A stretch of 64,000 nucleotides of DNA from the NCBI GenBank assembly GCA_050250535.1, contig JBFWOL010000005.1, positions 31,735 to 95,734 of the forward strand. Reading direction: 5' to 3'. The DNA comes from Fimbriimonadaceae bacterium (lineage in GTDB: Bacteria > Armatimonadota > Fimbriimonadia > Fimbriimonadales > Fimbriimonadaceae). Numbering within the stretch: position 1 is the first letter of the stretch; each line of letters starts with the position of its first letter. The position numbers were made by a program, and so were the translations under genes. The notes under the pieces are model-generated. The model was not told the DNA's origin. It made no database searches and saw only the letters and a list, made by a program, of their open reading frames with translations. This document shows, in pieces, positions 1-64,000 of this stretch.

Positions 1-1659
1 ACGTACCGTGGCATCTTTGGCTGCCACGTGGGCCTCGTGATTCGCAGACTGCGTCGGATGTGCGACTGGATGAAAAACAGTCCCCAGTTCGTGCTGACGA
101 GTGCGACCATGGCCGACCCGTTACGGACTGCGCACGACCTCACGGGCCTTCCGTTCGAGGCTGTGACCGAAGATGGTGGGCCCCAAGGAAAACGGACGCT
201 GGTCACCGTACCGAACGTGCTGGACGGGCCGAGTCCGAACGCCCTGGCCTCCCACCTTCTTGCGCGGCTTTCCGCACGAGGGATACGAACGCTCGCTTTC
301 GGCCGGTCTCGCCCTTCAGTCGAGCTGATGGCCCGCTCGGCCAAGCGTGCGCTCAAGGACGCCCGGCTGGATCCCGCGATGGTCGATCCCTACCGTGCGG
401 GCTACACCCCAAAGGAGCGACGGGAGATCGAAAGGCAGCTCTTTGAGGGACGATTAGTCGGCCTGGCGGCTACCAGCGCAATGGAACTGGGCATTGACGT
501 GGGCGAGTTGGCTTGCGTGTTGGTGAACGGCTATCCCGGTGCCGTCTCCAGGTTCTGGCAGCAGGCAGGGAGGGCCGGTCGGGCGGGAAAGGACGCCGTC
601 GTCGTCTATGTGGCGCACGCGGACGCACTGGAGAACCTCCTTGCCGAAGAACCTGACCGACTCGTGGACGGTGCCTTGGAGCAAGGGATCCTGAAGCTGG
701 ACAACCCCTATGTCGCGGCTGGCCAGCTGCGTTGCGCGGCCTATGAAAGGCCGGTGGCCGAGGAGGAACTCGATGTGCTGGGCCCAGGCGCGTCACAGGC
801 TGCCGAGACCTTGGTCGAGTCTGGGTTGGCCGTCCAGGCGAGGGGGCTGTTGCTCGTCCCCGACCATCTCTCGCCTGCGCGAAGTATCGGGCTGAGGTCC
901 GCCGAGTCAGACTCGGTGTCATTGAGCGTTGGCGGAAGCGTCCTAGGCGAGATGGAGCGGTGGCGGGCGATGAGGGAGGCACACCCGGGGGCCGTCTATC
1001 TTCACCGTGCCCAGCCCTATCTGGTGCGAGAGCTCGACCTCGCCCACGGAACCGCGCGCGTGGAGCCGACCGACGTTCCGTACTTCACCCGCCCGATCGT
1101 GCAGACCCTTGTACTGTCCAAAGTGGAACTCGAGCAGGAAGGAAGGTGGCGCCTTGACGCGGTGCAGGTGACGACGTCGGTCGTCGGATATCGAAGGCTC
1201 AGTCTGGAAGGCGCAGAGCTGCTGGCCGAAGAGCCCCTCCAACTGCCGCCTCACGAGCTCGATACGCTCGGAGCACGGCTCGATCTTGGCGGCCTTGTCC
1301 CGAGCGCGTCGCCCGAGGCTGTGCATGCCCTGGAGCACTGCCTCGCCGCGATGGCTCCGCTGGCCACGGGATGCGACAGGAACGACGTCTCCACGGCCTG
1401 GGCCGTTGTGGCCCCGGACACAATGGAGCCGGTCGTCTATGTTCTCGATACGGTGCCCGGCGGTACCGGGATCGCGGAAGAGGCGTACCGGCGGAGATCC
1501 AACCTATTGGAGGGGGGGCTTGCGCTGCTTGAGGCGTGCCGGTGTCCGGACGGGTGCCCAAAGTGCCTCCTCTCTCCTCAGTGCGAGGCGGGCAACGCGG
1601 GCCTGGACAAGCCAGGCGCAGTCGCCCTGCTCAGGATCCTCCAAGAGCCGACTTCATGA
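1..1659 (+). CDS. DEAD/DEAH-box helicase, MrfA/YprA (Lhr-like) family with C-terminal DUF1998 Zn-ribbon; 5'-partial (continues upstream of window)
   Basis: Frame is open from nt 1. Helicase motifs SAT (VLTSATMADP) and motif VI-like region; C-terminal CRCPDGCPKCLLSPQCEAGN four-Cys module typical of DUF1998. Confidence 0.75.
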   Translation, partial: TYRGIFGCHVGLVIRRLRRMCDWMKNSPQFVLTSATMADPLRTAHDLTGLPFEAVTEDGGPQGKRTLVTVPNVLDGPSPNALASHLLARLSARGIRTLAFGRSRPSVELMARSAKRALKDARLDPAMVDPYRAGYTPKERREIERQLFEGRLVGLAATSAMELGIDVGELACVLVNGYPGAVSRFWQQAGRAGRAGKDAVVVYVAHADALENLLAEEPDRLVDGALEQGILKLDNPYVAAGQLRCAAYERPVAEEELDVLGPGASQAAETLVESGLAVQARGLLLVPDHLSPARSIGLRSAESDSVSLSVGGSVLGEMERWRAMREAHPGAVYLHRAQPYLVRELDLAHGTARVEPTDVPYFTRPIVQTLVLSKVELEQEGRWRLDAVQVTTSVVGYRRLSLEGAELLAEEPLQLPPHELDTLGARLDLGGLVPSASPEAVHALEHCLAAMAPLATGCDRNDVSTAWAVVAPDTMEPVVYVLDTVPGGTGIAEEAYRRRSNLLEGGLALLEACRCPDGCPKCLLSPQCEAGNAGLDKPGAVALLRILQEPTS

Positions 1660-2476
1660 ACCCGGTCGCCTTGGCGAAGGCGTCCTTGGCGTCTTCGTTG
1701 TCATAGGCTTTCGAACTGGGGTTGCTGAAGGCGTGGTCGGCTTCGTACGCCTCGACGGTCAACGTCTTTCCCGCCTTTTCCATGGCTTCCTTGAACCCGT
1801 CCACCATCGCCTTGTTGATCCACTGATCCTTGGTGGGCCATACCATGAGAACAGGTGCGCGGAGCTTGGCCAGTTCGCCCTGGTCGGTGACCGGTTGACC
1901 GTAATAGATGACGCACGCCTTGACGGCATCTCCACCGAGGATCGCTGTGCGGTGCGACCAGCCGCCGCCGAAGCAAAAGCCTACCGTCGCCAGCTTGGCG
2001 TCCTTCGCCAGCCCGCCGTTCCGGAGCACGGCGAGCGCGCCTTGGACGACCTTGTTGGCTCGATCCGTGTCCACGGCACGCATGTATTCTCCGGCTTGCG
2101 CCGCATCGGTCGCGACCTTGCCCTCGTAGAGGTCAATGGCGAGGGCGGCCCCACCGATTGCAGCCGCATACTCGTCAGCAACCTTGCGGACGTAATCGTT
2201 CAGCCCCCACCACTCGTGGATCACGACCACGACTCGGTCGGGATCCTCTTCGGTGGCGACCCAGTATCCGCGCCCGCCATTGGGATCTCCGTCTACCTCA
2301 AAACGTACTTCCTCGCCTCGGAGCCCGGTCACCGGCTTGTCGCTGAGGGTATGGGCGGCGTGGAAGTCGGAGTCCCCGGAGTGCGCAGTGAGCGCGTCCT
2401 TGGCCGGGTTACACCCGCAGGCCGCGAGAAGTACGGCCACAAGGATCGTCAGGGTCAGGTGGGTCGTGGCGTCCAT
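1631..2476 (-). CDS. dienelactone hydrolase family lipoprotein
   Basis: Signal peptide with lipobox LLAACGC; alpha/beta-hydrolase DLH-like core (VIHEWWGLNDY, GFCFGG). Confidence 0.7.
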   Translation of the reverse strand: MDATTHLTLTILVAVLLAACGCNPAKDALTAHSGDSDFHAAHTLSDKPVTGLRGEEVRFEVDGDPNGGRGYWVATEEDPDRVVVVIHEWWGLNDYVRKVADEYAAAIGGAALAIDLYEGKVATDAAQAGEYMRAVDTDRANKVVQGALAVLRNGGLAKDAKLATVGFCFGGGWSHRTAILGGDAVKACVIYYGQPVTDQGELAKLRAPVLMVWPTKDQWINKAMVDGFKEAMEKAGKTLTVEAYEADHAFSNPSSKAYDNEDAKDAFAKATGFMKSALGGS

Positions 2477-2497
2477 ACCGGTATTCTACGCGCTCCG

Positions 2498-3526
2498 ATG
2501 ATCGTTGTCATGCAGCTTGGTGCCACCCAGGAGCAGATCGACGCTGTCTGTAAGGTCATCCGCGACCACGGCCACGAGCCGCTCGTCCTGCCTGGCCAGG
2601 ATCGCCTCGCGGTCGGTGTCCCCGACTCTCTCGGTTCCGACGAGCGTTCCTCGATCGAGGGTCAAATTGCGCGGCTTGAGGGCGTGAGCAAAGTCACGCA
2701 AACGTCGAGTCCGTATAAGTTAGCCAGCAGAGAGTTCCATAGGATCGGCACCAAGGTAGAGGTCGGGCCCGTAACTTTCGGTGGAGGGAAGTTTGTCGTG
2801 ATTGCCGGGCCGTGCTCGGTTGAGTCCTATGATCAGTTCAGCACGTCGGCAGACATCGTCAAGCAAGCCGGGGGGACGGTCCTTCGCGGCGGGGCGTTCA
2901 AGCCACGCACGTCGCCTTACTCCTTTCAAGGCCTCCAGGTCGAGGGCCTGCAGATCATCAAACAGGTGGGAAAAGAGACTGGCCTCACGACGATCAGCGA
3001 AGTGATGACCGCGGACATGGTGGGCACGGTCGCCGAGTATGTGGACATCCTCCAGATCGGTGCCCGCAGCATGCAAAACTTCCCGCTCTTGATCCAGGCA
3101 GGGCAAAGCCGCAAGCCGGTCTTCCTGAAGCGCGGGCCGAGCGCGACGATCGACGAGTTTCTCTTGGCGGCCGAGTACCTGCTCAACCAGGGCAACGACC
3201 AGGTGATCCTTTGCGAGCGGGGAATCATGCCGCTCGACCGCGCCTACACGAGGAACACGCTCGACCTTGCCGCGGTGCCCGTCCTCAAAGAGAACACGCA
3301 CTTGCCAGTCGTGGTAGATCCCTCGCACGGTACCGGGGTTGCGCGGTATGTGGAGCCAATGGCCAAGGCGGCGCTTGTGGCCGGGGCAGACGGGATCATG
3401 GTCGAGACGCACCCGGAGCCGTTGACTGCACTCAGCGACGCAGGCCAGGCGCTGGATCCGGTGCAGTTCCGGGGGTTGATGGATTCCCTCCGCACGTTGG
3501 CGCCAGTTTGTGGGACGTCCCTCTAG
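2498..3526 (+). CDS. 3-deoxy-7-phosphoheptulonate (DAHP) synthase, type I-beta, with N-terminal ferredoxin-like regulatory domain
   Basis: KPRTSPYSFQG motif and TIM-barrel aldolase core. Only the 3' 343 codons of track ORF 1286..3526 are coding (the 5' part is antisense to the DLH gene). ATG at 2498 is in frame. Confidence 0.8.
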   Translation: MIVVMQLGATQEQIDAVCKVIRDHGHEPLVLPGQDRLAVGVPDSLGSDERSSIEGQIARLEGVSKVTQTSSPYKLASREFHRIGTKVEVGPVTFGGGKFVVIAGPCSVESYDQFSTSADIVKQAGGTVLRGGAFKPRTSPYSFQGLQVEGLQIIKQVGKETGLTTISEVMTADMVGTVAEYVDILQIGARSMQNFPLLIQAGQSRKPVFLKRGPSATIDEFLLAAEYLLNQGNDQVILCERGIMPLDRAYTRNTLDLAAVPVLKENTHLPVVVDPSHGTGVARYVEPMAKAALVAGADGIMVETHPEPLTALSDAGQALDPVQFRGLMDSLRTLAPVCGTSL

Positions 3527-4839
3527 CCCGGGTTGGGAAGGATCTTCGCATGGCCGTCCGCGAAGACGACCGCCCGCCCGCCCTTCACCGGGATGTAACC
3601 CACCTCGGTCTCCGATGGGAACTGTATAGAGTTCCAGTCCCTTTCGCCAAGGGTGAACACAAAGCCGTCCAGCATTTCGGAAGAAAGAAGATAGGGCTCT
3701 AGCGCAGATCGTAGTGACTCCGCCGAGGGCATTGCTCCGTCGTAGTCTGCGGCGTACAGGTGGAGCGCCGTCCCGACCTCCTTCGCACGGATCACGGCCT
3801 TGGTTCTCTCGATCGCCTCGCGCCGCTCCACGATGTACTCTCGGTCGACGACCTGAATGTTCCGGACGTACAGGCCACCGCGGATCGCGTAAGCGATCCA
3901 CGACCATCTTGGGTCAGCGCGGAACTGCACAGCCTCGGTCGCGACCAAGGCCTTGTCGGCCCCTTCCTCACCTTCGGCCTCGATCCATAGCGAACCGAGC
4001 GCCCGCGACCCTCCGGCCGTATGAAGCCGCGAGGCCTTTCCCTGGAGCGAAAACCCGTCGAAGCGAGGGTTCCGGGACCACGGGATCGCTTCGATCGGTA
4101 CGGGAACAAGCCGCTTCTCGACAGCGTCCGCCGTGATGCCCTCAGAGCGGCCGTAGGGGACGCATACGAAGAACCCGCGTCGATCCTGCTTCCACTCGCT
4201 GTGGAAGAGTTCGGGGCGCTCACTCCACGGGAGCCACAACAAGCCGTCGTCACCAGAGGGCACCGCGACCCACGATGGGCCGTGCGGCACGTTCCACGTG
4301 AACAAACCGATTGGGAATGAGGGCGCGGAGTCGACGTACGTCGGCTGGGCCCGCGAGTACGGGACGCCGGCGATCGAGGGTGGCAAAGGCACGTTGGTCG
4401 TGGATCGCAATTGAAGGTCGTGCCGCTGAACCCGTAACTGGGCCGATCCCTCTGCCATGTCGTACTGGCACCAGAACATGTAGAGGTACCTGCCGCTCGG
4501 CGACCACGCAAAGGCCAGGGAGTCTTCGTCCCACTTACGTACCTTCCAGGAGTGGCCGGTCCGGAAGTCCACGACCATGTACCACCGTTCCGTGGCGTCG
4601 GACTCTTCCTCGGAGAGCACCTTGCCGGGCTGGTCGGGCCCACTCGCGGACTCATAGACGGCGTGCCCCGTGTATTGGCTGAGGACGAACTGCCCCTCGC
4701 GGGCCAAGCTCTCGGGCACGACCTGTCTGGCACCGCCGATCACGAGCCCAATCTCTTTCCCGAGCACCATCGCGTCTTCGAGGGCCAGGGTGTCTTGCGA
4801 CACTACCCAGGCGAGGGTGGCCAAAAGAGTCGCACTCAT
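3523..4839 (-). CDS. secreted hypothetical protein, Trp-rich, with degenerate prepilin-associated HX9DG-like C-terminus (VVFADGH)
   Basis: N-terminal signal-like segment; C-terminal GGRAVVFADGHAKIL resembles the DUF1559/HX9DG tail but lacks the His and the prepilin N-terminus. Confidence 0.5.
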   Translation of the reverse strand: MSATLLATLAWVVSQDTLALEDAMVLGKEIGLVIGGARQVVPESLAREGQFVLSQYTGHAVYESASGPDQPGKVLSEEESDATERWYMVVDFRTGHSWKVRKWDEDSLAFAWSPSGRYLYMFWCQYDMAEGSAQLRVQRHDLQLRSTTNVPLPPSIAGVPYSRAQPTYVDSAPSFPIGLFTWNVPHGPSWVAVPSGDDGLLWLPWSERPELFHSEWKQDRRGFFVCVPYGRSEGITADAVEKRLVPVPIEAIPWSRNPRFDGFSLQGKASRLHTAGGSRALGSLWIEAEGEEGADKALVATEAVQFRADPRWSWIAYAIRGGLYVRNIQVVDREYIVERREAIERTKAVIRAKEVGTALHLYAADYDGAMPSAESLRSALEPYLLSSEMLDGFVFTLGERDWNSIQFPSETEVGYIPVKGGRAVVFADGHAKILPNPG

Positions 4840-4851
4840 GATGTCAGTGTA

Positions 4852-6063
4852 TCATGGCGAGCGCAAACCTGCGGCTCGTTCCAGCAGCCACACTGCGCAG
4901 CCGAGTTTGGGCATGAGCCCAGACCTCTCTTCGGTGTCCTTCGTGACCCAAATGAGCTCGTTCGTGTCGGCCTCCATCCCCCTGCCATTCGCTGAGACGT
5001 CGTTGAGGGCCACCGCGTCAACCCGCTTCCCGGCCAACTTCCTGCGGGCCTCGTCCGCACCTTCGCCGTATTCGGCGGCAAACGCGACCTTCACTGCACT
5101 CGGAACCGCGGCCGCGAGCGCGGCGATGACGTCTGGGTTTTCGACCAGGTCCAAGCTCCAGCCTCCCCCCCGCTTCCGCTTTCCCTGCACGGCCTCGGAG
5201 GGACGGTAGTCGGCCACAGCGGCGACGCCAACGACCAGGTCCGTGCCCTTGGATTCGGCGAGCGCTGCCTCGAGCATCTCGACCGCAGTCGTGACCCTGA
5301 CCGTCCTCGCGCCGAGTGGTAGCGGCTCGCGCTGCGGGCCGGCTACGACGGTTACCTCGGCACCCAACAGGAGTCCGGCCCGCGCTACGGCCGATCCCAT
5401 CTTTCCGCTCGAGCGGTTACCGATGTAGCGCACGGCGTCCATCGGCTCCCTTGTCGGGCCCGAGGTGACGAGGATCTTGCGCCCCTCCCAGAGCCGCGAG
5501 CGGACGAGCACCGATCCTACGGCCTCGATGATGCTCGGCACGGAGGCCAACTTGCCCTGCCCGTTCTCCCCGCAGGCGACATCGCCCTCCGTGGGCTCGA
5601 CCACCGCTGCCGCCCGGCCGCGGAGAGTCTCCAGGGCGGAGCGGACGGCATCCGACGCGTACATTTGAGGATTCATAGCAGGGGCGACGACGATAGGTGC
5701 CGTGGTGGCAAGCAGGGCCGTGCCGAGCATGTCCTCCGCACGACCCGAGGCAACCCGTACGATAGAGTCGGCGGTCGCCGGAGCCAGTACGACGACGTCC
5801 GCCCACCGTGCCCAGTCAATGTGGGCCATCCTTCCCGTTTCAGGCTCGTCGAACGTGTCAACTAGGCATGGCTGGCCCGTGAGTGCCTCGAAAAGCGCGG
5901 GTGTAACGAACTCGGCCGCGGAGCGGGTAAGCAGGGTGCGAACGGTGTGACCCGAACGCATCATCTCACGGGCAAGATCCCCGGCCCGATAGGCGGCGAT
6001 ACTGCCGGTCACTCCTAGGAGAACGTTAGCCACCGGTGAGCTCCATGATTTTGCTGACGGCAC
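4852..6063 (-). CDS. coaBC: bifunctional phosphopantothenoylcysteine decarboxylase / phosphopantothenate-cysteine ligase
   Basis: Flavoprotein domain (NVLLGVTGSIAAY) followed by DFP/CoaB domain (ILVTSGPTREPMD..RYIGNRSSGKMG). Start uncertain; a GTG near 6033 would reduce the overlap with gmk. Confidence 0.85.
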   Translation of the reverse strand: MPSAKSWSSPVANVLLGVTGSIAAYRAGDLAREMMRSGHTVRTLLTRSAAEFVTPALFEALTGQPCLVDTFDEPETGRMAHIDWARWADVVVLAPATADSIVRVASGRAEDMLGTALLATTAPIVVAPAMNPQMYASDAVRSALETLRGRAAAVVEPTEGDVACGENGQGKLASVPSIIEAVGSVLVRSRLWEGRKILVTSGPTREPMDAVRYIGNRSSGKMGSAVARAGLLLGAEVTVVAGPQREPLPLGARTVRVTTAVEMLEAALAESKGTDLVVGVAAVADYRPSEAVQGKRKRGGGWSLDLVENPDVIAALAAAVPSAVKVAFAAEYGEGADEARRKLAGKRVDAVALNDVSANGRGMEADTNELIWVTKDTEERSGLMPKLGCAVWLLERAAGLRSP

Positions 6064-6574
6064 GCTCGACTTCGTCGTTCACGACGATGGCGTCGTACTG
6101 CTCTGCGGCCTTCATCTCCCTGTGCGCGTTCCGTAACCGCCTCTGGATGGTCGCCTCCGAGTCTGTTTTGCGTTGCCGGAGACGCCGCTCCAGTTCCTCC
6201 ATTGAGGGGGGGGCCAAGAAGACGAGGAGCACGTCTGGCCTCAGTTCGCGGATGGCCAGGCCGCCTTGGACGTCGATTTTGAGGACGGTGACCCTCCCTT
6301 CCGAGAGGAGCCTCTCGACATGGGCCGTTGGGGTGGCATACATCTCGCCGTGGACCTCCTTGGCTTCGAGGAACTGGCCCGCCTGTCTCCGTCGCTCGAA
6401 CTCCTCCTTGTCCAGGAACACGTAGTCCTTGCCGTTGGCCTCTCCGTCCCGAGGTTTTCGGGTCGTGGCGGAGACAACGCGAGCGACCCTGGGGTCGCGT
6501 GCCGCCCAGGCATCGAAGACGGTGTCCTTCCCTACGCCACTGGGCCCGCTGAGCACAACGAGCCTTCCCGTCAT
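6026..6574 (-). CDS. gmk: guanylate kinase
   Basis: P-loop VLSGPSGVGKDTV and full-length GK homology. Confidence 0.9.
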   Translation of the reverse strand: MTGRLVVLSGPSGVGKDTVFDAWAARDPRVARVVSATTRKPRDGEANGKDYVFLDKEEFERRRQAGQFLEAKEVHGEMYATPTAHVERLLSEGRVTVLKIDVQGGLAIRELRPDVLLVFLAPPSMEELERRLRQRKTDSEATIQRRLRNAHREMKAAEQYDAIVVNDEVERAVSKIMELTGG

Positions 6575-7893
6575 GTGTGCACCAGCTCTACGATCTTGGC
6601 GGCCACGCGCATGGCGTCATGACGCACGTAGTCGGTTTCATTCATGAAGTCGCCCGTGATGACGCGGTAACCCATGGAGCGGAGGCGGTCCACGTCGGGG
6701 ACCACGATATCCTGGCCCGATCCCTTGTACCGGTCGAGGATCTCGGTGCTCGGCGTGGCGGTGTTCACGATCACGTAGTCGCACACCCGGCCATGGACGT
6801 TGGCCTGGACTGCGACCAAGTGCTCGGCTGCGGTGAAGGACTCGCTCTCGCCTACCTGGGTCATGACGTTGCATACGTAGACGCGTGGGGCTTCGCACTC
6901 TTCCAGCGCTTCGGCGAGGCCGCCCACCAAAAGGTTAGGAATGATGCTGGTAAAGACGCTGCCGGGGCCGATACAGACGACGTCCGCTTCCTTGATCGCC
7001 TGGATCGCGTCAGGGTGGGCGGCGGGGCTGGCCGGATCGATGTAGACACGCCGCACGCGTTGCCCGGAGTCCACGATCGCGGTCTCTCCGCAGATCTCGC
7101 GTCCGTCTTCCATCAGGGCCTTGAGGTGGACCTTCTCCTTGGTCGAGGGCACGACGCGGCCCCGGATCGACAAGACCTCGCCCACCATCTCGATCGCTTC
7201 GTCGAAGTCTCCTCCTGCCCGCTCCAGGAAGCCGGCCAGCAGCAGGTTTCCTACCGAATGGCCGCTCAGCGAGCCGCTCGCTGCAGAGAACCTATGCTGG
7301 AAGAGGTCGGTCATGAGCCTCTCTGCATCGGCGAGGGCGACGAGGCAGTTGCGGATGTCGCCGGGAGGCAGGATGCCCATCTCGCGGCTGAGCCTGCCGC
7401 TGCTGCCCCCATCGTCGGTGACGGTGACCACGGCGGTGATGTTGCGCGTGTACTGCTTGAGGCCGCGCAGCAGTGTGCTCAGACCGGTGCCTCCTCCGAT
7501 CGCGACGATCTTCGGGCCGTTGGCGAGCAGTTGTTTGTGCCGGTAGCTGTCGAAGGCGCCGGAGATCAGGGTCGGATCGGTGTTGCGGAGCAAACGGTTG
7601 CGGGCGTCGCTCCATGCCTTCACGCCAAGGAGAATGCCGAGGAACAAGAGGAGCCCGCCCAGCAGATGGTTCGTGTCCTCGATGCTGGCGGACGGCATGA
7701 ACTGGGAAAGAAGCCGGTTCCATTCCCCGGCGACCCGGTCGGCCATCGGTTTGAGGAAGAGCTGGAAGCTGAGCACCAGCCCGATCAGAAAGAGGAGGAC
7801 GCCCGCCACCCCCAGGAAAAAGTAGCGCCGCAAGCCCCGGACAGGGGCGACGAGACGCTCGATCTTTCCCTGGAGAGGGCGCCGCCTAGTCAT
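6571..7893 (-). CDS. yvcK: YvcK/CofD-family gluconeogenesis factor with ~110-aa N-terminal two-helix membrane extension
   Basis: KIVAIGGGTGLSTLLRGL...VTVTDDGGSSGRL core of UPF0052/CofD family; N-terminus has two hydrophobic helices; 4-nt overlap with gmk. Confidence 0.8.
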   Translation of the reverse strand: MTRRRPLQGKIERLVAPVRGLRRYFFLGVAGVLLFLIGLVLSFQLFLKPMADRVAGEWNRLLSQFMPSASIEDTNHLLGGLLLFLGILLGVKAWSDARNRLLRNTDPTLISGAFDSYRHKQLLANGPKIVAIGGGTGLSTLLRGLKQYTRNITAVVTVTDDGGSSGRLSREMGILPPGDIRNCLVALADAERLMTDLFQHRFSAASGSLSGHSVGNLLLAGFLERAGGDFDEAIEMVGEVLSIRGRVVPSTKEKVHLKALMEDGREICGETAIVDSGQRVRRVYIDPASPAAHPDAIQAIKEADVVCIGPGSVFTSIIPNLLVGGLAEALEECEAPRVYVCNVMTQVGESESFTAAEHLVAVQANVHGRVCDYVIVNTATPSTEILDRYKGSGQDIVVPDVDRLRSMGYRVITGDFMNETDYVRHDAMRVAAKIVELVHT

Positions 7894-8269
7894 CCTTCTT
7901 ATCTTTGACGAACGCGCCGAGCGCTGCGGACACGGCGGCGACCAGGATGCTTCCTAGGAGAGCGGGAAGGAACCCGTTCACGGTGAGTCCCAGGTTCAAC
8001 GAGCCGACAACCATCAGCATCGCGGCGTTGACCACGAGCGAGAAAAGCCCTAGAGTAAGGCAATTGAGCGGGAGTGCGATCAGTTTGATCAGCCGTCCGA
8101 GCGTGGCGTTCAGCAGTGACAGTAACCCTGTGGCGAGGAAGAGAGAGACCACGTCGCCCGCTCCCTTCAGTTCCACCACGAACCCGCCCGGCAGCACCAT
8201 CGAAGTGAGCAAGGCTGCCGCTACGACGGACACCGCAAGAACGATCCAGTTCAGGAAGAAGCGCCTCAT
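7886..8269 (-). CDS. phage-holin-4_2 / DUF360 (YvlD-like) family membrane protein
   Basis: 127 aa with four hydrophobic helices and a KDKKDD tail, typical of the YvlD family; overlaps yvcK by 8 nt. Confidence 0.65.
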   Translation of the reverse strand: MRRFFLNWIVLAVSVVAAALLTSMVLPGGFVVELKGAGDVVSLFLATGLLSLLNATLGRLIKLIALPLNCLTLGLFSLVVNAAMLMVVGSLNLGLTVNGFLPALLGSILVAAVSAALGAFVKDKKDD

Positions 8270-8324
8270 CTCCTCCTATTCTGACAGGCTCGACGCGAGG
8301 GCAAGAGCCATACTCTCGAGAGCG

Positions 8325-10883
8325 ATGCGGCCACAGACGCCGATGATGAGACAGTACTGGGAGGCCAAAGACGCCCACCCGGACGCCCTCATTGCCATGC
8401 GCGTCGGGGACTTCTACGAGTTTTACGGCGAGGACGCCGAGACCGCGGCGGGTGCACTGGAGATCACGCTGACCGGTCGCGAGGACGGCAAGAACGGCCG
8501 GATCCCGATGGCGGGCGTACCGTACCACTCCATCGAGCGCTACCTTGCGAAGCTGGTCCGTTCTGGCTTCAAGGTCGCTTTGTGCGAGCAGCTGGAAGAC
8601 CCCAAGCTAGCCAAGGGCCTCGTCAAACGGGGAGTCAGCCGCGTTCTGAGTGCAGGCACGATCGTCGAGGAAGGGTTGCTCGACTCGGCGACGAACAACT
8701 TCCTCGCCGCGGTGGCGGTCGTAGACGGCAGAGCGGGTCTGGCGGTGCTTGATCTCTCCACGGGAGAGTTCCTCGCGACGGAAGCCCAGGGCGAAGAGGG
8801 CTGGGAAAGGCTCTTGGGCGAGCTCTCCCGATTGCGTCCGGCAGAGTTGCTGGTGCCGGAGGAAGGGTGCGACGTACCGTTTTCCGATGCGGTGCATACC
8901 ACCTCGAAGCCGTTACCGCTCGGGAGGGCGGAGTCCCAACTCTCGCGCCAGTTCGGCGTCTCGACGCTCCGCGGCTTTGGCCTGGACGGAAGGGACGCGG
9001 CGGTGACTGCTGCCTCGATGCTCGTGAGCTACGCGGGGACGAGCGGGCTCTCTCTCGGACACGTCTCTGGCATCGCCCACTACTCGATCGAGGGCTTCAT
9101 GCAGCTCGACCAGTCCACCCGGCGGGCGCTCGAACTGACCCAAAACTCCTCCGACGGGTCTCGACGACACACCCTTCTCGCAACGCTCGACCGGTGCTCC
9201 ACTCCGATGGGGTCGCGGCTCCTGCGCAGGTGGGTCGAGCAACCCTTGCTGGATCCTGGGGAGACCGAGCGAAGGCTCGACGCCGTCGGTCGCCTGGGCG
9301 AACACGGTGGCACCCGCGCCGAGGTGCGCGAGGCTCTCGCGAAGCTCGGCGACATGGAGCGGCTGGGGGCCAGGGCGGTCTCCGGCATCGCCGGACCTCG
9401 CGACCTCCTTCGTCTACGCGGTGCACTCGCGGGCCTGCCCCGGCTCGACGACAGCCTCCGCAAGGTAGGGGTCGGGCTCATCCACGACCTGCGCGAGCAG
9501 TTGGGCGACCACGCAGAGCTGGACTTAAAGCTACGTACGGCGCTTTCCGAAGATCCGCCCCACCATGCCCGCGAGGGTGGTTGCTTCCGCGAAGGCTTCG
9601 ATGCCGAGCTCGACAAGCTCCGGGAGATTGAGCGAGAGGGCAAGGCCTTCATCGCCAAGCTGGAGCAGCAGGAAAGGGAGGCGAGCGGGATTGACAAGCT
9701 CAAGGTGGGCTACAACTCGGTGTTCGGCTACTACCTCGAGGTTCCGCGCAGCCAGGCGGACAAGGTGCCGAGCCACTACGTGCGCAAACAGACCACGGCA
9801 GCGGCCGAGCGTTACATCACGGCAGAGATCAAAGAGCACGAGAGCGCGGTAGTCGGCGCACAGGAGAAGGCGGCCCAGCTTGAGACCGACCTGTTCGACC
9901 GGCTTCGGGCCAGCGTCGCGGCGGAGGCAGCCGCGATCGTTTCGAGCGCACGGGCGGTGGCCGCACTTGACGTCCTTTCTTCCCTTGCGGAGGCAGCCGT
10001 AAGGAACCGTTACGTCAGGCCGGAGATCGTTGCCGATGACGTCCTCGAGATCGTCCAGGGCCGCCACCCGGTCGTGGAAGAGTCCGGAGGATTCGTCCCG
10101 AACGACACGATGCTCGACTCGGAGACGCGGTGCGTCGTGCTGACCGGACCGAACATGAGCGGCAAGAGCACCTACCTGCGCCAGACCGCGCTCATTGTGC
10201 TCATGGCGCAAATCGGTTCGTTCGTGCCTGCCGTCTCCTGTAGGCTCAGTCCCTGCGACCGGATCTTCACCCGCGTGGGCGCCCGGGACGAGCTCGCACT
10301 CGGCCAATCCACATTCATGGTCGAGATGACGGAGAGCGCCAACATCCTGAACCACGCCACCGAGCGTTCGCTCGTAGTGCTGGACGAGGTCGGACGTGGC
10401 ACCTCGACTTTTGACGGTCTTGCGATCGCGTGGGCGATGTGCGAGCATCTTTCAGCGATCCGTTGCAAGACGCTGTTCGCGACCCACTACCATCAGCTAA
10501 ACGCGTTGGCCGGCCAGGTCACCGCGATCACGAACTGGAGGGTCGCGGTGGAGGAGCACGAGGGCGAGATCGTCTGGTCGCACCGCGTTCTCCCAGGGGG
10601 CACGGACAAGTCGTACGGGATCCACGTTGCCAAGATGGCCGGAGTGCCGCCGAGCGTCCTTCGCCGGGCGGAAGGGGTGCTCGCAGAGCTGGAGGGAACC
10701 GAGCGGCCGGTCACAGCGTCAGCTCCGGCGACGAGCCGGATGCAGATGTCGCTCTTCGTTCCCGACGACACGCTCGCCCGAGAGATCGAGGCCACGGACG
10801 TCGCGAAGATGACCCCGCTCGAGGCCTTGGTCCGCATTGACGAGTGGAAGAAGAGGATCGCCGGTTCGGCACCGAAGGGCTAG
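8325..10883 (+). CDS. mutS: DNA mismatch repair protein MutS
   Basis: MRQYWEAKDAHPDALIAMRVGDFYEFYGEDA N-terminus; Walker A GPNMSGKSTYLRQ; DEVGRGTSTFDG. Real ATG at 8325; the track ORF prefix 7905..8324 is antisense to the holin-like gene. Confidence 0.9.
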   Translation: MRPQTPMMRQYWEAKDAHPDALIAMRVGDFYEFYGEDAETAAGALEITLTGREDGKNGRIPMAGVPYHSIERYLAKLVRSGFKVALCEQLEDPKLAKGLVKRGVSRVLSAGTIVEEGLLDSATNNFLAAVAVVDGRAGLAVLDLSTGEFLATEAQGEEGWERLLGELSRLRPAELLVPEEGCDVPFSDAVHTTSKPLPLGRAESQLSRQFGVSTLRGFGLDGRDAAVTAASMLVSYAGTSGLSLGHVSGIAHYSIEGFMQLDQSTRRALELTQNSSDGSRRHTLLATLDRCSTPMGSRLLRRWVEQPLLDPGETERRLDAVGRLGEHGGTRAEVREALAKLGDMERLGARAVSGIAGPRDLLRLRGALAGLPRLDDSLRKVGVGLIHDLREQLGDHAELDLKLRTALSEDPPHHAREGGCFREGFDAELDKLREIEREGKAFIAKLEQQEREASGIDKLKVGYNSVFGYYLEVPRSQADKVPSHYVRKQTTAAAERYITAEIKEHESAVVGAQEKAAQLETDLFDRLRASVAAEAAAIVSSARAVAALDVLSSLAEAAVRNRYVRPEIVADDVLEIVQGRHPVVEESGGFVPNDTMLDSETRCVVLTGPNMSGKSTYLRQTALIVLMAQIGSFVPAVSCRLSPCDRIFTRVGARDELALGQSTFMVEMTESANILNHATERSLVVLDEVGRGTSTFDGLAIAWAMCEHLSAIRCKTLFATHYHQLNALAGQVTAITNWRVAVEEHEGEIVWSHRVLPGGTDKSYGIHVAKMAGVPPSVLRRAEGVLAELEGTERPVTASAPATSRMQMSLFVPDDTLAREIEATDVAKMTPLEALVRIDEWKKRIAGSAPKG

Positions 10884-11869
10884 ACGACACGGACAAGCGG
10901 CCCGCCTGGGAGTATCCGCCCGATCTCGACCGAGCCTTGGACCTCTCCTGTGCATGCGACGGCGAGGCCACCGCTGGTCTGGGGATCAAGGACGACTTCC
11001 CGTAGCCACTCGGGCACGGTATCGGCAAACTCTAGCGCAGACTCCCAATGGGAAAGGTTACGACGGGCCCCGCCGGTAGAGTGGCCCGCGGCGATCAGCC
11101 TCTCGATTCCCGGCAGAACGGGCAGTCTCGCCGCGTCCACCTCGATCGTGACGCCGCTGGCCTTGGCGATGTGGGAGAGGTGCCCGGCTAGGCCGAATCC
11201 GGTGACGTCCGTCGCGCACCGTGCCCCGGCGGCGAGCGCGGCCTCCGCAGCCTTGCGGTTGAGCTGTTTCATCGTCGCCACCGCGGCGGCGAGCTCATCT
11301 TCGCTCGCGCCGTCATTCTTGGCGGCCGTTGCCACGATCCCCGTGCCCACTGGCTTGCTCAGCCAGAGCCGGTCGCCTGGCTCGGCCTTGTCGTTTTGCA
11401 GCGTCCGGCCCGGGTTCACGATGCCGGTGACCGACATCCCGAACTTGGGCTCGCGATCGTCTACCGTGTGTCCGCCTACGAGCACCGCACCGGCCTCGAC
11501 CGTCTTGTCGTGCATTCCTTGTAGCACCGCGGCCCACACCTCTGGGGGCGCTAGGCTAGGGTCGAAACAGGCTATGTTCAAGGCCGTGACAGGCGTGCCC
11601 CCCATCGCGTAGACGTCGCTCAGTGCGTTCGCGGCCGCTATCTGGCCATAGTCATAGGGGTCGTCGACGATGGGCGGGAAAAAGTCCAAGGTCTGCACGA
11701 GGGCGCTACCGTCGGGCAGGGCGAAGACCCCCGCGTCGTCCGAGGTCGAAAAACCGACCAACAGACGCGGGTCGTTCGCTTGAGGCAGGCGGCCGAGCAC
11801 GTCGGCCAACTGGGCAGGGCCCAGCTTGCCCGCTCAACCGGCGCAAGAAGCGAGATGTGTCAATCGCAC
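10880..11869 (-). CDS. selD: selenide, water dikinase (selenophosphate synthetase) SelD, selenocysteine-containing (in-frame TGA at 11834..11836)
   Basis: Track ORF starts at TTG 11809. The same frame read upstream gives GTG(11869) RLTHLASCAGU(TGA)AGKLGPAQ-LADVLGRL, which aligns with E. coli/H. influenzae SelD [11 protein letters not shown](C/U)[9 protein letters not shown]. A TAG lies immediately upstream of the GTG. Confidence 0.8.
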
Positions 11870-11882
11870 ACCCGCATGCTAC

Positions 11883-12626
11883 CTAGAGCTTGAGCCGCTT
11901 GAAGATCCGTTCGGGCACGAGTCGGAAGACCGACATGACGAGCCGCCATGGGCCTGGCACGTACACGACGTCGCGCCGCTTCTCGATCGCGGCGGCGATC
12001 TTCTCGGCCACGTCCTCGGGCTGGGCGAGGAGCGGCAGCTTGCCCATTCCGAAAGTCATCGCAGTGTCCACGGGGCCGGGCTTCACCGTGATGACCGAAA
12101 CTCCGGAGTGGACGAGCCGTGCCCTCAGGCCCTGGAGAAACGCGCTGAGCCCAGCCTTGGCCGATCCATAGAGATAGTTCGACCGTCGGCCACGGTCGCC
12201 TGCCACTGACGACATGGCACAGATCCATCCGCCGCCCCGGTCTTCGAAAATGTTGGCGACGTCGAGCAGGACCAGTGCAGGAGCGGTGTAGTTCGCCGAC
12301 ATCACGCGGACGGCCTCGGCCTCGTCGTGCTCGGCCTCCTCTTGCGAACCGAGGTAGCCGACGGCCATGACGACTCCTTCTAACGGGCCGGTCTCTCGCT
12401 CCGCCGCTTCCACCACCTGTCGGCCCGCGCCCTCGGCGGTCGCTTCAAACCTGACAACGACACAGGCTCGGCCCGTTCGGATCGTCAGGTCGCTCGCGCT
12501 CGCGTTGAGGTCGTCCACGTCTCTCCCTGCCAATACGATGATGTGGCCTTTCTGGGCGAGCTTCAGCGCAATCTGGCGGGCGATCGCGCTTCCCGCACCA
12601 AGGATCAAGACCGGGCCAGGCGTCAT
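11883..12626 (-). CDS. short-chain dehydrogenase/reductase, DprE2-like (decaprenylphosphoryl-2-keto-ribose reductase homologue)
   Basis: Rossmann motif LILGAGSAIARQ; SDR core; ATG (12624-12626) overlaps the TGA of the upstream DprE1 gene (ATGA coupling), the same arrangement as the mycobacterial dprE1-dprE2 pair. Confidence 0.65.
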   Translation of the reverse strand: MTPGPVLILGAGSAIARQIALKLAQKGHIIVLAGRDVDDLNASASDLTIRTGRACVVVRFEATAEGAGRQVVEAAERETGPLEGVVMAVGYLGSQEEAEHDEAEAVRVMSANYTAPALVLLDVANIFEDRGGGWICAMSSVAGDRGRRSNYLYGSAKAGLSAFLQGLRARLVHSGVSVITVKPGPVDTAMTFGMGKLPLLAQPEDVAEKIAAAIEKRRDVVYVPGPWRLVMSVFRLVPERIFKRLKL

Positions 12627-13984
12627 GCGAGGCCGAGCCTCCGAGCCAGGTCGCTCGACAACCGAGAGGAAGGGTCGCACGCTTCGCGCACCTGCCGAAA
12701 CTCCGGGAGCCGGGGGTACATCCGCTCAAAGGCGGCACGAGACAGCCTGGCGTCTTTGGCCAGGTACACGCGGCCGCCGGCATCTGCGACGATATCGTCC
12801 ATTCGGTCGAGCACGGCCTCGATCCCGGTCCGCATCGGTAGGTCGAGGGCCAAAGTCAAGCCGGGCATCGGGAACGAGAGCATGCCTTCTCCCTGACTGC
12901 CGAACTTCTTGAGCACGCCCAGGAACGAACCGTAGCCGCCGTCCGCCAAGGACTGGATGACGGTGCGTACGGTCGCCCTCGCGGTCTCGGGCGGGGCGAC
13001 GAACTGGTACTGCAGAAACCCGCGCTTGCCGTACATCCGGTTCCAGCCATGGATCGCATCCAGTGGATAGAAGAAAGGCTCGATCGGACAGAGAAACCTC
13101 CCGCGGCGTCCTTGGAGCCAGTGGTAGATGGAGTTGCCCAGTCGGATCGTGAAGGGGTTCAGTGCCCAGCCGGGTAGATCGAAGGGGAACGGCTTGGCAC
13201 GCTTGGGTCTCCATTCGAGGGCAGCGCGACCGCCGGGAATCTGGTCGAGGGCGGCGTGCTCCCCCGTCATCAGGACGCCCCTTCCCAGATGGGGGCCCGC
13301 TGCCATTCCGTCGATCCAAGCGACCGAGTAGGTTGCGTCGTGGGCCGGGTCGTCCAGAAGGTCGAAGAGTTCGTCAAGGGTCCGGGCTGGGCTGTGCTGG
13401 ACCGCCATCCACGACGTTTCGACCCGCTTGAGCCGCAAGGTGAGCGTCGAGACCATTCCGGTCAGACCCATGCCCCCAGCTGTCGCCCAAAAGAGGCCGG
13501 CGTCCTCCTGCGGGGTGACCCAGGCGGTGGCCCCGTCGGGCCTGACAAGCTCGAAGGATCTCACGTGGTTGCTAAAGCTGCCTGCCACGTGGTGGTTCTT
13601 GCCGTGAACGTCGGCGGCGAGACAGCCGCCTAGGGAACAGAACCTCGTCCCAGGGGTCACGGGCAAGAACCACCCGTGAGGGATCAGGGCTTCGATGACG
13701 TCCTCCAGCGTCGCCCCTGCCTCCGCCGTCAGGTCGCCGGTCTCCGAGTTGAACCCGAGCATCCGGTCGAGCCGCTCGGTCAGCACGACCGTGCCGAGGG
13801 AGTTCAATGCTGCGTCGCCGTAAGAACGGCCTTGTCCTCGAGCAAGGCTGGAGGCGCCGATCGGGCGGAGTCCGCGCCGTCGCTCCGGCCTCGTCAGCTT
13901 GGCAGGAGCTATCGGATGGTTGCCCCACCCAGAAAGCCGTTCGACCTCGGAAGTTTTGGCAGGCGCTGGTTCGGGGAGGCTCAT
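12623..13984 (-). CDS. dprE1: FAD-dependent decaprenylphosphoryl-beta-D-ribose 2'-oxidase DprE1 family
   Basis: Close full-length match to recalled M. tuberculosis DprE1 signatures: RLSGWG, GQGRSYGD, PGTRFCSLGGCLAADVHGKNHH..GSFSNHVRS, LFWATAGGMGLTG, FLQYQFV, MYPRLPEF..VREACDP. The Cys387 position is Ala. Confidence 0.8.
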   Translation of the reverse strand: MSLPEPAPAKTSEVERLSGWGNHPIAPAKLTRPERRRGLRPIGASSLARGQGRSYGDAALNSLGTVVLTERLDRMLGFNSETGDLTAEAGATLEDVIEALIPHGWFLPVTPGTRFCSLGGCLAADVHGKNHHVAGSFSNHVRSFELVRPDGATAWVTPQEDAGLFWATAGGMGLTGMVSTLTLRLKRVETSWMAVQHSPARTLDELFDLLDDPAHDATYSVAWIDGMAAGPHLGRGVLMTGEHAALDQIPGGRAALEWRPKRAKPFPFDLPGWALNPFTIRLGNSIYHWLQGRRGRFLCPIEPFFYPLDAIHGWNRMYGKRGFLQYQFVAPPETARATVRTVIQSLADGGYGSFLGVLKKFGSQGEGMLSFPMPGLTLALDLPMRTGIEAVLDRMDDIVADAGGRVYLAKDARLSRAAFERMYPRLPEFRQVREACDPSSRLSSDLARRLGLA

Positions 13985-13989
13985 CGAGG

Positions 13990-15261
<1,272 letters not shown>

Positions 15262-15318
15262 TCAGGATGCCTCTCGGCCCATCCGATGGCATTGCGGCGA
15301 ATCTATCCGATAGAATGA

Positions 15319-16275
15319 ATGGGAGTCCCTGGTAATTGGTGTAGTTTGCGTCTTATCGTCTTGAGGAGTTCATTGTTTGCGCTGTCGTGCGGAGTGTTCA
15401 CGGCGCTCTCTGGGCCTGCCTCACCCAGGGTCGAGCTCGACGCAGCCGCCGCGGCCCCCTCGCCCGAGCCAGTGACCACTGCGCCCTTCCGACCGACCAA
15501 CCTTGACGGCACCGTGCCCGTTCTCATGTACCACCGCACCGGGCCGGAAGAGAAGTACATGGTTCGTTCGGCGGAGAACTTCCGGGAGGATCTCGCCCGG
15601 CTCTACGCTTCCGGATTTCGGCCGGTGACTTTGGCCGAGTACGCGTCGGGCAAGATGCCGATCAAACCGGGAGAGTCGCCGGTTGTCCTCACCTTCGACG
15701 ACTCCGCCGAGTCGCAGTTCCGGATCATGCCAGACGGTTCGGTCGATCCTGAGTGCTTCGTCGGGTTATGGCGTGCGTTCGCCGAGAGCGTGCCCGACTT
15801 CCCGGTTCGCGGGACGTTCTTCGTAAACCCGAACGGACCATTCGAGCAACGAGGGCTGGGAGCAAAGAAGGTCAAGTTGTTGCGAGAGTGGGGATCCGAG
15901 ATCGCTTGGCACTCGCGAACCCACGTGGACTTCTCGAAGGCGAGCGACCGCCGCGTGATGTCCGAGATGGCGTACGGGTTCGAGTACCTCGAAAAGCTCG
16001 GTGTGACGCCTAAGACGTTTGCCCTGCCCTACGGGTCGTTGCCGAAGAACAAGGGGTTGCTTGAAGGATTCGACTGGAACGGAAGGAGGATCAAGTATGA
16101 CGCCGTCGCCCTGGCGGGCTCGGCTCCGATGACATCGCCCCACCAGAATCCGCGCCTACATCGAATCCAACGGATCCAGGCCTATCCAGGGCTGTACGGC
16201 ATCGACTACTGGCTCAATCGGTATGCCGACGGACGCCAGGCCCAGTACGTCGAAGGATCGCCAGAGCGTGGCTGA
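15319..16275 (+). CDS. polysaccharide deacetylase (NodB-homology) family protein, secreted
   Basis: PVLMYHR and VVLTFDDS NodB motifs; N-terminal hydrophobic signal. Confidence 0.7.
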   Translation: MGVPGNWCSLRLIVLRSSLFALSCGVFTALSGPASPRVELDAAAAAPSPEPVTTAPFRPTNLDGTVPVLMYHRTGPEEKYMVRSAENFREDLARLYASGFRPVTLAEYASGKMPIKPGESPVVLTFDDSAESQFRIMPDGSVDPECFVGLWRAFAESVPDFPVRGTFFVNPNGPFEQRGLGAKKVKLLREWGSEIAWHSRTHVDFSKASDRRVMSEMAYGFEYLEKLGVTPKTFALPYGSLPKNKGLLEGFDWNGRRIKYDAVALAGSAPMTSPHQNPRLHRIQRIQAYPGLYGIDYWLNRYADGRQAQYVEGSPERG

Positions 16276-16954
16276 GGCCGTTCGCACGGCCCGCCCCGTC
16301 ACCCTGAACGAAGTTCGGGCGAGCGGGGATGTCCGGGCGTATATTGACGGCGCCAACGAGGTCATGAGGGCGATGGGATTCACCGAGCACGGCCATCGGC
16401 ACGTCGGCATCGTCTCCGGCATCACCCGCTACATCATGGAGGAGCTGGAGAGCAGCCCCCGTGAGGTCGAGCTGGGAACGATCGCCGCCTACCTCCACGA
16501 CGTTGGAAACGTCATCAATCGGATCGACCATCCGATGACCGGGGCGAACATCGCCCGAGAGCTGCTGAGCACGATGGGGATGCCGGCAGAGGAGATCGTG
16601 CCCATCCTTGGGGCGATCGGCAACCATGAAGAGCTGGCAGGCACTCCGACCAGCCTCATGGGTGCGGCCGTGATCATCGCGGACAAGAGCGACGTGCACC
16701 GCTCCAGGGTTCAGAACCCGATCATGGAGAGCTTTGACATCCACGACCGTGTGAACTACGCGGTCGAGAAGAGCCGAGTCGAGATGGACAGGACAAAGAA
16801 GGTCGTGAGCCTTGTCTTGGACGTGGACACGACTTTCGCCAGCGTAATGGAGTACTTCGAAATCTTCCTTTCAAGGATGGTGATGTGCCGCCGCGCGGCG
16901 AAGCTGTTCGGCTACAGCTTTTCGCTCCACGTCAACGGCACATCGCTCGAGTAG
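16268..16954 (+). CDS. HD-domain phosphohydrolase
   Basis: H..H(HGHRH) and HD (YLHDVGN) motifs; probable GTG start overlapping the deacetylase stop (track ORF opens at 16223). Confidence 0.6.
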   Translation: MAEAVRTARPVTLNEVRASGDVRAYIDGANEVMRAMGFTEHGHRHVGIVSGITRYIMEELESSPREVELGTIAAYLHDVGNVINRIDHPMTGANIARELLSTMGMPAEEIVPILGAIGNHEELAGTPTSLMGAAVIIADKSDVHRSRVQNPIMESFDIHDRVNYAVEKSRVEMDRTKKVVSLVLDVDTTFASVMEYFEIFLSRMVMCRRAAKLFGYSFSLHVNGTSLE

Positions 16955-17758
16955 CTACTTCGACCGGATTGTGATGTTCTTGTCGCCGTCCGAGAAGGTG
17001 ACCTCGAACTCGCCCTGATCCCCGCCCAGGTTCCCGAGCCACTGTTTCTGCTGTGGTGTCAGGTCCTCCAACCGAAGGAAGCCCTGCTTCTTATGCAGTT
17101 CCCGCTGGCTCGGCATGAGGCTTTCTACGATCTTAAGGAAATCGTGCGGCTCACCGAACCGGAACTCGAACTTCTCAAAGGCTTTGCCAGGATCGGGCTC
17201 GACCATGCCGTCCTTGAAGTGCTCGAACTGCTTCAAGAACGACTTCGCCCCTTCCTCTGACTTCCATTCAAACGGGAACGGTTCAGGGTCTCCCGGGTCG
17301 CCCTTCCACCTGCCGAAGGGAAGCACACCCTTGGGAAGTGCATCCATATTTTTACCAAACGGCAGGCTCTCCCAGGCCAAAGCAGACCGAGGAGCGAGGA
17401 TGAGGATATCGCCTTCCTTGGTCGCGGACATGCCGAGCGCGTTGGCGACTGCCTTCACGGCGGACTCTGGATCTTGGTTAACCAGGTTGAGGGAGAGCTT
17501 CTTGTCGGCAGGTACCGCGTCGGAATCGATTACGAAGTTCGCGCCAGCTCGTCGCAACTGTTCGAACACTTGCTTCGCCGGCACGGCGTCGCCGGACAGG
17601 GTCACCTTCCCGCCCTTCTGCGCTTGGGACGGCGTGGCCGAAGCGTCAGGGCTCAAGTCAGGTAGCGGTAAGGCGAAGGGCCACTGCGCAAGGACCGTTG
17701 CAGCGGCGAGTGCCGCGAGGGTCACGATTACCGTTCTGATTCTCCAATCGTTCTGCAT
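16955..17758 (-). CDS. secreted hypothetical protein (STN-like N-terminal domain)
   Basis: ATG at 17758 gives signal peptide MQNDWRIRTVIVTLAALAAATVLA; the track ORF's upstream 52 codons are Arg/Pro-rich and unlikely to be coding. Confidence 0.5.
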   Translation of the reverse strand: MQNDWRIRTVIVTLAALAAATVLAQWPFALPLPDLSPDASATPSQAQKGGKVTLSGDAVPAKQVFEQLRRAGANFVIDSDAVPADKKLSLNLVNQDPESAVKAVANALGMSATKEGDILILAPRSALAWESLPFGKNMDALPKGVLPFGRWKGDPGDPEPFPFEWKSEEGAKSFLKQFEHFKDGMVEPDPGKAFEKFEFRFGEPHDFLKIVESLMPSQRELHKKQGFLRLEDLTPQQKQWLGNLGGDQGEFEVTFSDGDKNITIRSK

Positions 17759-17912
17759 GGTTGGACTTCCTCCAAACCCACGGTACCGGGCAAAGGCGCA
17801 TCCCGGTTCCCGACGGGCCCGCTGGTCTGCTAGGGCCGGCTGGTAACATCGCGCCGGTGCAGACCTTGCGCCCGGGCCCCGGCCCGGGTGCCGGACGACC
17901 ACGAGGCACACC

Positions 17913-18206
17913 ATGCGAAAGTACGAAGCAATCTATATCGTCCCCGCCGCTCTGACGGACGGGGAAGTCCAGTCCGTTGCAGACGAGTACAAGTCCGTTG
18001 TCGAGAAGCTCGGGGGCAAGGTGGAATCTGCCGGCCTTTGGGAAAAGCGGAAGCTCGCCTACGAGATCGAGGGCCACAAGGACGGGAACTATATCCTGAT
18101 GAATTTCGAGGCCACGCCGGAGATTCCGACCGAATTGAGCCGGCTGATGGGTATCAATGACACGGTAGTCCGGCATCGGATTTACGTGATGGAACCAGAG
18201 AAATGA
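17913..18206 (+). CDS. rpsF: 30S ribosomal protein S6
   Basis: MRKYEAIYIV..GHKDGNYILMNFEA conserved S6 sequence. Confidence 0.9.
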   Translation: MRKYEAIYIVPAALTDGEVQSVADEYKSVVEKLGGKVESAGLWEKRKLAYEIEGHKDGNYILMNFEATPEIPTELSRLMGINDTVVRHRIYVMEPEK

Positions 18207-18619
18207 GCAGCCTGAATCGCGTCATCCTGATCGGTCGCTTGACCCGTGACCCGGAGCTTCGGACCACGACCACCGGAAAGTCGGTCGTCGGCTTTGGCAT
18301 CGCCGTAGACCGAGTGTTCAAGTCGGAAGGCGGGCAGGACGTGGACTTTTTCAACGTCAGCGCGTGGGGGAAGACTGCGGAGTTCGTTGCGAATTACCTC
18401 ACCAAGGGCCGGCTCGTCGCCGTGGACGGCCGCATCCAAAGCCGCAAGTACCAGACGAAGGAAGGCGAGAACAGGGAGGCCTTCGAGATCGTGGCTGAAA
18501 ACGTCCAGGGCCTGGATCGGCCTAGGGACGACGCAGGCGGCAGCGTTGCACCTGCCAAAATGGCTCCGCAAAGCACCGCGCCGAGTGACGACGAGTTTGA
18601 TCCCTTTGCCGACGAGTGA
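18203..18619 (+). CDS. ssb: single-stranded DNA-binding protein
   Basis: MSSLNRVILIGRLTRDPELR OB-fold N-terminus; acidic tail DDEFDPF. Confidence 0.9.
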   Translation: MSSLNRVILIGRLTRDPELRTTTTGKSVVGFGIAVDRVFKSEGGQDVDFFNVSAWGKTAEFVANYLTKGRLVAVDGRIQSRKYQTKEGENREAFEIVAENVQGLDRPRDDAGGSVAPAKMAPQSTAPSDDEFDPFADE

Positions 18620-18622
18620 CGG

Positions 18623-19681
18623 ATGGGAGTCTCCCTCGACGACCGTAGCTTGGTAACCCGTCTCGACCCAAGCGGCATGTACGACCTGACGGTCGCGTTT
18701 CCGCAACAGTGCATGGAGGCACTGGAGGCTACCGACCGGGCCTCGCTCGAGATCATGGCTCCGAGCAACGTAGTACTGACGGGTTTGGGCGGATCGGCTG
18801 CGGGAGGCGACCTCACGCGGTGCCTCTTTGAGAACGAGGGACGAGCCCCGTTCATCGTGAACCGGGACTACTCGCTTCCTCGGTTCGTGGGCAGGGAGAC
18901 GCTCGTGTTTGCAGTCAGCTACTCAGGCAATACGGAAGAGACCCTGGCCGCGGTAGAGGACGCAAAGGCGAAGGGCGCACAAATCGTTGCCGTCACCAGC
19001 GGGGGAGCCTTAGGTGAGATGGCCGCCGCCGAGAAGTGGCCCATCGTGACCATCCCGGGCGGTCAACCGCCGCGGACTGCGCTGGGATACTTGTTCCTTC
19101 CTGTCGTCAAGCTGTGCGAGATGATCGGGCTGCTTCCCATGCACGACTTTGGCGCGCTTCTCGACCTTCTCCAGACCTGCTCTGAAGAGTGGGGCGTAGC
19201 CATGGCGGAGGAGACAAACCCCACAAAGCGGCTTGCCCGCGACCTGCACGGCGGTCTACCCGTGCTCTATGGCCTGGGCGGCTGGCAGTCGGCAGTGGCC
19301 TACCGATGGAAGGGCCAGATCAACGAGAACGCCAAGGTCATGGCATCGCACCACGCCTTTCCCGAGCTCTGCCACAACGAGATCCTCGGATGGGTCGGCG
19401 CGGCGGGCCAAGGCGAGATCACATGGCGTACTGTGGTTCTGAAGGACGGCACCGAGAGCGCCAAGATGAACGAGCGCGCGGCAGTCACCGCACGGCTCAC
19501 CGCAGGCGCCACCAAGACCCTCTATGCACAAGCTCCTGGGGTGACCTTGCTTGAAAAGATGCTCGCCCTTACCTACATGGGAGACTTTGTCTCTCTCTAC
19601 CTTGCTGCGCTCAATGGAGTGGATCCAGAGAACATCGACTCGATCAACACGCTGAAGAGCGCACTGGCGAAGGTGCCCTAG
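18623..19681 (+). CDS. bifunctional phosphoglucose/phosphomannose isomerase (SIS-domain, archaeal-type PGI/PMI)
   Basis: Two SIS-like halves with the AVSYSGNTEET motif; size ~350 aa. Confidence 0.7.
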   Translation: MGVSLDDRSLVTRLDPSGMYDLTVAFPQQCMEALEATDRASLEIMAPSNVVLTGLGGSAAGGDLTRCLFENEGRAPFIVNRDYSLPRFVGRETLVFAVSYSGNTEETLAAVEDAKAKGAQIVAVTSGGALGEMAAAEKWPIVTIPGGQPPRTALGYLFLPVVKLCEMIGLLPMHDFGALLDLLQTCSEEWGVAMAEETNPTKRLARDLHGGLPVLYGLGGWQSAVAYRWKGQINENAKVMASHHAFPELCHNEILGWVGAAGQGEITWRTVVLKDGTESAKMNERAAVTARLTAGATKTLYAQAPGVTLLEKMLALTYMGDFVSLYLAALNGVDPENIDSINTLKSALAKVP

Positions 19682-19682
19682 G

Positions 19683-20234
19683 GTGGGGGTCGTCGGCTGG
19701 AAGGGCGAGCACGTGCGCCTCGTGCCTCTGGACGAAGAACGCCACTTAGAGAACTACGTCGAGTGGCTTAACGATCCGGAAGTGACCGAATGGCTCCTGG
19801 TCGGGGACACGCCGCTGACCAGTCTGGGCGAGCGCGAGTTCTTCCGGAATTTGGAGTCCAGGGCGGCGTCTGAGATCATCTTCTCGATCGAGACGTTGGA
19901 CGCTCGCCATATCGGCGGTTCCGGCCTGCACGGCGTGAGCCATAAGGATCGGTGCGCCACTTCGGGGAGCTTCATCGGGGATAAGTCCGCTTGGGGCAAG
20001 GGGCTTGGGACAGACGCAAGCAGGGTGCGCGCTCGATATGCCTTCGATGTGTTGGGCCTGGATCGGCTCTTCAGCAGCCATCTGGCCGGGAACGACCGTT
20101 CAATGAGGATGCTCCAGCGCTGCGGCTACCGAGCGTGCGGGGTCTTGCCCAAGCGATATTGGAAGCGCGGCGAGTTTCGCGACGAGCACCTTTATGTGCT
20201 CGAGCGTGAGGACTGGCTACGCCAAGGCCAGTAG
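19683..20234 (+). CDS. GNAT family N-acetyltransferase (RimJ/RimL-like)
   Basis: Acetyltransferase fold motifs (RHIGGSGLHGV..GDKSAWGKGLGT). Confidence 0.7.
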   Translation: MGVVGWKGEHVRLVPLDEERHLENYVEWLNDPEVTEWLLVGDTPLTSLGEREFFRNLESRAASEIIFSIETLDARHIGGSGLHGVSHKDRCATSGSFIGDKSAWGKGLGTDASRVRARYAFDVLGLDRLFSSHLAGNDRSMRMLQRCGYRACGVLPKRYWKRGEFRDEHLYVLEREDWLRQGQ

Positions 20235-20861
20235 CTCGACCAACCTGGGATCGCCCAGCGAACTTATGACGAGGTCGGCGGCGGAGAGGTCGAACGACTC
20301 GGTCACTGGGTTGGGGAACGCGACGACCCTCATGCCGGCAGCTTTGGCTGCGGCTACTCCGTTTGGGGAGTCTTCGATGGCGACGCACTCTTCGGTCGCA
20401 ATGCCGAGATGCTGGGCGGCAAGGAGAAAGAGGTCGGGGGCCGGCTTGACCCTTCGTACGTGGTCGCGGGTTACGACGGCTTGAAAGGCGCCGCACAAGC
20501 CGAATTGTTCCAGATAGCCGCAGACCCACGAAACTCGGGAAGAGGACGCCACGGCCATGGGAGTGCCACGTTCGCCCAACAAGGCCAGAAGCTCCCGCAC
20601 GCCTGGCCTGGGCGCGAGCCCCTCTGCCTCGGCGGCATACCTGGCGCCGCGTGAGGCCATGACGGCAATTGAGTCGAGCGGGCCGGCGAGGGACTCCAAA
20701 TGCTCGAGCACGTCCCATTCGCCCCCTCCAACGCACTGGATCCACTCGGACAACTCCAGTCGCACGCCGTGCGACGCAAACTCCGCAGACCAAGTGGAGA
20801 ACTCCAGCGATTCGGTGTCCGTGATGGTGCCGTCGAAATCGAATACGACGGCGTTTGCCAA
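20217..20861 (-). CDS. HAD-superfamily hydrolase (beta-phosphoglucomutase-like)
   Basis: VVFDFDGTITDTE motif I and C-terminal motifs; convergent 18-nt overlap with the GNAT gene. Confidence 0.75.
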   Translation of the reverse strand: MANAVVFDFDGTITDTESLEFSTWSAEFASHGVRLELSEWIQCVGGGEWDVLEHLESLAGPLDSIAVMASRGARYAAEAEGLAPRPGVRELLALLGERGTPMAVASSSRVSWVCGYLEQFGLCGAFQAVVTRDHVRRVKPAPDLFLLAAQHLGIATEECVAIEDSPNGVAAAKAAGMRVVAFPNPVTESFDLSAADLVISSLGDPRLVELLALA

Positions 20862-20863
20862 GG

Positions 20864-22573
20864 CTAGTCGTTCAGGGCCTTGGCCCGCTCCACGTCCAGC
20901 TCGACCGGGATGCGGAACTTGAATGTCGAACCCTTGCCAACGACCGACTCGGCCCAGACCTTGCCCAGGTGCACGTCCTCGACCAGGTGCTTGACGAGGA
21001 AGAGTCCAAGCCCGGTGCCGTAAATCTTACGGTTATCGTCGTTGTTCACGCGGTGGAAGCGATCGAAGACCTTATCGAGATGGTCTGTCGGGATGCCGAT
21101 ACCCTGATCCTCGATGCCCATCTCAATATCGTCGCCGTCGACTTTCACGTGGACGATTACATCCCCCCCCTCAGGAGAGTACTTGATCGCATTGTTGAGG
21201 AGGTTGGTGAGGATCTGATCGACCTTGTCTTCGTCGCCGACGATCTCTTCCGGCAGCTCGCCGATGAGCGCTTTGCAGACTCGGTGCTTTGGCGACGCTT
21301 GGTTCTGCACGATGACGACCTTGTCAATCAGCTCGCCGATGTTGAACTTGGTGTAGTTCGGTTTGAGGCTCTGTCCCGCTTCGATTCTGGCGGTGTTGAG
21401 CAAGTCGTCGATGAGGCGGCGCAAGCGGTCGCACTCGTGGACGACAATGCCGAGAAACTCCTTTTGCTCGTCTACAGAGAACATCTGAGAGTCGATCCCA
21501 TCGAGCAAAGTCGTGCTGAAGCCTTTTATCGCGGTCAGCGGGGTTCGCAGTTCATGGCTCGCCATAGCCACGAATCCGCTCTTCATCTTGTCGATGTTTT
21601 TCTGTTCGGTAACGTCGTTGAGAACCGTGACGAATCCAAGGGTTCGGCCCTCTTCGTTCTTCACAGTGGTCCCCTGTACGCTGAGGATTCTCTCGACCGT
21701 ACCAACTGTGAACTCGATCTCGATCGCGCCGACTTCCTCACCTTCCAGCGCTGCCTGGAAGAATTCTTGGATCGGCTTGTTGCTGAAGACGTGGTGGTAC
21801 GTCTTGCCGATTGCGTCGGAACCGATCCCAAAGAGCGCCCTCGCTGTTGCATTCACCTGGCTTAGCTTTCCTTCTGGATTGAGAAGGATCAGCCCACTGG
21901 TGATGGACTCTAAGGTCTGCAGGAGCTCCTCGCGCTCTTCGACGACCTCGCGATAGAGCTGGAGGTTCGCGATGATCGAGCCGACGTTGCGCGCCATGCG
22001 CTCGAGCAGCCGCACGTCCTCTTCGTTAAAGTCCTCGTTCGCCCGCTTGTTGAAGGCGTGCAGGACGCCGATGGTGTTGCGTTCGATGACTCGGTTCTCG
22101 TCATCGCGCTTCTCGATGATCAGCGGGACGGTGATGCCGTTGTGGACATGGAGCAAGCTCACCATGTCCTTGGAAGTGCGAGAATCGGACGTCGCATCGT
22201 GGAACACGGCAGGTTCGCCGCTACGGAAGACCTCGCCTGAGATTCCCTGCGTGGCGCGAACCCGGAAAACCGCGAGCCGGTTCTCGTCCATGCCGTAGGC
22301 CGGTGGAATGGCGATCAGTTCGCCCGCCTCCCGGTCGTAGAACATGATGACGATGGTCTCGGCCTGGAGGATCATAGCAACCCTCTGAACCAGCCGGCGC
22401 AAGGTCAGGTCGCCTTCTTGGATCGGTGCGACGTCGTGCTCGATCGGAACGGCACGCGGGCCCGGTGACGCGTCCGCTGCGCCTTCTTGGCGCAAACGGA
22501 CAATCTCGGCCTCAAGCTCCAAGATTTTCGTACGGAGGGACTCAGGTTCGTTGGAACCAGGCGATGCGCTCAT
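20864..22573 (-). CDS. cytoplasmic sensor histidine kinase, coiled-coil + GAF + PAS + HisKA + HATPase_c
   Basis: H-box MASHELRTPLTAIKGF; N/G boxes NLLNNAIKYSP, GTGLGLFLVK; no transmembrane segment; no adjacent response regulator. Confidence 0.85.
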   Translation of the reverse strand: MSASPGSNEPESLRTKILELEAEIVRLRQEGAADASPGPRAVPIEHDVAPIQEGDLTLRRLVQRVAMILQAETIVIMFYDREAGELIAIPPAYGMDENRLAVFRVRATQGISGEVFRSGEPAVFHDATSDSRTSKDMVSLLHVHNGITVPLIIEKRDDENRVIERNTIGVLHAFNKRANEDFNEEDVRLLERMARNVGSIIANLQLYREVVEEREELLQTLESITSGLILLNPEGKLSQVNATARALFGIGSDAIGKTYHHVFSNKPIQEFFQAALEGEEVGAIEIEFTVGTVERILSVQGTTVKNEEGRTLGFVTVLNDVTEQKNIDKMKSGFVAMASHELRTPLTAIKGFSTTLLDGIDSQMFSVDEQKEFLGIVVHECDRLRRLIDDLLNTARIEAGQSLKPNYTKFNIGELIDKVVIVQNQASPKHRVCKALIGELPEEIVGDEDKVDQILTNLLNNAIKYSPEGGDVIVHVKVDGDDIEMGIEDQGIGIPTDHLDKVFDRFHRVNNDDNRKIYGTGLGLFLVKHLVEDVHLGKVWAESVVGKGSTFKFRIPVELDVERAKALND

Positions 22574-22691
22574 CGTGCAATTGTCCGGAGGGACACCCCT
22601 GCGGAAGCTCCGAGAATACCAGTCAGTCGTAGGGTTCGCGGGACGCTGGGCACGTCACGCCGTCGGAAGACGTCCAACCATAATAGAAGTG

Positions 22692-23363
22692 ATGGGCGAC
22701 CACTGGGAAGAACTGCCGCTGTTCCCGATGGACTTGGTCCTGTTTCCTTATGCCTCGCTGCAGGTGCACGTCGTCGACGCCAGGTTCAAGAGCCTGATAC
22801 GGCACTGCGTCAAGATGGACCAATCGTTCGGGATCGTCCTCACGAGGCCGAGCGCCCAGGGGCGACAGACCGACGATGCGTACCTCGTTGGGACTGCCGC
22901 GCGCGTACTCAGTGTCCAGAGCTTCGACGACGGAAACTTGGAAGTGAGCGTGAAAGGGGAGCGGCGATTCCGCATCCGCAAGCTTGACGAGAGCGGTGAG
23001 TTCCCTGTCGGTATGGTCGAGGCGGTGGTGGAGCTGGAGGTCGAAAGTTCGCCTCGAGCCCACGCCCTTTCGTACAAGACGAGGGAGTACACCGAAGCCT
23101 ATATCGCCAGCCAGTTCAGCATGGCCGCCTATAAGGTTGCGATGGTTAGGCTTCCTCAGGACATGACTGCGCTGTCGTTCCTGGTCGCCAATCTGCTCCA
23201 CATCGAGAACATCGAAAAGCAGCGCATGTTGGAGACGACCGACACGCTCGAACGATTGGCAGAACTGATCCCGATCTTGGAGCGGCAGATCCTCGAAGCA
23301 AGCTCAAAGGAGTGCGTCAGCCTCGGGCCCGAGGCGCTCTCGCACTGGCTGCACCCGAACTAG
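22692..23363 (+). CDS. LON N-terminal (substrate-binding) domain protein, stand-alone
   Basis: LPLFPMDLVLFPYASLQVHVVDARF is the LON_substr_bdg signature; ATG at 22692 is preceded by TAATAG stops and a CATAAT -10-like element. Confidence 0.65.
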   Translation: MGDHWEELPLFPMDLVLFPYASLQVHVVDARFKSLIRHCVKMDQSFGIVLTRPSAQGRQTDDAYLVGTAARVLSVQSFDDGNLEVSVKGERRFRIRKLDESGEFPVGMVEAVVELEVESSPRAHALSYKTREYTEAYIASQFSMAAYKVAMVRLPQDMTALSFLVANLLHIENIEKQRMLETTDTLERLAELIPILERQILEASSKECVSLGPEALSHWLHPN

Positions 23364-23367
23364 GCGC

Positions 23368-24522
23368 CTACTTGGGGACGCTGAGCGCCCATGTTCGCAA
23401 GGTCTTGTCCAGCCCGCCGCTGACGAGCGCGTTCCCTCGCGGGTGGAAGTCCAGGCACGAGACGGCCTGGTGGGACGCCTCGAGCTGCCCGTGACCCACG
23501 CCGGCGAGCACGTTCCAGAGCCCGATTGTCCCATCCCTGCTTGCGCTGGCGAGGAGCCAGCTGCGAGGATGGAACCGAAGAGCCTCGATGGGTCGCTCGT
23601 GCCCGTGGAACGTCTTCTTGAGCTTGCCCTCGGGGACGGAGAACGCGCGGATCGAGAGGTCCACCCCGGCGACGGCGAGCCACCGGCCGTCCGGGCTGAA
23701 CGCCAAGGCCGTGACGGTCGAGCGCACCCGCTCCAAGGAGGACATGAACCTGCCAGAACTTACATCGTAAAGCCGCACGACGGCGTCTCCGCCGCCGGTC
23801 GCAAGGTATCGGCCGTCGGCTGACCAGGCCAACGACGTAACTCCGTCGTCGTGGCCTGTGTCTTCCCATAGGGGCTTGGCGGCTTGGGTGTCAAAAACCC
23901 GAATCCGTCCCTCGACCGACCCGGTCGCGACCTTGCTTCCGTCCTCGGTCAGGGCGATCGCCACCGACCACTCGTTCGGAACCCTTCGCCATGACCTCAC
24001 CTGGTCGCCCTCGATCTGCCAGCACGAGAGCACATGGTCCGTGGTTCCGGCGGCGACGACCTTGTCGTCGGCCGGGATCGAGAGCGCGCTCACGACACCG
24101 CTCTCCAGGCGCATCTTGCGTTCGACACGGTCGCCTTCGGCAGACCAGAAGAAGACTTCGTTGTCAAATGCGGCCGTCACCCTGCGCCCGCTCGCTGGGG
24201 AATGCCCGATGCAATAGACCGGGGTCTTGTGCTCGCGCTGGCGTCGCACGACGGTGGCTACGACGGTGAGAGGGCCGGTGCCGCGTGAACTTTCGTCTGG
24301 CTCGCGAAAAGCACCGACCCCGATGGATGCGTCGTACTGCGCCCGGCGGATCGGATCGCTCAGGATTTCGAACGCCGCGTTCAACTGAGCCATGTAGACG
24401 TTTGCCACCGGGTCGTCGTTCAGGTCCGGGTGGTACTCTCTGGCTAGCTTCCGATACGCGCTCCTGACTTCGCTGGGCGGAGCTTTGGGGGCCACCCTCA
24501 GTATCTCGTAGTGCGTAGGCAC
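23368..24522 (-). CDS. DnaJ (J-domain) - WD40 beta-propeller fusion protein
   Basis: N-terminal YEILRV..AYRKLAREYHPDLN (HPD motif); C-terminal seven WD-like repeats (GHDDGVTSLAWSADGRYLATGGGD..). Confidence 0.75.
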   Translation of the reverse strand: MPTHYEILRVAPKAPPSEVRSAYRKLAREYHPDLNDDPVANVYMAQLNAAFEILSDPIRRAQYDASIGVGAFREPDESSRGTGPLTVVATVVRRQREHKTPVYCIGHSPASGRRVTAAFDNEVFFWSAEGDRVERKMRLESGVVSALSIPADDKVVAAGTTDHVLSCWQIEGDQVRSWRRVPNEWSVAIALTEDGSKVATGSVEGRIRVFDTQAAKPLWEDTGHDDGVTSLAWSADGRYLATGGGDAVVRLYDVSSGRFMSSLERVRSTVTALAFSPDGRWLAVAGVDLSIRAFSVPEGKLKKTFHGHERPIEALRFHPRSWLLASASRDGTIGLWNVLAGVGHGQLEASHQAVSCLDFHPRGNALVSGGLDKTLRTWALSVPK

Positions 24523-24585
24523 AGGCTGTGCGGCGATTATGAGACCGGCTGGCCCCGGGGCCCAGGAAACATGCGAGAATGAGCC

Positions 24586-25647
24586 GTGCTTGGCGTCGGC
24601 ATTGTGGGTTGCGGGAACATCAGTTCGATCTACGCCGCCAACCTAGGCGGTGCTGTTGTCGGAGTGGCAGACTTGGACACCGGGCGTGCGGAAGCCTTGG
24701 CCGCCCGTGGAGGGATTCGGGCATTTGCTTCGGTGCCCGAGCTTCTCGAGTCCCCGCACGTGGGCATTGTCCTCAACCTCACGACGCCCGACGGGCACTT
24801 CTCGGTCAGCGAGGCCGCGCTCCGGGCAGGCAAGCACGTCTATGTCGAGAAGCCTCTCTCCTCGAGCTTGGTCGAAGCCCGCGCGCTCTTGGATTTGGCA
24901 GATTCGAAGAGTCTGGTGGTCGGTTGCGCACCGGACACCGTCCTCGGCGCCGGGATTCAGACCTGTAGGCGTCTGGTGGACGACGGCTCACTCGGCGAGG
25001 TGACGACCGGTTTCGCCTCGATGCTTTGCCCGGGGCACGAGGCTTGGCACCCAGCCCCAGCCTTCTATTACAATTCTGGTGGGGGGCCGATGTGGGACAT
25101 GGGGCCGTACTATCTGACTGCGCTCGTGTGGCTGCTCGGGCCAATCGCCGCGGTCACAGCCTCGGCATCCACGCCGCGATCCGAGCGGACGGTGGCCTCC
25201 GGGCCCAAAGCTGGCGAGAGAGTCCCAGTCGAGACCCCGACCACGATCGCGGCGACCCTCGAGCTCGTTTCGGGTGCGGTCGTCCAGTTCTTGGTTTCCT
25301 TCGACGTTGCCGCGCACGATTTGCCGCACCTTGAGCTTCATGGGCAGCGAGGGGCACTGCGCGTGCCGGATCCTAACGGCTTTGGTGGGGCACCCTTGGT
25401 GCGGGAAGCCTCGGGGTGGCAGCCTGTTCCCCTCGATCCCGGGCTCAACGAAAACGCGCGAGGGATCGGGGTGCGCGAGATGGCTAGGGCGATCGAGAGA
25501 GGAGCGACCCCTCGCTGCTCAGGGGAGGTCGCGCTCCATATCGTCGAAGTGATGGCAGGCGCGCTCGACTCGGCGACAAGGGGCTCGCGCGTGACCATCG
25601 CATCTCGGCCCAGTCGTCCGGCACCGTTTCGCGGTGGAGAATGGTAG
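24586..25647 (+). CDS. Gfo/Idh/MocA family NAD(P)-dependent oxidoreductase
   Basis: GTG start; Rossmann motif GIVGCGNIS and EKPLS motif. Confidence 0.8.
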   Translation: MLGVGIVGCGNISSIYAANLGGAVVGVADLDTGRAEALAARGGIRAFASVPELLESPHVGIVLNLTTPDGHFSVSEAALRAGKHVYVEKPLSSSLVEARALLDLADSKSLVVGCAPDTVLGAGIQTCRRLVDDGSLGEVTTGFASMLCPGHEAWHPAPAFYYNSGGGPMWDMGPYYLTALVWLLGPIAAVTASASTPRSERTVASGPKAGERVPVETPTTIAATLELVSGAVVQFLVSFDVAAHDLPHLELHGQRGALRVPDPNGFGGAPLVREASGWQPVPLDPGLNENARGIGVREMARAIERGATPRCSGEVALHIVEVMAGALDSATRGSRVTIASRPSRPAPFRGGEW

Positions 25648-26168
25648 CCCGCAGAGCAACCTGGCCCGAGTTCCTCCTCGCGCTCGCTACGGCGGTGATG
25701 ATCGGGCACAACTTGAGCCTCGCCCGGACGGCCGACCAGTCGCAGTCAGCGATGTTCTTCTATTGGCAAAACCCGTGGGTCGGACCGATGAACCTGGGCT
25801 CGACGCTCTTATGCGGGGCCGTCTGCCTCGGGGTGGCGGCATGGATCGGCATGCCGGGGCGCGGTCGCCTGTTTGGGCCGCTGCTCCTGGTGTTCTGCTG
25901 TATCGGGGCTGCGGGTGCCTGGTCAGAAGCCGTGCTCGCAGCCAGGGCAGAGGCTTCCGCGGGTTACGTCCTCGCCGGGTTGCCGATCCTGCCGTTGAGT
26001 TCTTACGGCCTGGTAGGTTCCCAGGCTTTCCTCACGTACATCCTGTCCTCAGTCGTAAGGCGAGGAGGCGCGAGGCCGCCCTTTGGACTCGTGCTGCTCT
26101 GGTCGGTCGGCTTGCTTTGCACACAATGGCTCGCATGGGACGGCGTCCTGCGCACGACCCAACCGTAG
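25641..26168 (+). CDS. hypothetical polytopic membrane protein
   Basis: ATG overlaps the upstream TAG (ATGGTAG); 4-5 hydrophobic helices; preferred over the Arg-rich alternate frame 25634..26392. Confidence 0.45.
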   Translation: MVARRATWPEFLLALATAVMIGHNLSLARTADQSQSAMFFYWQNPWVGPMNLGSTLLCGAVCLGVAAWIGMPGRGRLFGPLLLVFCCIGAAGAWSEAVLAARAEASAGYVLAGLPILPLSSYGLVGSQAFLTYILSSVVRRGGARPPFGLVLLWSVGLLCTQWLAWDGVLRTTQP

Positions 26169-26186
26169 GGATATCCTCAGCTACCG

Positions 26187-26630
26187 GTGGCCCGAAAGCT
26201 CGTCTTTCTTGCGCTCGTGCTGTTCTTGCTCGCCTTTCCGGCGCTAGGACTGCTGTGGATCTGGAGCGATGGACACTCCAAGGTTCGGTTATCGGCGATC
26301 GCCGAGGCAAACCGGGTGATGCCGGAGCTTCTCGCAGCGACGGACCTCGCCACGCTGGACTCCTACGGAACGCTCGAGTTTCGGCAGTCTAGGCAGGCGG
26401 CAGCGTTCGTGGAAGCACGGCTCAAGATGGGCAGACCGGTCTCGTCCGGCTCTGCCCGGGCAGTGGGTTCAAAGTCCGGCTCCAAGAACGACCGCGTGTG
26501 GCACTTCGTGGATTTGGTCACCGACGTACGGTTCGACTCGGGGGCCGCGAAGGTGCGGCTCAAGCTCGCTCGCGAAACCATGGCTCCCGATTGGCGGATC
26601 GAAGACATCGTAATTTCACAGAATCCCTGA
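26187..26630 (+). CDS. membrane-anchored hypothetical protein (NTF2-like C-terminal domain; distant paralogue of 43040..43507)
   Basis: N-terminal TM anchor; C-terminus VRFDSGAAKVRLKLARE..WRIEDIVISQN resembles VRFEFKKE..WRLVSIQASN of the ORF at 43040. Confidence 0.45.
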   Translation: MARKLVFLALVLFLLAFPALGLLWIWSDGHSKVRLSAIAEANRVMPELLAATDLATLDSYGTLEFRQSRQAAAFVEARLKMGRPVSSGSARAVGSKSGSKNDRVWHFVDLVTDVRFDSGAAKVRLKLARETMAPDWRIEDIVISQNP

Positions 26631-26642
26631 TACGATTGTGAT

Positions 26643-27479
26643 ATGCGAGTGTTCGTGTCGGCCGACATGGAAGGATGCACAGGAGTCGTGACGTGGGGCC
26701 AGTGCGCCGGGCCCGCCACCGCCACCCACGACTGGGAGTTTGCCCGCCGCATGATGACGCACGACGTGAACGCCGCGATCCGTGGCGCGCACACAGCCGG
26801 CGCTTCGCATGTGATCGTCAAGGATAGTCACGGGATCGGCAAGAACCTGCTCATCGACGAGTTGGAACCAGGAACCGAACTGGTATCCGGCTCGTGCTGG
26901 TGTGAAGACGGCATGGTCCAAGGAGTTGCGGACGAAGCTGCGGCGGCAGTGCTCGTCGGCTACCACGCGAGGGCAGGAACCCCCAGTGCAGTCATGGAGC
27001 ACACCATGGTCGGCGGCGTGCACCGCCTCTGGATCAATGGCACTGAGGCCGGGGAGATCTATCTCGCCGTCGCGACTTGCGCCTCGCGGGGCGTCCCTGT
27101 AGTGGCTATCGTGAGCGACGCCGCGGGGTGCCACGAGGCCAGAGAACTGGTGCCCAGCATCCATACGGCGGTCACAAAGCACGGAATGGGCAAGTACCTT
27201 GCACGGCTGCTCCACCCGGATGCGACCGGCAGGCTGATACGAGACCAGGTGCGAGACGGCGTTCTCGCCGCTGCCAGGCCAGCGTTCGAAGTCGGCGCCG
27301 AACAGGCAGTGAAGATGCAGACGAAGAGCACCGAACAGGCAGACGCGGTGGCCGATCTCGACGGATGGACGAGGGAGGACGGCTACACGCTGACCTCGGA
27401 GTGGCCGGACTGGCGTACCGCCCACGTCCACATGCTCTCCGCGTTCCAAAGCATCGCAGGCGCGGGCTCCCGCGGCTGA
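26643..27479 (+). CDS. dppA: D-aminopeptidase DppA (M55 family metallopeptidase)
   Basis: MRVFVSADMEGCTGV N-terminus and VIVKDSHG motif characteristic of M55. Confidence 0.8.
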   Translation: MRVFVSADMEGCTGVVTWGQCAGPATATHDWEFARRMMTHDVNAAIRGAHTAGASHVIVKDSHGIGKNLLIDELEPGTELVSGSCWCEDGMVQGVADEAAAAVLVGYHARAGTPSAVMEHTMVGGVHRLWINGTEAGEIYLAVATCASRGVPVVAIVSDAAGCHEARELVPSIHTAVTKHGMGKYLARLLHPDATGRLIRDQVRDGVLAAARPAFEVGAEQAVKMQTKSTEQADAVADLDGWTREDGYTLTSEWPDWRTAHVHMLSAFQSIAGAGSRG

Positions 27480-27672
27480 CGATCGGGCACGACTGAGCGA
27501 GGCCGCGGTCGGGAGGCACACACCGTGGCCGCATCGAGCCGCTGCGGGCTAAGAAGAAGGCTAGCCTCGTGCGTTGCTGGATGCTTGTCCCCTTGATGGG
27601 AAGACGAAAATCCAACCCTCAGGGATGGTCGTTTTTCGGGGAACCAGGCAGGAGTCGGAACCGGTGAGGTGA

Positions 27673-27748
27673 TGGCACCCTGGGGGGGATTCGAACCCCC
27701 GACCAACGGCTTAGAAGGCCGCTGCTCTGTCCACTGAGCTACCAGGGC
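27673..27748 (-). tRNA. tRNA-Arg (anticodon TCT)
   Basis: Reverse complement GCCCTGGTAGCTCAGTGGACAGAGCAGCGGCCTTCTAAGCCGTTGGTCGGGGGTTCGAATCCCCCCCAGGGTGCCA: 7-bp acceptor, D, anticodon loop CUUCUAA, T-arm GGTTCGAATCC, encoded CCA. Confidence 0.85.
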
Positions 27749-27767
27749 GTGGGGATCGCAAGAGTAC

Positions 27768-28175
27768 CTAGCGAGCTCGCTTGCCGTTCCAGCACGCGGC
27801 CAAAGCGATCACCGCAAGCCCCGCGATCGCCAACGGCGGAAAGACCGGGGGCCAGTTCCCTATAACCTGGGAACCGGGCTTGCTCCACACGTCAAGGTAC
27901 ACGCGGAACGGTTGTAGGTTGCCCGAAGTGTGCAAGTATATTCCCGCTGCACTTACACCGATCCCCAATGCTAGCAGGTATTGGGCGAGGGTACGGAAGA
28001 ATCCGGACTTGGCCATGCCCATAAGGCAGGCGAGTGCGCCGATCCCACAATAAACGATCGGGATCCATGCGGTCTGGAGCCTCTCGAGCACGAGGCGGTG
28101 CTCATAGCGGATCTCTGCCGCAAGACCGAGAAAAGCAAGCGCACAGATGAGCAGAACGACATTCTCCCGCCGCAC
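27768..28175 (-). CDS. small polytopic membrane protein (tandem paralogue 1)
   Basis: MRRENVVLLICALAFLGLAAEIRYEHR..; four hydrophobic helices; homologous to the next ORF. Confidence 0.5.
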   Translation of the reverse strand: MRRENVVLLICALAFLGLAAEIRYEHRLVLERLQTAWIPIVYCGIGALACLMGMAKSGFFRTLAQYLLALGIGVSAAGIYLHTSGNLQPFRVYLDVWSKPGSQVIGNWPPVFPPLAIAGLAVIALAACWNGKRAR

Positions 28176-28193
28176 GCCCCATTGTGGCGCATC

Positions 28194-28679
28194 TTAGGCG
28201 GCTTCCGAGCGGTGTTCCCGTTCCGCGCCCTCGATGGAGAGGTGGGGACGGTTCACCGGAACCTTGGCGGCCCGCCGAGCCCCAGGCCAGACGAGCACGA
28301 AGCCAAGGATGCCCAAGCCTGCCAGCGACAGGGGCGCTACGGCGGATGTCGCGCGCGTGGAGCCTGTGGGCTTCACCGCCCGGGGCGCCGTTACGTCGAG
28401 AGTCTCGACGACCTGCATCGGGCGACCGCGGGTGTGATGGGCAAGCCCTACGCCACCGACCAGCAACCCGCAAGCACAGATCCACGAGGCGATCCTCTTG
28501 ATCCGCTCCCATCGCGGCAGGGAACAAAGGAGTGCGAGGCTGGCGAGCGCACAGTAGGCAGCTGGGACATAGGCGTGCCAGGTTGTCCGCGTCGCGAACC
28601 GATGGAGGAAGCGAAGGTCAATTGCGAGGGCAGCGAACGAGAGCGCCACGACCAGTACTGCCAACGAGTTCCGCCGCAT
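28194..28679 (-). CDS. small polytopic membrane protein (tandem paralogue 2)
   Basis: MRRNSLAVLVVALSFAALAIDLRFLHR.. aligns residue-by-residue with the N-terminal 90 aa of ORF 27768..28175. Confidence 0.5.
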   Translation of the reverse strand: MRRNSLAVLVVALSFAALAIDLRFLHRFATRTTWHAYVPAAYCALASLALLCSLPRWERIKRIASWICACGLLVGGVGLAHHTRGRPMQVVETLDVTAPRAVKPTGSTRATSAVAPLSLAGLGILGFVLVWPGARRAAKVPVNRPHLSIEGAEREHRSEAA

Positions 28680-28732
28680 CTATGGATGGGTTCCACGGGC
28701 CAGCCTCCCGGCATGCTAGGAGAGGTGCCGGT

Positions 28733-29545
28733 TTATCGGGCACGGTCCAAGGTCAGCACGCTCACTTCGGCGGGACAGAAAAGGCGCGCCGGCGGGCCGG
28801 TGACCCCGACCCCTCGCGAGACGTAGAGCGGTACCGGAGTCTCGCGGAAGAACCCGCGCAGATATCGGCTCCCGAGGCGAGAAGTAGCTGGGGCCCAGCC
28901 CCACGGGGTGGTGAACTGGCCACCGTGGCTATGACCGGCAATCATGAGTTCCGGCCCCCGTGGCAGTACGTCCACCATGTCGGGCTCGTGCCAGAGGACC
29001 ACCATGGGACGAGTCGGGTCGGCCTGCATGATCGTCGCATAGGGATCAGCGTGCCCGCCGATCTCGCTGTCCACGCCAAGCCACTGTACGCCGCACATTT
29101 CAACGACCTGGTTTTGCAGCAAGCGGACCCCAACGTGGTCCAACGCAGGCCTCAGCCACTCCGCGCGGCCCGCGAAATAGTCGTGGTTCCCAGGCACTGC
29201 TATCGCCCTGCCCTCCATCGCTACCAATCCGGCGAGGGCCGAGGACACCATGTCCAGCGCTCCGCGCTTCCAGTAGGCGATGAGATCGCCTGGCAAGACG
29301 ACGATGTCGGGTTCTTCGCCCAGGGCCATGGCCACCGCTTCCTGCGCCATTCGGACGGTCGCAGGGTCGCGAACGTGCAGGTCTGCGAGTACCGCGACCT
29401 TGAGGCCCGACAGCGATTCGGGCCAGCCGGGGAGAACGAGCCTTCGCCGTTCGAGACGAATCTTGTGGGCCTCGACCAACGCCCCATAAAGAAGGGCACC
29501 CGCGCCCATTGCGGCCGCCGCGCCGAGTAGTTGTCCGATCCGCAC
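28733..29545 (-). CDS. metallophosphoesterase (calcineurin-like, YkuE-like), membrane/secreted
   Basis: Motifs LADLHV, GDLI, GNHD, GHSHGG; N-terminal hydrophobic segment. Confidence 0.75.
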   Translation of the reverse strand: MRIGQLLGAAAAMGAGALLYGALVEAHKIRLERRRLVLPGWPESLSGLKVAVLADLHVRDPATVRMAQEAVAMALGEEPDIVVLPGDLIAYWKRGALDMVSSALAGLVAMEGRAIAVPGNHDYFAGRAEWLRPALDHVGVRLLQNQVVEMCGVQWLGVDSEIGGHADPYATIMQADPTRPMVVLWHEPDMVDVLPRGPELMIAGHSHGGQFTTPWGWAPATSRLGSRYLRGFFRETPVPLYVSRGVGVTGPPARLFCPAEVSVLTLDRAR

Positions 29546-29590
29546 TCTGCTGGGACTGACGCCCGGAGGGGGTCAGACGGTGCCGCCGAC

Positions 29591-30340
29591 CTAGGACGAG
29601 CGGTTGAGAACGCCGATCAGGTCTTGCTGCATCGCCTGCGAGAGAAACATCCCCGCTTGGTCGAACACGTTTACAAGGCTAAGCACCTCGGCACCCGAGG
29701 GCTGCGAGACCGGGGAGAACGGATTGAGAGCGCTCATCGCGTCGCCGGACCGGCGGGAGTCGTTGAGCCCCAGGACATGGCCAAGCTCATGGAGGGCAGT
29801 GTGCCGCATCATGCCTCGGGACATCTTGGAACCACCAGGGAGCCTCGTGCGGATATGGATATCGGCCGAGACCTGGTACGAGAACTGGTCTTCGCGCCAG
29901 TTCAGGATCTGGCGTCGCCAGACCGCATGGCCGGCGACGTCACATCCACCCGACCTGACGGACTCGACGAACGAGATTCGGACGTCGGCAAACCTACCTG
30001 TGGCAGGAACGAACTCGACCGCACCGTTCAGTGCTTCGGACCAGCAGTGCATTGCCTCGCTGAGAGCGGCCTGGGCGTCTTGGGCCTGCTCGGGAGAAAG
30101 CCCTTGCAGCTCCACCGAGTATCGAAGGTCGCGGCGCAGCAGGAGCATCTCGGCCACTGTCCGTGCCTCGGAGTGCTTTCCGTCGGTCAGGCACCTTTCC
30201 GCTCGATCGAGAAACTCGTGAACGCGCGGTTGAATCCGCGAATCCATCGGGCCGCGGGCGAACCCCACGGCAGAAAGCGCCAAAAGCGCGACGAGTACTG
30301 AGCCCCTTCTCTCCACTGATGCACCTCGCGCCGCCGCCAA
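29591..30340 (-). CDS. secreted zinc metalloprotease with HExxHxxGxxD motif (snapalysin/M7- or matrixin-like)
   Basis: Signal peptide; HELGHVLGLNDS. Confidence 0.6.
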   Translation of the reverse strand: MAAARGASVERRGSVLVALLALSAVGFARGPMDSRIQPRVHEFLDRAERCLTDGKHSEARTVAEMLLLRRDLRYSVELQGLSPEQAQDAQAALSEAMHCWSEALNGAVEFVPATGRFADVRISFVESVRSGGCDVAGHAVWRRQILNWREDQFSYQVSADIHIRTRLPGGSKMSRGMMRHTALHELGHVLGLNDSRRSGDAMSALNPFSPVSQPSGAEVLSLVNVFDQAGMFLSQAMQQDLIGVLNRSS

Positions 30341-30420
30341 GCGGCACTGAGGGCTTGTTCCTGTTTGCGGAGGTCACGGGCCCATGCAGGATTACGAGGT
30401 CTGCGGGAAGGTGTCGTGTA

Positions 30421-31503
30421 TCAAGCAGAGGTTCCTGCTGTCTCTCCCAGTTCTTCCGCAAGCTTCTTCGCCTCGGCGGCTTGGTTCAGCGCGTCGAGCA
30501 TGGCTTGGATGTCGCCGTCCATATAGGAGACCGTGTTGTGCGCGTCTACTCCGATCCGATGGTCGGTGATGCGGCTCTGAGGGAAGTTATAGGTGCGGAT
30601 CTTCTCGCTGCGGTCGCCGGAGCCGATCTGTCCCCGTCGCAGTTCTCCCCGTTCCTTGGCGAGGCGTTCTTGCTCGGCCTCATAGAGTTTGGCTCGCAGT
30701 ACCTGCATCGCTCGAAGCTTGTTTTGCTGCTGGCTCCTTTCGTCCTGACAGGTGACGACGACCCCGGTGGGGCGGTGGATGATCCGGATCGCCGTCTCGT
30801 TCTTCTGGACGTGCTGGCCGCCAGCGCTCGAGCTTCGAAACGTAGAGATCTCCAAGTCCTTCTCGTCCACGTGGACGTCGACTTCCTCCGCCTCAGGGAG
30901 CACGGCCACGGTAACCGTGGAGGTGTGAATCCGGCCGCCACTCTCCGTGGCGGGGACGCGTTGGACTCGGTGGACGCCGCTCTCGTGCTTGAGCTGGCTA
31001 TAGGCCCCCTTTGCGTCAATGCTGAAAACAACGCGGTTGATCGCACCGATCCCCGACTCTTCTGACTCGATGACCTCGGTCTTCCACTTCTTGCGCTCTG
31101 CATAGCGAAGGTACATGCGGAGCAGTTCGTTTGCGAAGAGGCCGGCCTCGTCGCCTCCGGCAGCCGGTCGGATTTCGATGATCACTGCCTTGTCGTCGTT
31201 CGGATCTTTGGGAAGCATCATCAGTCGAAGGCGCTCCTCGATTTCAGGCACTTCGACTTTGAGGCGTTCAACCTCGGACTGGGCGAGGCTGTGCATCTCG
31301 GGGTTCCCGAGGAGAGACTCTGCTTCTTCGAGCTCCTTGAGGGCTCGGCGGAACTCGCGGATCACCTCCACGAGGTCTGCGATCTCAGCCCGCGCCTTGC
31401 CCAGCCGCTGCAGCTCCGCCGGTTGGGTGACGACGGCGGGGTCTTGAAGTTGCGCCTCGATCTCCTCGAACCGCTTCTCGATTTCGACGAGCTTTTCCAG
31501 CAC
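30421..31503 (-). CDS. prfA: peptide chain release factor 1
   Basis: PAT tripeptide (RVQRVPATESGGRIHTS) identifies RF1 rather than RF2; GGQ motif (SSSAGGQHVQK). Confidence 0.9.
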   Translation of the reverse strand: MLEKLVEIEKRFEEIEAQLQDPAVVTQPAELQRLGKARAEIADLVEVIREFRRALKELEEAESLLGNPEMHSLAQSEVERLKVEVPEIEERLRLMMLPKDPNDDKAVIIEIRPAAGGDEAGLFANELLRMYLRYAERKKWKTEVIESEESGIGAINRVVFSIDAKGAYSQLKHESGVHRVQRVPATESGGRIHTSTVTVAVLPEAEEVDVHVDEKDLEISTFRSSSAGGQHVQKNETAIRIIHRPTGVVVTCQDERSQQQNKLRAMQVLRAKLYEAEQERLAKERGELRRGQIGSGDRSEKIRTYNFPQSRITDHRIGVDAHNTVSYMDGDIQAMLDALNQAAEAKKLAEELGETAGTSA

Positions 31504-31514
31504 TTACGAGGAGT

Positions 31515-32486
31515 CTAGCCGCTCGGCTCGGTCTGGTCCTTGGGCTTCGTGCCTCCTTGCAAGGCGCTCGCCAGGCCAGGAATCGAAGAAATCGCGTTCG
31601 TGAGTTCGACCGGCACGGCCAGAACGACCGTGTTCGCGCTCGAGGAGCCCAGGCTGTCGAGGCTCTGGAGCGTCCTGAGCTGGAGCGCACCCGGCGCGAG
31701 CGCCATCGTGCGGGCGGCGTCGGCCAGGTTTGCCGCGGCCTCGCGGTCGCCTTCCGCCTTCGTGATGGTGGCGCGCTTTTCGCGCTCGGCACTGGCTTGC
31801 CTTGCCATGACCCTCTTCAAGTCTTCGGGCAGCTCGATGTCTTGAATCCTGATCGCGGCGACGTCGAGCCCCCATCCGTCGATCTCGTTCTCGACCATGT
31901 GTTGGACCTTCTCGCCGAGGAGCTCGCGGTCGGCGAGGATTTCGTCGAGGGTCATTCCACCCACGATGTCCCGGAGCGCGGTCTGGGCGTACTCCAAGAC
32001 AGCCCTGGTGTAGCTTTGGACTCGGATCACCGCAGCCGACGGATCGTCCACTCGCATGAAGATGACGCCGTCGAGCTTGACCGGCACGTTGTCTTTGGTG
32101 ATCGCGGAGCGGTGCGGGATCTCGATCGTAGTGATTCGGGTGTCCACTGTTCGGACGCTGTCTAAGAACGGCACGACCATGAATGGTCCCGGGCCGCGGG
32201 TGCCGATGAACTTGCCGAGCCGAAAGACGAGCGACCTTTCCCACTGGGCGGCGAGGCGGAAGGTGGAACCGATAAGTCCTCCGGCGACGAGCGAGCCTAT
32301 CAGCGTTAGCGCGCCAGGCTCGGTCGCAAGCTGACGGCCGAGCACGATGGCAGCGATTCCGCCCGTGGCAAGGGTTACAAGGAACGGGAGCGGATTGGAG
32401 ACAGTATTGGCCGCCCGAGCGCGGGCCACCGCTGCCGAAGTACTGGGCGTCTTCGCGACCGTCTCTTCTAAGAACTCGAGTGACAT
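31515..32486 (-). CDS. SPFH/band-7 (stomatin/slipin-like) family membrane protein
   Basis: N-terminal TM segment followed by the SPFH core (VVPFLDSVRTVDTRITTIEIP..). Confidence 0.8.
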   Translation of the reverse strand: MSLEFLEETVAKTPSTSAAVARARAANTVSNPLPFLVTLATGGIAAIVLGRQLATEPGALTLIGSLVAGGLIGSTFRLAAQWERSLVFRLGKFIGTRGPGPFMVVPFLDSVRTVDTRITTIEIPHRSAITKDNVPVKLDGVIFMRVDDPSAAVIRVQSYTRAVLEYAQTALRDIVGGMTLDEILADRELLGEKVQHMVENEIDGWGLDVAAIRIQDIELPEDLKRVMARQASAEREKRATITKAEGDREAAANLADAARTMALAPGALQLRTLQSLDSLGSSSANTVVLAVPVELTNAISSIPGLASALQGGTKPKDQTEPSG

Positions 32487-32492
32487 AACCTC

Positions 32493-33194
32493 TTAAGTGT
32501 ACGTCTTCTGCCTCGACCGCGATGCAGACCGCCACCGAGTCCTGAGGATCGCGAAGACCAATACGATGCCTCCGAGAGCCCATGCGTACGCCCAGAAGAC
32601 AGCGGGAATCCCGGTCAATCGGGCCATGTTCGTAGCATCGCTGTGAACTCCAGGGCCGAGGCCTGCGAAGAACAGGTCCCTCAAGGCGGCGAGCGATGCC
32701 AGGCTCAGGACGATGCCGAGGAACTGACTCGCGAACAGAACGGCTTCACCGCGGAGCCGCAGGCCGGCGACGACCAACGCTAGCGACCAGCCCCAGCCCG
32801 TAGCCAGGCCCACCAAGTCGCCCCGTAAGTACAACAAGCTGACTGTGCCGAGCAGCGCGCCAAAGAGCAGCAGCGCCCGACCGGCAAGCTTGGCCTTGGC
32901 CCCGGCGGCGACGAGCGCCGCCCCCGTTACCATCGTGCCGACATACCCGGCAGAGGCGACAACGATCGGCCAGCCCCCTGCGACCGGAGTGACGCCAGAG
33001 CCGTCGGCACGAACCACAATGGCTCCCACCGACCCGCCGGTGAGAAGGGCAGCGAGGGCATGTCCCGCCTCGTGGACATGGGTTCCTAGAAGGTGGACCG
33101 GCACCAAGATCGCCCTGCCCAAGGGAAGGAGCATGAGGCAAGCGGTGAGAACCGCTGATCCCACCAGGGTAGTCGCGGCGACCTTCTTTTCCAT
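32493..33194 (-). CDS. polytopic membrane metallopeptidase, M50-like (HExxH within TM helix)
   Basis: HEAGHALAALLTGG in a hydrophobic context; six predicted helices. Confidence 0.55.
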   Translation of the reverse strand: MEKKVAATTLVGSAVLTACLMLLPLGRAILVPVHLLGTHVHEAGHALAALLTGGSVGAIVVRADGSGVTPVAGGWPIVVASAGYVGTMVTGAALVAAGAKAKLAGRALLLFGALLGTVSLLYLRGDLVGLATGWGWSLALVVAGLRLRGEAVLFASQFLGIVLSLASLAALRDLFFAGLGPGVHSDATNMARLTGIPAVFWAYAWALGGIVLVFAILRTRWRSASRSRQKTYT

Positions 33195-33311
33195 CTAGCG
33201 AACTGTACTGCGGCCGCACCTTCTGGGTTGACCGCGCGGGACGAAGAACCTCCAGTAGATTGCGAAGTACGTCCCCTTCACGCCCCCGCAATTGCACCGA
33301 TACACAACTCG

Positions 33312-34031
33312 ATGAACAAGGGCGTGCTCTCTGCGGCCTCCGCAATGCAAGTGAGCCAGCAATGGCTCGACGCAATCGCGAACAACCTTGCGAACGCCAG
33401 TACTGTAGGTTTCAAGCGCGACGGCCTCGCCTTCGAGGAAGGCTATGAGAGCCAGGTTCGCGCCCAAGGCGGCCAAGGCTTCCCGGTAGGAACCGTGGGG
33501 CGCAAGACCGAGGTCGCGTTGGCCTACACCGACCAGACCCAAGGGGCGCTCGTCCCGACAGGCAACCCGCTCGACGTGGCGCTCACTGCTCCGGAAACCT
33601 ACTTTGCGATCGAGGTCGCAGGCGGCACCGCCTACACCCGAAACGGAAGCTTCCGGATCGGCGCGGACGGTGGTCTGACCGATCAAAGCGGGCGAGCCGT
33701 CTTGGATGAGGGGCTCGCCCCCATCAGGCTCGGGAAGGGCCCGATCGAAATTGGTGCCGACGGAGCGATCCTTCAGGGCGGGGCGACGGTGGCCCGGCTC
33801 GGCGTCTTCCAGGGAAACCTGAGCAAGGCAGGAGGAAACCTCTATAGGGGCAGCGCCTCGCCGGCAGCTGCGAACCTGCAATCCGGGCACCTGGAGTCTT
33901 CCAATGTCAATGCCATCGAAGAGATGGTCGCGATGATCCGCCTCAACCGTGTGTTCGAGATGGCGCAAAAGGCTATCCAGAGCCAGGACGAGAGCTCGCA
34001 ACGACTAATCCAATCCGCTCAGGACCGCTAA
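33312..34031 (+). CDS. flgF: flagellar basal-body rod protein FlgF
   Basis: N-terminal ANNLANAST(V)GFK motif; GTAYTRNGSF; C-terminal LESSNVN..EMV.MI..R.FE; ATG at 33312 (track ORF opens with TTG at 33228). Confidence 0.8.
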   Translation: MNKGVLSAASAMQVSQQWLDAIANNLANASTVGFKRDGLAFEEGYESQVRAQGGQGFPVGTVGRKTEVALAYTDQTQGALVPTGNPLDVALTAPETYFAIEVAGGTAYTRNGSFRIGADGGLTDQSGRAVLDEGLAPIRLGKGPIEIGADGAILQGGATVARLGVFQGNLSKAGGNLYRGSASPAAANLQSGHLESSNVNAIEEMVAMIRLNRVFEMAQKAIQSQDESSQRLIQSAQDR

Positions 34032-34134
34032 TGCAGGACGGGGCGACATTTGCCCCGAGGCAGGGAGGCCGCCCGACCGGCGACCCCGCGAGACTGAGCC
34101 ACGACCCGAACCGATCGAGGAATACGAAAGGCTT

Positions 34135-34923
34135 ATGATGAGGGCACTCAACACTGCAGGCACCGGCATGGTAGCCCAGCAGTTCAATCTAGACATTATC
34201 GCGAACAACCTTGCGAACGTCAACACGACCGGCTTTAAGAGCCAGCGCGCCGAGTTTCAAGACATGGTCTACCAGTCCTTACGCGCTTCTGGAGCCTCGG
34301 CAGGGGGGGCTGCGACCACTCCAGAGCCGGTACAGGTCGGACTTGGCTCCAAGTTCTCTGCAAGCGCGGCCAGCTTTGCGGCCGGGGCGTTCCAGAACAC
34401 AGGCAACGCCTTGGACATCGCGATCGCCGGAGACGGGTTCTTCCAGGTCGAATTGCCGGACGGCACGACTGCGTACACCCGCGACGGAGCCTTCAAGGTG
34501 GACGCTAACGGCCTCGTCGTGTCGAGCGACGGATATGCGCTTGTGCCGAACATCACAATCCCGACCGGGGCATCGCAGCCGACGATCTCGCCCACAGGCC
34601 AGGTCTCGGTAACCCTCCCGGGCCAGGAAGAGCCGAGCGAGCTCGGCACTCTGGAACTCGCCGTTTTTCCGAACCCTGCCGGCCTGACCAGGATCGGGCA
34701 AAACCTTTACCGAGCGGGCGGCGCTTCCGGATCCCCGTCCTCGGCCCAGCCTGGTCAGCAGGGAGCGGGAACGCTGCAGCAATTCGTAGTCGAGTCCTCG
34801 AACGTGCAGATTGTCGAGGAAATGGTCCGAATGATTACGACCCAGCGCGCCTATGAGATCAACTCTAAGGCGGTGCAGACCGCCGATGACATGCTGGGGA
34901 TTCTCAACAACCTGAAGAGGTAA
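34135..34923 (+). CDS. flgG: flagellar basal-body distal rod protein FlgG
   Basis: IIANNLANVNTTGFK, TAYTRDGAFK, VESSNVQIVEEMVRMITTQRAYE. Confidence 0.85.
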   Translation: MMRALNTAGTGMVAQQFNLDIIANNLANVNTTGFKSQRAEFQDMVYQSLRASGASAGGAATTPEPVQVGLGSKFSASAASFAAGAFQNTGNALDIAIAGDGFFQVELPDGTTAYTRDGAFKVDANGLVVSSDGYALVPNITIPTGASQPTISPTGQVSVTLPGQEEPSELGTLELAVFPNPAGLTRIGQNLYRAGGASGSPSSAQPGQQGAGTLQQFVVESSNVQIVEEMVRMITTQRAYEINSKAVQTADDMLGILNNLKR

Positions 34924-34928
34924 CAAGA

Positions 34929-36044
34929 ATGGTACTTGCACTCACAATGGCGTTGGTCGGGCCGGCCAACTACCACATCGAAGGAGACGGCTGGTTTCGT
35001 TTTCGACGAGAAGGCCGCGCCGTCTATGCGAACAGGGCCGAGCTCGTCTCGCGCGATGGCCGTATCGAGACGGCTTCTGGGCTGCCGCTTTGGCCCGAGG
35101 TCTCGGTCCACGGTACCGACTTCGTGGTCGCTCCAGACGGCACAGTGACCTGTGGCGGGGTGCAGACCGGAACCGTGGTCTTGGCCTATTTCGAATCAGC
35201 ACCACTGTTTGGTGAGGACGGGCTCGCCTCCTCCCCTGATAGGCCGAGCCTCACTCGGGTCAGGACAGGCACCCGGATCGTCAGCGAGGAGACAAGCACT
35301 GCACCGAGGGTCCGAATCCTATCGAGCCCGGCCGCGGAGGCTCGCGCCGCACTCCCACCCGCACCGGTCGAAGCGCCTCAGAGCATCACGCTGCGGCTGA
35401 CCGCAGAAGTGGACGGCCCGGCCGTGACCCTGCAGGATCTAGTCGAAGAGGCCCTGCCGACCGAGCTGGCAAACCTGGTGGTCACGACGGCCCCACCGAT
35501 CGGTGCGCGAATGACGCTCGATTCGGGGCGCGTGGAGGCCAAAGTCCGTGCAAGCGGTTTGATGCCTGAAGGATGGAGCGGGTTGGGCTCGCGCATGACG
35601 ATCCAGGTGGTTCGGTCCACGAACGCCGTGCCCCATTCGAAGCTCGTCGGTGCGGCTGCTGCTGGGCTCGCGGCCCAAGACTCGGGAGAGTGGATCGCCT
35701 CTGACAACCCTGGTGACTTCAGTGCACCGAAAGGTCGCGTTGAGCTAAGAAGCGAAAGGGCGGCAATATCGGGTAACACTGCCACGGTTGTTATCGCGGT
35801 CTATGTGGATGGGATTCGCTTTAACAGTCGCACGGTTCGATTGCAGCGTAAGTCGCTCCCCAATATGCCCTCCAAGGGTGCCGTCGTTCCTTTGCGAATG
35901 ATTGCAGGCATCGTAGTTGTGGAGTCTCGAGGGACCGTCACGGCTGTAGATATCGTCACCGGCGACGTGACGCTCAAGCTTGACACTGGGGCAGTGGTCA
36001 CGGGCCGCATGGCGGCCGATGGTTGCGTCGAGGTGCGGCGATGA
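34929..36044 (+). CDS. flgA: flagellar P-ring assembly chaperone FlgA with N-terminal rod-protein-like domain
   Basis: C-terminal SAF/FlgA domain (..GAVVPLRMIAGIVVVESRGTVTAVDIVTGDVTLKL..GRMAADGCVEV). N-terminal ~90 aa (YHIEGDGWFRF..AVYANRAEL..GTDFVVAPDGTV..VLAYFE) resemble the core of FlgF/FlgG. AAGAGG SD 9 nt upstream of the ATG. Confidence 0.6.
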   Translation: MVLALTMALVGPANYHIEGDGWFRFRREGRAVYANRAELVSRDGRIETASGLPLWPEVSVHGTDFVVAPDGTVTCGGVQTGTVVLAYFESAPLFGEDGLASSPDRPSLTRVRTGTRIVSEETSTAPRVRILSSPAAEARAALPPAPVEAPQSITLRLTAEVDGPAVTLQDLVEEALPTELANLVVTTAPPIGARMTLDSGRVEAKVRASGLMPEGWSGLGSRMTIQVVRSTNAVPHSKLVGAAAAGLAAQDSGEWIASDNPGDFSAPKGRVELRSERAAISGNTATVVIAVYVDGIRFNSRTVRLQRKSLPNMPSKGAVVPLRMIAGIVVVESRGTVTAVDIVTGDVTLKLDTGAVVTGRMAADGCVEVRR

Positions 36045-36637
36045 GGATCTTGACCTTGGTCGCGGCCTTGATGCTGAGTGCATCGGCGTTGGCGCAGGAC
36101 GGTTCTAAGGCAAACCCGGGCTCACTGGTGAACAGTGGCGCGTCGAGCCCGTTGACCGATATCGTAGCCCGGAGGGTCGGTGACCTGTTGACAGTCATCG
36201 TGGACGAGAAGGCACTGGCGGAGTTTGCCGCTAAGACCCAAGCAAGCAAGAGTGACAGCGCGAGTTTCTCGCCTTCGTTCTTCGTAGACTTCTTCCAGCG
36301 CATTTTCCGTCCATTCAGCGTTTCTTCGTCCAGTAAGACCCAGGGCGACGGTACGACGACGAACACGCAAAAAATGGAGGCGAGGCTAACCGCCAAGGTG
36401 ATCGAGGTGACGCCCGAAGGCAACCTGGTCATCGAGGGTGTCCGGACTCTCGTCACGAACAAGGACAGCCAGACGCTCTATGTGAGGGGCACGGTTCGGC
36501 GGTTCGACGTCCAGCCCGACAACACCGTGAAGAGCGCGAGCCTCGCCGATGCCGAGGTCAGCACCGTCGGTAAGGGCTTGGTCGCAGATCGCCAGAAGCG
36601 CGGATTGATCACGAGCCTGCTGGAGTGGCTTTTCTAA
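36041..36637 (+). CDS. flgH: flagellar L-ring protein FlgH
   Basis: Signal peptide; LTDIVARRVGDLLTVIVDE and LVIEGVR..QTLYVRGTVR..D...N.V motifs; ATGA overlap with flgA. Confidence 0.85.
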   Translation: MRILTLVAALMLSASALAQDGSKANPGSLVNSGASSPLTDIVARRVGDLLTVIVDEKALAEFAAKTQASKSDSASFSPSFFVDFFQRIFRPFSVSSSSKTQGDGTTTNTQKMEARLTAKVIEVTPEGNLVIEGVRTLVTNKDSQTLYVRGTVRRFDVQPDNTVKSASLADAEVSTVGKGLVADRQKRGLITSLLEWLF

Positions 36638-37854
36638 TGAAGAACATCGTATCTCTCGCTCTCCTGCTCGCCGCGGTGCTCGCGGGCGCGCAGGCTCCGC
36701 CGGCCACAGGTCAACCGGAGCTCACCGCCCAACAGAAGGCGGAGTTGGATCGGATTCTTGGCGAACGGGCCAAACAGGCCGACCAATCGATTCGAGACGC
36801 TGAGAACGGAGGCATTGCCGTGCGCCTCGGCGACATCGGCCAGTTCCGTGGGGCGCGGTCGAACGTGATTACCGGGATTGGCCTAGTTGTCGGCTTGGCC
36901 GGGACGGGGGACACGAAGTCCACGCCCTGGACCGCAACTCTGATCAGCAACGCCATGCGTCGATGGGGCACGTTTGTGGACGACACCGCCGTCCGATCGA
37001 AGAACATTGCAACGGTCATGGTGACCGCCGAAGTCCCGCCGTTCCTGGCTCCGGGCTCGAAGATGGACATCACGGTCAGTAGCAACGGAGACGCCAAGAG
37101 CCTGGAAGGAGGAGTCTTGCTGCCTACGTTCCTGGCTGGCCTCTCCAAGCCTGAGGACACCGTCGCCGTAGCGTTCGGCCCTGTGAGCATTGGAGGCTTC
37201 AACGCGTCTTCTGGAGGCTCCTCCGTGCGCAAGAACCATCCGACCGTGGCCCTCGTGACCGACGGAGCGACCCTCGAGGCGAGCGTCCCGACGCAGTTTG
37301 TCTTCGACAATGGCACGATGTACTTCGACCTCGACGACCCCGACTTTACGAACGCCGAACGGGCCGCGTCTGCCATCCAGCTTGCAGTGCCCGGGGCATC
37401 GGCACGCGCCATAGACGGTGCTACTGTCGAGATCACGCTTCCCGGCGGGATGCCTGCGACCGCGCTGGCGAGCCAGGTCAGCGGCACGACCATGATGGCG
37501 AACACGCCCGGCACGGTCGTGGTGAACGAGAGGACGGGAACGATCATCGTCGGCGGCAATGTCCGGCTCGGCCCCGCGCTCATCGCCCACGGCTCCCTCA
37601 GCGTAAGAGTCACCACCGACTACCTGGTGAGCCAGCCTGCTCCCTTTTCCGACGGCCAGACCACAGTGGTGGCGATCCCGAACGTCGAGGCGAGCGAGTC
37701 ACCTGCCCAGACCCAACTGATCGCTCCAAACGCCACGCTCAGTGACCTCGCCCGAGTGCTCCAGGAGCTCAAGGTCTCGGCTCGCGACGTTATCGCCATC
37801 CTCCAGGGACTCCAGCGCCAGGGAGCGCTCAAAGCCCGGGTGGTGCTCCAGTGA
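36637..37854 (+). CDS. flgI: flagellar P-ring protein FlgI
   Basis: Signal peptide; VRLGDIGQFRGARSNVITGIGLVVGLAGTGD; TAATG overlap with flgH. Confidence 0.9.
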   Translation: MKNIVSLALLLAAVLAGAQAPPATGQPELTAQQKAELDRILGERAKQADQSIRDAENGGIAVRLGDIGQFRGARSNVITGIGLVVGLAGTGDTKSTPWTATLISNAMRRWGTFVDDTAVRSKNIATVMVTAEVPPFLAPGSKMDITVSSNGDAKSLEGGVLLPTFLAGLSKPEDTVAVAFGPVSIGGFNASSGGSSVRKNHPTVALVTDGATLEASVPTQFVFDNGTMYFDLDDPDFTNAERAASAIQLAVPGASARAIDGATVEITLPGGMPATALASQVSGTTMMANTPGTVVVNERTGTIIVGGNVRLGPALIAHGSLSVRVTTDYLVSQPAPFSDGQTTVVAIPNVEASESPAQTQLIAPNATLSDLARVLQELKVSARDVIAILQGLQRQGALKARVVLQ

Positions 37855-38207
37855 CCGGGATTGGCCTCCGACCGGACTTCGCCAGGATCGTCTCTCAGGC
37901 GCTCCAGCCAGGGCAGGAGGTCTCGGAACTGACCCGGCTCAAGTTGGTGCGCGGCCAGCGTGCTTCCGAGGACTTTGAGGCAATGTTCGTCAAGAACCTC
38001 CTTGACGTGGCCCGGCGGACAACGCTCTCGCAGGACGAAAGCGCGGTCTCCGATTTCGCCCGCGACATGTTGAACACCGGAATCGCCCAGGCCGTCAGCC
38101 GGCGCGCGCCCGGGCTTGGCGTCGCCACCCTCGTCTTCCAGAAGACCGCCCAGGCGCTGATTGCGCAGGAAGAGTCTTCCCCGACCCCACCCGAAACACG
38201 ACCATGA
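37851..38207 (+). CDS. flgJ: flagellar rod-binding protein (FlgJ N-terminal domain only)
   Basis: ASEDFEAMFVKNLLDVARR..DFARDMLNTGIAQAVS matches the Rod-binding domain; no muramidase domain. Confidence 0.6.
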   Translation: MTGIGLRPDFARIVSQALQPGQEVSELTRLKLVRGQRASEDFEAMFVKNLLDVARRTTLSQDESAVSDFARDMLNTGIAQAVSRRAPGLGVATLVFQKTAQALIAQEESSPTPPETRP

Positions 38208-38692
38208 CAACCAAGAACATGACGAACCGGATCGAGCAGCTCTGGAAGGAGTGGCTTGCCATCTCCGAGCGCCTCCAGGGCCTGCTCCACGAACAGACGG
38301 TAGCGCTCACCATGCGCGATACCGCACGACTAGAGAAGCTCCAGCCCGCGATCGATACGGTCGTAGAGAAGCTCGGCACCGTGGATGCGGAAGCTGTGGC
38401 CATGGGGAAGAAGCTGGCCGAAGAGCTGGGGTGCGAACCCAGCCTTCGAGGCTTGACCCAGGCGCTTGAGAAAGCCGATGCACAGCGACTACAGCAGATC
38501 GCAAACCGGGTCATCGTTTCCGAAAGGCAGGCGAGCCACGTAATGAAGAAGAACCGCAGTCTGATCGAGAACGAGCTCGAGCACATCGGCGGAACCTTGG
38601 CTCTCATCGCTCGCGAGGCCTCGATCCCGACCAACCCGTACCTGCATCCATCCCCGGCGACCCACGCCGTCGTGATGAATGCGGTCGCGTGA
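38204..38692 (+). CDS. flgN: FlgN-family flagellar export chaperone
   Basis: Helical ~160-aa protein immediately upstream of flgK-flgL; FlgN-like N-terminal pattern. Confidence 0.55.
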   Translation: MTTKNMTNRIEQLWKEWLAISERLQGLLHEQTVALTMRDTARLEKLQPAIDTVVEKLGTVDAEAVAMGKKLAEELGCEPSLRGLTQALEKADAQRLQQIANRVIVSERQASHVMKKNRSLIENELEHIGGTLALIAREASIPTNPYLHPSPATHAVVMNAVA

Positions 38693-38734
38693 ACCGAGAA
38701 TACAGATATGCCCGGTTATCTCGACGGGGTGAGC

Positions 38735-40099
38735 ATGATGGCGCAGGCTCTGCGCGCGTTCCAACGCGGCATTGACACGGCCGGCCACAACCTGGCAAAC
38801 GTGAACACGCCAGGCTACTCTCGCCAGCGCGTGAACCTCTCGACGACTGAGGCAATGAGGTTCTACGAGGGGGACTGGCGGTTCCAGGGCCAAGGCGTGA
38901 ACCTAACTTCGATATCCCGGGCTCGCGACTTGGTTCTCGAGAGCCGTTGGCGTGGGCAGTTGGGCCAGTTCGTACGTGCCGAAACGTCGGCGAACGGCCT
39001 GGCTCGAATCGCCGGGGTCTATGCCGAACCCGGCGAGAACGGCATCTCCCATGCGTTCACCCGGTTTTTCGATGCATGGAGCGGGTTCGGAGCAAACCCG
39101 AACGACCAAGCGGCGAGACTCGAGGTCCGTCAGCAAGGGGCTAACTTAGCCAGCAGGATCCGGGGCGCATGGTTCGCCCTGGAAGGTGAGGCTAACCAGG
39201 CCACCGGCGACGTGCAGGACACCATCGCCCGGATCAACACCTTGGCAGGGCAGATCTCCGAATTGAACGCCCGGGTCCAGGCGTCATCCTTGGACAAGTC
39301 CAACCCCAACGACCTGTTGGACCAGCGTGACGCGGCGGTGCGCGAGCTTTCACAGCTAGTGAACGTGAGCGTCAGCCAGAACCCAGGTGGGGCGTATGTC
39401 GTCCATGCGTCCGGGTTCTTGCTGGTCACCGACTTCGGCGCACGGAGTTTCCCGTCCACCTTTGATGCGTCCACTGGGACGGTCAGCGATAACGGTGTGT
39501 CCTACACTGTCCGCGAGGGTGCCCTCGCCGGACACATGCAGACCCTGCGGACGGCCCGCACCCAGCAGTCCCAGCTCGACGTCCTCGCAAACGAACTGCG
39601 CGACGCGGTAAACACCATCCACCGCACAGGGACCAACTTCAAAGAGGTTACGGACATCGACTTCTTCAATCCGCGAAGCACGGATCCGCTCGTGCCGACA
39701 GGCGCATTCGACCTCGCACTTTCCGACCTCTTGCAGGAGAGTGCGGACTATGCGGTCGCAGGCGTCAGCGGCAAGCCGGGCGACGGTGCGCTCGCACACG
39801 AGATCGCCGGACTGCGGCAGGTCGCGCTGCTCGCGCTCAACGGAAGGACGTTGAGCGGGTTCTATGGCGAGCTATCCCATGGCGTTGCTGCTGACGCGGC
39901 CGCCTACCAGCAGTCGGCGGACATTGCCTCCGCGGTGCTCGACCAGACCGTCCAGCAGTCGGAGGCGGCGAGCGGCGTGAACCTGGACGACGAAATGGCG
40001 CAATTGATCCAGTACCAGCGGAGCTTCCAGGCCGCGGCCAAGGTGCTGTCGATCATGGACGAGGTCGCCCAAGACTTGATCGGGATGCTGAGGAGATAG
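38735..40099 (+). CDS. flgK: flagellar hook-associated protein 1 FlgK
   Basis: MMAQALRAFQRGIDTAGHNLANVNTPGYSRQR; C-terminal LDDEMAQLIQYQRSFQAAAKVL; GGGGTGAG SD before ATG 38735. Confidence 0.85.
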   Translation: MMAQALRAFQRGIDTAGHNLANVNTPGYSRQRVNLSTTEAMRFYEGDWRFQGQGVNLTSISRARDLVLESRWRGQLGQFVRAETSANGLARIAGVYAEPGENGISHAFTRFFDAWSGFGANPNDQAARLEVRQQGANLASRIRGAWFALEGEANQATGDVQDTIARINTLAGQISELNARVQASSLDKSNPNDLLDQRDAAVRELSQLVNVSVSQNPGGAYVVHASGFLLVTDFGARSFPSTFDASTGTVSDNGVSYTVREGALAGHMQTLRTARTQQSQLDVLANELRDAVNTIHRTGTNFKEVTDIDFFNPRSTDPLVPTGAFDLALSDLLQESADYAVAGVSGKPGDGALAHEIAGLRQVALLALNGRTLSGFYGELSHGVAADAAAYQQSADIASAVLDQTVQQSEAASGVNLDDEMAQLIQYQRSFQAAAKVLSIMDEVAQDLIGMLRR

Positions 40100-40101
40100 C
40101 G

Positions 40102-40983
40102 ATGAGGGTATCAACGAGCTACGAGTTCCTGAGCTATCGGCGCGACATCGAGGCGGCGCAGGGCCGCATGTTCGAGGCCCAAAGGCAGGTCAGCACCGGG
40201 AAGCGCTTCACACAGGCCGAAGAAGACCCTTACGCCTCGCAAGTGGTCGTGCAAGGCACCTCGCTCAAGCGGTGGATCGCCCAGACGGACCGGAACATCC
40301 GAACAGCGCAAGACTACTTGGGAACGACCGAGGTCGCGCTCGGCGAGTCGCTCGACGGCCTTCGGCGCGCCTATATGATCGCGGTCCGAGGAGCGAACGC
40401 CTCGGCCACCGCCAACGAGCGTGCAGCCTTGGCGCAGGAGATCGGCACGATCCAAGAGCGACTGGTCGACCTAGCGAACAGCAGGGCTGCAGGAGGGCAA
40501 TTCGTCTTTGCCGGACAGGAAAGCCAAAAAAAGCCTTTCCAGGCCCTGGACGGTCTCGTCTTTAGCGGCGACACCCTCGGGGTTTTCATCGAGACCGATC
40601 CGGCGAACCTGCAGAAGGTCAACCTCACGGACGCCTCGTCGTTCTTCCTCGAGGCGTACCAGCGTCTTACCGACCTCAAGAACCACCTTGGCAGCAACGA
40701 CCCGGGAACGATCGGAAGCCACGACATCGGCGAGATCGATGCCGCGATCCAAGACGCCCTGTCTCTTCAGGCAGAGACGGGCTATCGCCTGGAAAACCTG
40801 CAACAGCTCAGAGACCGGCACGCGGTTCGAAGCGACGACCTCACGGCCATGGTCTCAGATGCCGAAGATGTAGACGTTGCCGAGGCGGTAACGAAGCTGC
40901 GGCTCGCCGAGACCACGTACCAGGCGGCTCTCCAGTCAGTCGCCGCCGCGACCCGCATGCGCCTGATGGACTTCTTACGATGA
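40102..40983 (+). CDS. flgL: flagellar hook-associated protein 3 FlgL
   Basis: Flagellin-like N and C termini (..GKRFTQAEEDP.., ..LQQLRDRH..AMVSDAEDVDVAEAVTKL). Confidence 0.8.
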   Translation: MRVSTSYEFLSYRRDIEAAQGRMFEAQRQVSTGKRFTQAEEDPYASQVVVQGTSLKRWIAQTDRNIRTAQDYLGTTEVALGESLDGLRRAYMIAVRGANASATANERAALAQEIGTIQERLVDLANSRAAGGQFVFAGQESQKKPFQALDGLVFSGDTLGVFIETDPANLQKVNLTDASSFFLEAYQRLTDLKNHLGSNDPGTIGSHDIGEIDAAIQDALSLQAETGYRLENLQQLRDRHAVRSDDLTAMVSDAEDVDVAEAVTKLRLAETTYQAALQSVAAATRMRLMDFLR

Positions 40984-41438
40984 CGAAAACAACGCCGATC
41001 GCGACAGCACGGTTCGGAGAGATCGAGCCCACCGAGGATCGCGTCCTCCTGTTCGACCAGGGCCTCGTTGGGCTCCCCGGCCTTTCGCGGTTCCTGGCGA
41101 TCCCACACGGCGAGGACAGTCCGTTCGTTTGGCTCCAGAGTCTGGACGACACCGACCTTGCGTTCTTGGTCGTCGATCCGAGGGTCTTTGTCGCCGAGTA
41201 CGATCCCAAGATCCCGGTGCAAGAGGCGAACAGGATCGGACTGGACAAGCTGGACACTGCAATCGTCTATACTCTGGTCACGATCCCGCATGGTCGGCCG
41301 GACGCGATGACGCTCAACCTTGCAGGGCCCATTCTGGTCAACATAGAGACCCGCCGGGCCAGGCAAGTCGTGCTCGATACAGACGAGTGGGCGGTCAAGC
41401 ACCCGGCTTTCCGGCAGGATCAACGAGCCGCGGCCTGA
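40980..41438 (+). CDS. fliW: flagellar assembly factor FliW
   Basis: [47 protein letters not shown] is the FliW signature. Confidence 0.85.
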
Positions 41439-41475
41439 CGCTAGTCCGGCTCGCGACGCCACGGAGGGCGCAAAC

Positions 41476-41682
41476 ATGCTGGTACTGACCCGGAAAGTGA
41501 ACCAGAGCATCATCATTGACGGTGATGTCGAAGTCGTAGTGCTCGAAGTTCGCGGGGAGCAGGTTCGGCTGGGGATTCGGGCGCCTCAAGACGTAGTGGT
41601 CCACCGAAAGGAAGTTTACGAGCAGATCCAGGCTGAGAACGAGTCGGCCTCCAAGACCGATCCGCGCGACGTACCAGGCTAG
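41476..41682 (+). CDS. csrA: carbon storage regulator CsrA
   Basis: [49 protein letters not shown]. Confidence 0.9.
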
Positions 41683-41685
41683 CGA

Positions 41686-42099
41686 ATGTCAGCCAAGCCG
41701 CTCTGGCTCGGCGCATCGATCCGGCGGGCCGCTCTCCTTTTCGCAGTCCATTGCGTCGTAGGGATCATCTTCGTCCGGCTCTGGGAGGCGCCCACTGTGT
41801 ACGCGGTCGGGCTGGTCGCTTATCCTCCGTCCACCGCCTTCCTCTTCTTGCTTGCCTCTGAGGCGGCGCTGAGGCTGTTCTCGGCGTGGCAGGAGCCGGT
41901 GCCTTGGGTGCTGCTGGCTCTTTTGTTCACGGCCGTCGCCCACGCGACAGTTCGAGTCTCCCCTGCAGCAGGAGTCCCGGTGTTGGGGTACGAAGGGGCC
42001 GCAAGGCTCGACCTAGCCTGGCTGTCGCCATGGGTTTGCCTGACGTCCTGGGTAGCATCCAGCGCAGCCGGGCTCGTTGTTCGGCTTAGACCGTTGTGA
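41686..42099 (+). CDS. hypothetical membrane protein
   Basis: Four hydrophobic helices; no recognised domain. Confidence 0.4.
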   Translation: MSAKPLWLGASIRRAALLFAVHCVVGIIFVRLWEAPTVYAVGLVAYPPSTAFLFLLASEAALRLFSAWQEPVPWVLLALLFTAVAHATVRVSPAAGVPVLGYEGAARLDLAWLSPWVCLTSWVASSAAGLVVRLRPL

Positions 42100-43043
42100 A
42101 GGCCTGCTACGGAACCGATGCCCTTGTCCCCGCTTGGGGCGGCTGTACGGTCTGTATCGGCGTGTTCGATGGGGTGCACGTTGGGCACCGCCAGGTGGTT
42201 CGGGCCGCGGTAGCCGATGCGCGGCAGCACGATCGGCCCGCAATCGTCCTTACGTTCGACCGGCATCCTGCGCGGATCCTTCGCCCGGCCCTGGCACCAC
42301 CGATGATCTCGACACTTGGCCAGAACTTGAGGGCCCTCTCGGAGTGCGGGGCAGACCTCACCCTGGTGCTCCCGTTTGACCGAGCGCTCGCGGACACTAC
42401 GGCAGAGGAGTTCACACGGACGATCGTTGCGGGATTGCTCAAGGCGGAGCAAGTCGTGGTCGGACACGACTTCGCACTGGGTAAGGGTCGGGAGGGCACG
42501 CCCGCGTGGCTTGCCGAACGAGTTTCGACCACGGTGGTAGAGCCGTTCGGACCCGAGGGCCATCGAGTGAGCAGCAGCGAGATTCGTGCCGCGATCGCAG
42601 CCGGAAACGTCTCGGATGCCGCGAGGTGGCTCGGGCGGAACTTTGCCCTGGTCGGTTGCGTCGTGGGAGGCGAGCAGGTGGGCCGAACCCTGGGATACCC
42701 GACAGCGAACCTCGCTCCCATCGCTCGCCAGGTCGTGCCCGCGGACGCGGTGTATGTAGGCGAGTGTTGGGCTCCGGGCGGCGTGTACCGGGCCGCGATT
42801 TCGGTCGGTACCAGGCCGACGATGGGGGGAGCTACACGGGCGATTGAGGCGTTCCTGGTGGACTACTCTGGAGGATCATTGTATGGTCAATGCTTGGAAC
42901 TTACATTTTTCGCCAAAATACGTGACCAGGTGCGGTACGAGCGTCGGGAGGAACTGCAGGCACAAATCGCAGCCGACGTCGAGACGGTGATAAACTACAA
43001 GGAGAATCCATTCGTTGAGCCATCCGAGGCGGGGCAGGTATGA
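42096..43043 (+). CDS. ribF: bifunctional riboflavin kinase / FMN adenylyltransferase
   Basis: IGVFDGVHVGHRQV nucleotidyltransferase motif; C-terminal riboflavin kinase GYPTANL, E..L.DY.G.LYG. Confidence 0.85.
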   Translation: MKACYGTDALVPAWGGCTVCIGVFDGVHVGHRQVVRAAVADARQHDRPAIVLTFDRHPARILRPALAPPMISTLGQNLRALSECGADLTLVLPFDRALADTTAEEFTRTIVAGLLKAEQVVVGHDFALGKGREGTPAWLAERVSTTVVEPFGPEGHRVSSSEIRAAIAAGNVSDAARWLGRNFALVGCVVGGEQVGRTLGYPTANLAPIARQVVPADAVYVGECWAPGGVYRAAISVGTRPTMGGATRAIEAFLVDYSGGSLYGQCLELTFFAKIRDQVRYERREELQAQIAADVETVINYKENPFVEPSEAGQV

Positions 43044-43507
43044 AGAAGTGGGGATTGGTAGCCGTTGCGCTGGCCGTTGTCGGGATCCTCGTTGCGCCAC
43101 TCGTGTTCTTGCCCAGTGACCGCGACCTCGTGATCGAAGCATTGGACGAGGCGATCATTGCCGGCCGAGAAGGACGACCGGGCGGCGTGATGGAGCACCT
43201 GAGCAAGTCCATCGAGTACAACAATGTGCCGCTCGAGGATCGATCCGCAGTCGCAGAATTCATTCGTAGTGGGAAGCCGGATGTGGAGGTACTGAACAAG
43301 GAGCCCGTGGTGGAAGGTGACTCGGCGTCGATCCATTCTCCCGTTCGCGTCGAGTTCCGGTATGGCCCGCTCCAAGTCGCCCAGACCGTCGAGGACGTTC
43401 GGTTCGAGTTCAAGAAGGAGACCGGGACCCGCTGGCTCGTGGTTCCGGTCCCGAAGTGGAGGCTGGTTTCGATTCAGGCGTCCAACTTTGAACTGCCCGT
43501 CCCATGA
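43040..43507 (+). CDS. membrane-anchored hypothetical protein (NTF2-like domain; paralogue of 26187..26630)
   Basis: N-terminal TM anchor; C-terminal similarity to ORF 26187. Confidence 0.45.
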   Translation: MKKWGLVAVALAVVGILVAPLVFLPSDRDLVIEALDEAIIAGREGRPGGVMEHLSKSIEYNNVPLEDRSAVAEFIRSGKPDVEVLNKEPVVEGDSASIHSPVRVEFRYGPLQVAQTVEDVRFEFKKETGTRWLVVPVPKWRLVSIQASNFELPVP

Positions 43508-43551
43508 GAAAACTGTTTGGGACTACGAACCATGGCCCTATCGCGCGACGT

Positions 43552-43583
43552 TATAATCGCCGGGAGGCGCAATCGAGCCTCCC
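43552..43583 (+). promoter_or_regulatory. TATAAT -10 element (43552-43557) followed by a 7-bp perfect 5' hairpin GGGAGGC-gcaatcga-GCCTCCC (43562-43583) upstream of the repeat lipoprotein gene
   Basis: Read directly from the sequence; the hairpin lies between the -10 box and the GGTGAG SD/ATG at 43600. Confidence 0.3.
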
Positions 43584-43599
43584 AAGTGGTGAGATCAAA

Positions 43600-43962
43600 A
43601 TGAACAAGCTAGTCACTCTAATCCCTGTCGCCCTGATCATGGGCGCCCTCGTCGTCGGGTGCACCCCGACGGAGCCTGAGGGAACGACCACGTCCGGAGC
43701 CGGAATGGAGAATGCCGCAGAGAAGGCCGGTACCGCCATGACCGACGGCGCTGAAGCCGCTGGCGGCGCAATGAAGGAAGGCGCTGACGCCGCTGGCGAC
43801 GCCATGAAGGAAGGCGCTGACGCCGCTGGCGACGCCATGAAGGAAGGCGCTGACGCCGCTGGCGACGCCATGAAGAAAGGCGCTGACGCCGCTGGCGACG
43901 CCATGAAGGAGGGCGCTGGGAAGGCGACCGAGACTGCGGAGACTGCGACCGGCGGCCACTAG
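43600..43962 (+). CDS. lipoprotein with tandem 11-aa AMKEGADAAGD repeats
   Basis: ATG at 43600 gives lipobox LVVGC; the track ORF's upstream 32 codons overlap the previous gene and lack a signal. Confidence 0.55.
   Translation: MNKLVTLIPVALIMGALVVGCTPTEPEGTTTSGAGMENAAEKAGTAMTDGAEAAGGAMKEGADAAGDAMKEGADAAGDAMKEGADAAGDAMKKGADAAGDAMKEGAGKATETAETATGGH
43735..43920 (+). repeat. 5.6 tandem copies of a 33-bp unit gccatgaaggaaggcgctgacgccgctggcgac (in-frame, coding)
   Basis: Units at 43735, 43768, 43801, 43834, 43867 and a partial at 43900; near-identical copies. Confidence 0.8.
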
Positions 43963-43987
43963 GCCTCCAATTCAAACCAAGCCGACA

Positions 43988-44025
43988 GGCCCCGGGGGAT
44001 TCCCTGGGGCCGTTGCTCTTTTTCT
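43988..44025 (+). terminator. rho-independent terminator (GGCCCCGGGGG-attc-CCCTGGGGCC followed by a T-rich run ending TCTTTTTCT)
   Basis: GC-rich 10-bp stem plus T-run between the convergent lipoprotein and SRPBCC genes; may act bidirectionally. Confidence 0.6.
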
Positions 44026-44467
44026 ATGGGGCTTCGGCGCGTTCCTTGAGCGCTTGAAGAACTCCGGCAAGATTTTTTACGACCAGACTGTGGACGACCT
44101 TGGTCACCAGGGGCCCGATCCCGGGGATCTTGTACTCGTAGTCTACGACGCTGTCGAATCGCGTGCCGCCGTTCTCCTCTGACATCTGCCAACTCCCAGA
44201 CATCGCGTCGTAGTCGCCTTCGAGCTGTCGAAACTCGCATCGGTAGCTGGCATCGTCCCAAACGTCCTCTTGACGCCACTTCACTTTGAGTCCAAAGGTC
44301 GGGACGACTCCCTCCCAATCCGTGACCACCCTGGGGCCGTCGCGCTCGATCACGGTGACCGACCTGACATCGTCCATGAAGTCGGGAAAGTCCTCGTTTT
44401 GCTTAGCGATCTCGTAGACCCGCTCTATCGGGGCATCGATCCATGAGGTAGTTTCGACCGTAGGCAT
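44024..44467 (-). CDS. SRPBCC (START/polyketide cyclase-like) family protein
   Basis: ATG at 44467 (MPTVETTSWIDAPIERVYEI..), typical SRPBCC N-terminus; the track ORF's upstream 54 codons are unlikely to be coding. Confidence 0.6.
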   Translation of the reverse strand: MPTVETTSWIDAPIERVYEIAKQNEDFPDFMDDVRSVTVIERDGPRVVTDWEGVVPTFGLKVKWRQEDVWDDASYRCEFRQLEGDYDAMSGSWQMSEENGGTRFDSVVDYEYKIPGIGPLVTKVVHSLVVKNLAGVLQALKERAEAP

Positions 44468-44522
44468 GGCGGGACACCTGAGTCTACCAGTGGGCGACAA
44501 AGGCAAGGTCTTGCCCGCGACC

Positions 44523-45506
44523 ATGTCTGCGCTCGTTCTCATCGAACCTGGCAGGGCGGAGATCCGCGACGTCGAGGTGGAGACGCCCGGGCCTGGCGAG
44601 CTCCTCATCGAAGTTCTTGCTGCGAACACGTGCGGAACCGACTTGAAAGCCTTCCGGCGGGGACACCCTCAGTTTCCGACCCCCTGTCGGTTTGGCCATG
44701 AGTACAGCGGCAAGGTAGCGGCGGCCGGCGCCGGGGCAAAGTTCGAGGTCGGTGACGAAGTGATGGGCGTCCATTCCGCGCCCTGCGGTGAGTGCAGACT
44801 GTGCACGCGAGGAAAGGAGAACCTCTGCGAGACCGTGATGTCGACCAAGGTGATGGGGAGTTACGCGCGGTACCTGCTCGTGCCGGACCGCATCGCTTCT
44901 CGACACGTCTTCGGCAAGCCTGCTCACCTGAGCCATGCCGCCGCAGCGTGTCTCGAGCCGCTTGCGTGCGTCGCACACGGGCTCGATGCCGCTCAGCCAC
45001 GGGCAGACGACAGGGTGCTCGTGATCGGTCCTGGAGCGGTCGGCCTGCTCTTCGTCGCCGCGTTGAGGGTGTCGGGTGTCCGAAACGTCACGTTGGCAGG
45101 AAGGAATCCCGCCCGGCTCGCCGTTGGCACCCAGCAGGGAGCGAGTGCGGTGCAATGGCCGCCCAACGGGGAGTTTGACGTGGTCGTGGAGTGCACCGGG
45201 AGTGTAGAGGTGTGGGAGGTGGCCCACTCGCTCGTCGCGCCGGGCGGAACGCTCGTGCTCTTTGGTGGATGTCCGGCAGGCAGCTTGGTCCAGTTCGACA
45301 CCGGGCGGCTCCACTATGCCGAGACAAGGGTCCTCAGCCCGTTCCACTTCACGACCCGCGACGTCGTCCAAGCGCGGGACTGGCTCGTGGAAGGAGGAAT
45401 TGACCCGAGCCCGATCCTCGCGGGAGAGAGGCCCCTGTCCGACGCGGTGGAGGTCTTCTCTGACCTCGCCTCGGGAAAGGGCATTAAATACACTTTAGTG
45501 CCATGA
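44523..45506 (+). CDS. zinc-dependent medium-chain alcohol dehydrogenase (threonine/sorbitol dehydrogenase-like)
   Basis: MSALVLIEP start; catalytic Zn ligands (CGTD..GHE), structural Zn motif CGECRLC, Rossmann VIGPGAVG. Confidence 0.75.
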   Translation: MSALVLIEPGRAEIRDVEVETPGPGELLIEVLAANTCGTDLKAFRRGHPQFPTPCRFGHEYSGKVAAAGAGAKFEVGDEVMGVHSAPCGECRLCTRGKENLCETVMSTKVMGSYARYLLVPDRIASRHVFGKPAHLSHAAAACLEPLACVAHGLDAAQPRADDRVLVIGPGAVGLLFVAALRVSGVRNVTLAGRNPARLAVGTQQGASAVQWPPNGEFDVVVECTGSVEVWEVAHSLVAPGGTLVLFGGCPAGSLVQFDTGRLHYAETRVLSPFHFTTRDVVQARDWLVEGGIDPSPILAGERPLSDAVEVFSDLASGKGIKYTLVP

Positions 45507-46453
45507 AGCTTGTACGGTACACGACTTCCGGGCGTGTGGAAGTCGTCGAAGCGTCAGAGCCGAGGCTGCCGGCCGGGGGCATAGTCGTGCAGGCGTTGGC
45601 CTGTGGTCTATGTTCCGGGGAGTTGATGTCGTGGTACATGGAAGCGAAGGCGCCGCACGTGCTCGGTCACGAGGTGGCAGGTCGGGTCGTTGAGTCTGAC
45701 TCCGAGCTCTTTCCAGTCGGTGCTTTGGTCGTCCCTCACCACCATGCCGCCTGCGGCGAGTGTGCAGAGTGCCGGTCGGGCCGCGAAGTGGCATGCCCGC
45801 CCTGGCGCGCCAATGCCTTGAGTCCGGGCGGGATGGCGGAGCGTTTCGCGGTTTCGGCGGTGGGGCTTGCCGACTGCCATCGGTGCGACGATGTGGATGC
45901 CATAGACGCCGCTCTCGCAGAGCCGGTCGCGTGCGTCGTCAAGAGTGTCGAGCGGGCTGGCGGCGAGGGATCGTGCGCGGTCGTCGGGCTGGGCTCTCTT
46001 GGGATTGCGCACCTCCTCCTTCGACCGGGCTCGGTGGGATACGACACCAACCCCACGCGGCGCGAGTGGGCCTTGCGCCTCGGCCTTGACGCCCGGCGGC
46101 CGGAGGAGGCCGAGCCCGCCCGGACCTGGTTCGTTTGTCCCGGAAGCGCCGAGGCCATGGGATTCGCGATGTCCCATCTTCTCCACGACGCGACCGTCGT
46201 CCTCTTCGCGCCCATGCCGCCAGGGGAGGCTACTCCGGTCGACCTCCACTCGAGCTACTTTCGCGACGTCCGGCTTGTTGCGTCCTATTCTTGCGGGCCT
46301 TCTCACATGGCCAGGGCGATCGAGTCTATCCGGGCAGGAACGGTGCGGGCACGGCACCTCGTCAGTACGTTTGTGACGATGGATGGGCTCCCGGGAGCGT
46401 ATCATGAGATGTCGGCCGGAGGGATACTGAAGGCCATGGTCGTGACCTCTTGA
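45503..46453 (+). CDS. zinc-dependent MDR dehydrogenase (second, tandem)
   Basis: CGLCSGEL..GHEVAG, CGECAECRSG, VVGLGSLG; ATGA overlap with the upstream MDR gene. Confidence 0.7.
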   Translation: MKLVRYTTSGRVEVVEASEPRLPAGGIVVQALACGLCSGELMSWYMEAKAPHVLGHEVAGRVVESDSELFPVGALVVPHHHAACGECAECRSGREVACPPWRANALSPGGMAERFAVSAVGLADCHRCDDVDAIDAALAEPVACVVKSVERAGGEGSCAVVGLGSLGIAHLLLRPGSVGYDTNPTRREWALRLGLDARRPEEAEPARTWFVCPGSAEAMGFAMSHLLHDATVVLFAPMPPGEATPVDLHSSYFRDVRLVASYSCGPSHMARAIESIRAGTVRARHLVSTFVTMDGLPGAYHEMSAGGILKAMVVTS

Positions 46454-46854
46454 TTCTCCGTCGAACCTCGGACGGCTGGGACGGCGTCCCGGCCGAGACC
46501 TATAAAGACGAGCCCGAAACCTGGCTCAAAGTGACACGCCACGTTCTTTTTGAGAGCAAAGAGAGCCAGTTTCAGGGACGGTACTTCGAGATCGGGCCTG
46601 GCGGTCATACCAGCTTGGAGCGGCACGAGCACGAGCACTTCGTCACCGTCCTTGTCGGCTCGGGAGTCGTGGTCTTAGGCGATCGCGAGTACCGGGTGGC
46701 GACCGGGGACGTCGTCCAGGTCAGATCGGGCGTGCCGCACTGCTTTCGGAACCCGGGCGAGGCTCCGTTCGGCATCCTTTGCGTGGTGGATCGGGTTCGG
46801 GACCGGCCTGTGCTTCTCGACCCCCAAGCCCTCGCGGATCGTCCAACTGTATAG
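46450..46854 (+). CDS. cupin-domain protein
   Basis: Cupin motifs G..SLERHEHEHFV.. and GDVV.V..G.PHCFRN. Confidence 0.65.
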   Translation: MILRRTSDGWDGVPAETYKDEPETWLKVTRHVLFESKESQFQGRYFEIGPGGHTSLERHEHEHFVTVLVGSGVVVLGDREYRVATGDVVQVRSGVPHCFRNPGEAPFGILCVVDRVRDRPVLLDPQALADRPTV

Positions 46855-46857
46855 AGA

Positions 46858-48006
46858 ATGCGTTCCATCCTCATCGCTTTCGTACTGCTGAGCCTTACAG
46901 GGGCGACCTACCCATGCCAGCAGGACGATCGCCACAAGAAAGACATCGAGAACGACGTCAAGATGGGCCGCGAATACTCGGAGGAGGTGCGGAAGGAGCT
47001 TCCCGCCAGCGAGAACATCGCGATGATCGAGCGAGTCCAGACCATTGGGAACCGGGTCGCCTCGATCGCGAACGCGAACCTGGTCGAAGTGACCTGGGGT
47101 GACAAACGCTTGAGCCCATTCACCTACGAGTTCACCGTGGTGAAGGGCGAGGACGTCAACGCGTTTTCGCTTCCAGGCGGGTTCATTTATGTCTACGAGG
47201 GCCTGGTCGAGTTCTGCGAGTCGGACGATGAGCTGGCAGGGGTCCTTGCCCACGAGGTCGCGCACGCGTCTTTCCGGCACGTCGCCGTTCTCCGCCGTGA
47301 GCAAAGCAAGTTCGATATCGTGAACATCCCGCTGATCCTGGCGGCGATCTTCTCCCGCAGCGAGGGCGCGGCGAGCCTTGCCCAGGGTGTCGGGCTCCTG
47401 AACCAGGCCGTAACGAGCGGCTGGTCGGTTAAGGCTGAGGAGTCGGCCGACTACGGGGCGATCCAATACTTGGTAGGCAGCGAGTACAACCCGGTCGGGA
47501 TCCTCACATTCATGGAGAGGCTCGCCCTGCGGGATCGGGCGAAGCCGGCAATCGACTGGGGCATCTACCAGACCCACCCGCCTTCGTCAGAAAGGGCAGT
47601 GGCACTTCAGAGACGACTGGGCGCGGCCGGAGTTCCGATCAAGCGGAGCGCGGTCAGCACTTCGCTCCGGGCGGATCTTAGGCCCAACGACGATGGCAAA
47701 GTCTCTGTCTACTTTGGCGAAACGTTTATCTTTGCGTTCGGGGGCTCCGACGCCCTGGTGAGGGCCGACAGCACGATCGCCGCGCTCAACCACTTCTTTG
47801 ACAGCGTCCCTGCGCTCTTCGAACTGAGGATCGAGGAGGGCACGAAGGTCACGGGCCGAGACCAACCCTTGCTTCAGGCCACGTCAGAGGACGGATCGGA
47901 CTATCAAAAACATGCCAAAGAGGCGTTCGTCGCACTCAAGAAGCGGCTCTTTGACATGAACTATCGACTTTGGCCGCAGAGCGATCGGGCCACGATCGAC
48001 CGGTAG
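46858..48006 (+). CDS. M48-family zinc metallopeptidase (BepA/Ste24-like), secreted
   Basis: Signal peptide; HEVAHASFRH HExxH motif; GFIYVYEGL. Confidence 0.75.
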   Translation: MRSILIAFVLLSLTGATYPCQQDDRHKKDIENDVKMGREYSEEVRKELPASENIAMIERVQTIGNRVASIANANLVEVTWGDKRLSPFTYEFTVVKGEDVNAFSLPGGFIYVYEGLVEFCESDDELAGVLAHEVAHASFRHVAVLRREQSKFDIVNIPLILAAIFSRSEGAASLAQGVGLLNQAVTSGWSVKAEESADYGAIQYLVGSEYNPVGILTFMERLALRDRAKPAIDWGIYQTHPPSSERAVALQRRLGAAGVPIKRSAVSTSLRADLRPNDDGKVSVYFGETFIFAFGGSDALVRADSTIAALNHFFDSVPALFELRIEEGTKVTGRDQPLLQATSEDGSDYQKHAKEAFVALKKRLFDMNYRLWPQSDRATIDR

Positions 48007-49181
48007 CTCGCGAGGGACTCTTGTACGGCGTCCACCAGCCTGTCGGCCCCGCCTCTTCCGTAGAAGGCTAGAGTTGCCTCGTACCCGCCTCGGTCATAGT
48101 CCTCCGGCTCCAGGACGTAGCCGGCCCAGCCGTCGGCATGGCTGACCACCACGCAACGCGAGAAGCCGCTCTTGAGTACCGTGCGCTCGATCCGGTGGGC
48201 GACGGCCACTGTCGGCTCGGCGGGGAGAAACACGACCGCGCAGTCGCCGAGGGCGAGCAGAGAGACCCGGCCGGTGGCCGGGGCAAACCGCTGAACCGCG
48301 ATCGCAGCAAGGGGTACTGGGACACCGTACGCTTCGGCGAACGTCGGGTGCGGGATCGGCTTGGCAAACTGGTAGGTGGCAGTGACCATCGCTAGCGGCT
48401 TGCCTTGAGACCAGACTTGCCTCGATCTTGCCGAGGCAAGGGCCTCGTGCAGCCCCTCAGCCATCCCTCGACTCCTCATGTCCGAAGTAGGCCCATCGAA
48501 ACGAGGGGCGATGTCGCCTATCGCACCTGTGGCAACGGGGGCGTTCAGAAGCGAGGCGAGCGAGCCCGGCCAGTCCGCTCGGTAGGCGGTCTGCTCTGGG
48601 CCGTTGAGTGTAGGATGAGCCCCAAAAGTTGCCAATAAAACCCGATCTCCTGACTTGAGTGCGAAGGCTCTGGGATCCGGAACTGCACCCTCTCGCCTGT
48701 TCCGGCCGAACGGCACACGGGCTTCGACGAGACCGATGGTGCCGGCTCGCATAGGCTCGGCGGCCAGGGCCGAGCGTACGGCTTGGTCGATCTGGCGAGC
48801 GAGAATATCGGCGTATTCCCGATTGTAGTTGGCGATCCCCGGGACGCTCAGGGTCATCCGGTCGTTCGCCATTTGACTGTCTGGGGCGCAGTGGGTGTGG
48901 GTCGCGACCAGCACGAGCTTGACTCCAGGAGGGATCCGTTCCCGGACTGCGGTCGCAAGGCTCTCGGGGATGGTCAGCGCGTCGAGCACCGCGATCGCGA
49001 TTCGCTCCGTGCCCTGCTCTAGGACGCTCACACGGACAAAAAGGCTGCCTCCGTCGTTGTGGCCTCGCTTGTCCCCGCGCTCTGTATAGCCTCCGAGCGG
49101 AAGCTCGCCCGCGGGCGTCACCTCGGTCGCCGAGTACCGGACAAGCAGGCTGGAGCTAGCCATGAGCAAGGCGAGACCCAT
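47961..49181 (-). CDS. neutral/alkaline ceramidase-family hydrolase (N-terminal catalytic domain only), secreted
   Basis: GGYTERGDKRGHNDGGSLFVRV and LVATHTHCAPDS correspond to the GY..Q..GIHDRL..RA and AATHTHSGP motifs of neutral ceramidases as recalled from P. aeruginosa; ~400 aa rather than ~670 aa. Confidence 0.55.
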   Translation of the reverse strand: MGLALLMASSSLLVRYSATEVTPAGELPLGGYTERGDKRGHNDGGSLFVRVSVLEQGTERIAIAVLDALTIPESLATAVRERIPPGVKLVLVATHTHCAPDSQMANDRMTLSVPGIANYNREYADILARQIDQAVRSALAAEPMRAGTIGLVEARVPFGRNRREGAVPDPRAFALKSGDRVLLATFGAHPTLNGPEQTAYRADWPGSLASLLNAPVATGAIGDIAPRFDGPTSDMRSRGMAEGLHEALASARSRQVWSQGKPLAMVTATYQFAKPIPHPTFAEAYGVPVPLAAIAVQRFAPATGRVSLLALGDCAVVFLPAEPTVAVAHRIERTVLKSGFSRCVVVSHADGWAGYVLEPEDYDRGGYEATLAFYGRGGADRLVDAVQESLASYRSIVARSLCGQSR

Positions 49182-49220
49182 GTCCTTCAGTATTCCTGCT
49201 CCCTGCTAGACTAGGCAGGA

Positions 49221-50789
49221 ATGGCCTTTGGAGTCAAGCTGACGGAGGACGTCGCCGCGGTCGATCCAGGATCGGCGGTACCCGTCGGGGTCGTGGTTAC
49301 CAACGACTCGGGCCAGCCGGACGAATACGAGCTACGGGTTGACGGTCTTGACTCCCAGTGGGTAGCCATCCCGGTAGCTTCGTTCTCGATCGAAGCGGGC
49401 GGCTCGGCCACCGAGCGGGTGATCCTTCGACCCTCGAGGACCAGCGAGAACCTTGCGGGCACGTATCCATACGTCGTTACAATCCGCTCGCTGAACACGG
49501 CGGAAGTCCAGACAGTGCAAGGCGTCCTGGAGATCAAGCCGTTCCACAGCCTGTCTATCGAGGTTCAGCCTCGCCGAGCTACCCTGTCCGCGACCCACCG
49601 CGAGGCAGAGATGTCGGTCAAAGTGGTCAACCTGGGAAACGTGGCGCAAACAGTCCAGCTGTTTGCAGCGGACGCGGACGCCTTGTTCGCGTTCGAGTTC
49701 GAGGTGGATCAAGTCAGTGTCCAACCCGGCCAGGAACGGGTCGTCTCCGTTTCTACCGCCGCCACCAAGAACCCGTTGTTCGCAGCAGCCCGGTTACAAA
49801 ACTTCACCGTTTCTGCGCGCAACATCGAGCACCCGGCCGTCGGCGCTTCGGCGACAGGACAGATCGAGCACCGGCCGCTGTTCGCGCCGGCGACCGCCTT
49901 CTTTTTCGTACTTCTCATTGCTCTGGTCGCCGCGTGGGTTTTGAGCTGGCCCCCGACGCCGGTAGTGGACGGAGTCACGGTCTCACCGGAATCCGTGACG
50001 GTCGGCGAGCCGATCAACATCAAGTGGGAGACGTCGGGGACAAACTCCGTGAGCCTGAAGATCGGGGACTGGGCCAAGACCCGGTTGTCGCCGGACGGGA
50101 CTCTTGAGTTCACTCCGGAAAAGACAGGGGAGTTCGCCGTCGAAATTACGGCCTACTCGGGCCGCCGCACCGCGAAGGACGCGACCAAGAGCGTGCTCGT
50201 CAAGAACAAGGAAGTCTCGCCTGACCCACAGCTCAAGGTCACATTGGAAAGAGACACGGTGGCCGTGGGCGAGAGCTACCTCCTGCGGTATGAGTGCAAC
50301 GACGCCGTCGTCAGGGCCACGCTCTTCCCGATGCAGCGCGACCTGGATGTGCGCGGACGAAGCATCGAGCTCCAGGCCAACACACCGGGCAAGATCGAGC
50401 TTCGAGTTATCGCATATAACGCGGACGGAGAGACGGTGGAGGCGGGGGCCACGGTGACGGTCGTAGAAAAGCCAGAGACGTCTATCGTGAAGTTTGGCGT
50501 CGAGCCCAAGGAGCTCGAAGAAGGGGGCGGCGAGGTTACGATCGAGTGGACGGTCAGCCGCGCTTCACGGATAGAAATCCAGTACGCGGGCAAAAAGGAC
50601 GTCACGACGGAACTCACGGGAACCTACCAGGCCTCGATCACAGAGGACACCGTGTTCCAGCTCGTGGCCTATGACTCCAAGGGTCGGACGGTCACGTCCG
50701 ACAGCGTCCGGGTCAAGGTGAAGAAGCCGCCAAAACCTGAAGGCGAACCCACCGTCGTTGACCCCCCCAGGACGACGGGAAGAGGCTAA
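49221..50789 (+). CDS. hypothetical protein with multiple Ig-like/NEW3-like beta-sandwich domains and one internal TM helix
   Basis: Repeated ~100-aa beta-rich modules (VTNDSGQPDEYEL..); hydrophobic segment FFFVLLIALVAAWVLSW near residue 235; no N-terminal signal. Confidence 0.5.
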   Translation: MAFGVKLTEDVAAVDPGSAVPVGVVVTNDSGQPDEYELRVDGLDSQWVAIPVASFSIEAGGSATERVILRPSRTSENLAGTYPYVVTIRSLNTAEVQTVQGVLEIKPFHSLSIEVQPRRATLSATHREAEMSVKVVNLGNVAQTVQLFAADADALFAFEFEVDQVSVQPGQERVVSVSTAATKNPLFAAARLQNFTVSARNIEHPAVGASATGQIEHRPLFAPATAFFFVLLIALVAAWVLSWPPTPVVDGVTVSPESVTVGEPINIKWETSGTNSVSLKIGDWAKTRLSPDGTLEFTPEKTGEFAVEITAYSGRRTAKDATKSVLVKNKEVSPDPQLKVTLERDTVAVGESYLLRYECNDAVVRATLFPMQRDLDVRGRSIELQANTPGKIELRVIAYNADGETVEAGATVTVVEKPETSIVKFGVEPKELEEGGGEVTIEWTVSRASRIEIQYAGKKDVTTELTGTYQASITEDTVFQLVAYDSKGRTVTSDSVRVKVKKPPKPEGEPTVVDPPRTTGRG

Positions 50790-52316
50790 GTGGGGCGACG
50801 AAGAGCGCTGCTTTCGGTCAGCGACAAGGCTGGGCTCGTTGAGTTCGCCCAGGGTCTCGCGAACCTGGGCTTCGAGATCGTCAGCACCGGGGGCACGGCG
50901 GCGGCCCTCTCGAAGGCTGGCCTTTCGGTGACGGACGTGGGTGAAGTGACCGGTTTCCAGGAGATGTTGGACGGACGGGTCAAGACGCTCCACCCTAACA
51001 TCCATGGCGGGATCCTCGCTGACCGCGCAAACCCCGCCCACACGGCAGCTCTCGATGCGGCGGGAATCGTCCCCATCGAGGTCGTTGCCGTAAACCTGTA
51101 CCCGTTCGAGGCCACCATGCTCCAGGGTGCCAGCTTGGAAGACGCGATCGAGAACATTGACATTGGTGGCCCGGCCATGGTAAGGGCTGCGGCCAAGAAC
51201 CACGGGAGCGTCCTCGTCGTAGTGGACCAATCAGACTACGCTGAAGTTCTCTCAGCGCTGGAAGTCGGCGCTACGAAGGAGCTTCGCAGGCGGCTCGCGG
51301 CCAAGGCGTACCGGCACACCGCCTTCTATGACTCGATGGTGTCGCGGTACCTGACTGATGAGCAGTTCCCGTCCGAGCTGACGGTCGGGTGGCGAAAGTC
51401 GTCCGAGCTCCGGTATGGCGAGAACCCGCACCAGCCTGCCGCGCTCTACCTCGATCCCTTTGGGGAGCCCGGCCTGTCTCGAGCAAGGCAGCTCTGGGGC
51501 AAGGAACTGAGCTACAACAATTTGCTCGACGCGGAGGCCGCGTGGGAACTCGTGAACGACATGGACGGCGCGTCGTGCGTGGTCGTGAAGCACGGCAACC
51601 CGTGCGGGGCGGCGCAAGGGAAGGACGGGGCAGAGGCCTACCGCATTGCAAAAGCGTGCGATCCAGTGTCCGCCTTTGGCGGGATTGCGGCATTTCGAGA
51701 ACCCGTCGGCGTCGCAGAGGCCGAAGCCATGACCGAGAAGGGAAACTTCTTGGAGGTCGTGATCGCGCCGGCCTGGAGCGAAGACGCCCTCGACGTATTC
51801 CGGGGCAGGGGAGGCTGGGGGCCGAACGTTCGGCTCTTAGAAGCGCCTGCCACGCCCAGGACCGCCCCGATTGCGATCCGATCGATGCGTGGGGCCGTCC
51901 TGGTCACGACCATGGACGAAGATCCCGGGCTGGACTGGACGACCGTAACCCGGCGCGGGCCCACCGCCGACGAGCTGCAGGCGCTCCGGCTTGCTTGGAC
52001 TCTCGTAGCCCATGTGAAGTCGAACGCGATTGTCCTCGCAGCGCCCGACCGCCTGCTCGGCATGGGGGCAGGGCAGCCGAACCGGGTTCAGTCCGTGCGT
52101 CTGGCCTTGGCCCAGGCAGGCAAGGCATCAAGAGGAGCGGCAATGGCGAGCGACGCGTTCTTCCCGTTCCCAGACAGCCTGGAGGAAGCAGCGGCGGCGG
52201 GGGTCAGTTGCGTCGTCCAGCCGGGAGGGAGCAAAAACGATCCCGCCGTGATCGAGGCTGCAGACGGATTCGGCATGGCGATGATCCTGACTGGAACGAG
52301 GCATTTTCGGCACTGA
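50790..52316 (+). CDS. purH: bifunctional AICAR transformylase / IMP cyclohydrolase
   Basis: RRALLSVSDKAGLVEFA..VSTGGTA MGS domain and AICARFT domain over the full length. Confidence 0.9.
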   Translation: MGRRRALLSVSDKAGLVEFAQGLANLGFEIVSTGGTAAALSKAGLSVTDVGEVTGFQEMLDGRVKTLHPNIHGGILADRANPAHTAALDAAGIVPIEVVAVNLYPFEATMLQGASLEDAIENIDIGGPAMVRAAAKNHGSVLVVVDQSDYAEVLSALEVGATKELRRRLAAKAYRHTAFYDSMVSRYLTDEQFPSELTVGWRKSSELRYGENPHQPAALYLDPFGEPGLSRARQLWGKELSYNNLLDAEAAWELVNDMDGASCVVVKHGNPCGAAQGKDGAEAYRIAKACDPVSAFGGIAAFREPVGVAEAEAMTEKGNFLEVVIAPAWSEDALDVFRGRGGWGPNVRLLEAPATPRTAPIAIRSMRGAVLVTTMDEDPGLDWTTVTRRGPTADELQALRLAWTLVAHVKSNAIVLAAPDRLLGMGAGQPNRVQSVRLALAQAGKASRGAAMASDAFFPFPDSLEEAAAAGVSCVVQPGGSKNDPAVIEAADGFGMAMILTGTRHFRH

Positions 52317-52366
52317 CGAAACCATTCGCGCTCCTGAATGCGTCACAATAAGCCGAGGTACTCATA

Positions 52367-52666
52367 GTGAAGAACCAGAACGACATGATTGTTTCCGTCG
52401 TCGCGGGCGTGATCGCCATCGGCGCTTTTTGCGGACTCTTCTTCACGAAGCGGACGCCAAGCACGCCTCCGCCCCCGGCGGTGGTGCCCATCGACGAAGC
52501 CACTCCGCAAGAAGGTGCGGTCACGTTCACTTCGAACCTCCCGGCCGGCTCAGGCAATGCAGGGTTCGGTGGAGCAGCGCGGCCGAGCGCAGCGCGACCC
52601 GCGGGCGGCGGTGGCGACAGCCGATACGGCGGTATGACCAAGCCCGGCAACATGCTCGGCGGCTAG
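52367..52666 (+). CDS. small membrane protein with Pro/Gly-rich tail
   Basis: One TM helix (IVSVVAGVIAIGAFCGLFF); GAGGT SD; followed by a strong terminator. Confidence 0.4.
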   Translation: MKNQNDMIVSVVAGVIAIGAFCGLFFTKRTPSTPPPPAVVPIDEATPQEGAVTFTSNLPAGSGNAGFGGAARPSAARPAGGGGDSRYGGMTKPGNMLGG

Positions 52667-52690
52667 TACCCGTAGTTTCCCAACTGTAGT

Positions 52691-52731
52691 GCGACCGTGC
52701 CAGGTACCTTTGGCACGGTCGCATTTCGTTT
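52691..52731 (+). terminator. rho-independent terminator: 11-bp perfect stem GCGACCGTGCC/GGCACGGTCGC, loop aggtaccttt, then ATTTCGTTT
   Basis: Read directly; lies between the small ORF and mreB. Confidence 0.7.
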
Positions 52732-52761
52732 GAAACAGCCCCTCACTCTCCGCCCCATCCA

Positions 52762-53829
52762 ATGAGCGCCATGGCACCAGTCCCCAGCTTCTGGCGCAAC
52801 GTTTCGCGGCGCTTTACTACCGACATTGGCATCGATCTGGGCACAGCGAACACGCTCGTCTATGCCGCAGGACGCGGCGTAGTCCTGCGCGAGCCCAGTG
52901 TTGTGGCGATCAATAAGGACACGAGCGAGGTCTTGGCGGTGGGATCCGAGGCCCAGAAGATGCTCGGCAGGACCCCGGCGAACATTGTCGCAGTCCGACC
53001 GCTCCGCGACGGCGTGATCGCGGACTTTGATCTGACCCACAAGATGATCGAGAAGTTTGTGAAGGGCGCTCGGGCTCGAGGCTCGTTGGTCTCAAACGTC
53101 ATCGTGGGCATCCCGAGCGGCGTGACCGAGGTTGAAAGGGACGCCGTATTGGACGCGAGCCGCAAGGCGGGCGCCAACCGAGCGAGCGTCATTGAGGAGC
53201 CAATGGCGGCTGCGATCGGCTCTGGACTTCCCGTAGCCGAGGCGACCGGTTCCATGGTAGTGGATATCGGAGGCGGCACGACCGAAGTGGCGGTCATCTC
53301 CTTTGGCGGTATCGTTCATAGCAAGTCCATTCGCGTCGCGGGTGACGAGATTGACGAGGCAATCGGCTCCTACGTCCGCCGGGCTCACAACCTATATATT
53401 GGGGACCGCACCGCCGAGAAGCTCAAGATCGAGTTGGCCGTCTGTTGCCCGACGGACGAGGTGCATTACCGCACTGTGACTGGTAGGCACCTCCTAGACG
53501 GTCTCCCGCGTACCGCCGAAGTCTCGAGCGAGGAGATTCGGGCCGCGATCGAGGAGCCGTTGCTGGGGATCATCGAGGCGGTGAAGCTGACGCTGGAGGC
53601 AACGCCCCCCGAACTCGCGGCGGACTGTATGGAGCGCGGGATCGTCCTCGCGGGCGGCGGCGCGCTCCTGCGAGGGCTGGACGTACGGCTGGAACAAGAG
53701 ACCGGCATGCCGGTGAGGATCGCGAACGACCCCCTCGACTGTGTCGCGATCGGAATCGGGCGAATGCTGGAGATGATCCACGACGACCCGGCAATCCGCC
53801 GGATGCTGGAGAAGGCGTCACGAAGCTAG
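52762..53829 (+). CDS. mreB: rod shape-determining protein MreB
   Basis: DIGIDLGTANTLVY, actin-fold motifs, full length; the start could be a few codons downstream. Confidence 0.9.
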   Translation: MSAMAPVPSFWRNVSRRFTTDIGIDLGTANTLVYAAGRGVVLREPSVVAINKDTSEVLAVGSEAQKMLGRTPANIVAVRPLRDGVIADFDLTHKMIEKFVKGARARGSLVSNVIVGIPSGVTEVERDAVLDASRKAGANRASVIEEPMAAAIGSGLPVAEATGSMVVDIGGGTTEVAVISFGGIVHSKSIRVAGDEIDEAIGSYVRRAHNLYIGDRTAEKLKIELAVCCPTDEVHYRTVTGRHLLDGLPRTAEVSSEEIRAAIEEPLLGIIEAVKLTLEATPPELAADCMERGIVLAGGGALLRGLDVRLEQETGMPVRIANDPLDCVAIGIGRMLEMIHDDPAIRRMLEKASRS

Positions 53830-53861
53830 AGCGCTCCTACCGCACCGATTGGATCGGCCTT

Positions 53862-54626
53862 GTGATTCTTCTTGTGGCGGGTGTCGCGCTCGGTCAGGTT
53901 CAGAACCGGGCGCGCCGTGCCGGTTCCTTGGACGGAGCGACCGCCATGGTCCAGCGGGCGCTCTCGGGCCCCTCGGCCGCAATCCGGCAGACCGCGCAGG
54001 CCAACGGTGCCCGATGGCAGTCTCTCATGGACTCCGGGCGGTTGAACTCGGAACTCGAGCGGCTGAGAGCCACAGAGCGAGCCTCGGCTGCTTACCTTGA
54101 GCGGCTCAAGTACCTGGAGTCCGAGATTCGACGGATGGAGGCGATCGAGGGCATCAACACCGCTGGTCGAACGCAAATCCGTGCGCAGGTGGCTGGACTG
54201 AACCCCTATGCCCACCGACTCACCTTGAACGTCGGCAGCGACGCTGGGGTGGAGCCTGGGATGCCGGTTGTGAACGGTGACGGCCTGCTTGCCCTGGTCG
54301 AGTCGGTGGGAGCACGCCAGTGCCAGGCGCTCCTCCTCACTTCGGCTGCCTCCAAGTTCGGCGGCACGACAGCCGGGGAGAAGCCTGTCGCGGGCCTGGT
54401 CCGAGGGTACACGCCGGGGCGGCTCCTCATCGAGCTTCTGCAGGAGGGCGAGGTCACGCCAGGCCAGGAGATCGTGACGTCAGGATATTCGGCCGCGATT
54501 CCCCGTGGGCTGCTCGTGGGAACGGTCTTGGAAGTCTCGACGGATCCTAGCCTGGGCGTCCGGCAGGCAATCCTGCTTCCAGCGGCCAGGGTCGGCAACA
54601 CCCTGGAGGTCGTCGTGCTCCGATGA
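53862..54626 (+). CDS. mreC: rod shape-determining protein MreC
   Basis: N-terminal TM anchor, coiled-coil, C-terminal beta domains (..GDGLLALVESV.., ..EIVTSGYSAAIPRGLLVGTV); GTG start; the in-frame upstream stretch contains no ATG/GTG/TTG. Confidence 0.8.
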   Translation: MILLVAGVALGQVQNRARRAGSLDGATAMVQRALSGPSAAIRQTAQANGARWQSLMDSGRLNSELERLRATERASAAYLERLKYLESEIRRMEAIEGINTAGRTQIRAQVAGLNPYAHRLTLNVGSDAGVEPGMPVVNGDGLLALVESVGARQCQALLLTSAASKFGGTTAGEKPVAGLVRGYTPGRLLIELLQEGEVTPGQEIVTSGYSAAIPRGLLVGTVLEVSTDPSLGVRQAILLPAARVGNTLEVVVLR

Positions 54627-55102
54627 TTTGGGTCGCCAGGCTGGTGTGGCTCTTGCTCGTCACGGGCGCGGTCATGGTTCAGTTCGCTGCACCAGGAGTG
54701 CTGGGGATCGGGGCGTTTGCGCCAGATCTGCCGTTGCTCTCGGCCCTTGTGTTCGCGATCCTCGCTCGGCCCATCGGGGGCGCGGTCGCGGGTTGGTACA
54801 TGGGCACTTTGACCGGGTTGCTCGCGGGTGCAGACCTTGCAGCGCACTCGCTCGCGGCGTGCCTTGCCGGGTTCGCGCTCTCTTGGCCGGGCGAAAGGGG
54901 GATCAACGTGACTGCGCCGGTCTTTGCCGCCCTCGTCGCCTTAGGCACGATCGTACACGGGGTCCTCTTCGTACTGCTGGCCCCTTCGTCCGGGCTGGGT
55001 GGGTTCCTTCAAGATACAATCCTCGCGGCGGTCTACAACGGCGTGCTCGCCTTTCCGATCGGAGTGGTGGCGCACAAAGCCTTCTGCAGGCCAATGCCCT
55101 AG
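54623..55102 (+). CDS. mreD: rod shape-determining protein MreD
   Basis: Polytopic 159-aa membrane protein immediately after mreC; ATGA overlap. Confidence 0.7.
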   Translation: MIWVARLVWLLLVTGAVMVQFAAPGVLGIGAFAPDLPLLSALVFAILARPIGGAVAGWYMGTLTGLLAGADLAAHSLAACLAGFALSWPGERGINVTAPVFAALVALGTIVHGVLFVLLAPSSGLGGFLQDTILAAVYNGVLAFPIGVVAHKAFCRPMP

Positions 55103-55110
55103 GATCATCG

Positions 55111-56361
55111 ATGAGCGAAATTGACGTTCTCAGCATGGCGCGCGAGCAGTTGAAGACGGCTGCCCACTACCTAGATCTCGACGAAGGGCTCCATGAAGTG
55201 CTCGCCGCCCCTAAGCGGCAGCTCATAGTGCACTTTCCTGTGGTGCTGGATAGCGGCGAGGTCCGCTGCTTCGAGGGCTATCGTGTCCAGCACAACGTCA
55301 GCCGAGGACCGACCAAGGGCGGCATACGGTACCACCCCGACGTTGACCTGGGCGAGACGACTGCGCTCGCGATGTGGATGACGTGGAAGTGCGCTGTAGT
55401 CAATATTCCTTATGGCGGGGCCAAGGGCAGCGTCAAGGTCAACGTCAAGGAACTGAGCAAGCGCGAGATTGAAAAGCTGACCCGCCGCTACATCAGCGAG
55501 ATCAACATCGTGGTCGGGGAGCGGAGCGATATTCCCGCCCCGGACATCGGTACGAACGCCCAGGTGATGGCCTGGATCATGGACACGCTCTCCATCCAGG
55601 CGGGATACACGCTTCCCGGCGTCGTGACCGGCAAGCCGATCGAGCTAGGCGGCTCAGAGGGCCGGGTCGAGGCGACCGGCCGCGGCGTCGTGGTCTCGGC
55701 GATCGAGGCGTGCAAGGAGGCAGGTATCGAGCTGGGCGGTTCCAAGGTCGCCGTGCAGGGCTTTGGCAACGTCGGTTCTGTCGCTGCAGAGATCTGCGAA
55801 AGGGAGGGCGCGACGGTGGTCGCCGTGAGCGACGCGACCGGAGGGATCTATAACCCGAAAGGCTTGCCGGTGGCGGAACTGTACCGAAACTACAGCGGCG
55901 TGGACGGCGGTATCCGCAACTACAAGGAGTGCGAGCAGGTGTCGAACTCCGACTTGCTCGAACTGGAGTGCGACGTGTTGCTCCCTTGTGCGATCCAGGG
56001 ACAGATCACAGAGCACAACGCCGAAGAGATCAAGGCGAAGGTTATCGTTGAGGGCGCGAACGGGCCCACAACACTTCAGGCCGATAGGATCCTCAGTGAC
56101 AAAGGTCGGATGGTTGTACCGGACATTCTCGCCAATGCAGGGGGGGTTGTTACGAGCTACTTCGAGTGGGTGCAGGACCTCCAGAACTTCTTCTGGAGCG
56201 AGGACGAGGTCACCGAACGGCTGGCCAAGATCATGCGACGGGCATTCCACGACGTGCACGCCGTGCAGCAGAGGCACAAGACCGACATGCGCACGGCGGC
56301 AATGATCATCGCGGTGCAGCGTGTGGCCGATGCGACGACCCGACGCGGCATCTTCCCGTAG
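55111..56361 (+). CDS. gdhA: Glu/Leu/Phe/Val dehydrogenase family (glutamate dehydrogenase)
   Basis: KGGIRYHPDVDLGETTALAMWMTWKCAVVNIPYGGAKG; NAD(P) site GFGNVGS; the track ORF prefix 54505..55110 is an out-of-context read-in frame. Confidence 0.9.
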   Translation: MSEIDVLSMAREQLKTAAHYLDLDEGLHEVLAAPKRQLIVHFPVVLDSGEVRCFEGYRVQHNVSRGPTKGGIRYHPDVDLGETTALAMWMTWKCAVVNIPYGGAKGSVKVNVKELSKREIEKLTRRYISEINIVVGERSDIPAPDIGTNAQVMAWIMDTLSIQAGYTLPGVVTGKPIELGGSEGRVEATGRGVVVSAIEACKEAGIELGGSKVAVQGFGNVGSVAAEICEREGATVVAVSDATGGIYNPKGLPVAELYRNYSGVDGGIRNYKECEQVSNSDLLELECDVLLPCAIQGQITEHNAEEIKAKVIVEGANGPTTLQADRILSDKGRMVVPDILANAGGVVTSYFEWVQDLQNFFWSEDEVTERLAKIMRRAFHDVHAVQQRHKTDMRTAAMIIAVQRVADATTRRGIFP

Positions 56362-56406
56362 GTTCAAACTAGGACGTTCGACTCAGAGAGAGAGTAGAGT
56401 TGCCGG

Positions 56407-57732
56407 GTGGCCCGTGTCTTTCGCTGGCTTTGTGGCGCAGTCGGGCTCGGGCTCGCAGTCGGGGCGAGTGCCGACGTACCGTACGGCTACGACGACGCTG
56501 ACTACTACAACGTACTAGTCAGCGTTCAGATTTCGCTCGGCGAACCCTGGTCAAACCGGTTCCAGATCGACCAAGCGAACACCAAGGTGAGCTTCACCTA
56601 AGTGGACGTTTACTTTTCTGCCAAGGCGGAGACGTACCCCTATAGCGGCACGCAGCCCTTCGACGACGCCGACGTGGTGAAGATCCGGGCGAAGATCGGC
56701 AACTCAAAGACCCACACTTGGAACTTTTCCCCAGGGGGCGACCCGCCTAGTGGCGGCGTTACGTTCGACTTCGAGCAGGGCCACGGGCGGTTTGCGAGCA
56801 CGAACTTCGAAGACGGCAACACCGTCGTCCTATGGATGGAGGCGACATTCCGGCTTTACCAGAACGGAGGATCGATGGACGTGACGCTGCCGGTGAGCGC
56901 CAACTTCAAGGCGTACAACCAGCAGCTGACCTTCGGGACGACCGTCGGGACGCAGCCGAACCCGTTCTTGCCATCGATGGAGGAGGTCTCGACCGAGTTC
57001 TCGCAACGCGCCCGGACGAAGCTCAACGACGTGAAGCACGCGTCGCTCTCGGGGGCCGACCTGCAAGAACGGCCGGGGCTGGACGTCCACCTAGGGTCGC
57101 TCGCCGCGAAGGCGGTGGCGACGCACGGCGCGCCGGGGGGCTTCTGCGACTCGCACATGGACGACTACAACGACCCGGTGCACGGGTACGACTGGGCCGA
57201 AGCCGGTTTCAATGTGGGACTCTCCACCCGGACGGCGAACGGGGTGCCGCTACCGAACCTGATTCCGATGTACTCGTGCGACTGCTTCGGCGCGGCGGCG
57301 GCCGCCACGTTCGGGATCGACGAGGACTCCGTGGACAAGGCCTTCCTGGGCTTCGACCAAAAGGTGCACGCCTTCTTGATCCTGGACGACGTCCGTGCCG
57401 AGGTCAGCCTCTGGGATGTTATCTTTGACGGCGAGGGAAACATCGACATTAAGGGTTATCTTCACCAGCACATGGAGAAACTGCTTGACATTGCGCGCGG
57501 TTCCGGTTCCATTCATACAAGCGATCTCAAGCGGTTTGGTGACGCTGTCAGTACGGCAAACGCGAAGTACATGCCTCGCGGACTAGACGCTTCGACAGGC
57601 ATGTGCCCTGCCGTTCCAGCGCGGTATCTCGGCGACCCCTCTACCACAAGCAATCGTGTGTACTTGAACAACTCGGAGTGGTTCAGTGTGCCTCAAGGAA
57701 CAGTCGTAACATGGTACTACTTCTTCCCTTAG
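56407..57732 (+). pseudogene. secreted hypothetical protein interrupted by an in-frame TAA (56599-56601); alternatively a 64-aa signal-peptide ORF plus a 376-aa ORF restarting at GTG 56602
   Basis: ORF 56407..56601 encodes only a signal peptide plus 42 aa (..NTKVSFT*). The same frame continues immediately with VDVYFSAKAETYPYSG.. with no own signal peptide and beta-strand character continuous across the stop. Confidence 0.45.
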
Positions 57733-59069
57733 CCCTAGCGCTCCATGCGCCCGCTGGCCCAATCGTCGAGAGCGACTCATATGACAGCTACCGGGACGTG
57801 CCGGTAGTGCGCTGGCTCGGTGCAGACCCTGAGGAACTGGTCTCCAAGGCTCGTGCCGCATTGCTCCACCTAAAGCCGCGCTTGAACCGCGTAGTACGCT
57901 ACGGTGACAGGGCGTTCGAGACTAATGACATGGAGAGCCGACTTTCAAGTTCGGTGCCGTCCGTGGAGTTTGACTCGCGGAGTCCCGGCGTGGTCGTCGC
58001 TACGCTTTACTTTGAGCTAGGGAGCCGAGTGGAGTTCAAACTTCCGGATCCTCTGCCGACGATGGTGGCATTAGGCAGCTCGTACAGTGACGGCTTACGA
58101 CCAATCGCCCCTGGCGAGGATGCACCGTGGGCAGAGCAAGTTGCCATCTTGGCCTACGAAAAGCTCGTGGATCCCTGTCCAGGCTTGTATGCGAGCCATA
58201 CGAGTGTTCGAGAGTCGCTGTTGCTTCAAAGGTCACCAACGGATGCAGGTGTGGCGAACGTGTCGCTGTCAATGCCTCCGGAGGGCTGTTCTCATCCCTA
58301 TCGGAGGCCTGTAGCAACGATGGAGATCAGCGTAGAGACTGGGGAGGTCCTTTGGATCTCGCGAACCCCGTTGCCCCCCGTCCGCCCTGGCGACGTTCCC
58401 ACCATCGACATGCACGAGGCCGAGGCTAGGGTGCTCGCGGCTTGGCAACGGCATCTGGCCTGGCCCAACATCCGCATCCAGGTCGAGCCGCCCGGCTACT
58501 GGTTCATCGCGGACAACCGCCTCGACGCGGCGCACGAGCGGACGCACGGGCAGCAGCGCTGCTTCGAGGAGAAGAAGTGGATCCTAATGTACGTCGGGAA
58601 GATCTGGGACCCGAGCTCGGGCCAGAACGGCGACCCCTTGAAGCTGTGCCTATTCCAGGTCGACGCCGTGGAAGGGAACGTGATCAACTTCGTGGACGCG
58701 ACGAGACGTTTGCAGGCGCTTCTGGGCACCATGCTCTCGTCAGACTCTCCGGGCGGCATCGCCCCCCAAGGCCCTGACCCACCGTTCGAGCCGTCTTCGG
58801 TGAAGGCGCTGGCTGCGCCGGGCCGTCCGCCGTTCACCTTGGAGGCTGGGCTGGGGCCATCGTTGGCTGCCAGCTCGGCCGAGCGGCCGGACGGGGTCTC
58901 ATGCGGCGTGCACGTTTCAGGCGCTTTGCGAGAAGCGGTCGCCGAACCCGCGGCGGGGCGGCTGTGGGTGCGGACGGACGGTGCCGGGTGGATCCCCTAC
59001 GCTCTGCCCTCTGGAGCAGCGGGATGGCTGTCCCGTCCCGTCGAGGGGCTCCGCTCGTTCGGCAAATAG
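57711..59069 (+). CDS. secreted hypothetical protein
   Basis: ATG at 57711 yields signal peptide MVLLLPLALALHAPA; overlaps the preceding gene by 22 nt; no recognised domain. Confidence 0.5.
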   Translation: MVLLLPLALALHAPAGPIVESDSYDSYRDVPVVRWLGADPEELVSKARAALLHLKPRLNRVVRYGDRAFETNDMESRLSSSVPSVEFDSRSPGVVVATLYFELGSRVEFKLPDPLPTMVALGSSYSDGLRPIAPGEDAPWAEQVAILAYEKLVDPCPGLYASHTSVRESLLLQRSPTDAGVANVSLSMPPEGCSHPYRRPVATMEISVETGEVLWISRTPLPPVRPGDVPTIDMHEAEARVLAAWQRHLAWPNIRIQVEPPGYWFIADNRLDAAHERTHGQQRCFEEKKWILMYVGKIWDPSSGQNGDPLKLCLFQVDAVEGNVINFVDATRRLQALLGTMLSSDSPGGIAPQGPDPPFEPSSVKALAAPGRPPFTLEAGLGPSLAASSAERPDGVSCGVHVSGALREAVAEPAAGRLWVRTDGAGWIPYALPSGAAGWLSRPVEGLRSFGK

Positions 59070-59120
59070 GTCTACTGGCGGCCTCGCGCGGGCCAGGGTA
59101 TCCTTGAACCTCTCCCGAGT

Positions 59121-59206
59121 GCGCGGGTGGTGAAATTGGTAGACACGCTACCTTGAGGTGGTAGTGCCCACAAAGCGTGAAGGTTCGAGTCCTTTCCCGC
59201 GCACCA
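59121..59206 (+). tRNA. tRNA-Leu (anticodon GAG), type II with long variable arm
   Basis: GCGCGGGTGGTGAAATTGGTAGACACGCTACCTTGAGGTGGTAGTGCCCACAAAGCGTGAAGGTTCGAGTCCTTTCCCGCGCACCA: perfect 7-bp acceptor, anticodon loop UUGAGGU, encoded CCA. Confidence 0.85.
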
Positions 59207-59319
59207 AGCCTCCAACGGAACTAGGCAGCTTTCGATGCCTAGGAGTCGTCAAGGAGATAAAGGCCAGCAACAAGACTAGGGATCGTATTTTTCCGGGCGA
59301 AGTGGTGCTGGTGCTCTGC

Positions 59320-60885
59320 TCAGACGACTCGCAGTCCGAGTGCGGAGCGTGCTTCGAGCCGCTTCTCAATAACCTGGCTTGCTTCCGTGATCGCCAATCC
59401 ACCTAGTCCCGTGCACCGAAGCTCTCGCGGCATTTGAGCCGACACCCGCTTGGCCGTCTCGATCACTTCGTCCAACGGAACCACGGACGCGAAACCTGCG
59501 AGGGCCATGTTCGCACATGCGAGTGCGTTCGAAGCAGCCATCACGTTTTTGCCCAGGCAGGGAACCTCGACGCGCTTGGCAACCGGGTCGCAGATGAGTC
59601 CGATCATGTTTTGAAGAGCGATCGAAGCGGCAGCCACACTGTCCGACACAGACCCTCCGGCTAGTCCGGTCAATGCTGCCGCCGCCATGCAAGCTGCCGC
59701 TCCGCCTTCCGCCTGGCACCCTCCGACCTCGGCTGCGAACGTCCATGCGGTGGCGATGAATACTCCGACCAGGCCCCCTGCGAGCATCGCCTTGGCCATG
59801 TCCTCCAGTCCCAATCCAAGCTCCTCGCACGCGCCGATGACAGCAGCGGGAAACGCTGCGCACGCCCCCGCTGTGGGGGCGGCGACGAGCACCCCCATCG
59901 AGCTCTTCACCTCCATCAGGGCCGAAACGTAGAGGACGATCCGGTTCAGCATCCCACCGTCGAGCAACTTTCCCGATTCCAGCTTGGCCCGATATGTTGG
60001 AGTCTGAGGCGGGAGTATGCGGTCTTCGTAGCTCGTTCCCGCGATTCCTTGCGAGATGGAGGATCGCAGAATGCGGACGATCTCGACCATCTTTTCGATG
60101 ACTTCTTCCTCGGCGAGGTTCCCGCGAGCAGACTCGTACTGGACGGCCAGTTTCCACAGTGGGGCGTCCGACGCTGATGCGAGCATCTCTGCGCACGTCG
60201 TGAACGGCACAGTGACGTTTCGCCGAGAAAGTACCGGAAGGACAGGGAACAAGCGCCTGACCCTGGTGACCGAAACGCCTGGGAACGCGGCGCCGACCTC
60301 CTCGTCAGAATAGTGCCTGGACGACCGGACTTCCACCATTCCGTCGTGGACGGCGATCTCCTCGATGTCCGGGAGTGCCATTTTAACGGACTCAACTCTG
60401 ATCTCGTTGGCGGCTCCCGAAAACTGTACTAGCGTCTCGAAGTAGTCGCCTCGGATATCGACTTCAGTCCCGTCGATCGTCAAGACTTCGATCATCCCTC
60501 CGCCGGTAGAGATAGCGGTGAGACGAACTTCTTCCAACTTGTTCTTAAGGGATAGGCGGTATGTATTGGGATGGGGATCGCCAACGTCGACCGTCTCGAT
60601 TTGGACGACCGTTCCTTGCGCACGGATCAGCTGGGGCGAGTCAGGCAGTCGCTCATCGTCCGCCTCCCATCCCATCAGTCCACCGAAGAGACCCATGTCG
60701 GATCCTTGCGATTCGTGGGTGGTGGGGAGCGCACCAGCCCGGTCGAACTCGACCAGCACGGAGTCGACCGTGCCGCCCATCAGGTCACGCGCGAGCCTAC
60801 CGATCCGTAGTGCGGCGGCGCAGTGTGAGCTCGACGCCCCGCGCATCACCGGACCTACGACGTCATTGAAGATGCTGACTTTCAT
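59320..60885 (-). CDS. sdaA: L-serine dehydratase, iron-sulfur dependent (single-chain alpha+beta)
   Basis: MKVSIFNDVVGPVMRGASSSH N-terminus; Cys cluster region; ATG 60885 forms an ATGA overlap with the GH95 stop (track ORF opens at GTG 60939). Confidence 0.8.
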   Translation of the reverse strand: MKVSIFNDVVGPVMRGASSSHCAAALRIGRLARDLMGGTVDSVLVEFDRAGALPTTHESQGSDMGLFGGLMGWEADDERLPDSPQLIRAQGTVVQIETVDVGDPHPNTYRLSLKNKLEEVRLTAISTGGGMIEVLTIDGTEVDIRGDYFETLVQFSGAANEIRVESVKMALPDIEEIAVHDGMVEVRSSRHYSDEEVGAAFPGVSVTRVRRLFPVLPVLSRRNVTVPFTTCAEMLASASDAPLWKLAVQYESARGNLAEEEVIEKMVEIVRILRSSISQGIAGTSYEDRILPPQTPTYRAKLESGKLLDGGMLNRIVLYVSALMEVKSSMGVLVAAPTAGACAAFPAAVIGACEELGLGLEDMAKAMLAGGLVGVFIATAWTFAAEVGGCQAEGGAAACMAAAALTGLAGGSVSDSVAAASIALQNMIGLICDPVAKRVEVPCLGKNVMAASNALACANMALAGFASVVPLDEVIETAKRVSAQMPRELRCTGLGGLAITEASQVIEKRLEARSALGLRVV

Positions 60886-63212
60886 TTCTGTTCCGGCGAT
60901 ACCCGCTGCGGCTTCCCAGGCTGGCAATCGACCTCCCACTCATGGCTCCGCCAGACGACTGTGGCTTTGCCACCGAGCGGAGAGCGGATCACGGCTTCGA
61001 GCAACCGACCGTCCTTCCACTCGATGTCTACGATGAAGCCGCCCCGGGCGCACAGGCCACGGACTCTCCCTGCGGGCCATGCGTTCGGCATGGCTGGCAG
61101 TAACTCAATTCGACCGGTGTGGCTCTGAAGGAGCATCTCGCAATAGCCCGCAGAGGCCCCGAAGTTCCCGTCAATCTGGAACGGTGGGTGTGCGTCGAGG
61201 AGGTTGGGATAGACCCCGCCGCCCTTCTCGCCATAGATGGTGCTTTTCTCCCTCGTGATGGTGAGGAGGCTCCGGAGGAGCGCATAGGCCCGGTCGCCGT
61301 CTCCGAGCCGTGCCCAGAAATTGATCTTCCACGCCCGGCTCCAACCCGTGCTTGCATCCCCGCGAGCGTTGAGCGACACCCGGGCTGCCTCGGCCAGATC
61401 GGGCGTGACTCTCTGAGTGATCTGTCGCCCAGGGAACAGGGCGAAGAGGTGAGAGACGTGGCGGTGCTGGTCTTTCGGGTCGTCGCGGTCGGCCTCCCAT
61501 TCCTGGAGTTGGCCCCAGCTGCCGACTACGGGCTTCAGCAGCTTCTCGCGCAGACCGGCGATGTAGCTGCGGAAATCCTGGTCGTCGCCAAGGACGTCGG
61601 CTGCCTCGATCGTGTTCGTAAAGAGGTCGTAGACGATTTCCTGGTCGTAGGTGACGCCTTCTTCTGACGGTCCGTGCTCGGGCGACCATCCGTCGGGAAC
61701 GACCAAAGTGCCGTCCGAGCGCCTCTTCAGGCGGTCGTCCCAAAACTGGCAGACTTCTTTCATCACCGGGTAGGCGATATTGCGGAGATAAGCCTCGTCC
61801 CGCCCGAACGCAAAGTGCTCCCAGAGGTGTAGTGCATACCATGCGCTACCGGGCGGGTTCCACTTCCAGAAGCCGACCCCGCACGCGTTGTTCATGGTCT
61901 GGACCGTCCATCCCCGGACCTTTCCGTACTTTCTTTGCGTGTTCTTGGCGCTGACCTCGCGAATGCTGTCGACGTAGTGGATGAACGGCAGATGGCACTC
62001 GCCCAAGTTGGCGGTCTCGGCCGGCCAGTAGTTCATTTCCAGGTTGATGTTCGAGTGGTAGTCGCCTGCCCAGGCCGGTTCGTTGCTGTCGTTCCAAACG
62101 CCTTGGAGGTTCGCGGGCAGAGAGCCAGGACGCGAGCACGAGATGAGAAGATAGCGGCCGAACTGGAAGAACAGAGCCTCGAGGTTAGGATCGGCACCGT
62201 GCCCCTCTCGATAGGCCTCGAGCCGCTCGGACGTAGGTTTGGCCAATGTCTCGGCGTCCGTCGTTCCCAAATTCGCGGACACTCGCCGGAACAGTCGCTG
62301 ATAGTCCTTCGTGTGGCGGTCCAAGAGCTCACGGAAGGGGCGCTGGGCCGCCTTTGTCACTACTTCGTTCACCCTCTCCTTGGGGTGGTGGCCGAGCCAA
62401 CCGGTCGAGTGGTCTTGCGCGAAGTTGGTGCCCGCCGAGAGGAGGATGGTAACGCTGTCACATGCCTCAAACTCGACACACGAACGTGGCTCCTCAATAT
62501 TCCATGGGTTGGTGCTGCGGTGCAGTCCCGATCGGACGGCGCCACCGTGGGCGATGACTGTGGCCCGCGCTTCGTACTCGAACCCGTTCGCCATGCGTCC
62601 GCTAGACCGAAGCGAGGCTCCTTCGGAAGCGATGTCGGCGCCATGCATGTCGGCGAGGTGGATGCGACCGGAAAGCGCGTTAGACTTGTCGGCCTCGAGG
62701 TGCATCACGACGACCTTGTCCGGGTGGCTGGCAAAGGTCGTCCTCCGGTAACGGACGCCAGCGTGCGTGTAGGCGACAGTGTGCACCGCGCCGTCCAGGT
62801 CGAGAGTCTGCCTGTAGTCCTTGACCTCTTCCCACGCATGACCAAGGTGGACGAAGACGTCACCGAACGCTTGGTACGCGCCCAGGTCTTGCCCTTCGTC
62901 GTCCAGCCCGTCCTGCATCATACGAGCACCGCTCCAAAGGCTGATCTCGTTGAACTGCATGCGCTCGACTTCGGTTCCGCCGAAGAGCATCGCGCCCATC
63001 GGCCCGTTGCCAATGGGATATGCCTCGGTCATCCAGTCCGATGCGGGAAGGAGGGAAAGGAGGACCATCGGGTTCGGATCCTGGCCCCTCTTGTGGGTGA
63101 TGACTTTCATGGCAGCCTCTGCGTCCACCGACATTGCGACCCCCAGGGCAGAAGCCGACTGCAAAAGTCGCCGACGGGTGATCCTGGTATGGAGAGGGCG
63201 ATGGTGGGGCAT
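60882..63212 (-). CDS. glycoside hydrolase family 95 (alpha-L-fucosidase-like) with Tat signal
   Basis: Twin-arginine ITRRRLLQSASALGVA; GH95 hallmarks (FNEISLWSG, GSLPANLQGVWND, HSNINLEMNYWP, PNLLDAHPPFQIDGNFG). Confidence 0.8.
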   Translation of the reverse strand: MPHHRPLHTRITRRRLLQSASALGVAMSVDAEAAMKVITHKRGQDPNPMVLLSLLPASDWMTEAYPIGNGPMGAMLFGGTEVERMQFNEISLWSGARMMQDGLDDEGQDLGAYQAFGDVFVHLGHAWEEVKDYRQTLDLDGAVHTVAYTHAGVRYRRTTFASHPDKVVVMHLEADKSNALSGRIHLADMHGADIASEGASLRSSGRMANGFEYEARATVIAHGGAVRSGLHRSTNPWNIEEPRSCVEFEACDSVTILLSAGTNFAQDHSTGWLGHHPKERVNEVVTKAAQRPFRELLDRHTKDYQRLFRRVSANLGTTDAETLAKPTSERLEAYREGHGADPNLEALFFQFGRYLLISCSRPGSLPANLQGVWNDSNEPAWAGDYHSNINLEMNYWPAETANLGECHLPFIHYVDSIREVSAKNTQRKYGKVRGWTVQTMNNACGVGFWKWNPPGSAWYALHLWEHFAFGRDEAYLRNIAYPVMKEVCQFWDDRLKRRSDGTLVVPDGWSPEHGPSEEGVTYDQEIVYDLFTNTIEAADVLGDDQDFRSYIAGLREKLLKPVVGSWGQLQEWEADRDDPKDQHRHVSHLFALFPGRQITQRVTPDLAEAARVSLNARGDASTGWSRAWKINFWARLGDGDRAYALLRSLLTITREKSTIYGEKGGGVYPNLLDAHPPFQIDGNFGASAGYCEMLLQSHTGRIELLPAMPNAWPAGRVRGLCARGGFIVDIEWKDGRLLEAVIRSPLGGKATVVWRSHEWEVDCQPGKPQRVSPEQK

Positions 63213-63308
63213 GGGATCTGCTCCAATTCGAACGAGACGGCACTATCGTACCGACTTGGAGGAGAAGCTTGGCCAACGTCTAGAGGCGCAGGAGAAATTT
63301 CAGGTTCA

Positions 63309-63320
63309 GAATACGTATTC
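63309..63320. promoter_or_regulatory. perfect 12-bp palindrome GAATACGTATTC in the divergent GH95/GH13 intergenic region, 5 nt upstream of a TATAAT (63326-63331); candidate repressor operator
   Basis: Read directly from the sequence. Confidence 0.3.
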
Positions 63321-63352
63321 CAAGCTATAATGGCGGACACAGCGCCGAGTTC

Positions 63353-64000
63353 ATGAAGCGACTTCGACCCTTCCTTGCCCTCCTGGCCCTTCTTGCGTGC
63401 GGCCCCGCCACGGCGCAGAAGTCACCCGTTCCCATCGGGCCGCCCTCGCGGGTGGGGCTTGGAGCCGGTCAGTGGAAGGTAGTGACGGTCTCGGCGAGCG
63501 ACTGGCACTCCGAAATGCGTGCGACGTTGCGTCCGACGCTCGGAAATGCCGACCTCTACGTTCGATTTGGCCAGGCACCCACCCTGACCCAGTACGACGC
63601 ACGGAGCGCGAACCCCGTCGGGGAAAAGACTGTGATTCTCGACGGCACATCGAACCCAACCCTCAGGACAGGCACCTACTACGTAGGAATCTACGCCGTA
63701 ACGAACTGCCTGTTCACTTCAACGAACGCGGTGTCGTCCAAAGCGTCTACTCGGCCAGGGATGGGCGCCGTCCCCTATGCAGGTGGAGTCACGTTCCGAG
63801 TGTGGACACCCTTCTCGACCCAGGTGTCGGTGCCCGGCTCGTTCAACGGTTGGAACACTTCCGCCGCCAAGCTAGTGCACAAGGGCGAGGGCTTGTGGTC
63901 GCTCGACTATCGCAACGTCCAACCGGGCGCGCAGTATAAGTTTTATCTCACTACGCCCATTGGCAGCCTTTGGCGCAACGATCCGCGGGCCAAAGACTTT
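63353..64000 (+). CDS. secreted GH13-type alpha-glucan enzyme (lipoprotein signal + PPC-like domain + CBM48/E-set domain), 3'-partial
   Basis: Not in the ORF track because it runs off the window end. ATG 63353: MKRLRPFLALLALLACG (lipobox); GVTFRVWTPFSTQVSVPGSFNGWN..GLWSL..QYKFYL is the CBM48 N-domain of branching enzymes/pullulanases; open through nt 64000. Confidence 0.6.
   Translation, partial: MKRLRPFLALLALLACGPATAQKSPVPIGPPSRVGLGAGQWKVVTVSASDWHSEMRATLRPTLGNADLYVRFGQAPTLTQYDARSANPVGEKTVILDGTSNPTLRTGTYYVGIYAVTNCLFTSTNAVSSKASTRPGMGAVPYAGGVTFRVWTPFSTQVSVPGSFNGWNTSAAKLVHKGEGLWSLDYRNVQPGAQYKFYLTTPIGSLWRNDPRAKDF

Follow-up and report, generated by a model that had tools for sequence, protein, structure and literature searches.

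Selenocysteine (Sec)-containing SelD is the second most widespread selenoprotein family of prokaryotes and is frequently mis-annotated (PMC13188914, PMC13326102, PMC4561486). The protein is a selenoprotein in many bacteria, where Sec always occupies the same position (PMC4561486, PMC13188914, PMC13326102). In Sec-type bacterial SelD, Sec lies three residues ahead of the catalytic lysine within an N-terminal glycine-rich loop, the UGA codon is followed by a stem-loop situated in the coding region, and the genes have been mis-called as N-terminally truncated (PMC4561486). Examples of this type, namely those of Aquifex aeolicus (PDB 2yye/2zod, a Sec-type enzyme whose crystals contain Cys in this position), Haemophilus influenzae and Acetomicrobium mobile (a BSepDB entry), belong to family TIGR00476 and come from lineages other than Armatimonadota/Fimbriimonadaceae, and the literature searched for selenocysteine in Armatimonadetes or Fimbriimonas contained nothing relevant.

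The selD gene described here lies in a window of 64 kb, the whole stretch of DNA that was analysed, and shares the family, the position of the UGA codon and the truncated gene call with these examples. It is very probably a functional Armatimonadota (Fimbriimonadaceae-like) selD with a UGA-encoded Sec at the catalytic position, the insertion of which would be directed by a SECIS element.

Reading frame, family and catalytic loop of selD

In the list of open reading frames, selD extends over 10880–11809 and encodes 309 aa from a TTG codon at 11809, and the public call of the same length (P0001) begins with MADVLGRL. The original prediction that this call misses the N-terminus is supported by the frame itself, which opens with a GTG codon and passes through an in-frame TGA into the ORF called from TTG (Table 1). 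On the minus strand, the codons from GTG to TGA read GTG CGA TTG ACA CAT CTC GCT TCT TGC GCC GGT TGA, and the same frame continues with GCG GGC AAG up to the TTG at 11809–11807, the translation from GTG being VRLTHLASCAG*AGKLGPAQLADVL and onward (the asterisk represents TGA). An in-frame TAG is present upstream as predicted, but it does not immediately precede the GTG, as three codons (CAT GCG GGT) intervene; because none of these three is a start codon, the GTG is the first possible start, and translation would begin there, at 11869. No clear Shine-Dalgarno sequence is found upstream of this GTG.

Table 1. Features of the selD locus, with positions numbered along the window.
Feature	Position	Strand	Description
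Full-length selD CDS	10880–11869	minus	329 sense codons and TAG stop; predicted Sec is codon 12
GTG start codon (putative)	11867–11869	minus	first possible start downstream of in-frame TAG 11881–11879
In-frame TGA (predicted Sec12)	11834–11836	minus	corresponds to E. coli SelD Cys17; catalytic Lys (K15) three residues on
Hairpin HP1	11808–11826	minus	AGCUGGGC-CCU-GCCCAGUU; 8 bp, 3-nt loop; in MFE fold; -11.5 kcal/mol alone
TTG, internal Leu codon (L21)	11807–11809	minus	start in ORF list and public calls; spans HP1/HP2 junction
Hairpin HP2	11791–11807	minus	GGCCGA-CGUGC-UCGGCC; 6 bp, 5-nt loop with GU; -9.3 kcal/mol

The family models used were TIGR00476, with its curated equivalog cutoff, and PF00586 together with PF02769. 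The alignment to the SelD family proposed in the original prediction was obtained with each of them: the 329-codon product including the extension fits TIGR00476 end to end (371.5 bits, cutoff 125; profile positions 1–309 of 311), and contains the Pfam domains AIRS (93.3 bits) and AIRS_C (52.6 bits). It also scores 320.4 bits with NF002098 (cutoff 299). The structure of E. coli SelD (PDB 3u0o) was aligned over query residues 1–315 (E=3.7e-70), and the N-terminal extension pairs from its first residue with residues 6 onward of the E. coli enzyme.

The product contains the catalytic loop SCAG-U-AG-K, where U12 falls on Cys17 and K15 on Lys20 of 3u0o, which confirms the predicted distance of three residues between the putative Sec and the conserved lysine, and the TGA codon also falls on the equivalent Cys of the A. 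aeolicus chain 2yye. In an alignment of 31 sequences (A1), D62, D69, N81, D85 and D221 do not vary, and conservation of D44/D45 is 90% or higher; the ATP/metal-binding Asp/Asn residues of the AIRS fold line up with those of the E. coli enzyme, and the remainder of the gene is intact, none of the family's invariant residues being lost. From its sequence, the 329-aa product is putatively identified as selenide, water dikinase (selenophosphate synthetase), an enzyme which would produce selenophosphate from selenide and ATP, with Sec12 and Lys15 placed in the glycine-rich N-terminal loop.

The codon at the Sec position is TGA in 54 of the 66 related selD loci parsed and TGC or TGT in the other 12. 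Conservation among the selD loci begins exactly at the start codon, a GTG or ATG found in the same alignment column in six of the relatives (L081, L082, L002, L004, L005 and L006). Full-length Cys homologs start with MRLTHL, and full-length homologs from Fimbriimonadaceae carry Cys at the Sec position (MRLTHLVSSAGCASKLG), while many other homologs are called in truncated form from MGPAQL or LADVL, just past this position.

Hairpins downstream of the UGA codon

The region folds at -34.9 kcal/mol (z = -2.7) and contains two neighbouring hairpins that abut each other, HP1 and HP2 (Table 1). According to the bSECISearch consensus, a bacterial SECIS has an apical loop of 3–9 nt, an upper stem of 4–16 bp, a G at loop position one or two that is usually followed by G/U, a distance of 16–37 nt from the UGA to the apical loop, and an MFE of -7.5 kcal/mol or lower (PMC13188914). 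HP2 lies within these limits in loop, stem, G rule, spacing and energy, with a loop that begins 32 nt past the UGA, near the top of the 16–37 nt range. HP1, by the same criteria, has a loop (CCU) without G and a spacing of 15 nt that just fails. The closing position of the HP2 loop is a C·C mismatch, whereas in most relatives a G-C pair is found there.

Both hairpins are conserved in seven Fimbriimonadaceae Sec genes. HP1 is 89% paired, C-G being replaced by G-U and by U-A, and HP2 is paired in 90% of cells, where G-C has switched to U-A and C-G to G-C; its compensatory pairs lie at 31/45 and 33/43. HP2 has a covariation score of 0.27, compared with a mean of 0.15 after shuffling; none of 500 shuffles attained 0.27, and the slid controls give 0.09–0.15. 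HP2, counted when at least 6 of its 7 pairs form, occurs in 31 of 58 Sec genes compared with 1 of 12 Cys genes (Fisher p=0.004), and 29 of the 31 relatives having it contain GU[U/G/C] at the centre of the loop.

HP2 is the best candidate for the apical stem-loop of a SelB-binding SECIS, while HP1, which is conserved as well and separates HP2 from the UGA, would probably serve as a spacer or helper and not as the SelB-binding loop. In the mechanism proposed, a SECIS stem-loop within the coding sequence, most probably HP2, would recruit SelB-GTP and Sec-tRNA(Sec) at the UGA (11836–11834), and Sec would be inserted at this codon in place of termination.

The original prediction had proposed a different SECIS, a GGGCA/UGCCC hairpin, which is not supported here: with a stem of 5 bp, a loop of 10 nt, a spacing of only 7 nt from the UGA and an energy of -6.1 kcal/mol, it fails the bacterial limits for loop size and spacing, and it is absent from both the MFE and centroid structures. 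A search of Rfam over 11600–12000 found no bacterial SECIS or other family, even at E up to 10. A basal stem closing both hairpins (positions 7–10 with 50–53) is not established, as only 62% of its cells are paired. A single register of HP1 across all phyla was rejected, as this hairpin occurs in at least two registers, with centres at +20 and +22.

It is conceivable, if rather doubtful, that the SECIS of selD here and in about half of the sampled Sec-type selD genes from several phyla is a tandem two-hairpin element, with the GU-containing SelB loop in the distal hairpin, about 32 nt from the UGA, and the proximal one providing a structured spacer or promoting pausing. Such an element may close as a three-way junction via weak Gly-Lys/Leu-Pro codon pairing and, if real, would be an architectural class distinct from the single proximal hairpin annotated in other selD genes.

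Alternative readings of the UGA codon and the Sec machinery

The profile and PDB alignments, the conserved TGA and extension, and the covarying downstream hairpin strongly support the original prediction that selD is a selenoprotein gene with Sec at the equivalent of Cys17. The ORF list and the public gene calls have adopted another reading, in which the TGA is a real stop and the gene either encodes a truncated SelD from TTG 11809 or is a decaying pseudogene with an upstream remnant, and the window shows no Sec machinery that would speak against it. However, the truncated protein would be devoid of the catalytic loop with its Sec/Cys and Lys, and the rest of selD has kept all invariant residues of the family. 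The start codon, the 11 upstream codons and the TGA are conserved among genes whose proteins are 56–81% identical, with mostly synonymous nucleotide changes upstream of the TGA; between the window and its relative L081, for instance, codons 1–20 differ by 7 synonymous and 2 non-synonymous changes. As neutral remnants would not show such upstream conservation, the remnant is disfavoured, and the covarying hairpin after the TGA, being specific to TGA-type genes, also argues against a real stop, which is considered highly improbable.

Slightly less probable still is the reading of the UGA as Cys, Trp or Gly by code reassignment or near-cognate suppression, without any Sec machinery. Both processes exist in bacteria: UGA has been reassigned in some lineages, and near-cognate Cys or Trp is inserted at Sec codons under selenium limitation. 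In the window, however, TGA terminates 21 of 48 confident ORFs and is therefore an ordinary stop elsewhere, with no reassignment. The homologs show only Cys or TGA at the site, a standard amino acid would leave the conserved SECIS-like hairpin without a reason to exist, and other Armatimonadota loci (L050 and L023) contain selA-selB-selD-tRNA(Sec) clusters. Misreading of a TGC or TGT through faulty sequencing or assembly would take one base only, but is effectively refuted by independent assemblies, as GTG, TGA and the extension are all retained in four close relatives (L081, L082, the NCBI MAG L083, and L084, which is 100% identical and derives from an independent read set) as well as in four more distant Fimbriimonadaceae genes.

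A Sec-encoding UGA would require tRNA-Sec, selA and selB, none of which was found in the 64-kb window using ARAGORN, Rfam, NCBIfam models on all ORFs with 400 aa or more, and tblastn queried with verified SelA and SelB sequences of Armatimonadota, or in the 10-kb flanks of Fimbriimonadaceae selD loci. A verified SelA from Capsulimonadaceae, used as query against the protein database, returned no match labelled Fimbriimonadaceae, most matches being nameless and one cluster belonging to Azospirillum. For the Fimbriimonas ginsengisoli protein P0027, a look-up of the locus found no recorded gene with exactly this product. Since none of them is within the window, we infer that selA, selB and selC are located elsewhere in the genome.

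The gene order at the locus is serS, FAD oxidase, SDR and selD, which places selD third downstream of serS and not fourth as originally counted. The proposed linkage to serS is not upheld either: this neighbourhood is kept only in the three closest relatives (L081–L083) and is missing at other Fimbriimonadaceae loci, and thus provides no evidence of functional linkage.

A GC3-based scan for further read-through TGA genes in the window gave about 46 matches, many of which seem to be neighbouring genes or antisense frames; the scan was non-specific, and the shortness of the extension caused it to overlook even selD.

Significance and comparison with known systems

The selD of the window is an ordinary new example of the known Sec-type SelD and leaves current understanding unchanged; because enzymes of this type are common and often mis-annotated, it represents an annotation fix and no discovery. 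Its practical value lies in the corrected annotation, in which the gene extends over 10880–11869 (minus strand) and positions 11834–11836 carry a translation exception for Sec. The public calls of 309 aa, such as P0001, and a number of Fimbriimonadaceae 'SelD' entries in NCBI with a length of about 314 aa are without the catalytic loop. It also marks an Armatimonadota lineage as a putative user of selenocysteine, in which tRNA-Sec, selA, selB and probably more selenoprotein genes are predicted elsewhere in the genome. Selenophosphate synthesis in this organism is predicted to depend on the enzyme's own product, a self-dependence known in other organisms with Sec-type SelD.

E. coli SelD (3u0o) has the same catalytic loop and ATP-binding Asp/Asn residues as the enzyme encoded in the window, but contains Cys17 (TGC) instead of Sec and needs no SECIS. 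The SECIS of E. coli fdhF, the prototype of bacterial SECIS elements, is also a stem-loop within the coding sequence after the UGA and carries G-U in its small apical loop. In relatives, HP2 has a consensus (GCAGGUUCUGC) similar to the apical sequence of fdhF, GCA-GGUC-UGC. Counted from the U of the UGA, the GU of the loop is located at about +23/+24 in fdhF and at +37/+38 in HP2, where HP1 lies in between. The published SECIS of A. mobile selD is a proximal hairpin, GGGUCC-GGC-GGACCU, whereas the proximal hairpin in the window is in another register and has a loop without G, the consensus-like GU loop being carried by a second, distal hairpin.

The selD reading frame and its UGA codon

The mechanical ORF list starts selD at a TTG and gives a product of 309 amino acids (Table). 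Read from the GTG further upstream, the frame runs through VRLTHLASCAG, the in-frame TGA, AGKLGPAQL (whose last codon is that TTG) and ADVL, and then stays open without a break until its terminal TAG, which confirms the proposed extension through the TGA that the ORF call had lost. The nearest upstream in-frame stop is separated from the GTG by three non-start codons, and is not immediately adjacent as the original prediction had it; the GTG is thus the first possible start, and the conclusion that it marks a natural N-terminus stands.

Scored as 329 residues with Cys substituted for the UGA, the product matches the SelD equivalog profile TIGR00476 with 371.5 bits (cutoff 125) over profile positions 1–309 of 311, the 20 upstream codons aligning with the SelD N-terminus from position 1, as the original prediction required. 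It also matches NF002098 above its cutoff and contains the domains AIRS and AIRS_C. In a search of solved structures, residue 1 pairs with E. coli SelD residue 6 (3u0o; E=3.7e-70), and the segment VRLTHLASCAG(U)AGKLGPAQLADVL places the UGA on Cys17 and K15 on Lys20, in agreement with the claim that Sec lies three residues before the conserved lysine; A. aeolicus chain 2yye aligns equally well. The catalytic loop formed by Cys9 and the putative Sec12, C-A-G-U, has the form CxxU. A Cys at −3 from the catalytic site occurs in 29/57 Sec-type (TGA at the catalytic codon) and 2/12 Cys-type (TGC/TGT) selD genes sampled, and Cys9 might pair with Sec12 as a protective selenenylsulfide.

The nearest public proteins come from Armatimonadota, mostly Fimbriimonadaceae, and fall into two groups, one full-length, starting MRLTHLVSSAGCASKLG and having Cys at the UGA site, the other of ~302–315 amino acids, called from MGPAQL, LADVL or MAEVL just past that site. 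Eighty related selD loci were fetched and 66 parsed by SelD alignment (Armatimonadota, Gemmatimonadota, Chloroflexota, Bacillota, Acidobacteriota and others); the catalytic codon is TGA in 54 and TGC/TGT in 12 of them, in a sample skewed toward kin of the Sec-type query. In a reference genome set, 19% of SelD genes are Sec-type (PMC4561486), and no bacterial selenoproteins are more widespread than SelD and FdhA (PMC1794560).

A sequencing error as the source of the TGA is ruled out, as GTG, TGA and N-terminal extension are kept in all the closest relatives, namely L081 (79% protein identity), L082 and the NCBI MAG L083 (81% each) and L084 (100%), the last an independent sequencing run. Within codons 1–20, the window differs from L081 in 9 codons (7 synonymous) and from L082 in 5 (4 synonymous), while in four more distant Fimbriimonadaceae loci (L002, L004, L005 and L006) nucleotide conservation starts exactly at the ATG/GTG, with none upstream. 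The synonymous change and the conservation beginning at the start codon rule out a decaying remnant, and the pattern is, at the sequence level, the signature of a translated N-terminus. TGA reassignment is likewise ruled out, because TGA ends 21 of the 48 confident ORFs in the window. Family alignment, the conserved TGA and extension, and a conserved downstream hairpin uphold selD as a predicted selenoprotein gene; the case is one of routine, correctable mis-annotation within a well-known selenoprotein family.

Locus L003 (CAWHLK010000021.1), labelled 'uncultured archaeon', encodes a Cys-type SelD with 56% identity to the window protein and a Fimbriimonadaceae-type N-terminus (MRLTHLVASAGCASKLG); the taxonomic label of this bin looks wrong.

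Gene neighbourhood and Sec-decoding machinery

Table. Coordinates of selD, its landmarks and other features of the window
Feature	Coordinates	Strand	Remarks
DAHP synthase ORF	1286–3526	plus	domain only C-terminal, residues 405–743 of 746
mutS, listed start (TTG)	7905	plus	992 aa as listed
selD/mutS stop overlap	10880–10883		4 nt, convergent genes
selD	10880–11869	minus	
selD stop (TAG)	10882–10880	minus	
HP2, distal hairpin	11807–11791	minus	GGCCGA-CGUGC-UCGGCC; −9.3 kcal/mol alone
HP1, proximal hairpin	11826–11808	minus	AGCUGGGC-CCU-GCCCAGUU; −11.5 kcal/mol alone
selD start as listed (TTG)	11809	minus	
Sec12 codon (TGA)	11836–11834	minus	
Cys9 codon	11843–11845	minus	
selD start (GTG)	11869–11867	minus	
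Upstream in-frame stop (TAG)	11881–11879	minus	
DprE2-like SDR	11886–12680	minus	211.7 bits, below cutoff 250; SDR family PRK07102 above cutoff
DprE1-like FAD oxidase	12626–13984	minus	439.7 bits, below cutoff 500
DprE1-like/DprE2-like pair	11883–13984	minus	
serS	13993–15237	minus	
flgI (P-ring) and flgK	36625–40099	plus	
Glutamate dehydrogenase ORF	54505–56361	plus	domain only C-terminal, residues 203–617 of 618

The four co-directional genes serS, oxidase, SDR and selD are densely packed (the selD GTG follows the SDR stop after 13 nt) and plausibly co-transcribed; their order is retained in L081–L083. In this order selD comes third after serS, not four genes downstream as had been stated, and none of the remaining Fimbriimonadaceae loci has a serS within 10 kb of it. 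Being confined to L081–L083 among these loci, the serS proximity is local in character, not a conserved linkage related to Sec, and its use as evidence for Sec is not borne out. The intervening DprE1-like/DprE2-like pair is tightly coupled and kept in L081–L083; DprE1 (decaprenylphosphoryl-ribose oxidase) and DprE2 (reductase) are known chiefly for their part in actinobacterial arabinan synthesis, and such enzymes are here found in an Armatimonadota-like genome.

On the other side, mutS converges on selD, the overlap leaving no space for an intergenic terminator, and the same layout is seen in L082 and L083. The listed mutS ORF is probably over-extended; its match to the MutS profile sets in only at residue 144, and in relatives the gene has 854 amino acids. 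The start of the DAHP synthase ORF is also over-extended, because the relatives' gene has 342 amino acids. The presence of flgI and flgK points to motility and to a flagellar basal body of the outer-membrane type.

The only tRNAs in the window are tRNA-Arg and tRNA-Leu, and its 17 ORFs of 400 or more amino acids include neither SelA nor SelB. With SelA and SelB of L050 and L023 as tblastn queries, no match was found in the window or the Fimbriimonadaceae loci, and a SelA homologue search of the protein database gave no match labelled Fimbriimonadaceae, most matches carrying no name. In L050 (Capsulimonadaceae), selA (TIGR00474, 555 bits), selB (TIGR00475), selD and tRNA-Sec are clustered, and L023 (Armatimonadota) has selB, selD and tRNA-Sec together. 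A tRNA-Sec lies ~10–110 nt downstream of selD in these two Armatimonadota loci and in Gemmatimonadaceae L007, L009, L011, L012, L015 and L066; the Fimbriimonadaceae loci, the window included, are without tRNA-Sec or sel gene clustering at selD. The genes selA, selB and selC are probably encoded elsewhere in this genome, given the lineage-wide purifying selection on the UGA-interrupted N-terminus and the SECIS.

Hairpins downstream of the UGA and SECIS layouts

The predicted fold of the 67 nt from the UGA (−34.9 kcal/mol, z = −2.7) has the hairpins HP1 and HP2 side by side within a basal stem; with just 62% of its cells paired, this stem (positions 7–10 with 50–53) is not established. The bSECIS limits quoted in PMC13188914 are a loop of 3–9 nt, a stem of 4–16 bp, a UGA-to-loop distance of 16–37 nt and an MFE ≤ −7.5 kcal/mol, with a G at loop position 1 or 2 and, as a rule, G or U after it. 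HP2 lies within all of these limits (loop C-G-U-G-C, spacing 32 nt), and HP1 falls outside them, having no G in its loop and a spacing of 15 nt. The GGGCA/UGCCC hairpin originally proposed as the SECIS competes with HP1 and reaches only −6.1 kcal/mol; its loop of 10 nt is too large for these limits, and its start, 7 nt past the UGA, is too close.

Across 57 Sec-type selD genes aligned without gaps, 68% of cells in the HP2 columns are paired and two-sided changes occur in 5/7 pairs, variant stems including GCGCAG/CUGCGC, CGGAG/CUCCG, ACUCAA/UUGAGU and GCACAG/CUGUGC. The covariation score, computed on the joint structure of HP1 (in the +22 register) and HP2, comes to 0.27; shuffles average 0.15, with 0/500 reaching the observed score, and slid controls give 0.09–0.15. 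HP2 with at least 6/7 pairs is present in 31/58 Sec genes versus 1/12 Cys-type genes (Fisher's exact p=0.004), and 29 of those 31 have the loop centre GU[U/G/C]. Both helices are ~90% paired in seven Fimbriimonadaceae Sec genes, where compensatory changes are found at 31/45 (G-C to G-U to U-A) and 33/43 (C-G to G-C). This comparative evidence supports HP2 as a putative SECIS, and by the consensus HP2 would be the candidate for contact with SelB. The gene shows every testable defining feature of the SelD family and the bSECIS model.

Since Sec genes without HP2, e.g. in Gemmatimonadaceae, have, in a different register, a proximal hairpin that is stronger (GGGUCC-GGN-GGACCU, loop at ~+21), at least two SECIS layouts are predicted among selD genes, the window gene having the two-hairpin one. 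The sequence given in BSepDB as the canonical SECIS of A. mobile selD contains GGGUCC-GGC-GGACCU, the motif of the HP2-less Sec genes; only the Fimbriimonadaceae lineage and the explicit layout of two hairpins, the distal one with the GU loop, are undescribed in the literature searched.

Follow-up and report, generated by a model that had tools for sequence, protein, structure and literature searches.

A DprE1/DprE2-like gene pair between serS and selD in an Armatimonadota bacterium, with a predicted role in D-arabinofuranose donor synthesis

Genes at the locus

ORFs of the 64-kb window (the whole stretch of DNA that was analysed) were called by third-position GC; 34 of them were scanned against Pfam, and four of these also against NCBIfam. 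The bacterium belongs to the Armatimonadota and is Fimbriimonadaceae-like. Four minus-strand genes follow one another in the order serS, oxidase, SDR, selD. The oxidase gene (12623..13984, minus strand; 453 aa, defined by ORF and homology) is predicted to encode a DprE1-like FAD-dependent polyprenyl-phospho-ribose 2'-oxidase, and the SDR gene (11883..12626, minus strand; 247 aa, defined by ORF, public gene calls and homology) a DprE2-like NAD(P)H-dependent reductase. The mechanical ORF of the SDR spans 11883-12680, and the ATG at 12626 is the start that agrees with public gene calls. This ATG overlaps the TGA stop of the oxidase at the junction (...GCATGACG...); the ATGA overlap claimed in the original prediction is therefore genuine and can be read directly in the sequence, and members of the family are typically coupled this tightly.

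The flanking genes had been named as serS and selD, and NCBIfam matches confirm both. The seryl-tRNA synthetase gene serS (13990..15228, minus strand; TIGR00414 at 454 bits; public gene call of 412 aa) has its stop at 13990, leaving a 5-nt gap upstream of the DprE1-like gene. The selenophosphate synthetase gene selD (10880..11869, minus strand; TIGR00476 at 344 bits; called by NCBI as 329 aa in L002) starts 13 nt past the DprE2-like stop. An in-frame UGA at 11834-11836 of selD falls at the active-site Cys/Sec position, and a stable hairpin (z = -3.8) lies 3' of it. An Rfam scan of 10500-15600, covering leader and SECIS families, gave no match. Scanning the same interval for promoters and terminators revealed no promoter-like site, and no coding-strand terminator-like site between the four genes. 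Elsewhere in the window, the L-ring and P-ring genes that had been noted are present as FlgH and FlgI genes at 36023-37854. The factual elements of the original prediction are all correct; what changes is their interpretation.

Relationship to DprE1 and DprE2

DprE1 is a polyprenyl-phospho-beta-D-ribofuranose 2'-oxidase (EC 1.1.98.3) and DprE2 a 2'-keto-pentofuranose reductase (EC 1.1.1.333). The proposal that the oxidase and SDR are relatives of these two enzymes holds up, with full-length matches at E values of 1e-92 and 1e-33; solved DprE1 and DprE2 are the best relatives of the two proteins, rather than any other FAD-oxidase subfamily. The oxidase aligns with the PDB DprE1 structures over residues 11-452 (E = 1e-92 to 9e-90; the match at 1e-92 spans 14-452), while the next-best PDB family, L-galactonolactone dehydrogenase, reaches 8e-13 over the FAD domain only. 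The SDR aligns with PDB DprE2 21gq_C over residues 3-246 (E = 1.1e-33), the next best SDR scoring 3e-15.

Among NCBIfam models the DprE1 model NF053785 is the top match to the oxidase by far, at 439.7 bits (equivalog cutoff 500), against at most 64 bits for the lactone-oxidase, alditol-oxidase and GlcD models. The SDR passes the cutoff of NF005489 (PRK07102, 'SDR family oxidoreductase'; 284.3 bits, cutoff 267) and scores 211.8 bits with the DprE2 model NF053786, below its equivalog cutoff of 250. The DprE1 and DprE2 models are thus the best or second-best NCBIfam matches for the two proteins. Pfam content is generic, with FAD_binding_4 and a C-terminal ALO domain in the oxidase and adh_short in the SDR. 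Because NF053785 is tuned to the mycobacterial type, members of the oxidase clade are named merely 'FAD-binding oxidoreductase' by RefSeq/NCBI; close homologues are named decaprenylphospho-beta-D-ribofuranose 2-oxidase by JGI.

Identity of the oxidase to Mycobacterium tuberculosis (Mtb) DprE1 is 37.6%. The Mtb residues Y60, G117, H132, K134, W230, Q334, Q336 and K418 are the same in the oxidase and are invariant in 207 homologues; six of them (Y60, H132, K134, Q334, Q336 and K418) we take to be catalytic or ligand residues of the substrate domain in the Mtb enzyme. All eight Armatimonadota DprE1-like sequences examined retain 71 of the 73 family-invariant columns. In the SDR, the MSSVAG, YGSAK and GAGSAIA segments align to the Mtb DprE2 motifs that hold the Ser/Tyr/Lys residues and the N-terminal nucleotide-binding glycine motif.

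The benzothiazinone position

Cys387 of Mtb DprE1 is the site of the benzothiazinone adduct, setting drug sensitivity and not catalysis. The HMMER alignment places Mtb PIPGWNICVDFPIK opposite PMPGLTLALDLPMR of the oxidase, and Cys387 therefore lies opposite Ala, as the original prediction had it. The residue is real; its noteworthiness is not sustained, for among 207 homologues this position is Ala in 190, Ser in 15, Thr in two and Cys in none, which makes Ala the family default. By this comparison, mycobacteria gained the Cys at 387 as a derived trait, and this bacterium has not lost it. With Ala in its place, nitro-benzothiazinones could not be expected to form the covalent adduct, and the same would apply to essentially the whole non-mycobacterial family. 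Natural benzothiazinone resistance in a species without the Cys is already known from M. avium (PMC3035642).

Distribution and gene neighborhoods

One pattern-limited scan of species genomes yielded homologues at 40-55% identity in at least 596 of them, from nearly all phyla, and Gram-negative pathways have already been described; occurrence outside the Actinobacteria, which had been presented as unusual, is therefore not so. On this distribution DprE1/E2 is a pan-bacterial family and not an actinobacterial specialty. The pair is correctly identified and yet ordinary, because it is present in nearly every phylum and because Ala is normal outside mycobacteria.

Gene neighborhoods were counted in 49 species loci from outside Armatimonadota, each flanked by 5 kb or more on both sides. 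DprE2 is directly downstream of DprE1 in 48 of these, and an Rv3806c-like, UbiA-family PRPP:polyprenyl-phosphate phosphoribosyltransferase (PPPRS) is found in the locus in 36. In a neighbor-joining tree the Armatimonadota clade is sister to a betaproteobacterial clade with the full cassette. One homologue there, from Gallionellaceae and 53% identical, has the gene order GT-C / DprE1 / DprE2 / HAD / UbiA, and its UbiA protein aligns with structure 8j8j of Mtb Rv3806c (E = 2.7e-37).

The serS gene lies upstream of the pair in nine of ten Armatimonadota genomes. The pair does not look recently transferred from elsewhere, an origin that we reject: its GC content (0.657) is like that of the flanks, and the Armatimonadota sequences are monophyletic and syntenic. 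The pair has probably been inherited vertically within Armatimonadota, in a conserved serS-dprE1-dprE2 string.

Searches for partner genes

No UbiA PPPRS, 5'-phosphatase/HAD-phosphatase, GtrA/SMR/MATE flippase or GT-C was found among the ORFs of the 64-kb window, and about 9-10 kb past its right end, covered by public contigs, contained no partner gene or anything else relevant; the public contig at its left end stops short of adding sequence. An HMM made from 140 representative PPPRS sequences was run over all window ORFs of at least 120 aa and over Armatimonadota loci, with no match at E <= 1e-3 in either set; in two further Armatimonadota loci, none of the genes annotated by Pfam is a UbiA. 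PPPRS, 5'-phosphatase, flippase and GT-C genes are absent from the 10 kb around the pair in all ten Armatimonadota genomes (0/10), and tblastn with the Gallionellaceae GT-C found no match in Armatimonadota loci.

Public protein collections were searched with PPPRS queries. With the Gallionellaceae PPPRS as query, a word-index search gave only close betaproteobacterial relatives among the matches listed, and a cyanobacterial PPPRS gave only cyanobacteria among those listed. An exhaustive representative search with PPPRS returned 14,476 matches, in 2,802 clusters at 1e-30; no Armatimonadota PPPRS was seen among 20 of these representatives and their clusters, which were proteobacterial or without a name. 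Because only top-ranked matches (the best 120) were compared, these failures are weak evidence and do not demonstrate absence.

The supplement of the Fimbriimonas ginsengisoli genome paper has no UbiA, decaprenyl or arabinose entry. The literature searched held no report of an Araf-containing glycan in Armatimonadota and none joining Armatimonadota with decaprenyl; Armatimonadota with arabinofuranose gave only papers on catabolic arabinofuranosidases. That the pair consistently stands apart from its customary partner genes in Armatimonadota genomes is the one point of mild interest.

Proposed function and alternatives

A role in synthesis of a polyprenyl-phospho-D-arabinofuranose donor, as originally predicted, is the best reading of the full-length homology, the kept catalytic residues and the translational coupling, in a clade whose sister lineages have the complete cassette. 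We consider it likely that the two proteins are the halves of a polyprenyl-phospho-beta-D-ribofuranose 2'-epimerase feeding a D-Araf envelope glycan or glycoprotein, with unlinked partners. The substrate, product, partner genes and acceptor that we infer are as follows. PRPP would supply the ribose substrate by way of a UbiA-family phosphoribosyltransferase and a 5'-phosphatase, whose genes would lie in another part of the genome. The DprE1-like FAD enzyme would oxidise the 2'-OH of the lipid-linked ribose to a 2'-keto intermediate, which the DprE2-like SDR, using NAD(P)H, would reduce on its other face, giving polyprenyl-phospho-beta-D-arabinofuranose; the lipid is probably an undecaprenyl carrier and not the decaprenyl of mycobacteria. 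The lipid-linked D-Araf would then be flipped over the inner membrane, and a GT-C glycosyltransferase would place it on an envelope glycan or glycoprotein of the Armatimonadota diderm.

The pair may instead have become uncoupled from the PRPP-derived pathway in Armatimonadota, inverting one center of some other lipid-linked or soluble sugar to give a product that is not polyprenyl-P-Araf. PPPRS is near the pair in none of the ten Armatimonadota genomes, as against 36 of the 49 loci of other phyla, none from Armatimonadota was among the matches listed from public collections, and the pair is fixed beside serS throughout the phylum. We nevertheless hold this reading unlikely. All the catalytic and ligand-contact residues that were checked are unchanged, with the family-invariant columns kept as noted above, and identity to full-cassette homologues is 53%. 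Linked PPPRS is also lacking in 13 of the 49 loci of other phyla, so unlinked layouts are common, and P. aeruginosa likewise has its transferase gene apart from the sugar genes. Best-ranked matches, moreover, could easily miss an Armatimonadota PPPRS.

Quite improbably, Armatimonadota would have inherited the epimerase pair only, with no Rv3806c-type PPPRS genome-wide, the substrate arriving by another route or being a different lipid-linked sugar; if true, a pair without any PPPRS would mean that pentofuranose glycan synthesis can be entered by a new path. We give still less credence to the pair making a lipid-linked pentofuranose other than arabinose, for instance if the reduction took another stereochemical course. 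Auxiliary epimerases do diversify the pentofuranose in Gram-negative three-component systems, but there a single GalE-like SDR makes Xylf, the occurrence of DprE1/E2 homologues follows Araf-containing glycans specifically, and Lyxf is known in no glycan (PMC11127046). Least credible of all, and effectively refuted, is that the FAD protein is a generic VAO-family enzyme oxidising sugars, alditols or aldonolactones (alditol oxidase, L-gulono-/D-arabinono-lactone oxidase or GlcD-like) beside an unrelated SDR: the generic Pfam domains and RefSeq/NCBI clade name would fit, but the model scores, the full-length PDB DprE1 matches, the translational coupling to an SDR whose closest relative is DprE2, and the pairing conserved in 48 of 49 loci all argue against it.

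On the preferred reading, as a polyprenyl-phospho-ribofuranose epimerase, the pair points to D-arabinofuranose on some envelope glycan or protein of Armatimonadota, a diderm phylum that has been little studied and has few members in culture. This sugar is a marker usually tied to mycobacteria. The significance beyond annotation is small.

Comparison with known systems

Like Mtb DprE1/DprE2 (Rv3790/Rv3791, decaprenylphosphoryl-beta-D-ribose 2'-epimerase), the window pair has an FAD oxidase with an SDR reductase directly after it and aligns over its full length. It differs in having Ala at 387, Thr at 385, Val at 228 and Phe at 314, as does almost all of the non-mycobacterial family, and in being without a linked Rv3806c, Rv3807c, Rv3789 or Emb/Aft gene.

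The experimentally demonstrated D-Araf pathway of Pseudomonas aeruginosa Pa5196/PA7 (PsPA7_6245-6251, with DprE1 as 6248 and DprE2 as 6249) serves type IV pilin glycosylation by TfpW; its DprE1/DprE2 homologues are required for this, despite only 33% identity to Mtb DprE1 (bioRxiv 10.1101/2020.04.19.049825). The bacterium resembles ours as a flagellated diderm with DprE1/DprE2 homologues, which there make a lipid-linked D-Araf donor, and its GT-C gene is unlinked from the sugar genes. Its PPPRS, phosphatase and GtrA-like protein, however, cluster with DprE1/E2, and none is linked in the window.

Gram-negative three-component pentofuranose systems combine PPPRS, a flippase and a GT136 GT-C (Kelly et al. 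2024, PMC11127046). In these, undecaprenyl-P-Araf arises from undecaprenyl-P-Ribf by the action of DprE1/E2 homologues, and export and GT-C transfer follow; such homologues accompany Araf-containing glycans of Gram-negative bacteria, to which the Pseudomonas pathway has been generalised (PMC11127046). The Armatimonadota arrangement differs: neither the window nor the DNA neighboring the pair in Armatimonadota relatives yielded any of the three core components.

Rhizobial plasmid cassettes, as on pRspN324b of Rhizobium sp. N324, encode UbiA, GtrA, an FAD-binding oxidoreductase, an SDR and two large hypothetical proteins. They have the same oxidase/SDR pair, at about 43% identity and with only generic RefSeq annotation; unlike ours, it lies on a plasmid, in one cluster with UbiA and GtrA.

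The closest non-Armatimonadota relatives are in the Gallionellaceae/betaproteobacterial cassettes (L006 and L012), which hold GT-C (PMT_2), DprE1, DprE2, HAD phosphatase, UbiA PPPRS and LPG_synthase_TM genes. DprE1 there is 53% and DprE2 46-50% identical to the window proteins, in the sister clade of the tree. These cassettes place the whole pathway in one operon adjoining a heptosyltransferase, whereas in the window the pair stands alone amid housekeeping genes.

The DprE1/DprE2-like pair in its four-gene string

The FAD oxidase (453 aa; 12623-13984, minus strand) aligns near full length with the solved M. smegmatis and M. tuberculosis (Mtb) DprE1 structures (E = 1e-92 to 9e-90), whereas its runner-up family, galactonolactone dehydrogenase, reaches 8e-13 over the FAD domain only. 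Nor does the best match fall in a different FAD-oxidase subfamily in NCBIfam, where the DprE1 equivalog tops the oxidase matches at 439.7 bits, below its curated cutoff of 500, and the next model scores 64 bits. The oxidase is 37.6% identical to Mtb DprE1, and it has the same residues at the positions of Mtb Y60, G117, H132, K134, W230, Q334, Q336 and K418, which are invariant in a 207-sequence alignment. The short-chain dehydrogenase (SDR, 247 aa; 11883-12626, minus strand) has DprE2 as its best solved relative (entries of the DprE1-DprE2 complex, E = 1.1e-33), SDRs other than DprE2 scoring 3e-15 or worse; its Ser/Tyr/Lys motif aligns with that of DprE2. In NCBIfam it reaches 211.8 bits for the DprE2 equivalog (cutoff 250) and passes the related model NF005489. 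Judged by these sequence comparisons, the homology of the pair to DprE1/DprE2 claimed in the original prediction is real.

As had also been predicted, the pair lies between serS (13990-15228) and selD (10880-11869), all four genes running head to tail on the minus strand, with gaps of 5 nt, -4 nt (the ATGA overlap of oxidase and SDR, confirmed on the sequence) and 13 nt. A scan of the serS-selD region gave no promoter-like site, nor any terminator-like site on the coding strand between the four genes, so a single transcription unit is plausible. GC content is even across the region. An identical oxidase protein is present in NCBI assembly GCA_050179525.1 as well as in the Logan assemblies of SRR27751815 and SRR27751817, and among named proteins its nearest relatives are from Fimbriimonadaceae and Armatimonadetes MAGs.

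By its reading frame selD is a selenoprotein gene, with an in-frame TGA (UGA) at 11834-11836 in the N-terminal motif ...SCAG-U-AGKL..., where E. coli SelD has its active-site Cys. The stable hairpin predicted after this UGA (about 11790-11826; -40.4 kcal/mol, z = -3.8) is consistent with a bacterial SECIS; no SECIS family of Rfam gave a match. Mechanical ORF lists shorten the gene to a TTG at 11809; the NCBI gene call is 329 aa.

Elsewhere in the window, a flagellar gene cluster (33228-41438, plus strand) encodes rod proteins (33228-34031 and 34135-34923), an ORF weakly matching the FlgE/F/G D1 domain (34929-36044), FlgH of the L-ring (36023-36637) and FlgI of the P-ring (36625-37854), as well as a 118-aa ORF without Pfam match and then FlgN, FlgK, a flagellin-like FlgL and FliW; FlgH and FlgI, together with the relatives of the oxidase, indicate a flagellated diderm of the phylum Armatimonadota. 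Pfam matches were lacking for several ORFs well supported by high third-position GC (3523-4839, minus; 56602-57732, plus; 25641-26630, plus; 27768-28679, minus), and likewise for small hydrophobic proteins encoded as two adjacent pairs. Among the unmatched ORFs, that of the 438-aa protein adjoining coaBC is also called in other public contigs of the same organism (L001, L002). A GH95 (alpha-L-fucosidase-type) glycoside hydrolase (60882-63212, minus strand) has a twin-arginine-like N-terminus, RRRLLQSASALG; its neighbours in a further public contig (L093) are CBM48 and alpha-amylase-domain proteins.

Linkage to partner genes

PPPRS, the Rv3806c-like UbiA phosphoribosyltransferase making lipid-linked ribose from PRPP, was searched for over all fetched loci with an HMM from 140 representatives and with tblastn. 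In the 49 non-Armatimonadota loci whose two flanks each reach 5 kb or more, DprE2 lies directly downstream of DprE1 in 48; PPPRS is in the locus in 36 (at most 2.5 kb away in 35 of these), and 13 layouts are unlinked. A Gallionellaceae homologue (53% identical) belongs to an operon ordered GT-C (PMT_2), DprE1, DprE2, HAD phosphatase, UbiA, LPG_synthase_TM, which adjoins a heptosyltransferase gene and whose UbiA aligns with the solved Mtb Rv3806c (E = 2.7e-37); the order on a Rhizobium plasmid is UbiA, GtrA, oxidase, SDR and two large hypothetical proteins. Such cassette structure is strong guilt-by-association evidence for the function of the family.

Some PPPRS homologues carry long fused N-terminal extensions: P0241 (515 aa), P0251 (892 aa), P0364 (454 aa) and P0455 (527 aa). 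Like Citrobacter ORF15, P0455 has a HAD domain, and P0251 is longer by about 600 residues. The 'UbiA family prenyltransferase' of the Rhizobium plasmid (L091, 5018-6559) is 513 aa.

In ten distinct Armatimonadota genomes (the window, L004, L005, L008, L009, L010, L011, L013, L094 and L095) the pair is always intact and adjacent, and no UbiA, HAD phosphatase or GT-C gene lies closer than 10 kb to it in any of them. In nine, serS is directly upstream or 1-2 genes upstream, the serS-dprE1-dprE2 order being seen in all but L010. This phylum-wide uncoupling from partner genes, with a fixed place behind serS, is the one slightly unusual point. In the window and L095 selD follows too; there two genes serving selenocysteine synthesis bracket the epimerase pair, with no functional link apparent. 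A polysaccharide deacetylase and HD-domain gene pair (15319-16954, plus strand) is divergent from serS in the window and also lies beside serS-dprE1-dprE2 in L005, L009, L013 and L094.

The Armatimonadota sequences form one clade in an NJ tree, sister to the full-cassette betaproteobacterial clade, and keep 71 of the 73 columns whose conservation elsewhere reaches 95% or more. We read this as ancient vertical inheritance of the pair, its partner genes relocated, rather than as a change of function; unlinked layouts are also seen in other phyla, in the 13 loci counted above. The P. aeruginosa transferase gene is likewise unlinked from the sugar genes (bioRxiv 10.1101/2020.04.19.049825).

No phosphoribosyltransferase, phosphatase, flippase or GT-C gene was found in the 64-kb window or about 10 kb beyond its right end. 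Top-ranked protein-collection matches to PPPRS gave other phyla or metagenomic proteins only, which is weak evidence against an Armatimonadota PPPRS since the family is so large (2,802 clusters at E <= 1e-30). Homology and family context give good support to reading the pair as a probable polyprenyl-phospho-ribose 2'-epimerase making a D-Araf donor.

The Cys387 position and distribution of the family

Alignment to DprE1 bears out an Ala opposite Mtb Cys387, the residue taking the covalent benzothiazinone (BTZ) adduct. The 207 homologues compared are the window protein, 120 metagenomic proteins and 86 loci representing species of many phyla, non-mycobacterial actinomycetes among them; 190 have Ala at this position, 15 have Ser, 2 have Thr and none has Cys. 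The residues at 385 (Thr), 228 (Val) and 314 (Phe) are also family-wide. On these counts Ala is the family default and Cys a peculiarity of mycobacterial-type enzymes, so that the predicted BTZ insensitivity, though correct, is uninformative. Natural BTZ resistance of M. avium, without the Cys, was already known (PMC3035642).

One pattern-limited scan, with one genome per species, gave at least 596 relatives, the best 80 being 40-55% identical. They come from Armatimonadota, Alpha-, Beta-, Gamma- and Deltaproteobacteria (Vibrio, Bradyrhizobium, Rhizobium and Sphingomonas among them), Acidobacteriota, Bacteroidota (many Chitinophagaceae), Cyanobacteriota, Myxococcota, Bacillota, Campylobacterales, Spirochaetes, Planctomycetota, Chlorobiota, Nitrospirota, Kiritimatiellales, Dehalococcoidia, Gemmatimonadota and several actinomycetes. 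Homologues are on 79 plasmids, mostly rhizobial. Close homologues bear the JGI label decaprenylphospho-beta-D-ribofuranose 2-oxidase, and the partner UbiA is an NCBI 'decaprenyl-phosphate phosphoribosyltransferase' in Achromobacter, Asaia, Sulfuritalea, Nostoc, Anabaena and others.

P. aeruginosa Pa5196/PA7 needs DprE1/DprE2 homologues to glycosylate its pilin with D-Araf (bioRxiv 10.1101/2020.04.19.049825), and Kelly et al. 2024 (PMC11127046) place such homologues within a general Gram-negative scheme of pentofuranose addition outside the cytoplasm. Each observed detail of the original prediction is thus borne out. With this work, the existing labels and the wide distribution, occurrence outside the Actinobacteria, which the original prediction had singled out, is true but already established; it and the Ala at the Cys387 position are the normal state of an already described pan-bacterial family.

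Follow-up and report, generated by a model that had tools for sequence, protein, structure and literature searches.

The window analysed here, a stretch of 64,000 nucleotides from a Fimbriimonadaceae bacterium with a G+C content of 63%, carries a cluster of flagellar genes (Table 1) in which an open reading frame (ORF) predicted to encode a FlgA-like protein of 371 aa is located between flgG and flgH. A preliminary description of the locus had already given the extent of this ORF, a good Shine-Dalgarno sequence and an ATGA overlap with flgH, all of which were confirmed, with a gap of 5 nt between the stop codon of flgG (TAA, 34921-34923) and the start codon of the flgA-like gene. No in-frame start codon was found upstream of position 34929 as far as the preceding stop codon. 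The gene product is 100% identical to a protein deposited at NCBI as "MAG: hypothetical protein [Fimbriimonadaceae bacterium]".

Table 1. Features of the flagellar gene cluster and segments of the FlgA-like protein, in positions of the 64,000-nt window.
Feature	Position	Strand	Remarks
flgF	33228-34031		Pfam
flgG, distal rod protein	34135..34923	+	Pfam Flg_bb_rod + LlgE_F_G_D1 + Flg_bbr_C
Shine-Dalgarno-like GAAGAGG	34914..34920	+	8 nt 5' of the flgA-like ATG, directly before the flgG stop
flgA-like gene	34929-36044	+	371 aa + stop; ATG 34929, TGA 36042-36044
hydrophobic leader	34929..34967	+	aa 1-13, MVLALTMALVGPA
rod/hook D1-like beta domain	34968..35294	+	aa 14-122, homologous to FlgG ~92-217
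disordered Pro/Ala-rich linker	35295..35375	+	aa 123-149
FlgA-like region	35376..36041	+	aa 150-371; last ~65 aa = D3 beta-barrel (ChapFlgA)
flgH, L-ring protein	36041..36637	+	Pfam FlgH E 3.4e-42; ATG overlaps the flgA-like TGA
flgI, P-ring protein	36625..37854	+	Pfam FlgI E 2.8e-99; PDB FlgI matches E 1e-58 to 2e-65
short rod-binding (FlgJ-N-like) protein	37851-38207		Pfam, weak Rod-binding match
flgN	38204-38692		Pfam
flgK	38708-40099		Pfam
flgL-like	40102-40983		Pfam
fliW	40980-41438		Pfam

FlgG of the window was aligned without gaps to residues 3-258 of Salmonella FlgG, and the flgI product is presumed to be the client of the FlgA-like chaperone. No second FlgA-like ORF was detected when the ORFs of the 64,000-nt window were compared by profile, and a scan for promoters and terminators over the operon gave counts no higher than background. 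With 0.69, the third-position G+C content (GC3) of the flgA-like gene falls below that of every other gene of the flagellar operon (0.73-0.80), in keeping with its much faster divergence (~30% protein identity between genomes whose FlgG proteins are 66% identical).

Several further features of the neighbouring genes were observed. The listed TTG start of flgF places about 28 extra residues ahead of the rod-protein N-terminus, and the true start is probably the ATG at about position 33312, with a product beginning MNKGVLSAASAMQ. FlgH of the window (leader MRILTLVAALMLSASALA-QDG) does not contain any cysteine, so that the lipobox Cys by which Salmonella FlgH becomes a lipoprotein is missing; the anchoring or assembly of FlgH may thus differ from Salmonella in this lineage. 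In FlgI (409 aa) the Pfam FlgI match begins only at residue 67, and a charged, probably helical extension of about 40 aa (PELTAQQKAELDRILGERAKQADQSIRDAEN, aa ~25-66) separates the signal peptide from the conserved core. In tblastn searches of two more distant loci (L003 and L004, see below) the FlgI matches begin at residue 38. The extension might interact, as a lineage-specific partner, with the additional FlgA domain described below. The 118-aa product of the gene at 37851-38207 shows a weak match to the Rod-binding (FlgJ N-terminal) family of Pfam (E 0.0085) and lacks a muramidase domain; this FlgJ-like protein of a single domain is likewise conserved in the loci L001 and L004, and a tblastn search in L003 was negative. 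Downstream of fliW, three ORFs of 137-155 aa with high GC3 (41686-42099, 43040-43507 and 43504-43962) flank ribF (FAD synthetase / riboflavin kinase); none of the three matched a Pfam family at E <= 0.001.

Architecture of the FlgA-like protein

The leader is presumed from its sequence to be a Sec-type signal mediating export to the periplasm. In the window protein it comprises only 13 aa and its n-region carries no positive charge. Across 37 diverse family members, which are 25-63% identical to the window protein and were used for all domain counts, the leaders are 18 aa long at the median and include a hydrophobic stretch in every case (37/37), and several members possess textbook signal peptides such as MTRRLLFLCALLASVAPAFA. 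The AlphaFold2 model predicts the D1-like and the FlgA-like part with high confidence (both pLDDT >90). The leader has a pLDDT below 50, as have residues 123-142 of the linker, for which this indicates disorder. The linker varies between 14 and 106 aa across the family and is rich in proline (16%) and alanine (13%).

In many members the motif P(S/T/D)xEF(L/I)(R/Q)xGGV directly precedes the FlgA-like region (P0009, P0014, P0023, P0035, P0063, P0069, P0090, P0094 and P0100). It is absent from the subfamily of the window protein and may represent a short helix or a docking element.

The N-terminal domain

The preliminary description had noted a resemblance of residues ~14-100 to the rod proteins FlgF and FlgG and had named profile and structure comparisons as the means by which this might be disproved. 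These comparisons revealed a significant relationship to the D1 domain of FlgE/F/G, and the similar region extends slightly further than proposed, to about residue 122. For the window protein alone the matches are weak: PF22692 (FlgE/F/G D1) aligns to aa 17-74 over nearly the whole profile, with an E-value of 9e-4 and a score below the gathering threshold, the NCBIfam models for FlgG and FlgF match weakly in the same register, and BLASTP against FlgG of the window yielded 26% identity (E 8e-4). Among the 37 diverse members PF22692 was matched in 29 (best E 4.9e-10) and the NCBIfam FlgG model TIGR02488 in 25 (best E 2.9e-11).

A whole-protein profile of six close homologues did not find anything meaningful among the PDB sequences, and profiles split by domain were needed. 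The N-domain profile, built from the diverse members and corresponding to aa 9-122 of the window protein, matched Salmonella FlgG in register (E 3.4e-10, profile positions 6-102 to FlgG residues 93-193), residues 92-217 of another FlgG, and FlgE (E 1.6e-5); by these scores the domain is closest to FlgG, followed by FlgE. The same profile matched FlgG of the window over residues ~92-214 (E 6.9e-13), its nearest relative within the window, and left FlgF of the window unmatched. The family consensus "...GRLVLAxF...RPxLGxPGEGxxGVIR" parallels "...GQLNLTTF...PGLNGAGLL" of FlgG. As judged by sequence, the similarity between the N-terminal ~110 aa and FlgG/FlgF greatly exceeds what chance would produce.

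AlphaFold2 modelled the N-terminal domain with a pLDDT of 95.2 and a pTM of 0.87. From the profile matches and the structure prediction it follows that the domain corresponds to the D1 beta core and ends where the C-terminal D0 helix of rod proteins begins. The flanking helices are missing, as had been stated for the ANNLAN and SSNV helices: neither PF00460 (Flg_bb_rod, the N-terminal D0 helix with ANNLAN) nor PF06429 (Flg_bbr_C, the C-terminal D0 helix) matched the window protein or any of the 37 members, and the D1-like domain is instead followed by the linker. A scan of the 37 members with the loose patterns NN[LIVM][AS]N and SNV was negative except for P0115, which contains one of the two. 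The L-stretch (Dc) of FlgG cannot be present since it lies N-terminal to FlgG residues 92-217, where only the 13-residue leader stands in the window protein. Hence, the N-terminal domain has the D1 fold of FlgG/FlgF/FlgE without the D0 helices on which type III export and polymerisation of rod proteins depend. Due to the absence of these helices the protein is not an axial subunit, and its homology to such subunits is confined to the D1 domain.

The FlgA-like region

The assignment of the C-terminal part relies on the family rather than on the single protein. The window protein on its own scores below the FlgA thresholds of Pfam and NCBIfam, with no match to PF13144 (ChapFlgA) at E <= 1, and of the other six close homologues two reach an E-value of 0.0088. 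PF13144 was matched in 17 of the 37 diverse members (best E 3.3e-7) and TIGR03170 (flgA_cterm) in 21 (best E 6.7e-9). The C-domain profile matched residues 130-194 (domain D3) of Salmonella FlgA (3TEE) with an E-value of 5e-5, and the stretch recognisable as FlgA by sequence is restricted to these last ~65 aa. In a Foldseek search the predicted model matched the FlgA structures 3FRN (E 1.2e-5), 3VJP (1.5e-3) and 3TEE (2.4e-3), each with a probability of 1.00. The C-terminal third had been described as a normal SAF/FlgA domain; its FlgA-like character holds and applies to the whole C-terminal ~220 aa, while the Pfam SAF family was detected neither in the window protein nor in the 37 members. 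Based on the family-level and structural matches we infer that the protein is the FlgA of this lineage, an assignment also backed by the gene order flgG-X-flgH-flgI, in which X denotes the flgA-like gene.

Distribution and conservation of the protein family

Word-indexed searches retrieved 6-7 close homologues of 359-371 aa. When 1.84 billion representative sequences (clusters at 50% identity) were searched exhaustively with HMMER, 398 of them scored as relatives at E <= 1e-3, and for 268 the threshold of E <= 1e-10 was reached. Among the 150 best-scoring representatives, nearly all comprise about 350-470 aa in a single ORF which contains both parts and matches from end to end. The same full-length architecture is thus found in at least about 150 clusters.

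Four further loci (L001-L004), detected by means of the six-sequence alignment and sampling the taxonomic range, belong to species-representative genomes of Fimbriimonadaceae (two), Chthonomonadaceae and Chthonomonas sp. UBA2362. According to tblastn the genes are arranged as flgF-flgG-[N-domain, C-domain]-flgH-flgI-...-flgN-flgK in these loci. The order flgF-flgG-X-flgH-flgI is shared by the window, L001, L003 and L004, while L002 ends inside X. A separate short ORF in place of the N-terminal part, which the preliminary description had suggested looking for in related genomes, was not encountered: the four loci and nearly all of the best 150 representatives show the single ORF.

The FlgG proteins of the four loci share 66-92% identity with that of the window, as compared to ~30% for the FlgA-like protein in the three distant loci and 62-66% in the close one. 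In genome pairs with ~30% identity of the FlgA-like protein and 66% of FlgG, FlgI is about 52% identical. The FlgA-like protein thus appears to be fast-evolving, with its two parts always occurring together. Mean column identity is about equal in the N-terminal domain (42%) and the FlgA part (47%). The whole architecture is conserved and under purifying selection across a large family.

All named members belong to the Armatimonadota, besides one fragment of 87 aa from a metagenome-assembled genome labelled Gammaproteobacteria. The named cluster members are Fimbriimonadaceae, and the remainder consists of JGI records annotated as "hypothetical protein" and of this fragment. Among the six named records five are unnamed or "hypothetical" and one is annotated as FlgA (QYK57465.1). 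The fusion offers annotators a reason why the proteins are mostly labelled "hypothetical".

Surface residues and charge of the N-terminal domain

The P ring of Salmonella is built on the D1 surface of FlgG in the distal rod, to which FlgI first binds tightly, with Lys-63 and Lys-95 of FlgI facing the acidic FlgG D1 residues Asp-109, Asp-154 and Glu-203 (PMC8298488). We mapped these contact residues onto the family by hand and by column counts. The positions aligned to Asp-109 and Asp-154 of FlgG are acidic in 30 and 28 of the 37 members, respectively. These two retained acidic positions are located in beta-turns (D/E-G) and may therefore be kept for folding alone. Moreover, FlgG of the window carries Thr at position 154 and Ser at position 203, so that the contact map of Salmonella may not be transferable.

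The net charge of the N-terminal domain is about 0 as a family mean (range -5 to +4; -4 in the window copy) vs -7 in the D1 domain of FlgG of the window, which has a pI of 4.05. This speaks against the N-terminal domain as a faithful electrostatic copy of the rod. Arg24 is invariant and specific to the family, the corresponding residue of FlgG being Gln-104, and further basic residues, conserved at positions 27, 30 and 35, surround the tip of a hairpin which is exposed in FlgG. To judge from the alignment, binding to an acidic partner, for instance the rod, accounts for these residues no less well than mimicry.

Possible function of the D1-like domain

In Salmonella FlgA is a periplasmic chaperone whose D3 domain binds FlgI. 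According to PMC4895218, it is not known how FlgI arrives at the growing basal body; a role of FlgA as its pilot has been put forward there. Since the N-terminal domain is homologous to exactly that region of FlgG to which the P ring binds, it could either stand in for the rod surface or dock to the rod; the self-docking or templating role suggested in the preliminary description is conjectural. The best explanation in our tentative view is a Sec-exported FlgA in which a tethered D1 module derived from flgG serves as a rod surrogate. The Sec pathway would carry the FlgA-like protein into the periplasm, where its C-terminal D3 barrel would hold monomeric FlgI as in Salmonella. The D1 module, presumably copied from part of the flgG gene next to it, would supply rod-related recognition: it would stand in for the outer surface of the rod by covering the rod-facing side of FlgI. 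Such a two-point binding via D3 and the D1 module would stabilise FlgI and prevent premature ring formation, with the long flexible linker permitting an intramolecular clamp. At the basal body the multivalent FlgG lattice would out-compete the single tethered copy so that FlgI is handed over. Plausibly, the module originated when part of the adjoining flgG was duplicated and joined to flgA; as the N-domain profile scores FlgG of the window and of Salmonella similarly, such an event would be old.

Docking to the rod is possible but rather unlikely in our judgement. The D1-like domain would in this case bind to the assembled FlgG rod and tether the FlgA-FlgI complex beside the nucleation site of the P ring, raising the local concentration of FlgI, either by lattice-like D1-D1 contacts at exposed edges or by placing the conserved arginines on the acidic rod. 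Arg24 and the basic residues 27, 30 and 35 on a hairpin with a surface-exposed tip in FlgG, together with the strong acidity of FlgG D1 as opposed to the on average near-neutral N-terminal domain, are consistent with this reading. Likewise, a flexible tether of 14-106 aa suits a reach-and-deliver mechanism, as does the proposed role of FlgA as a pilot in the unexplained sorting of FlgI to the basal body (PMC4895218). However, the net charge of the domain varies, the window copy being clearly negative, and the side faces of D1 are buried in the finished rod lattice, so that homotypic contacts could be formed only at its tip. As the evidence from the acidic positions, the charge and Arg24 is thin, the rod surrogate is ranked only slightly above docking. 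It seems improbable that, instead of or besides acting as a transient chaperone, the protein stays in the basal body of Armatimonadota, where its D1-like and FlgA-like domains would build or coat a ring or collar encircling the rod in the periplasm. Periplasmic rings have been added to the core motor in many lineages, the family is large with both of its parts conserved, and the FlgI extension of about 40 aa hints at lineage-specific contacts of the P ring. Yet the protein diverges at a speed typical of an assembly factor, leaving FlgG and FlgI far behind in the distant genome pairs, and a linker of such variable length would be unusual for a fixed structural spacer.

Still less probable appears a neutral origin of the module, namely as a relic of a partial flgG duplication acting at most as a solubility or spacer domain without a specific partner. 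The location of the flgA-like gene directly downstream of flgG makes an origin by duplication and fusion plausible, and the conserved positions of the N-terminal domain are mostly the Gly, Pro and aromatic residues determining the fold of FlgG. A neutral domain would, however, be expected to decay or to go missing in some lineages, whereas the module was retained in nearly all of the best 150 representative clusters at only 25-35% identity, is about as conserved as the FlgA part and contains an invariant Arg24 missing from FlgG. Finally, we regard it as exceedingly improbable that a frameshift, a mis-assembly or a wrong start joined a small ORF to flgA, in agreement with the preliminary description, which had seen no obvious frameshift artefact. 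The low GC3 of the gene and the scores of the window protein below the Pfam thresholds might point in this direction, but the protein recurs as a single ORF in independent assemblies (6-7 close homologues, 150+ clusters and four GTDB genomes), both of its parts are predicted with high confidence, and internal stops as well as an alternative upstream start are absent. Frameshift and mis-assembly were rejected on the basis of this recurrence across clusters and in the four further Armatimonadota loci.

We consider it doubtful that the D1 module, as a purpose-built replica of the rod surface or as a docking hook, nucleates or positions the FlgI ring, or that the motors of Armatimonadota retain the protein as a lineage-specific periplasmic component beside the P ring. 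If a rod copy or docking hook were confirmed, it would be the first domain of an axial protein recruited into a Sec-exported assembly factor, and it would provide a separable handle, consisting of one domain and one tether, on the delivery of FlgI to the distal rod and on templating there. Such a function would bear on how nucleation of the P ring is confined to its proper place on the distal rod and on the tasks of FlgA apart from FlgI binding. A natural FlgA bearing a copy of exactly the FlgI-binding domain of FlgG on a flexible tether represents a ready-made experiment. The protein is of interest to specialists in flagellar assembly because its separable module bears on the templating of the P ring. 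The fusion also shows that the axial D1 fold can occur outside of type III-exported, polymerising subunits.

Comparison with known systems

Full-text literature searches for FlgA in combination with domain, fusion, Armatimonadetes or PF22692 did not yield a description of the architecture, in line with what had been assumed in the preliminary description. To our knowledge the fusion of FlgA with a FlgG D1 domain has thus not been described before.

The FlgA-like protein shares in-register homology over FlgG residues 92-217 with the D1 domain of the axial proteins FlgG, FlgF and FlgE (PF22692, LlgE_F_G_D1; PDB 6JF2, 5WRH, 7BIN, 1WLG and 9WWJ). In contrast to these proteins it possesses neither the PF00460 helix nor the Dc/L-stretch nor the PF06429 helix, so that it cannot polymerise as an axial subunit, and it carries a hydrophobic leader where they have their type III export signal. 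It further differs from FlgG in the invariant Arg24, which replaces Gln-104, and in a near-neutral instead of a strongly acidic D1 domain.

The protein is most readily classified as a variant of FlgA. With Salmonella FlgA (3TEE/3VKI/3VJP; PF13144, TIGR03170) it has in common the D3 barrel, the flgH/flgI neighbourhood and a hydrophobic leader. Unlike Salmonella FlgA, the window protein is about 150 aa longer, comprising an extra N-terminal D1-like domain and a Pro/Ala-rich tether, it is undetected by Pfam SAF, and it is named "hypothetical protein" at NCBI. With the whole model as query, Foldseek ranked the four-domain FlgA of Thermotoga maritima (3FRN) first; its additional N-terminal domain D0 provides a precedent for an N-terminal addition to FlgA (PMC4895218). 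This D0 (residues 17-84, ~68 aa) does not show any detectable relation to the N-terminal domain of the window protein, and an identity of the two was rejected since the N-domain profile leaves 3FRN unmatched.

The PapD-type pilus chaperones employ donor-strand complementation, in which the chaperone stands in for the assembly partner of its client. The likeness of the FlgA-like protein to them lies in the concept only, that is, in a periplasmic chaperone supplying a surrogate of the later polymer surface; the two are not related in sequence or structure, and the contact between the D1 module and FlgI is hypothetical.
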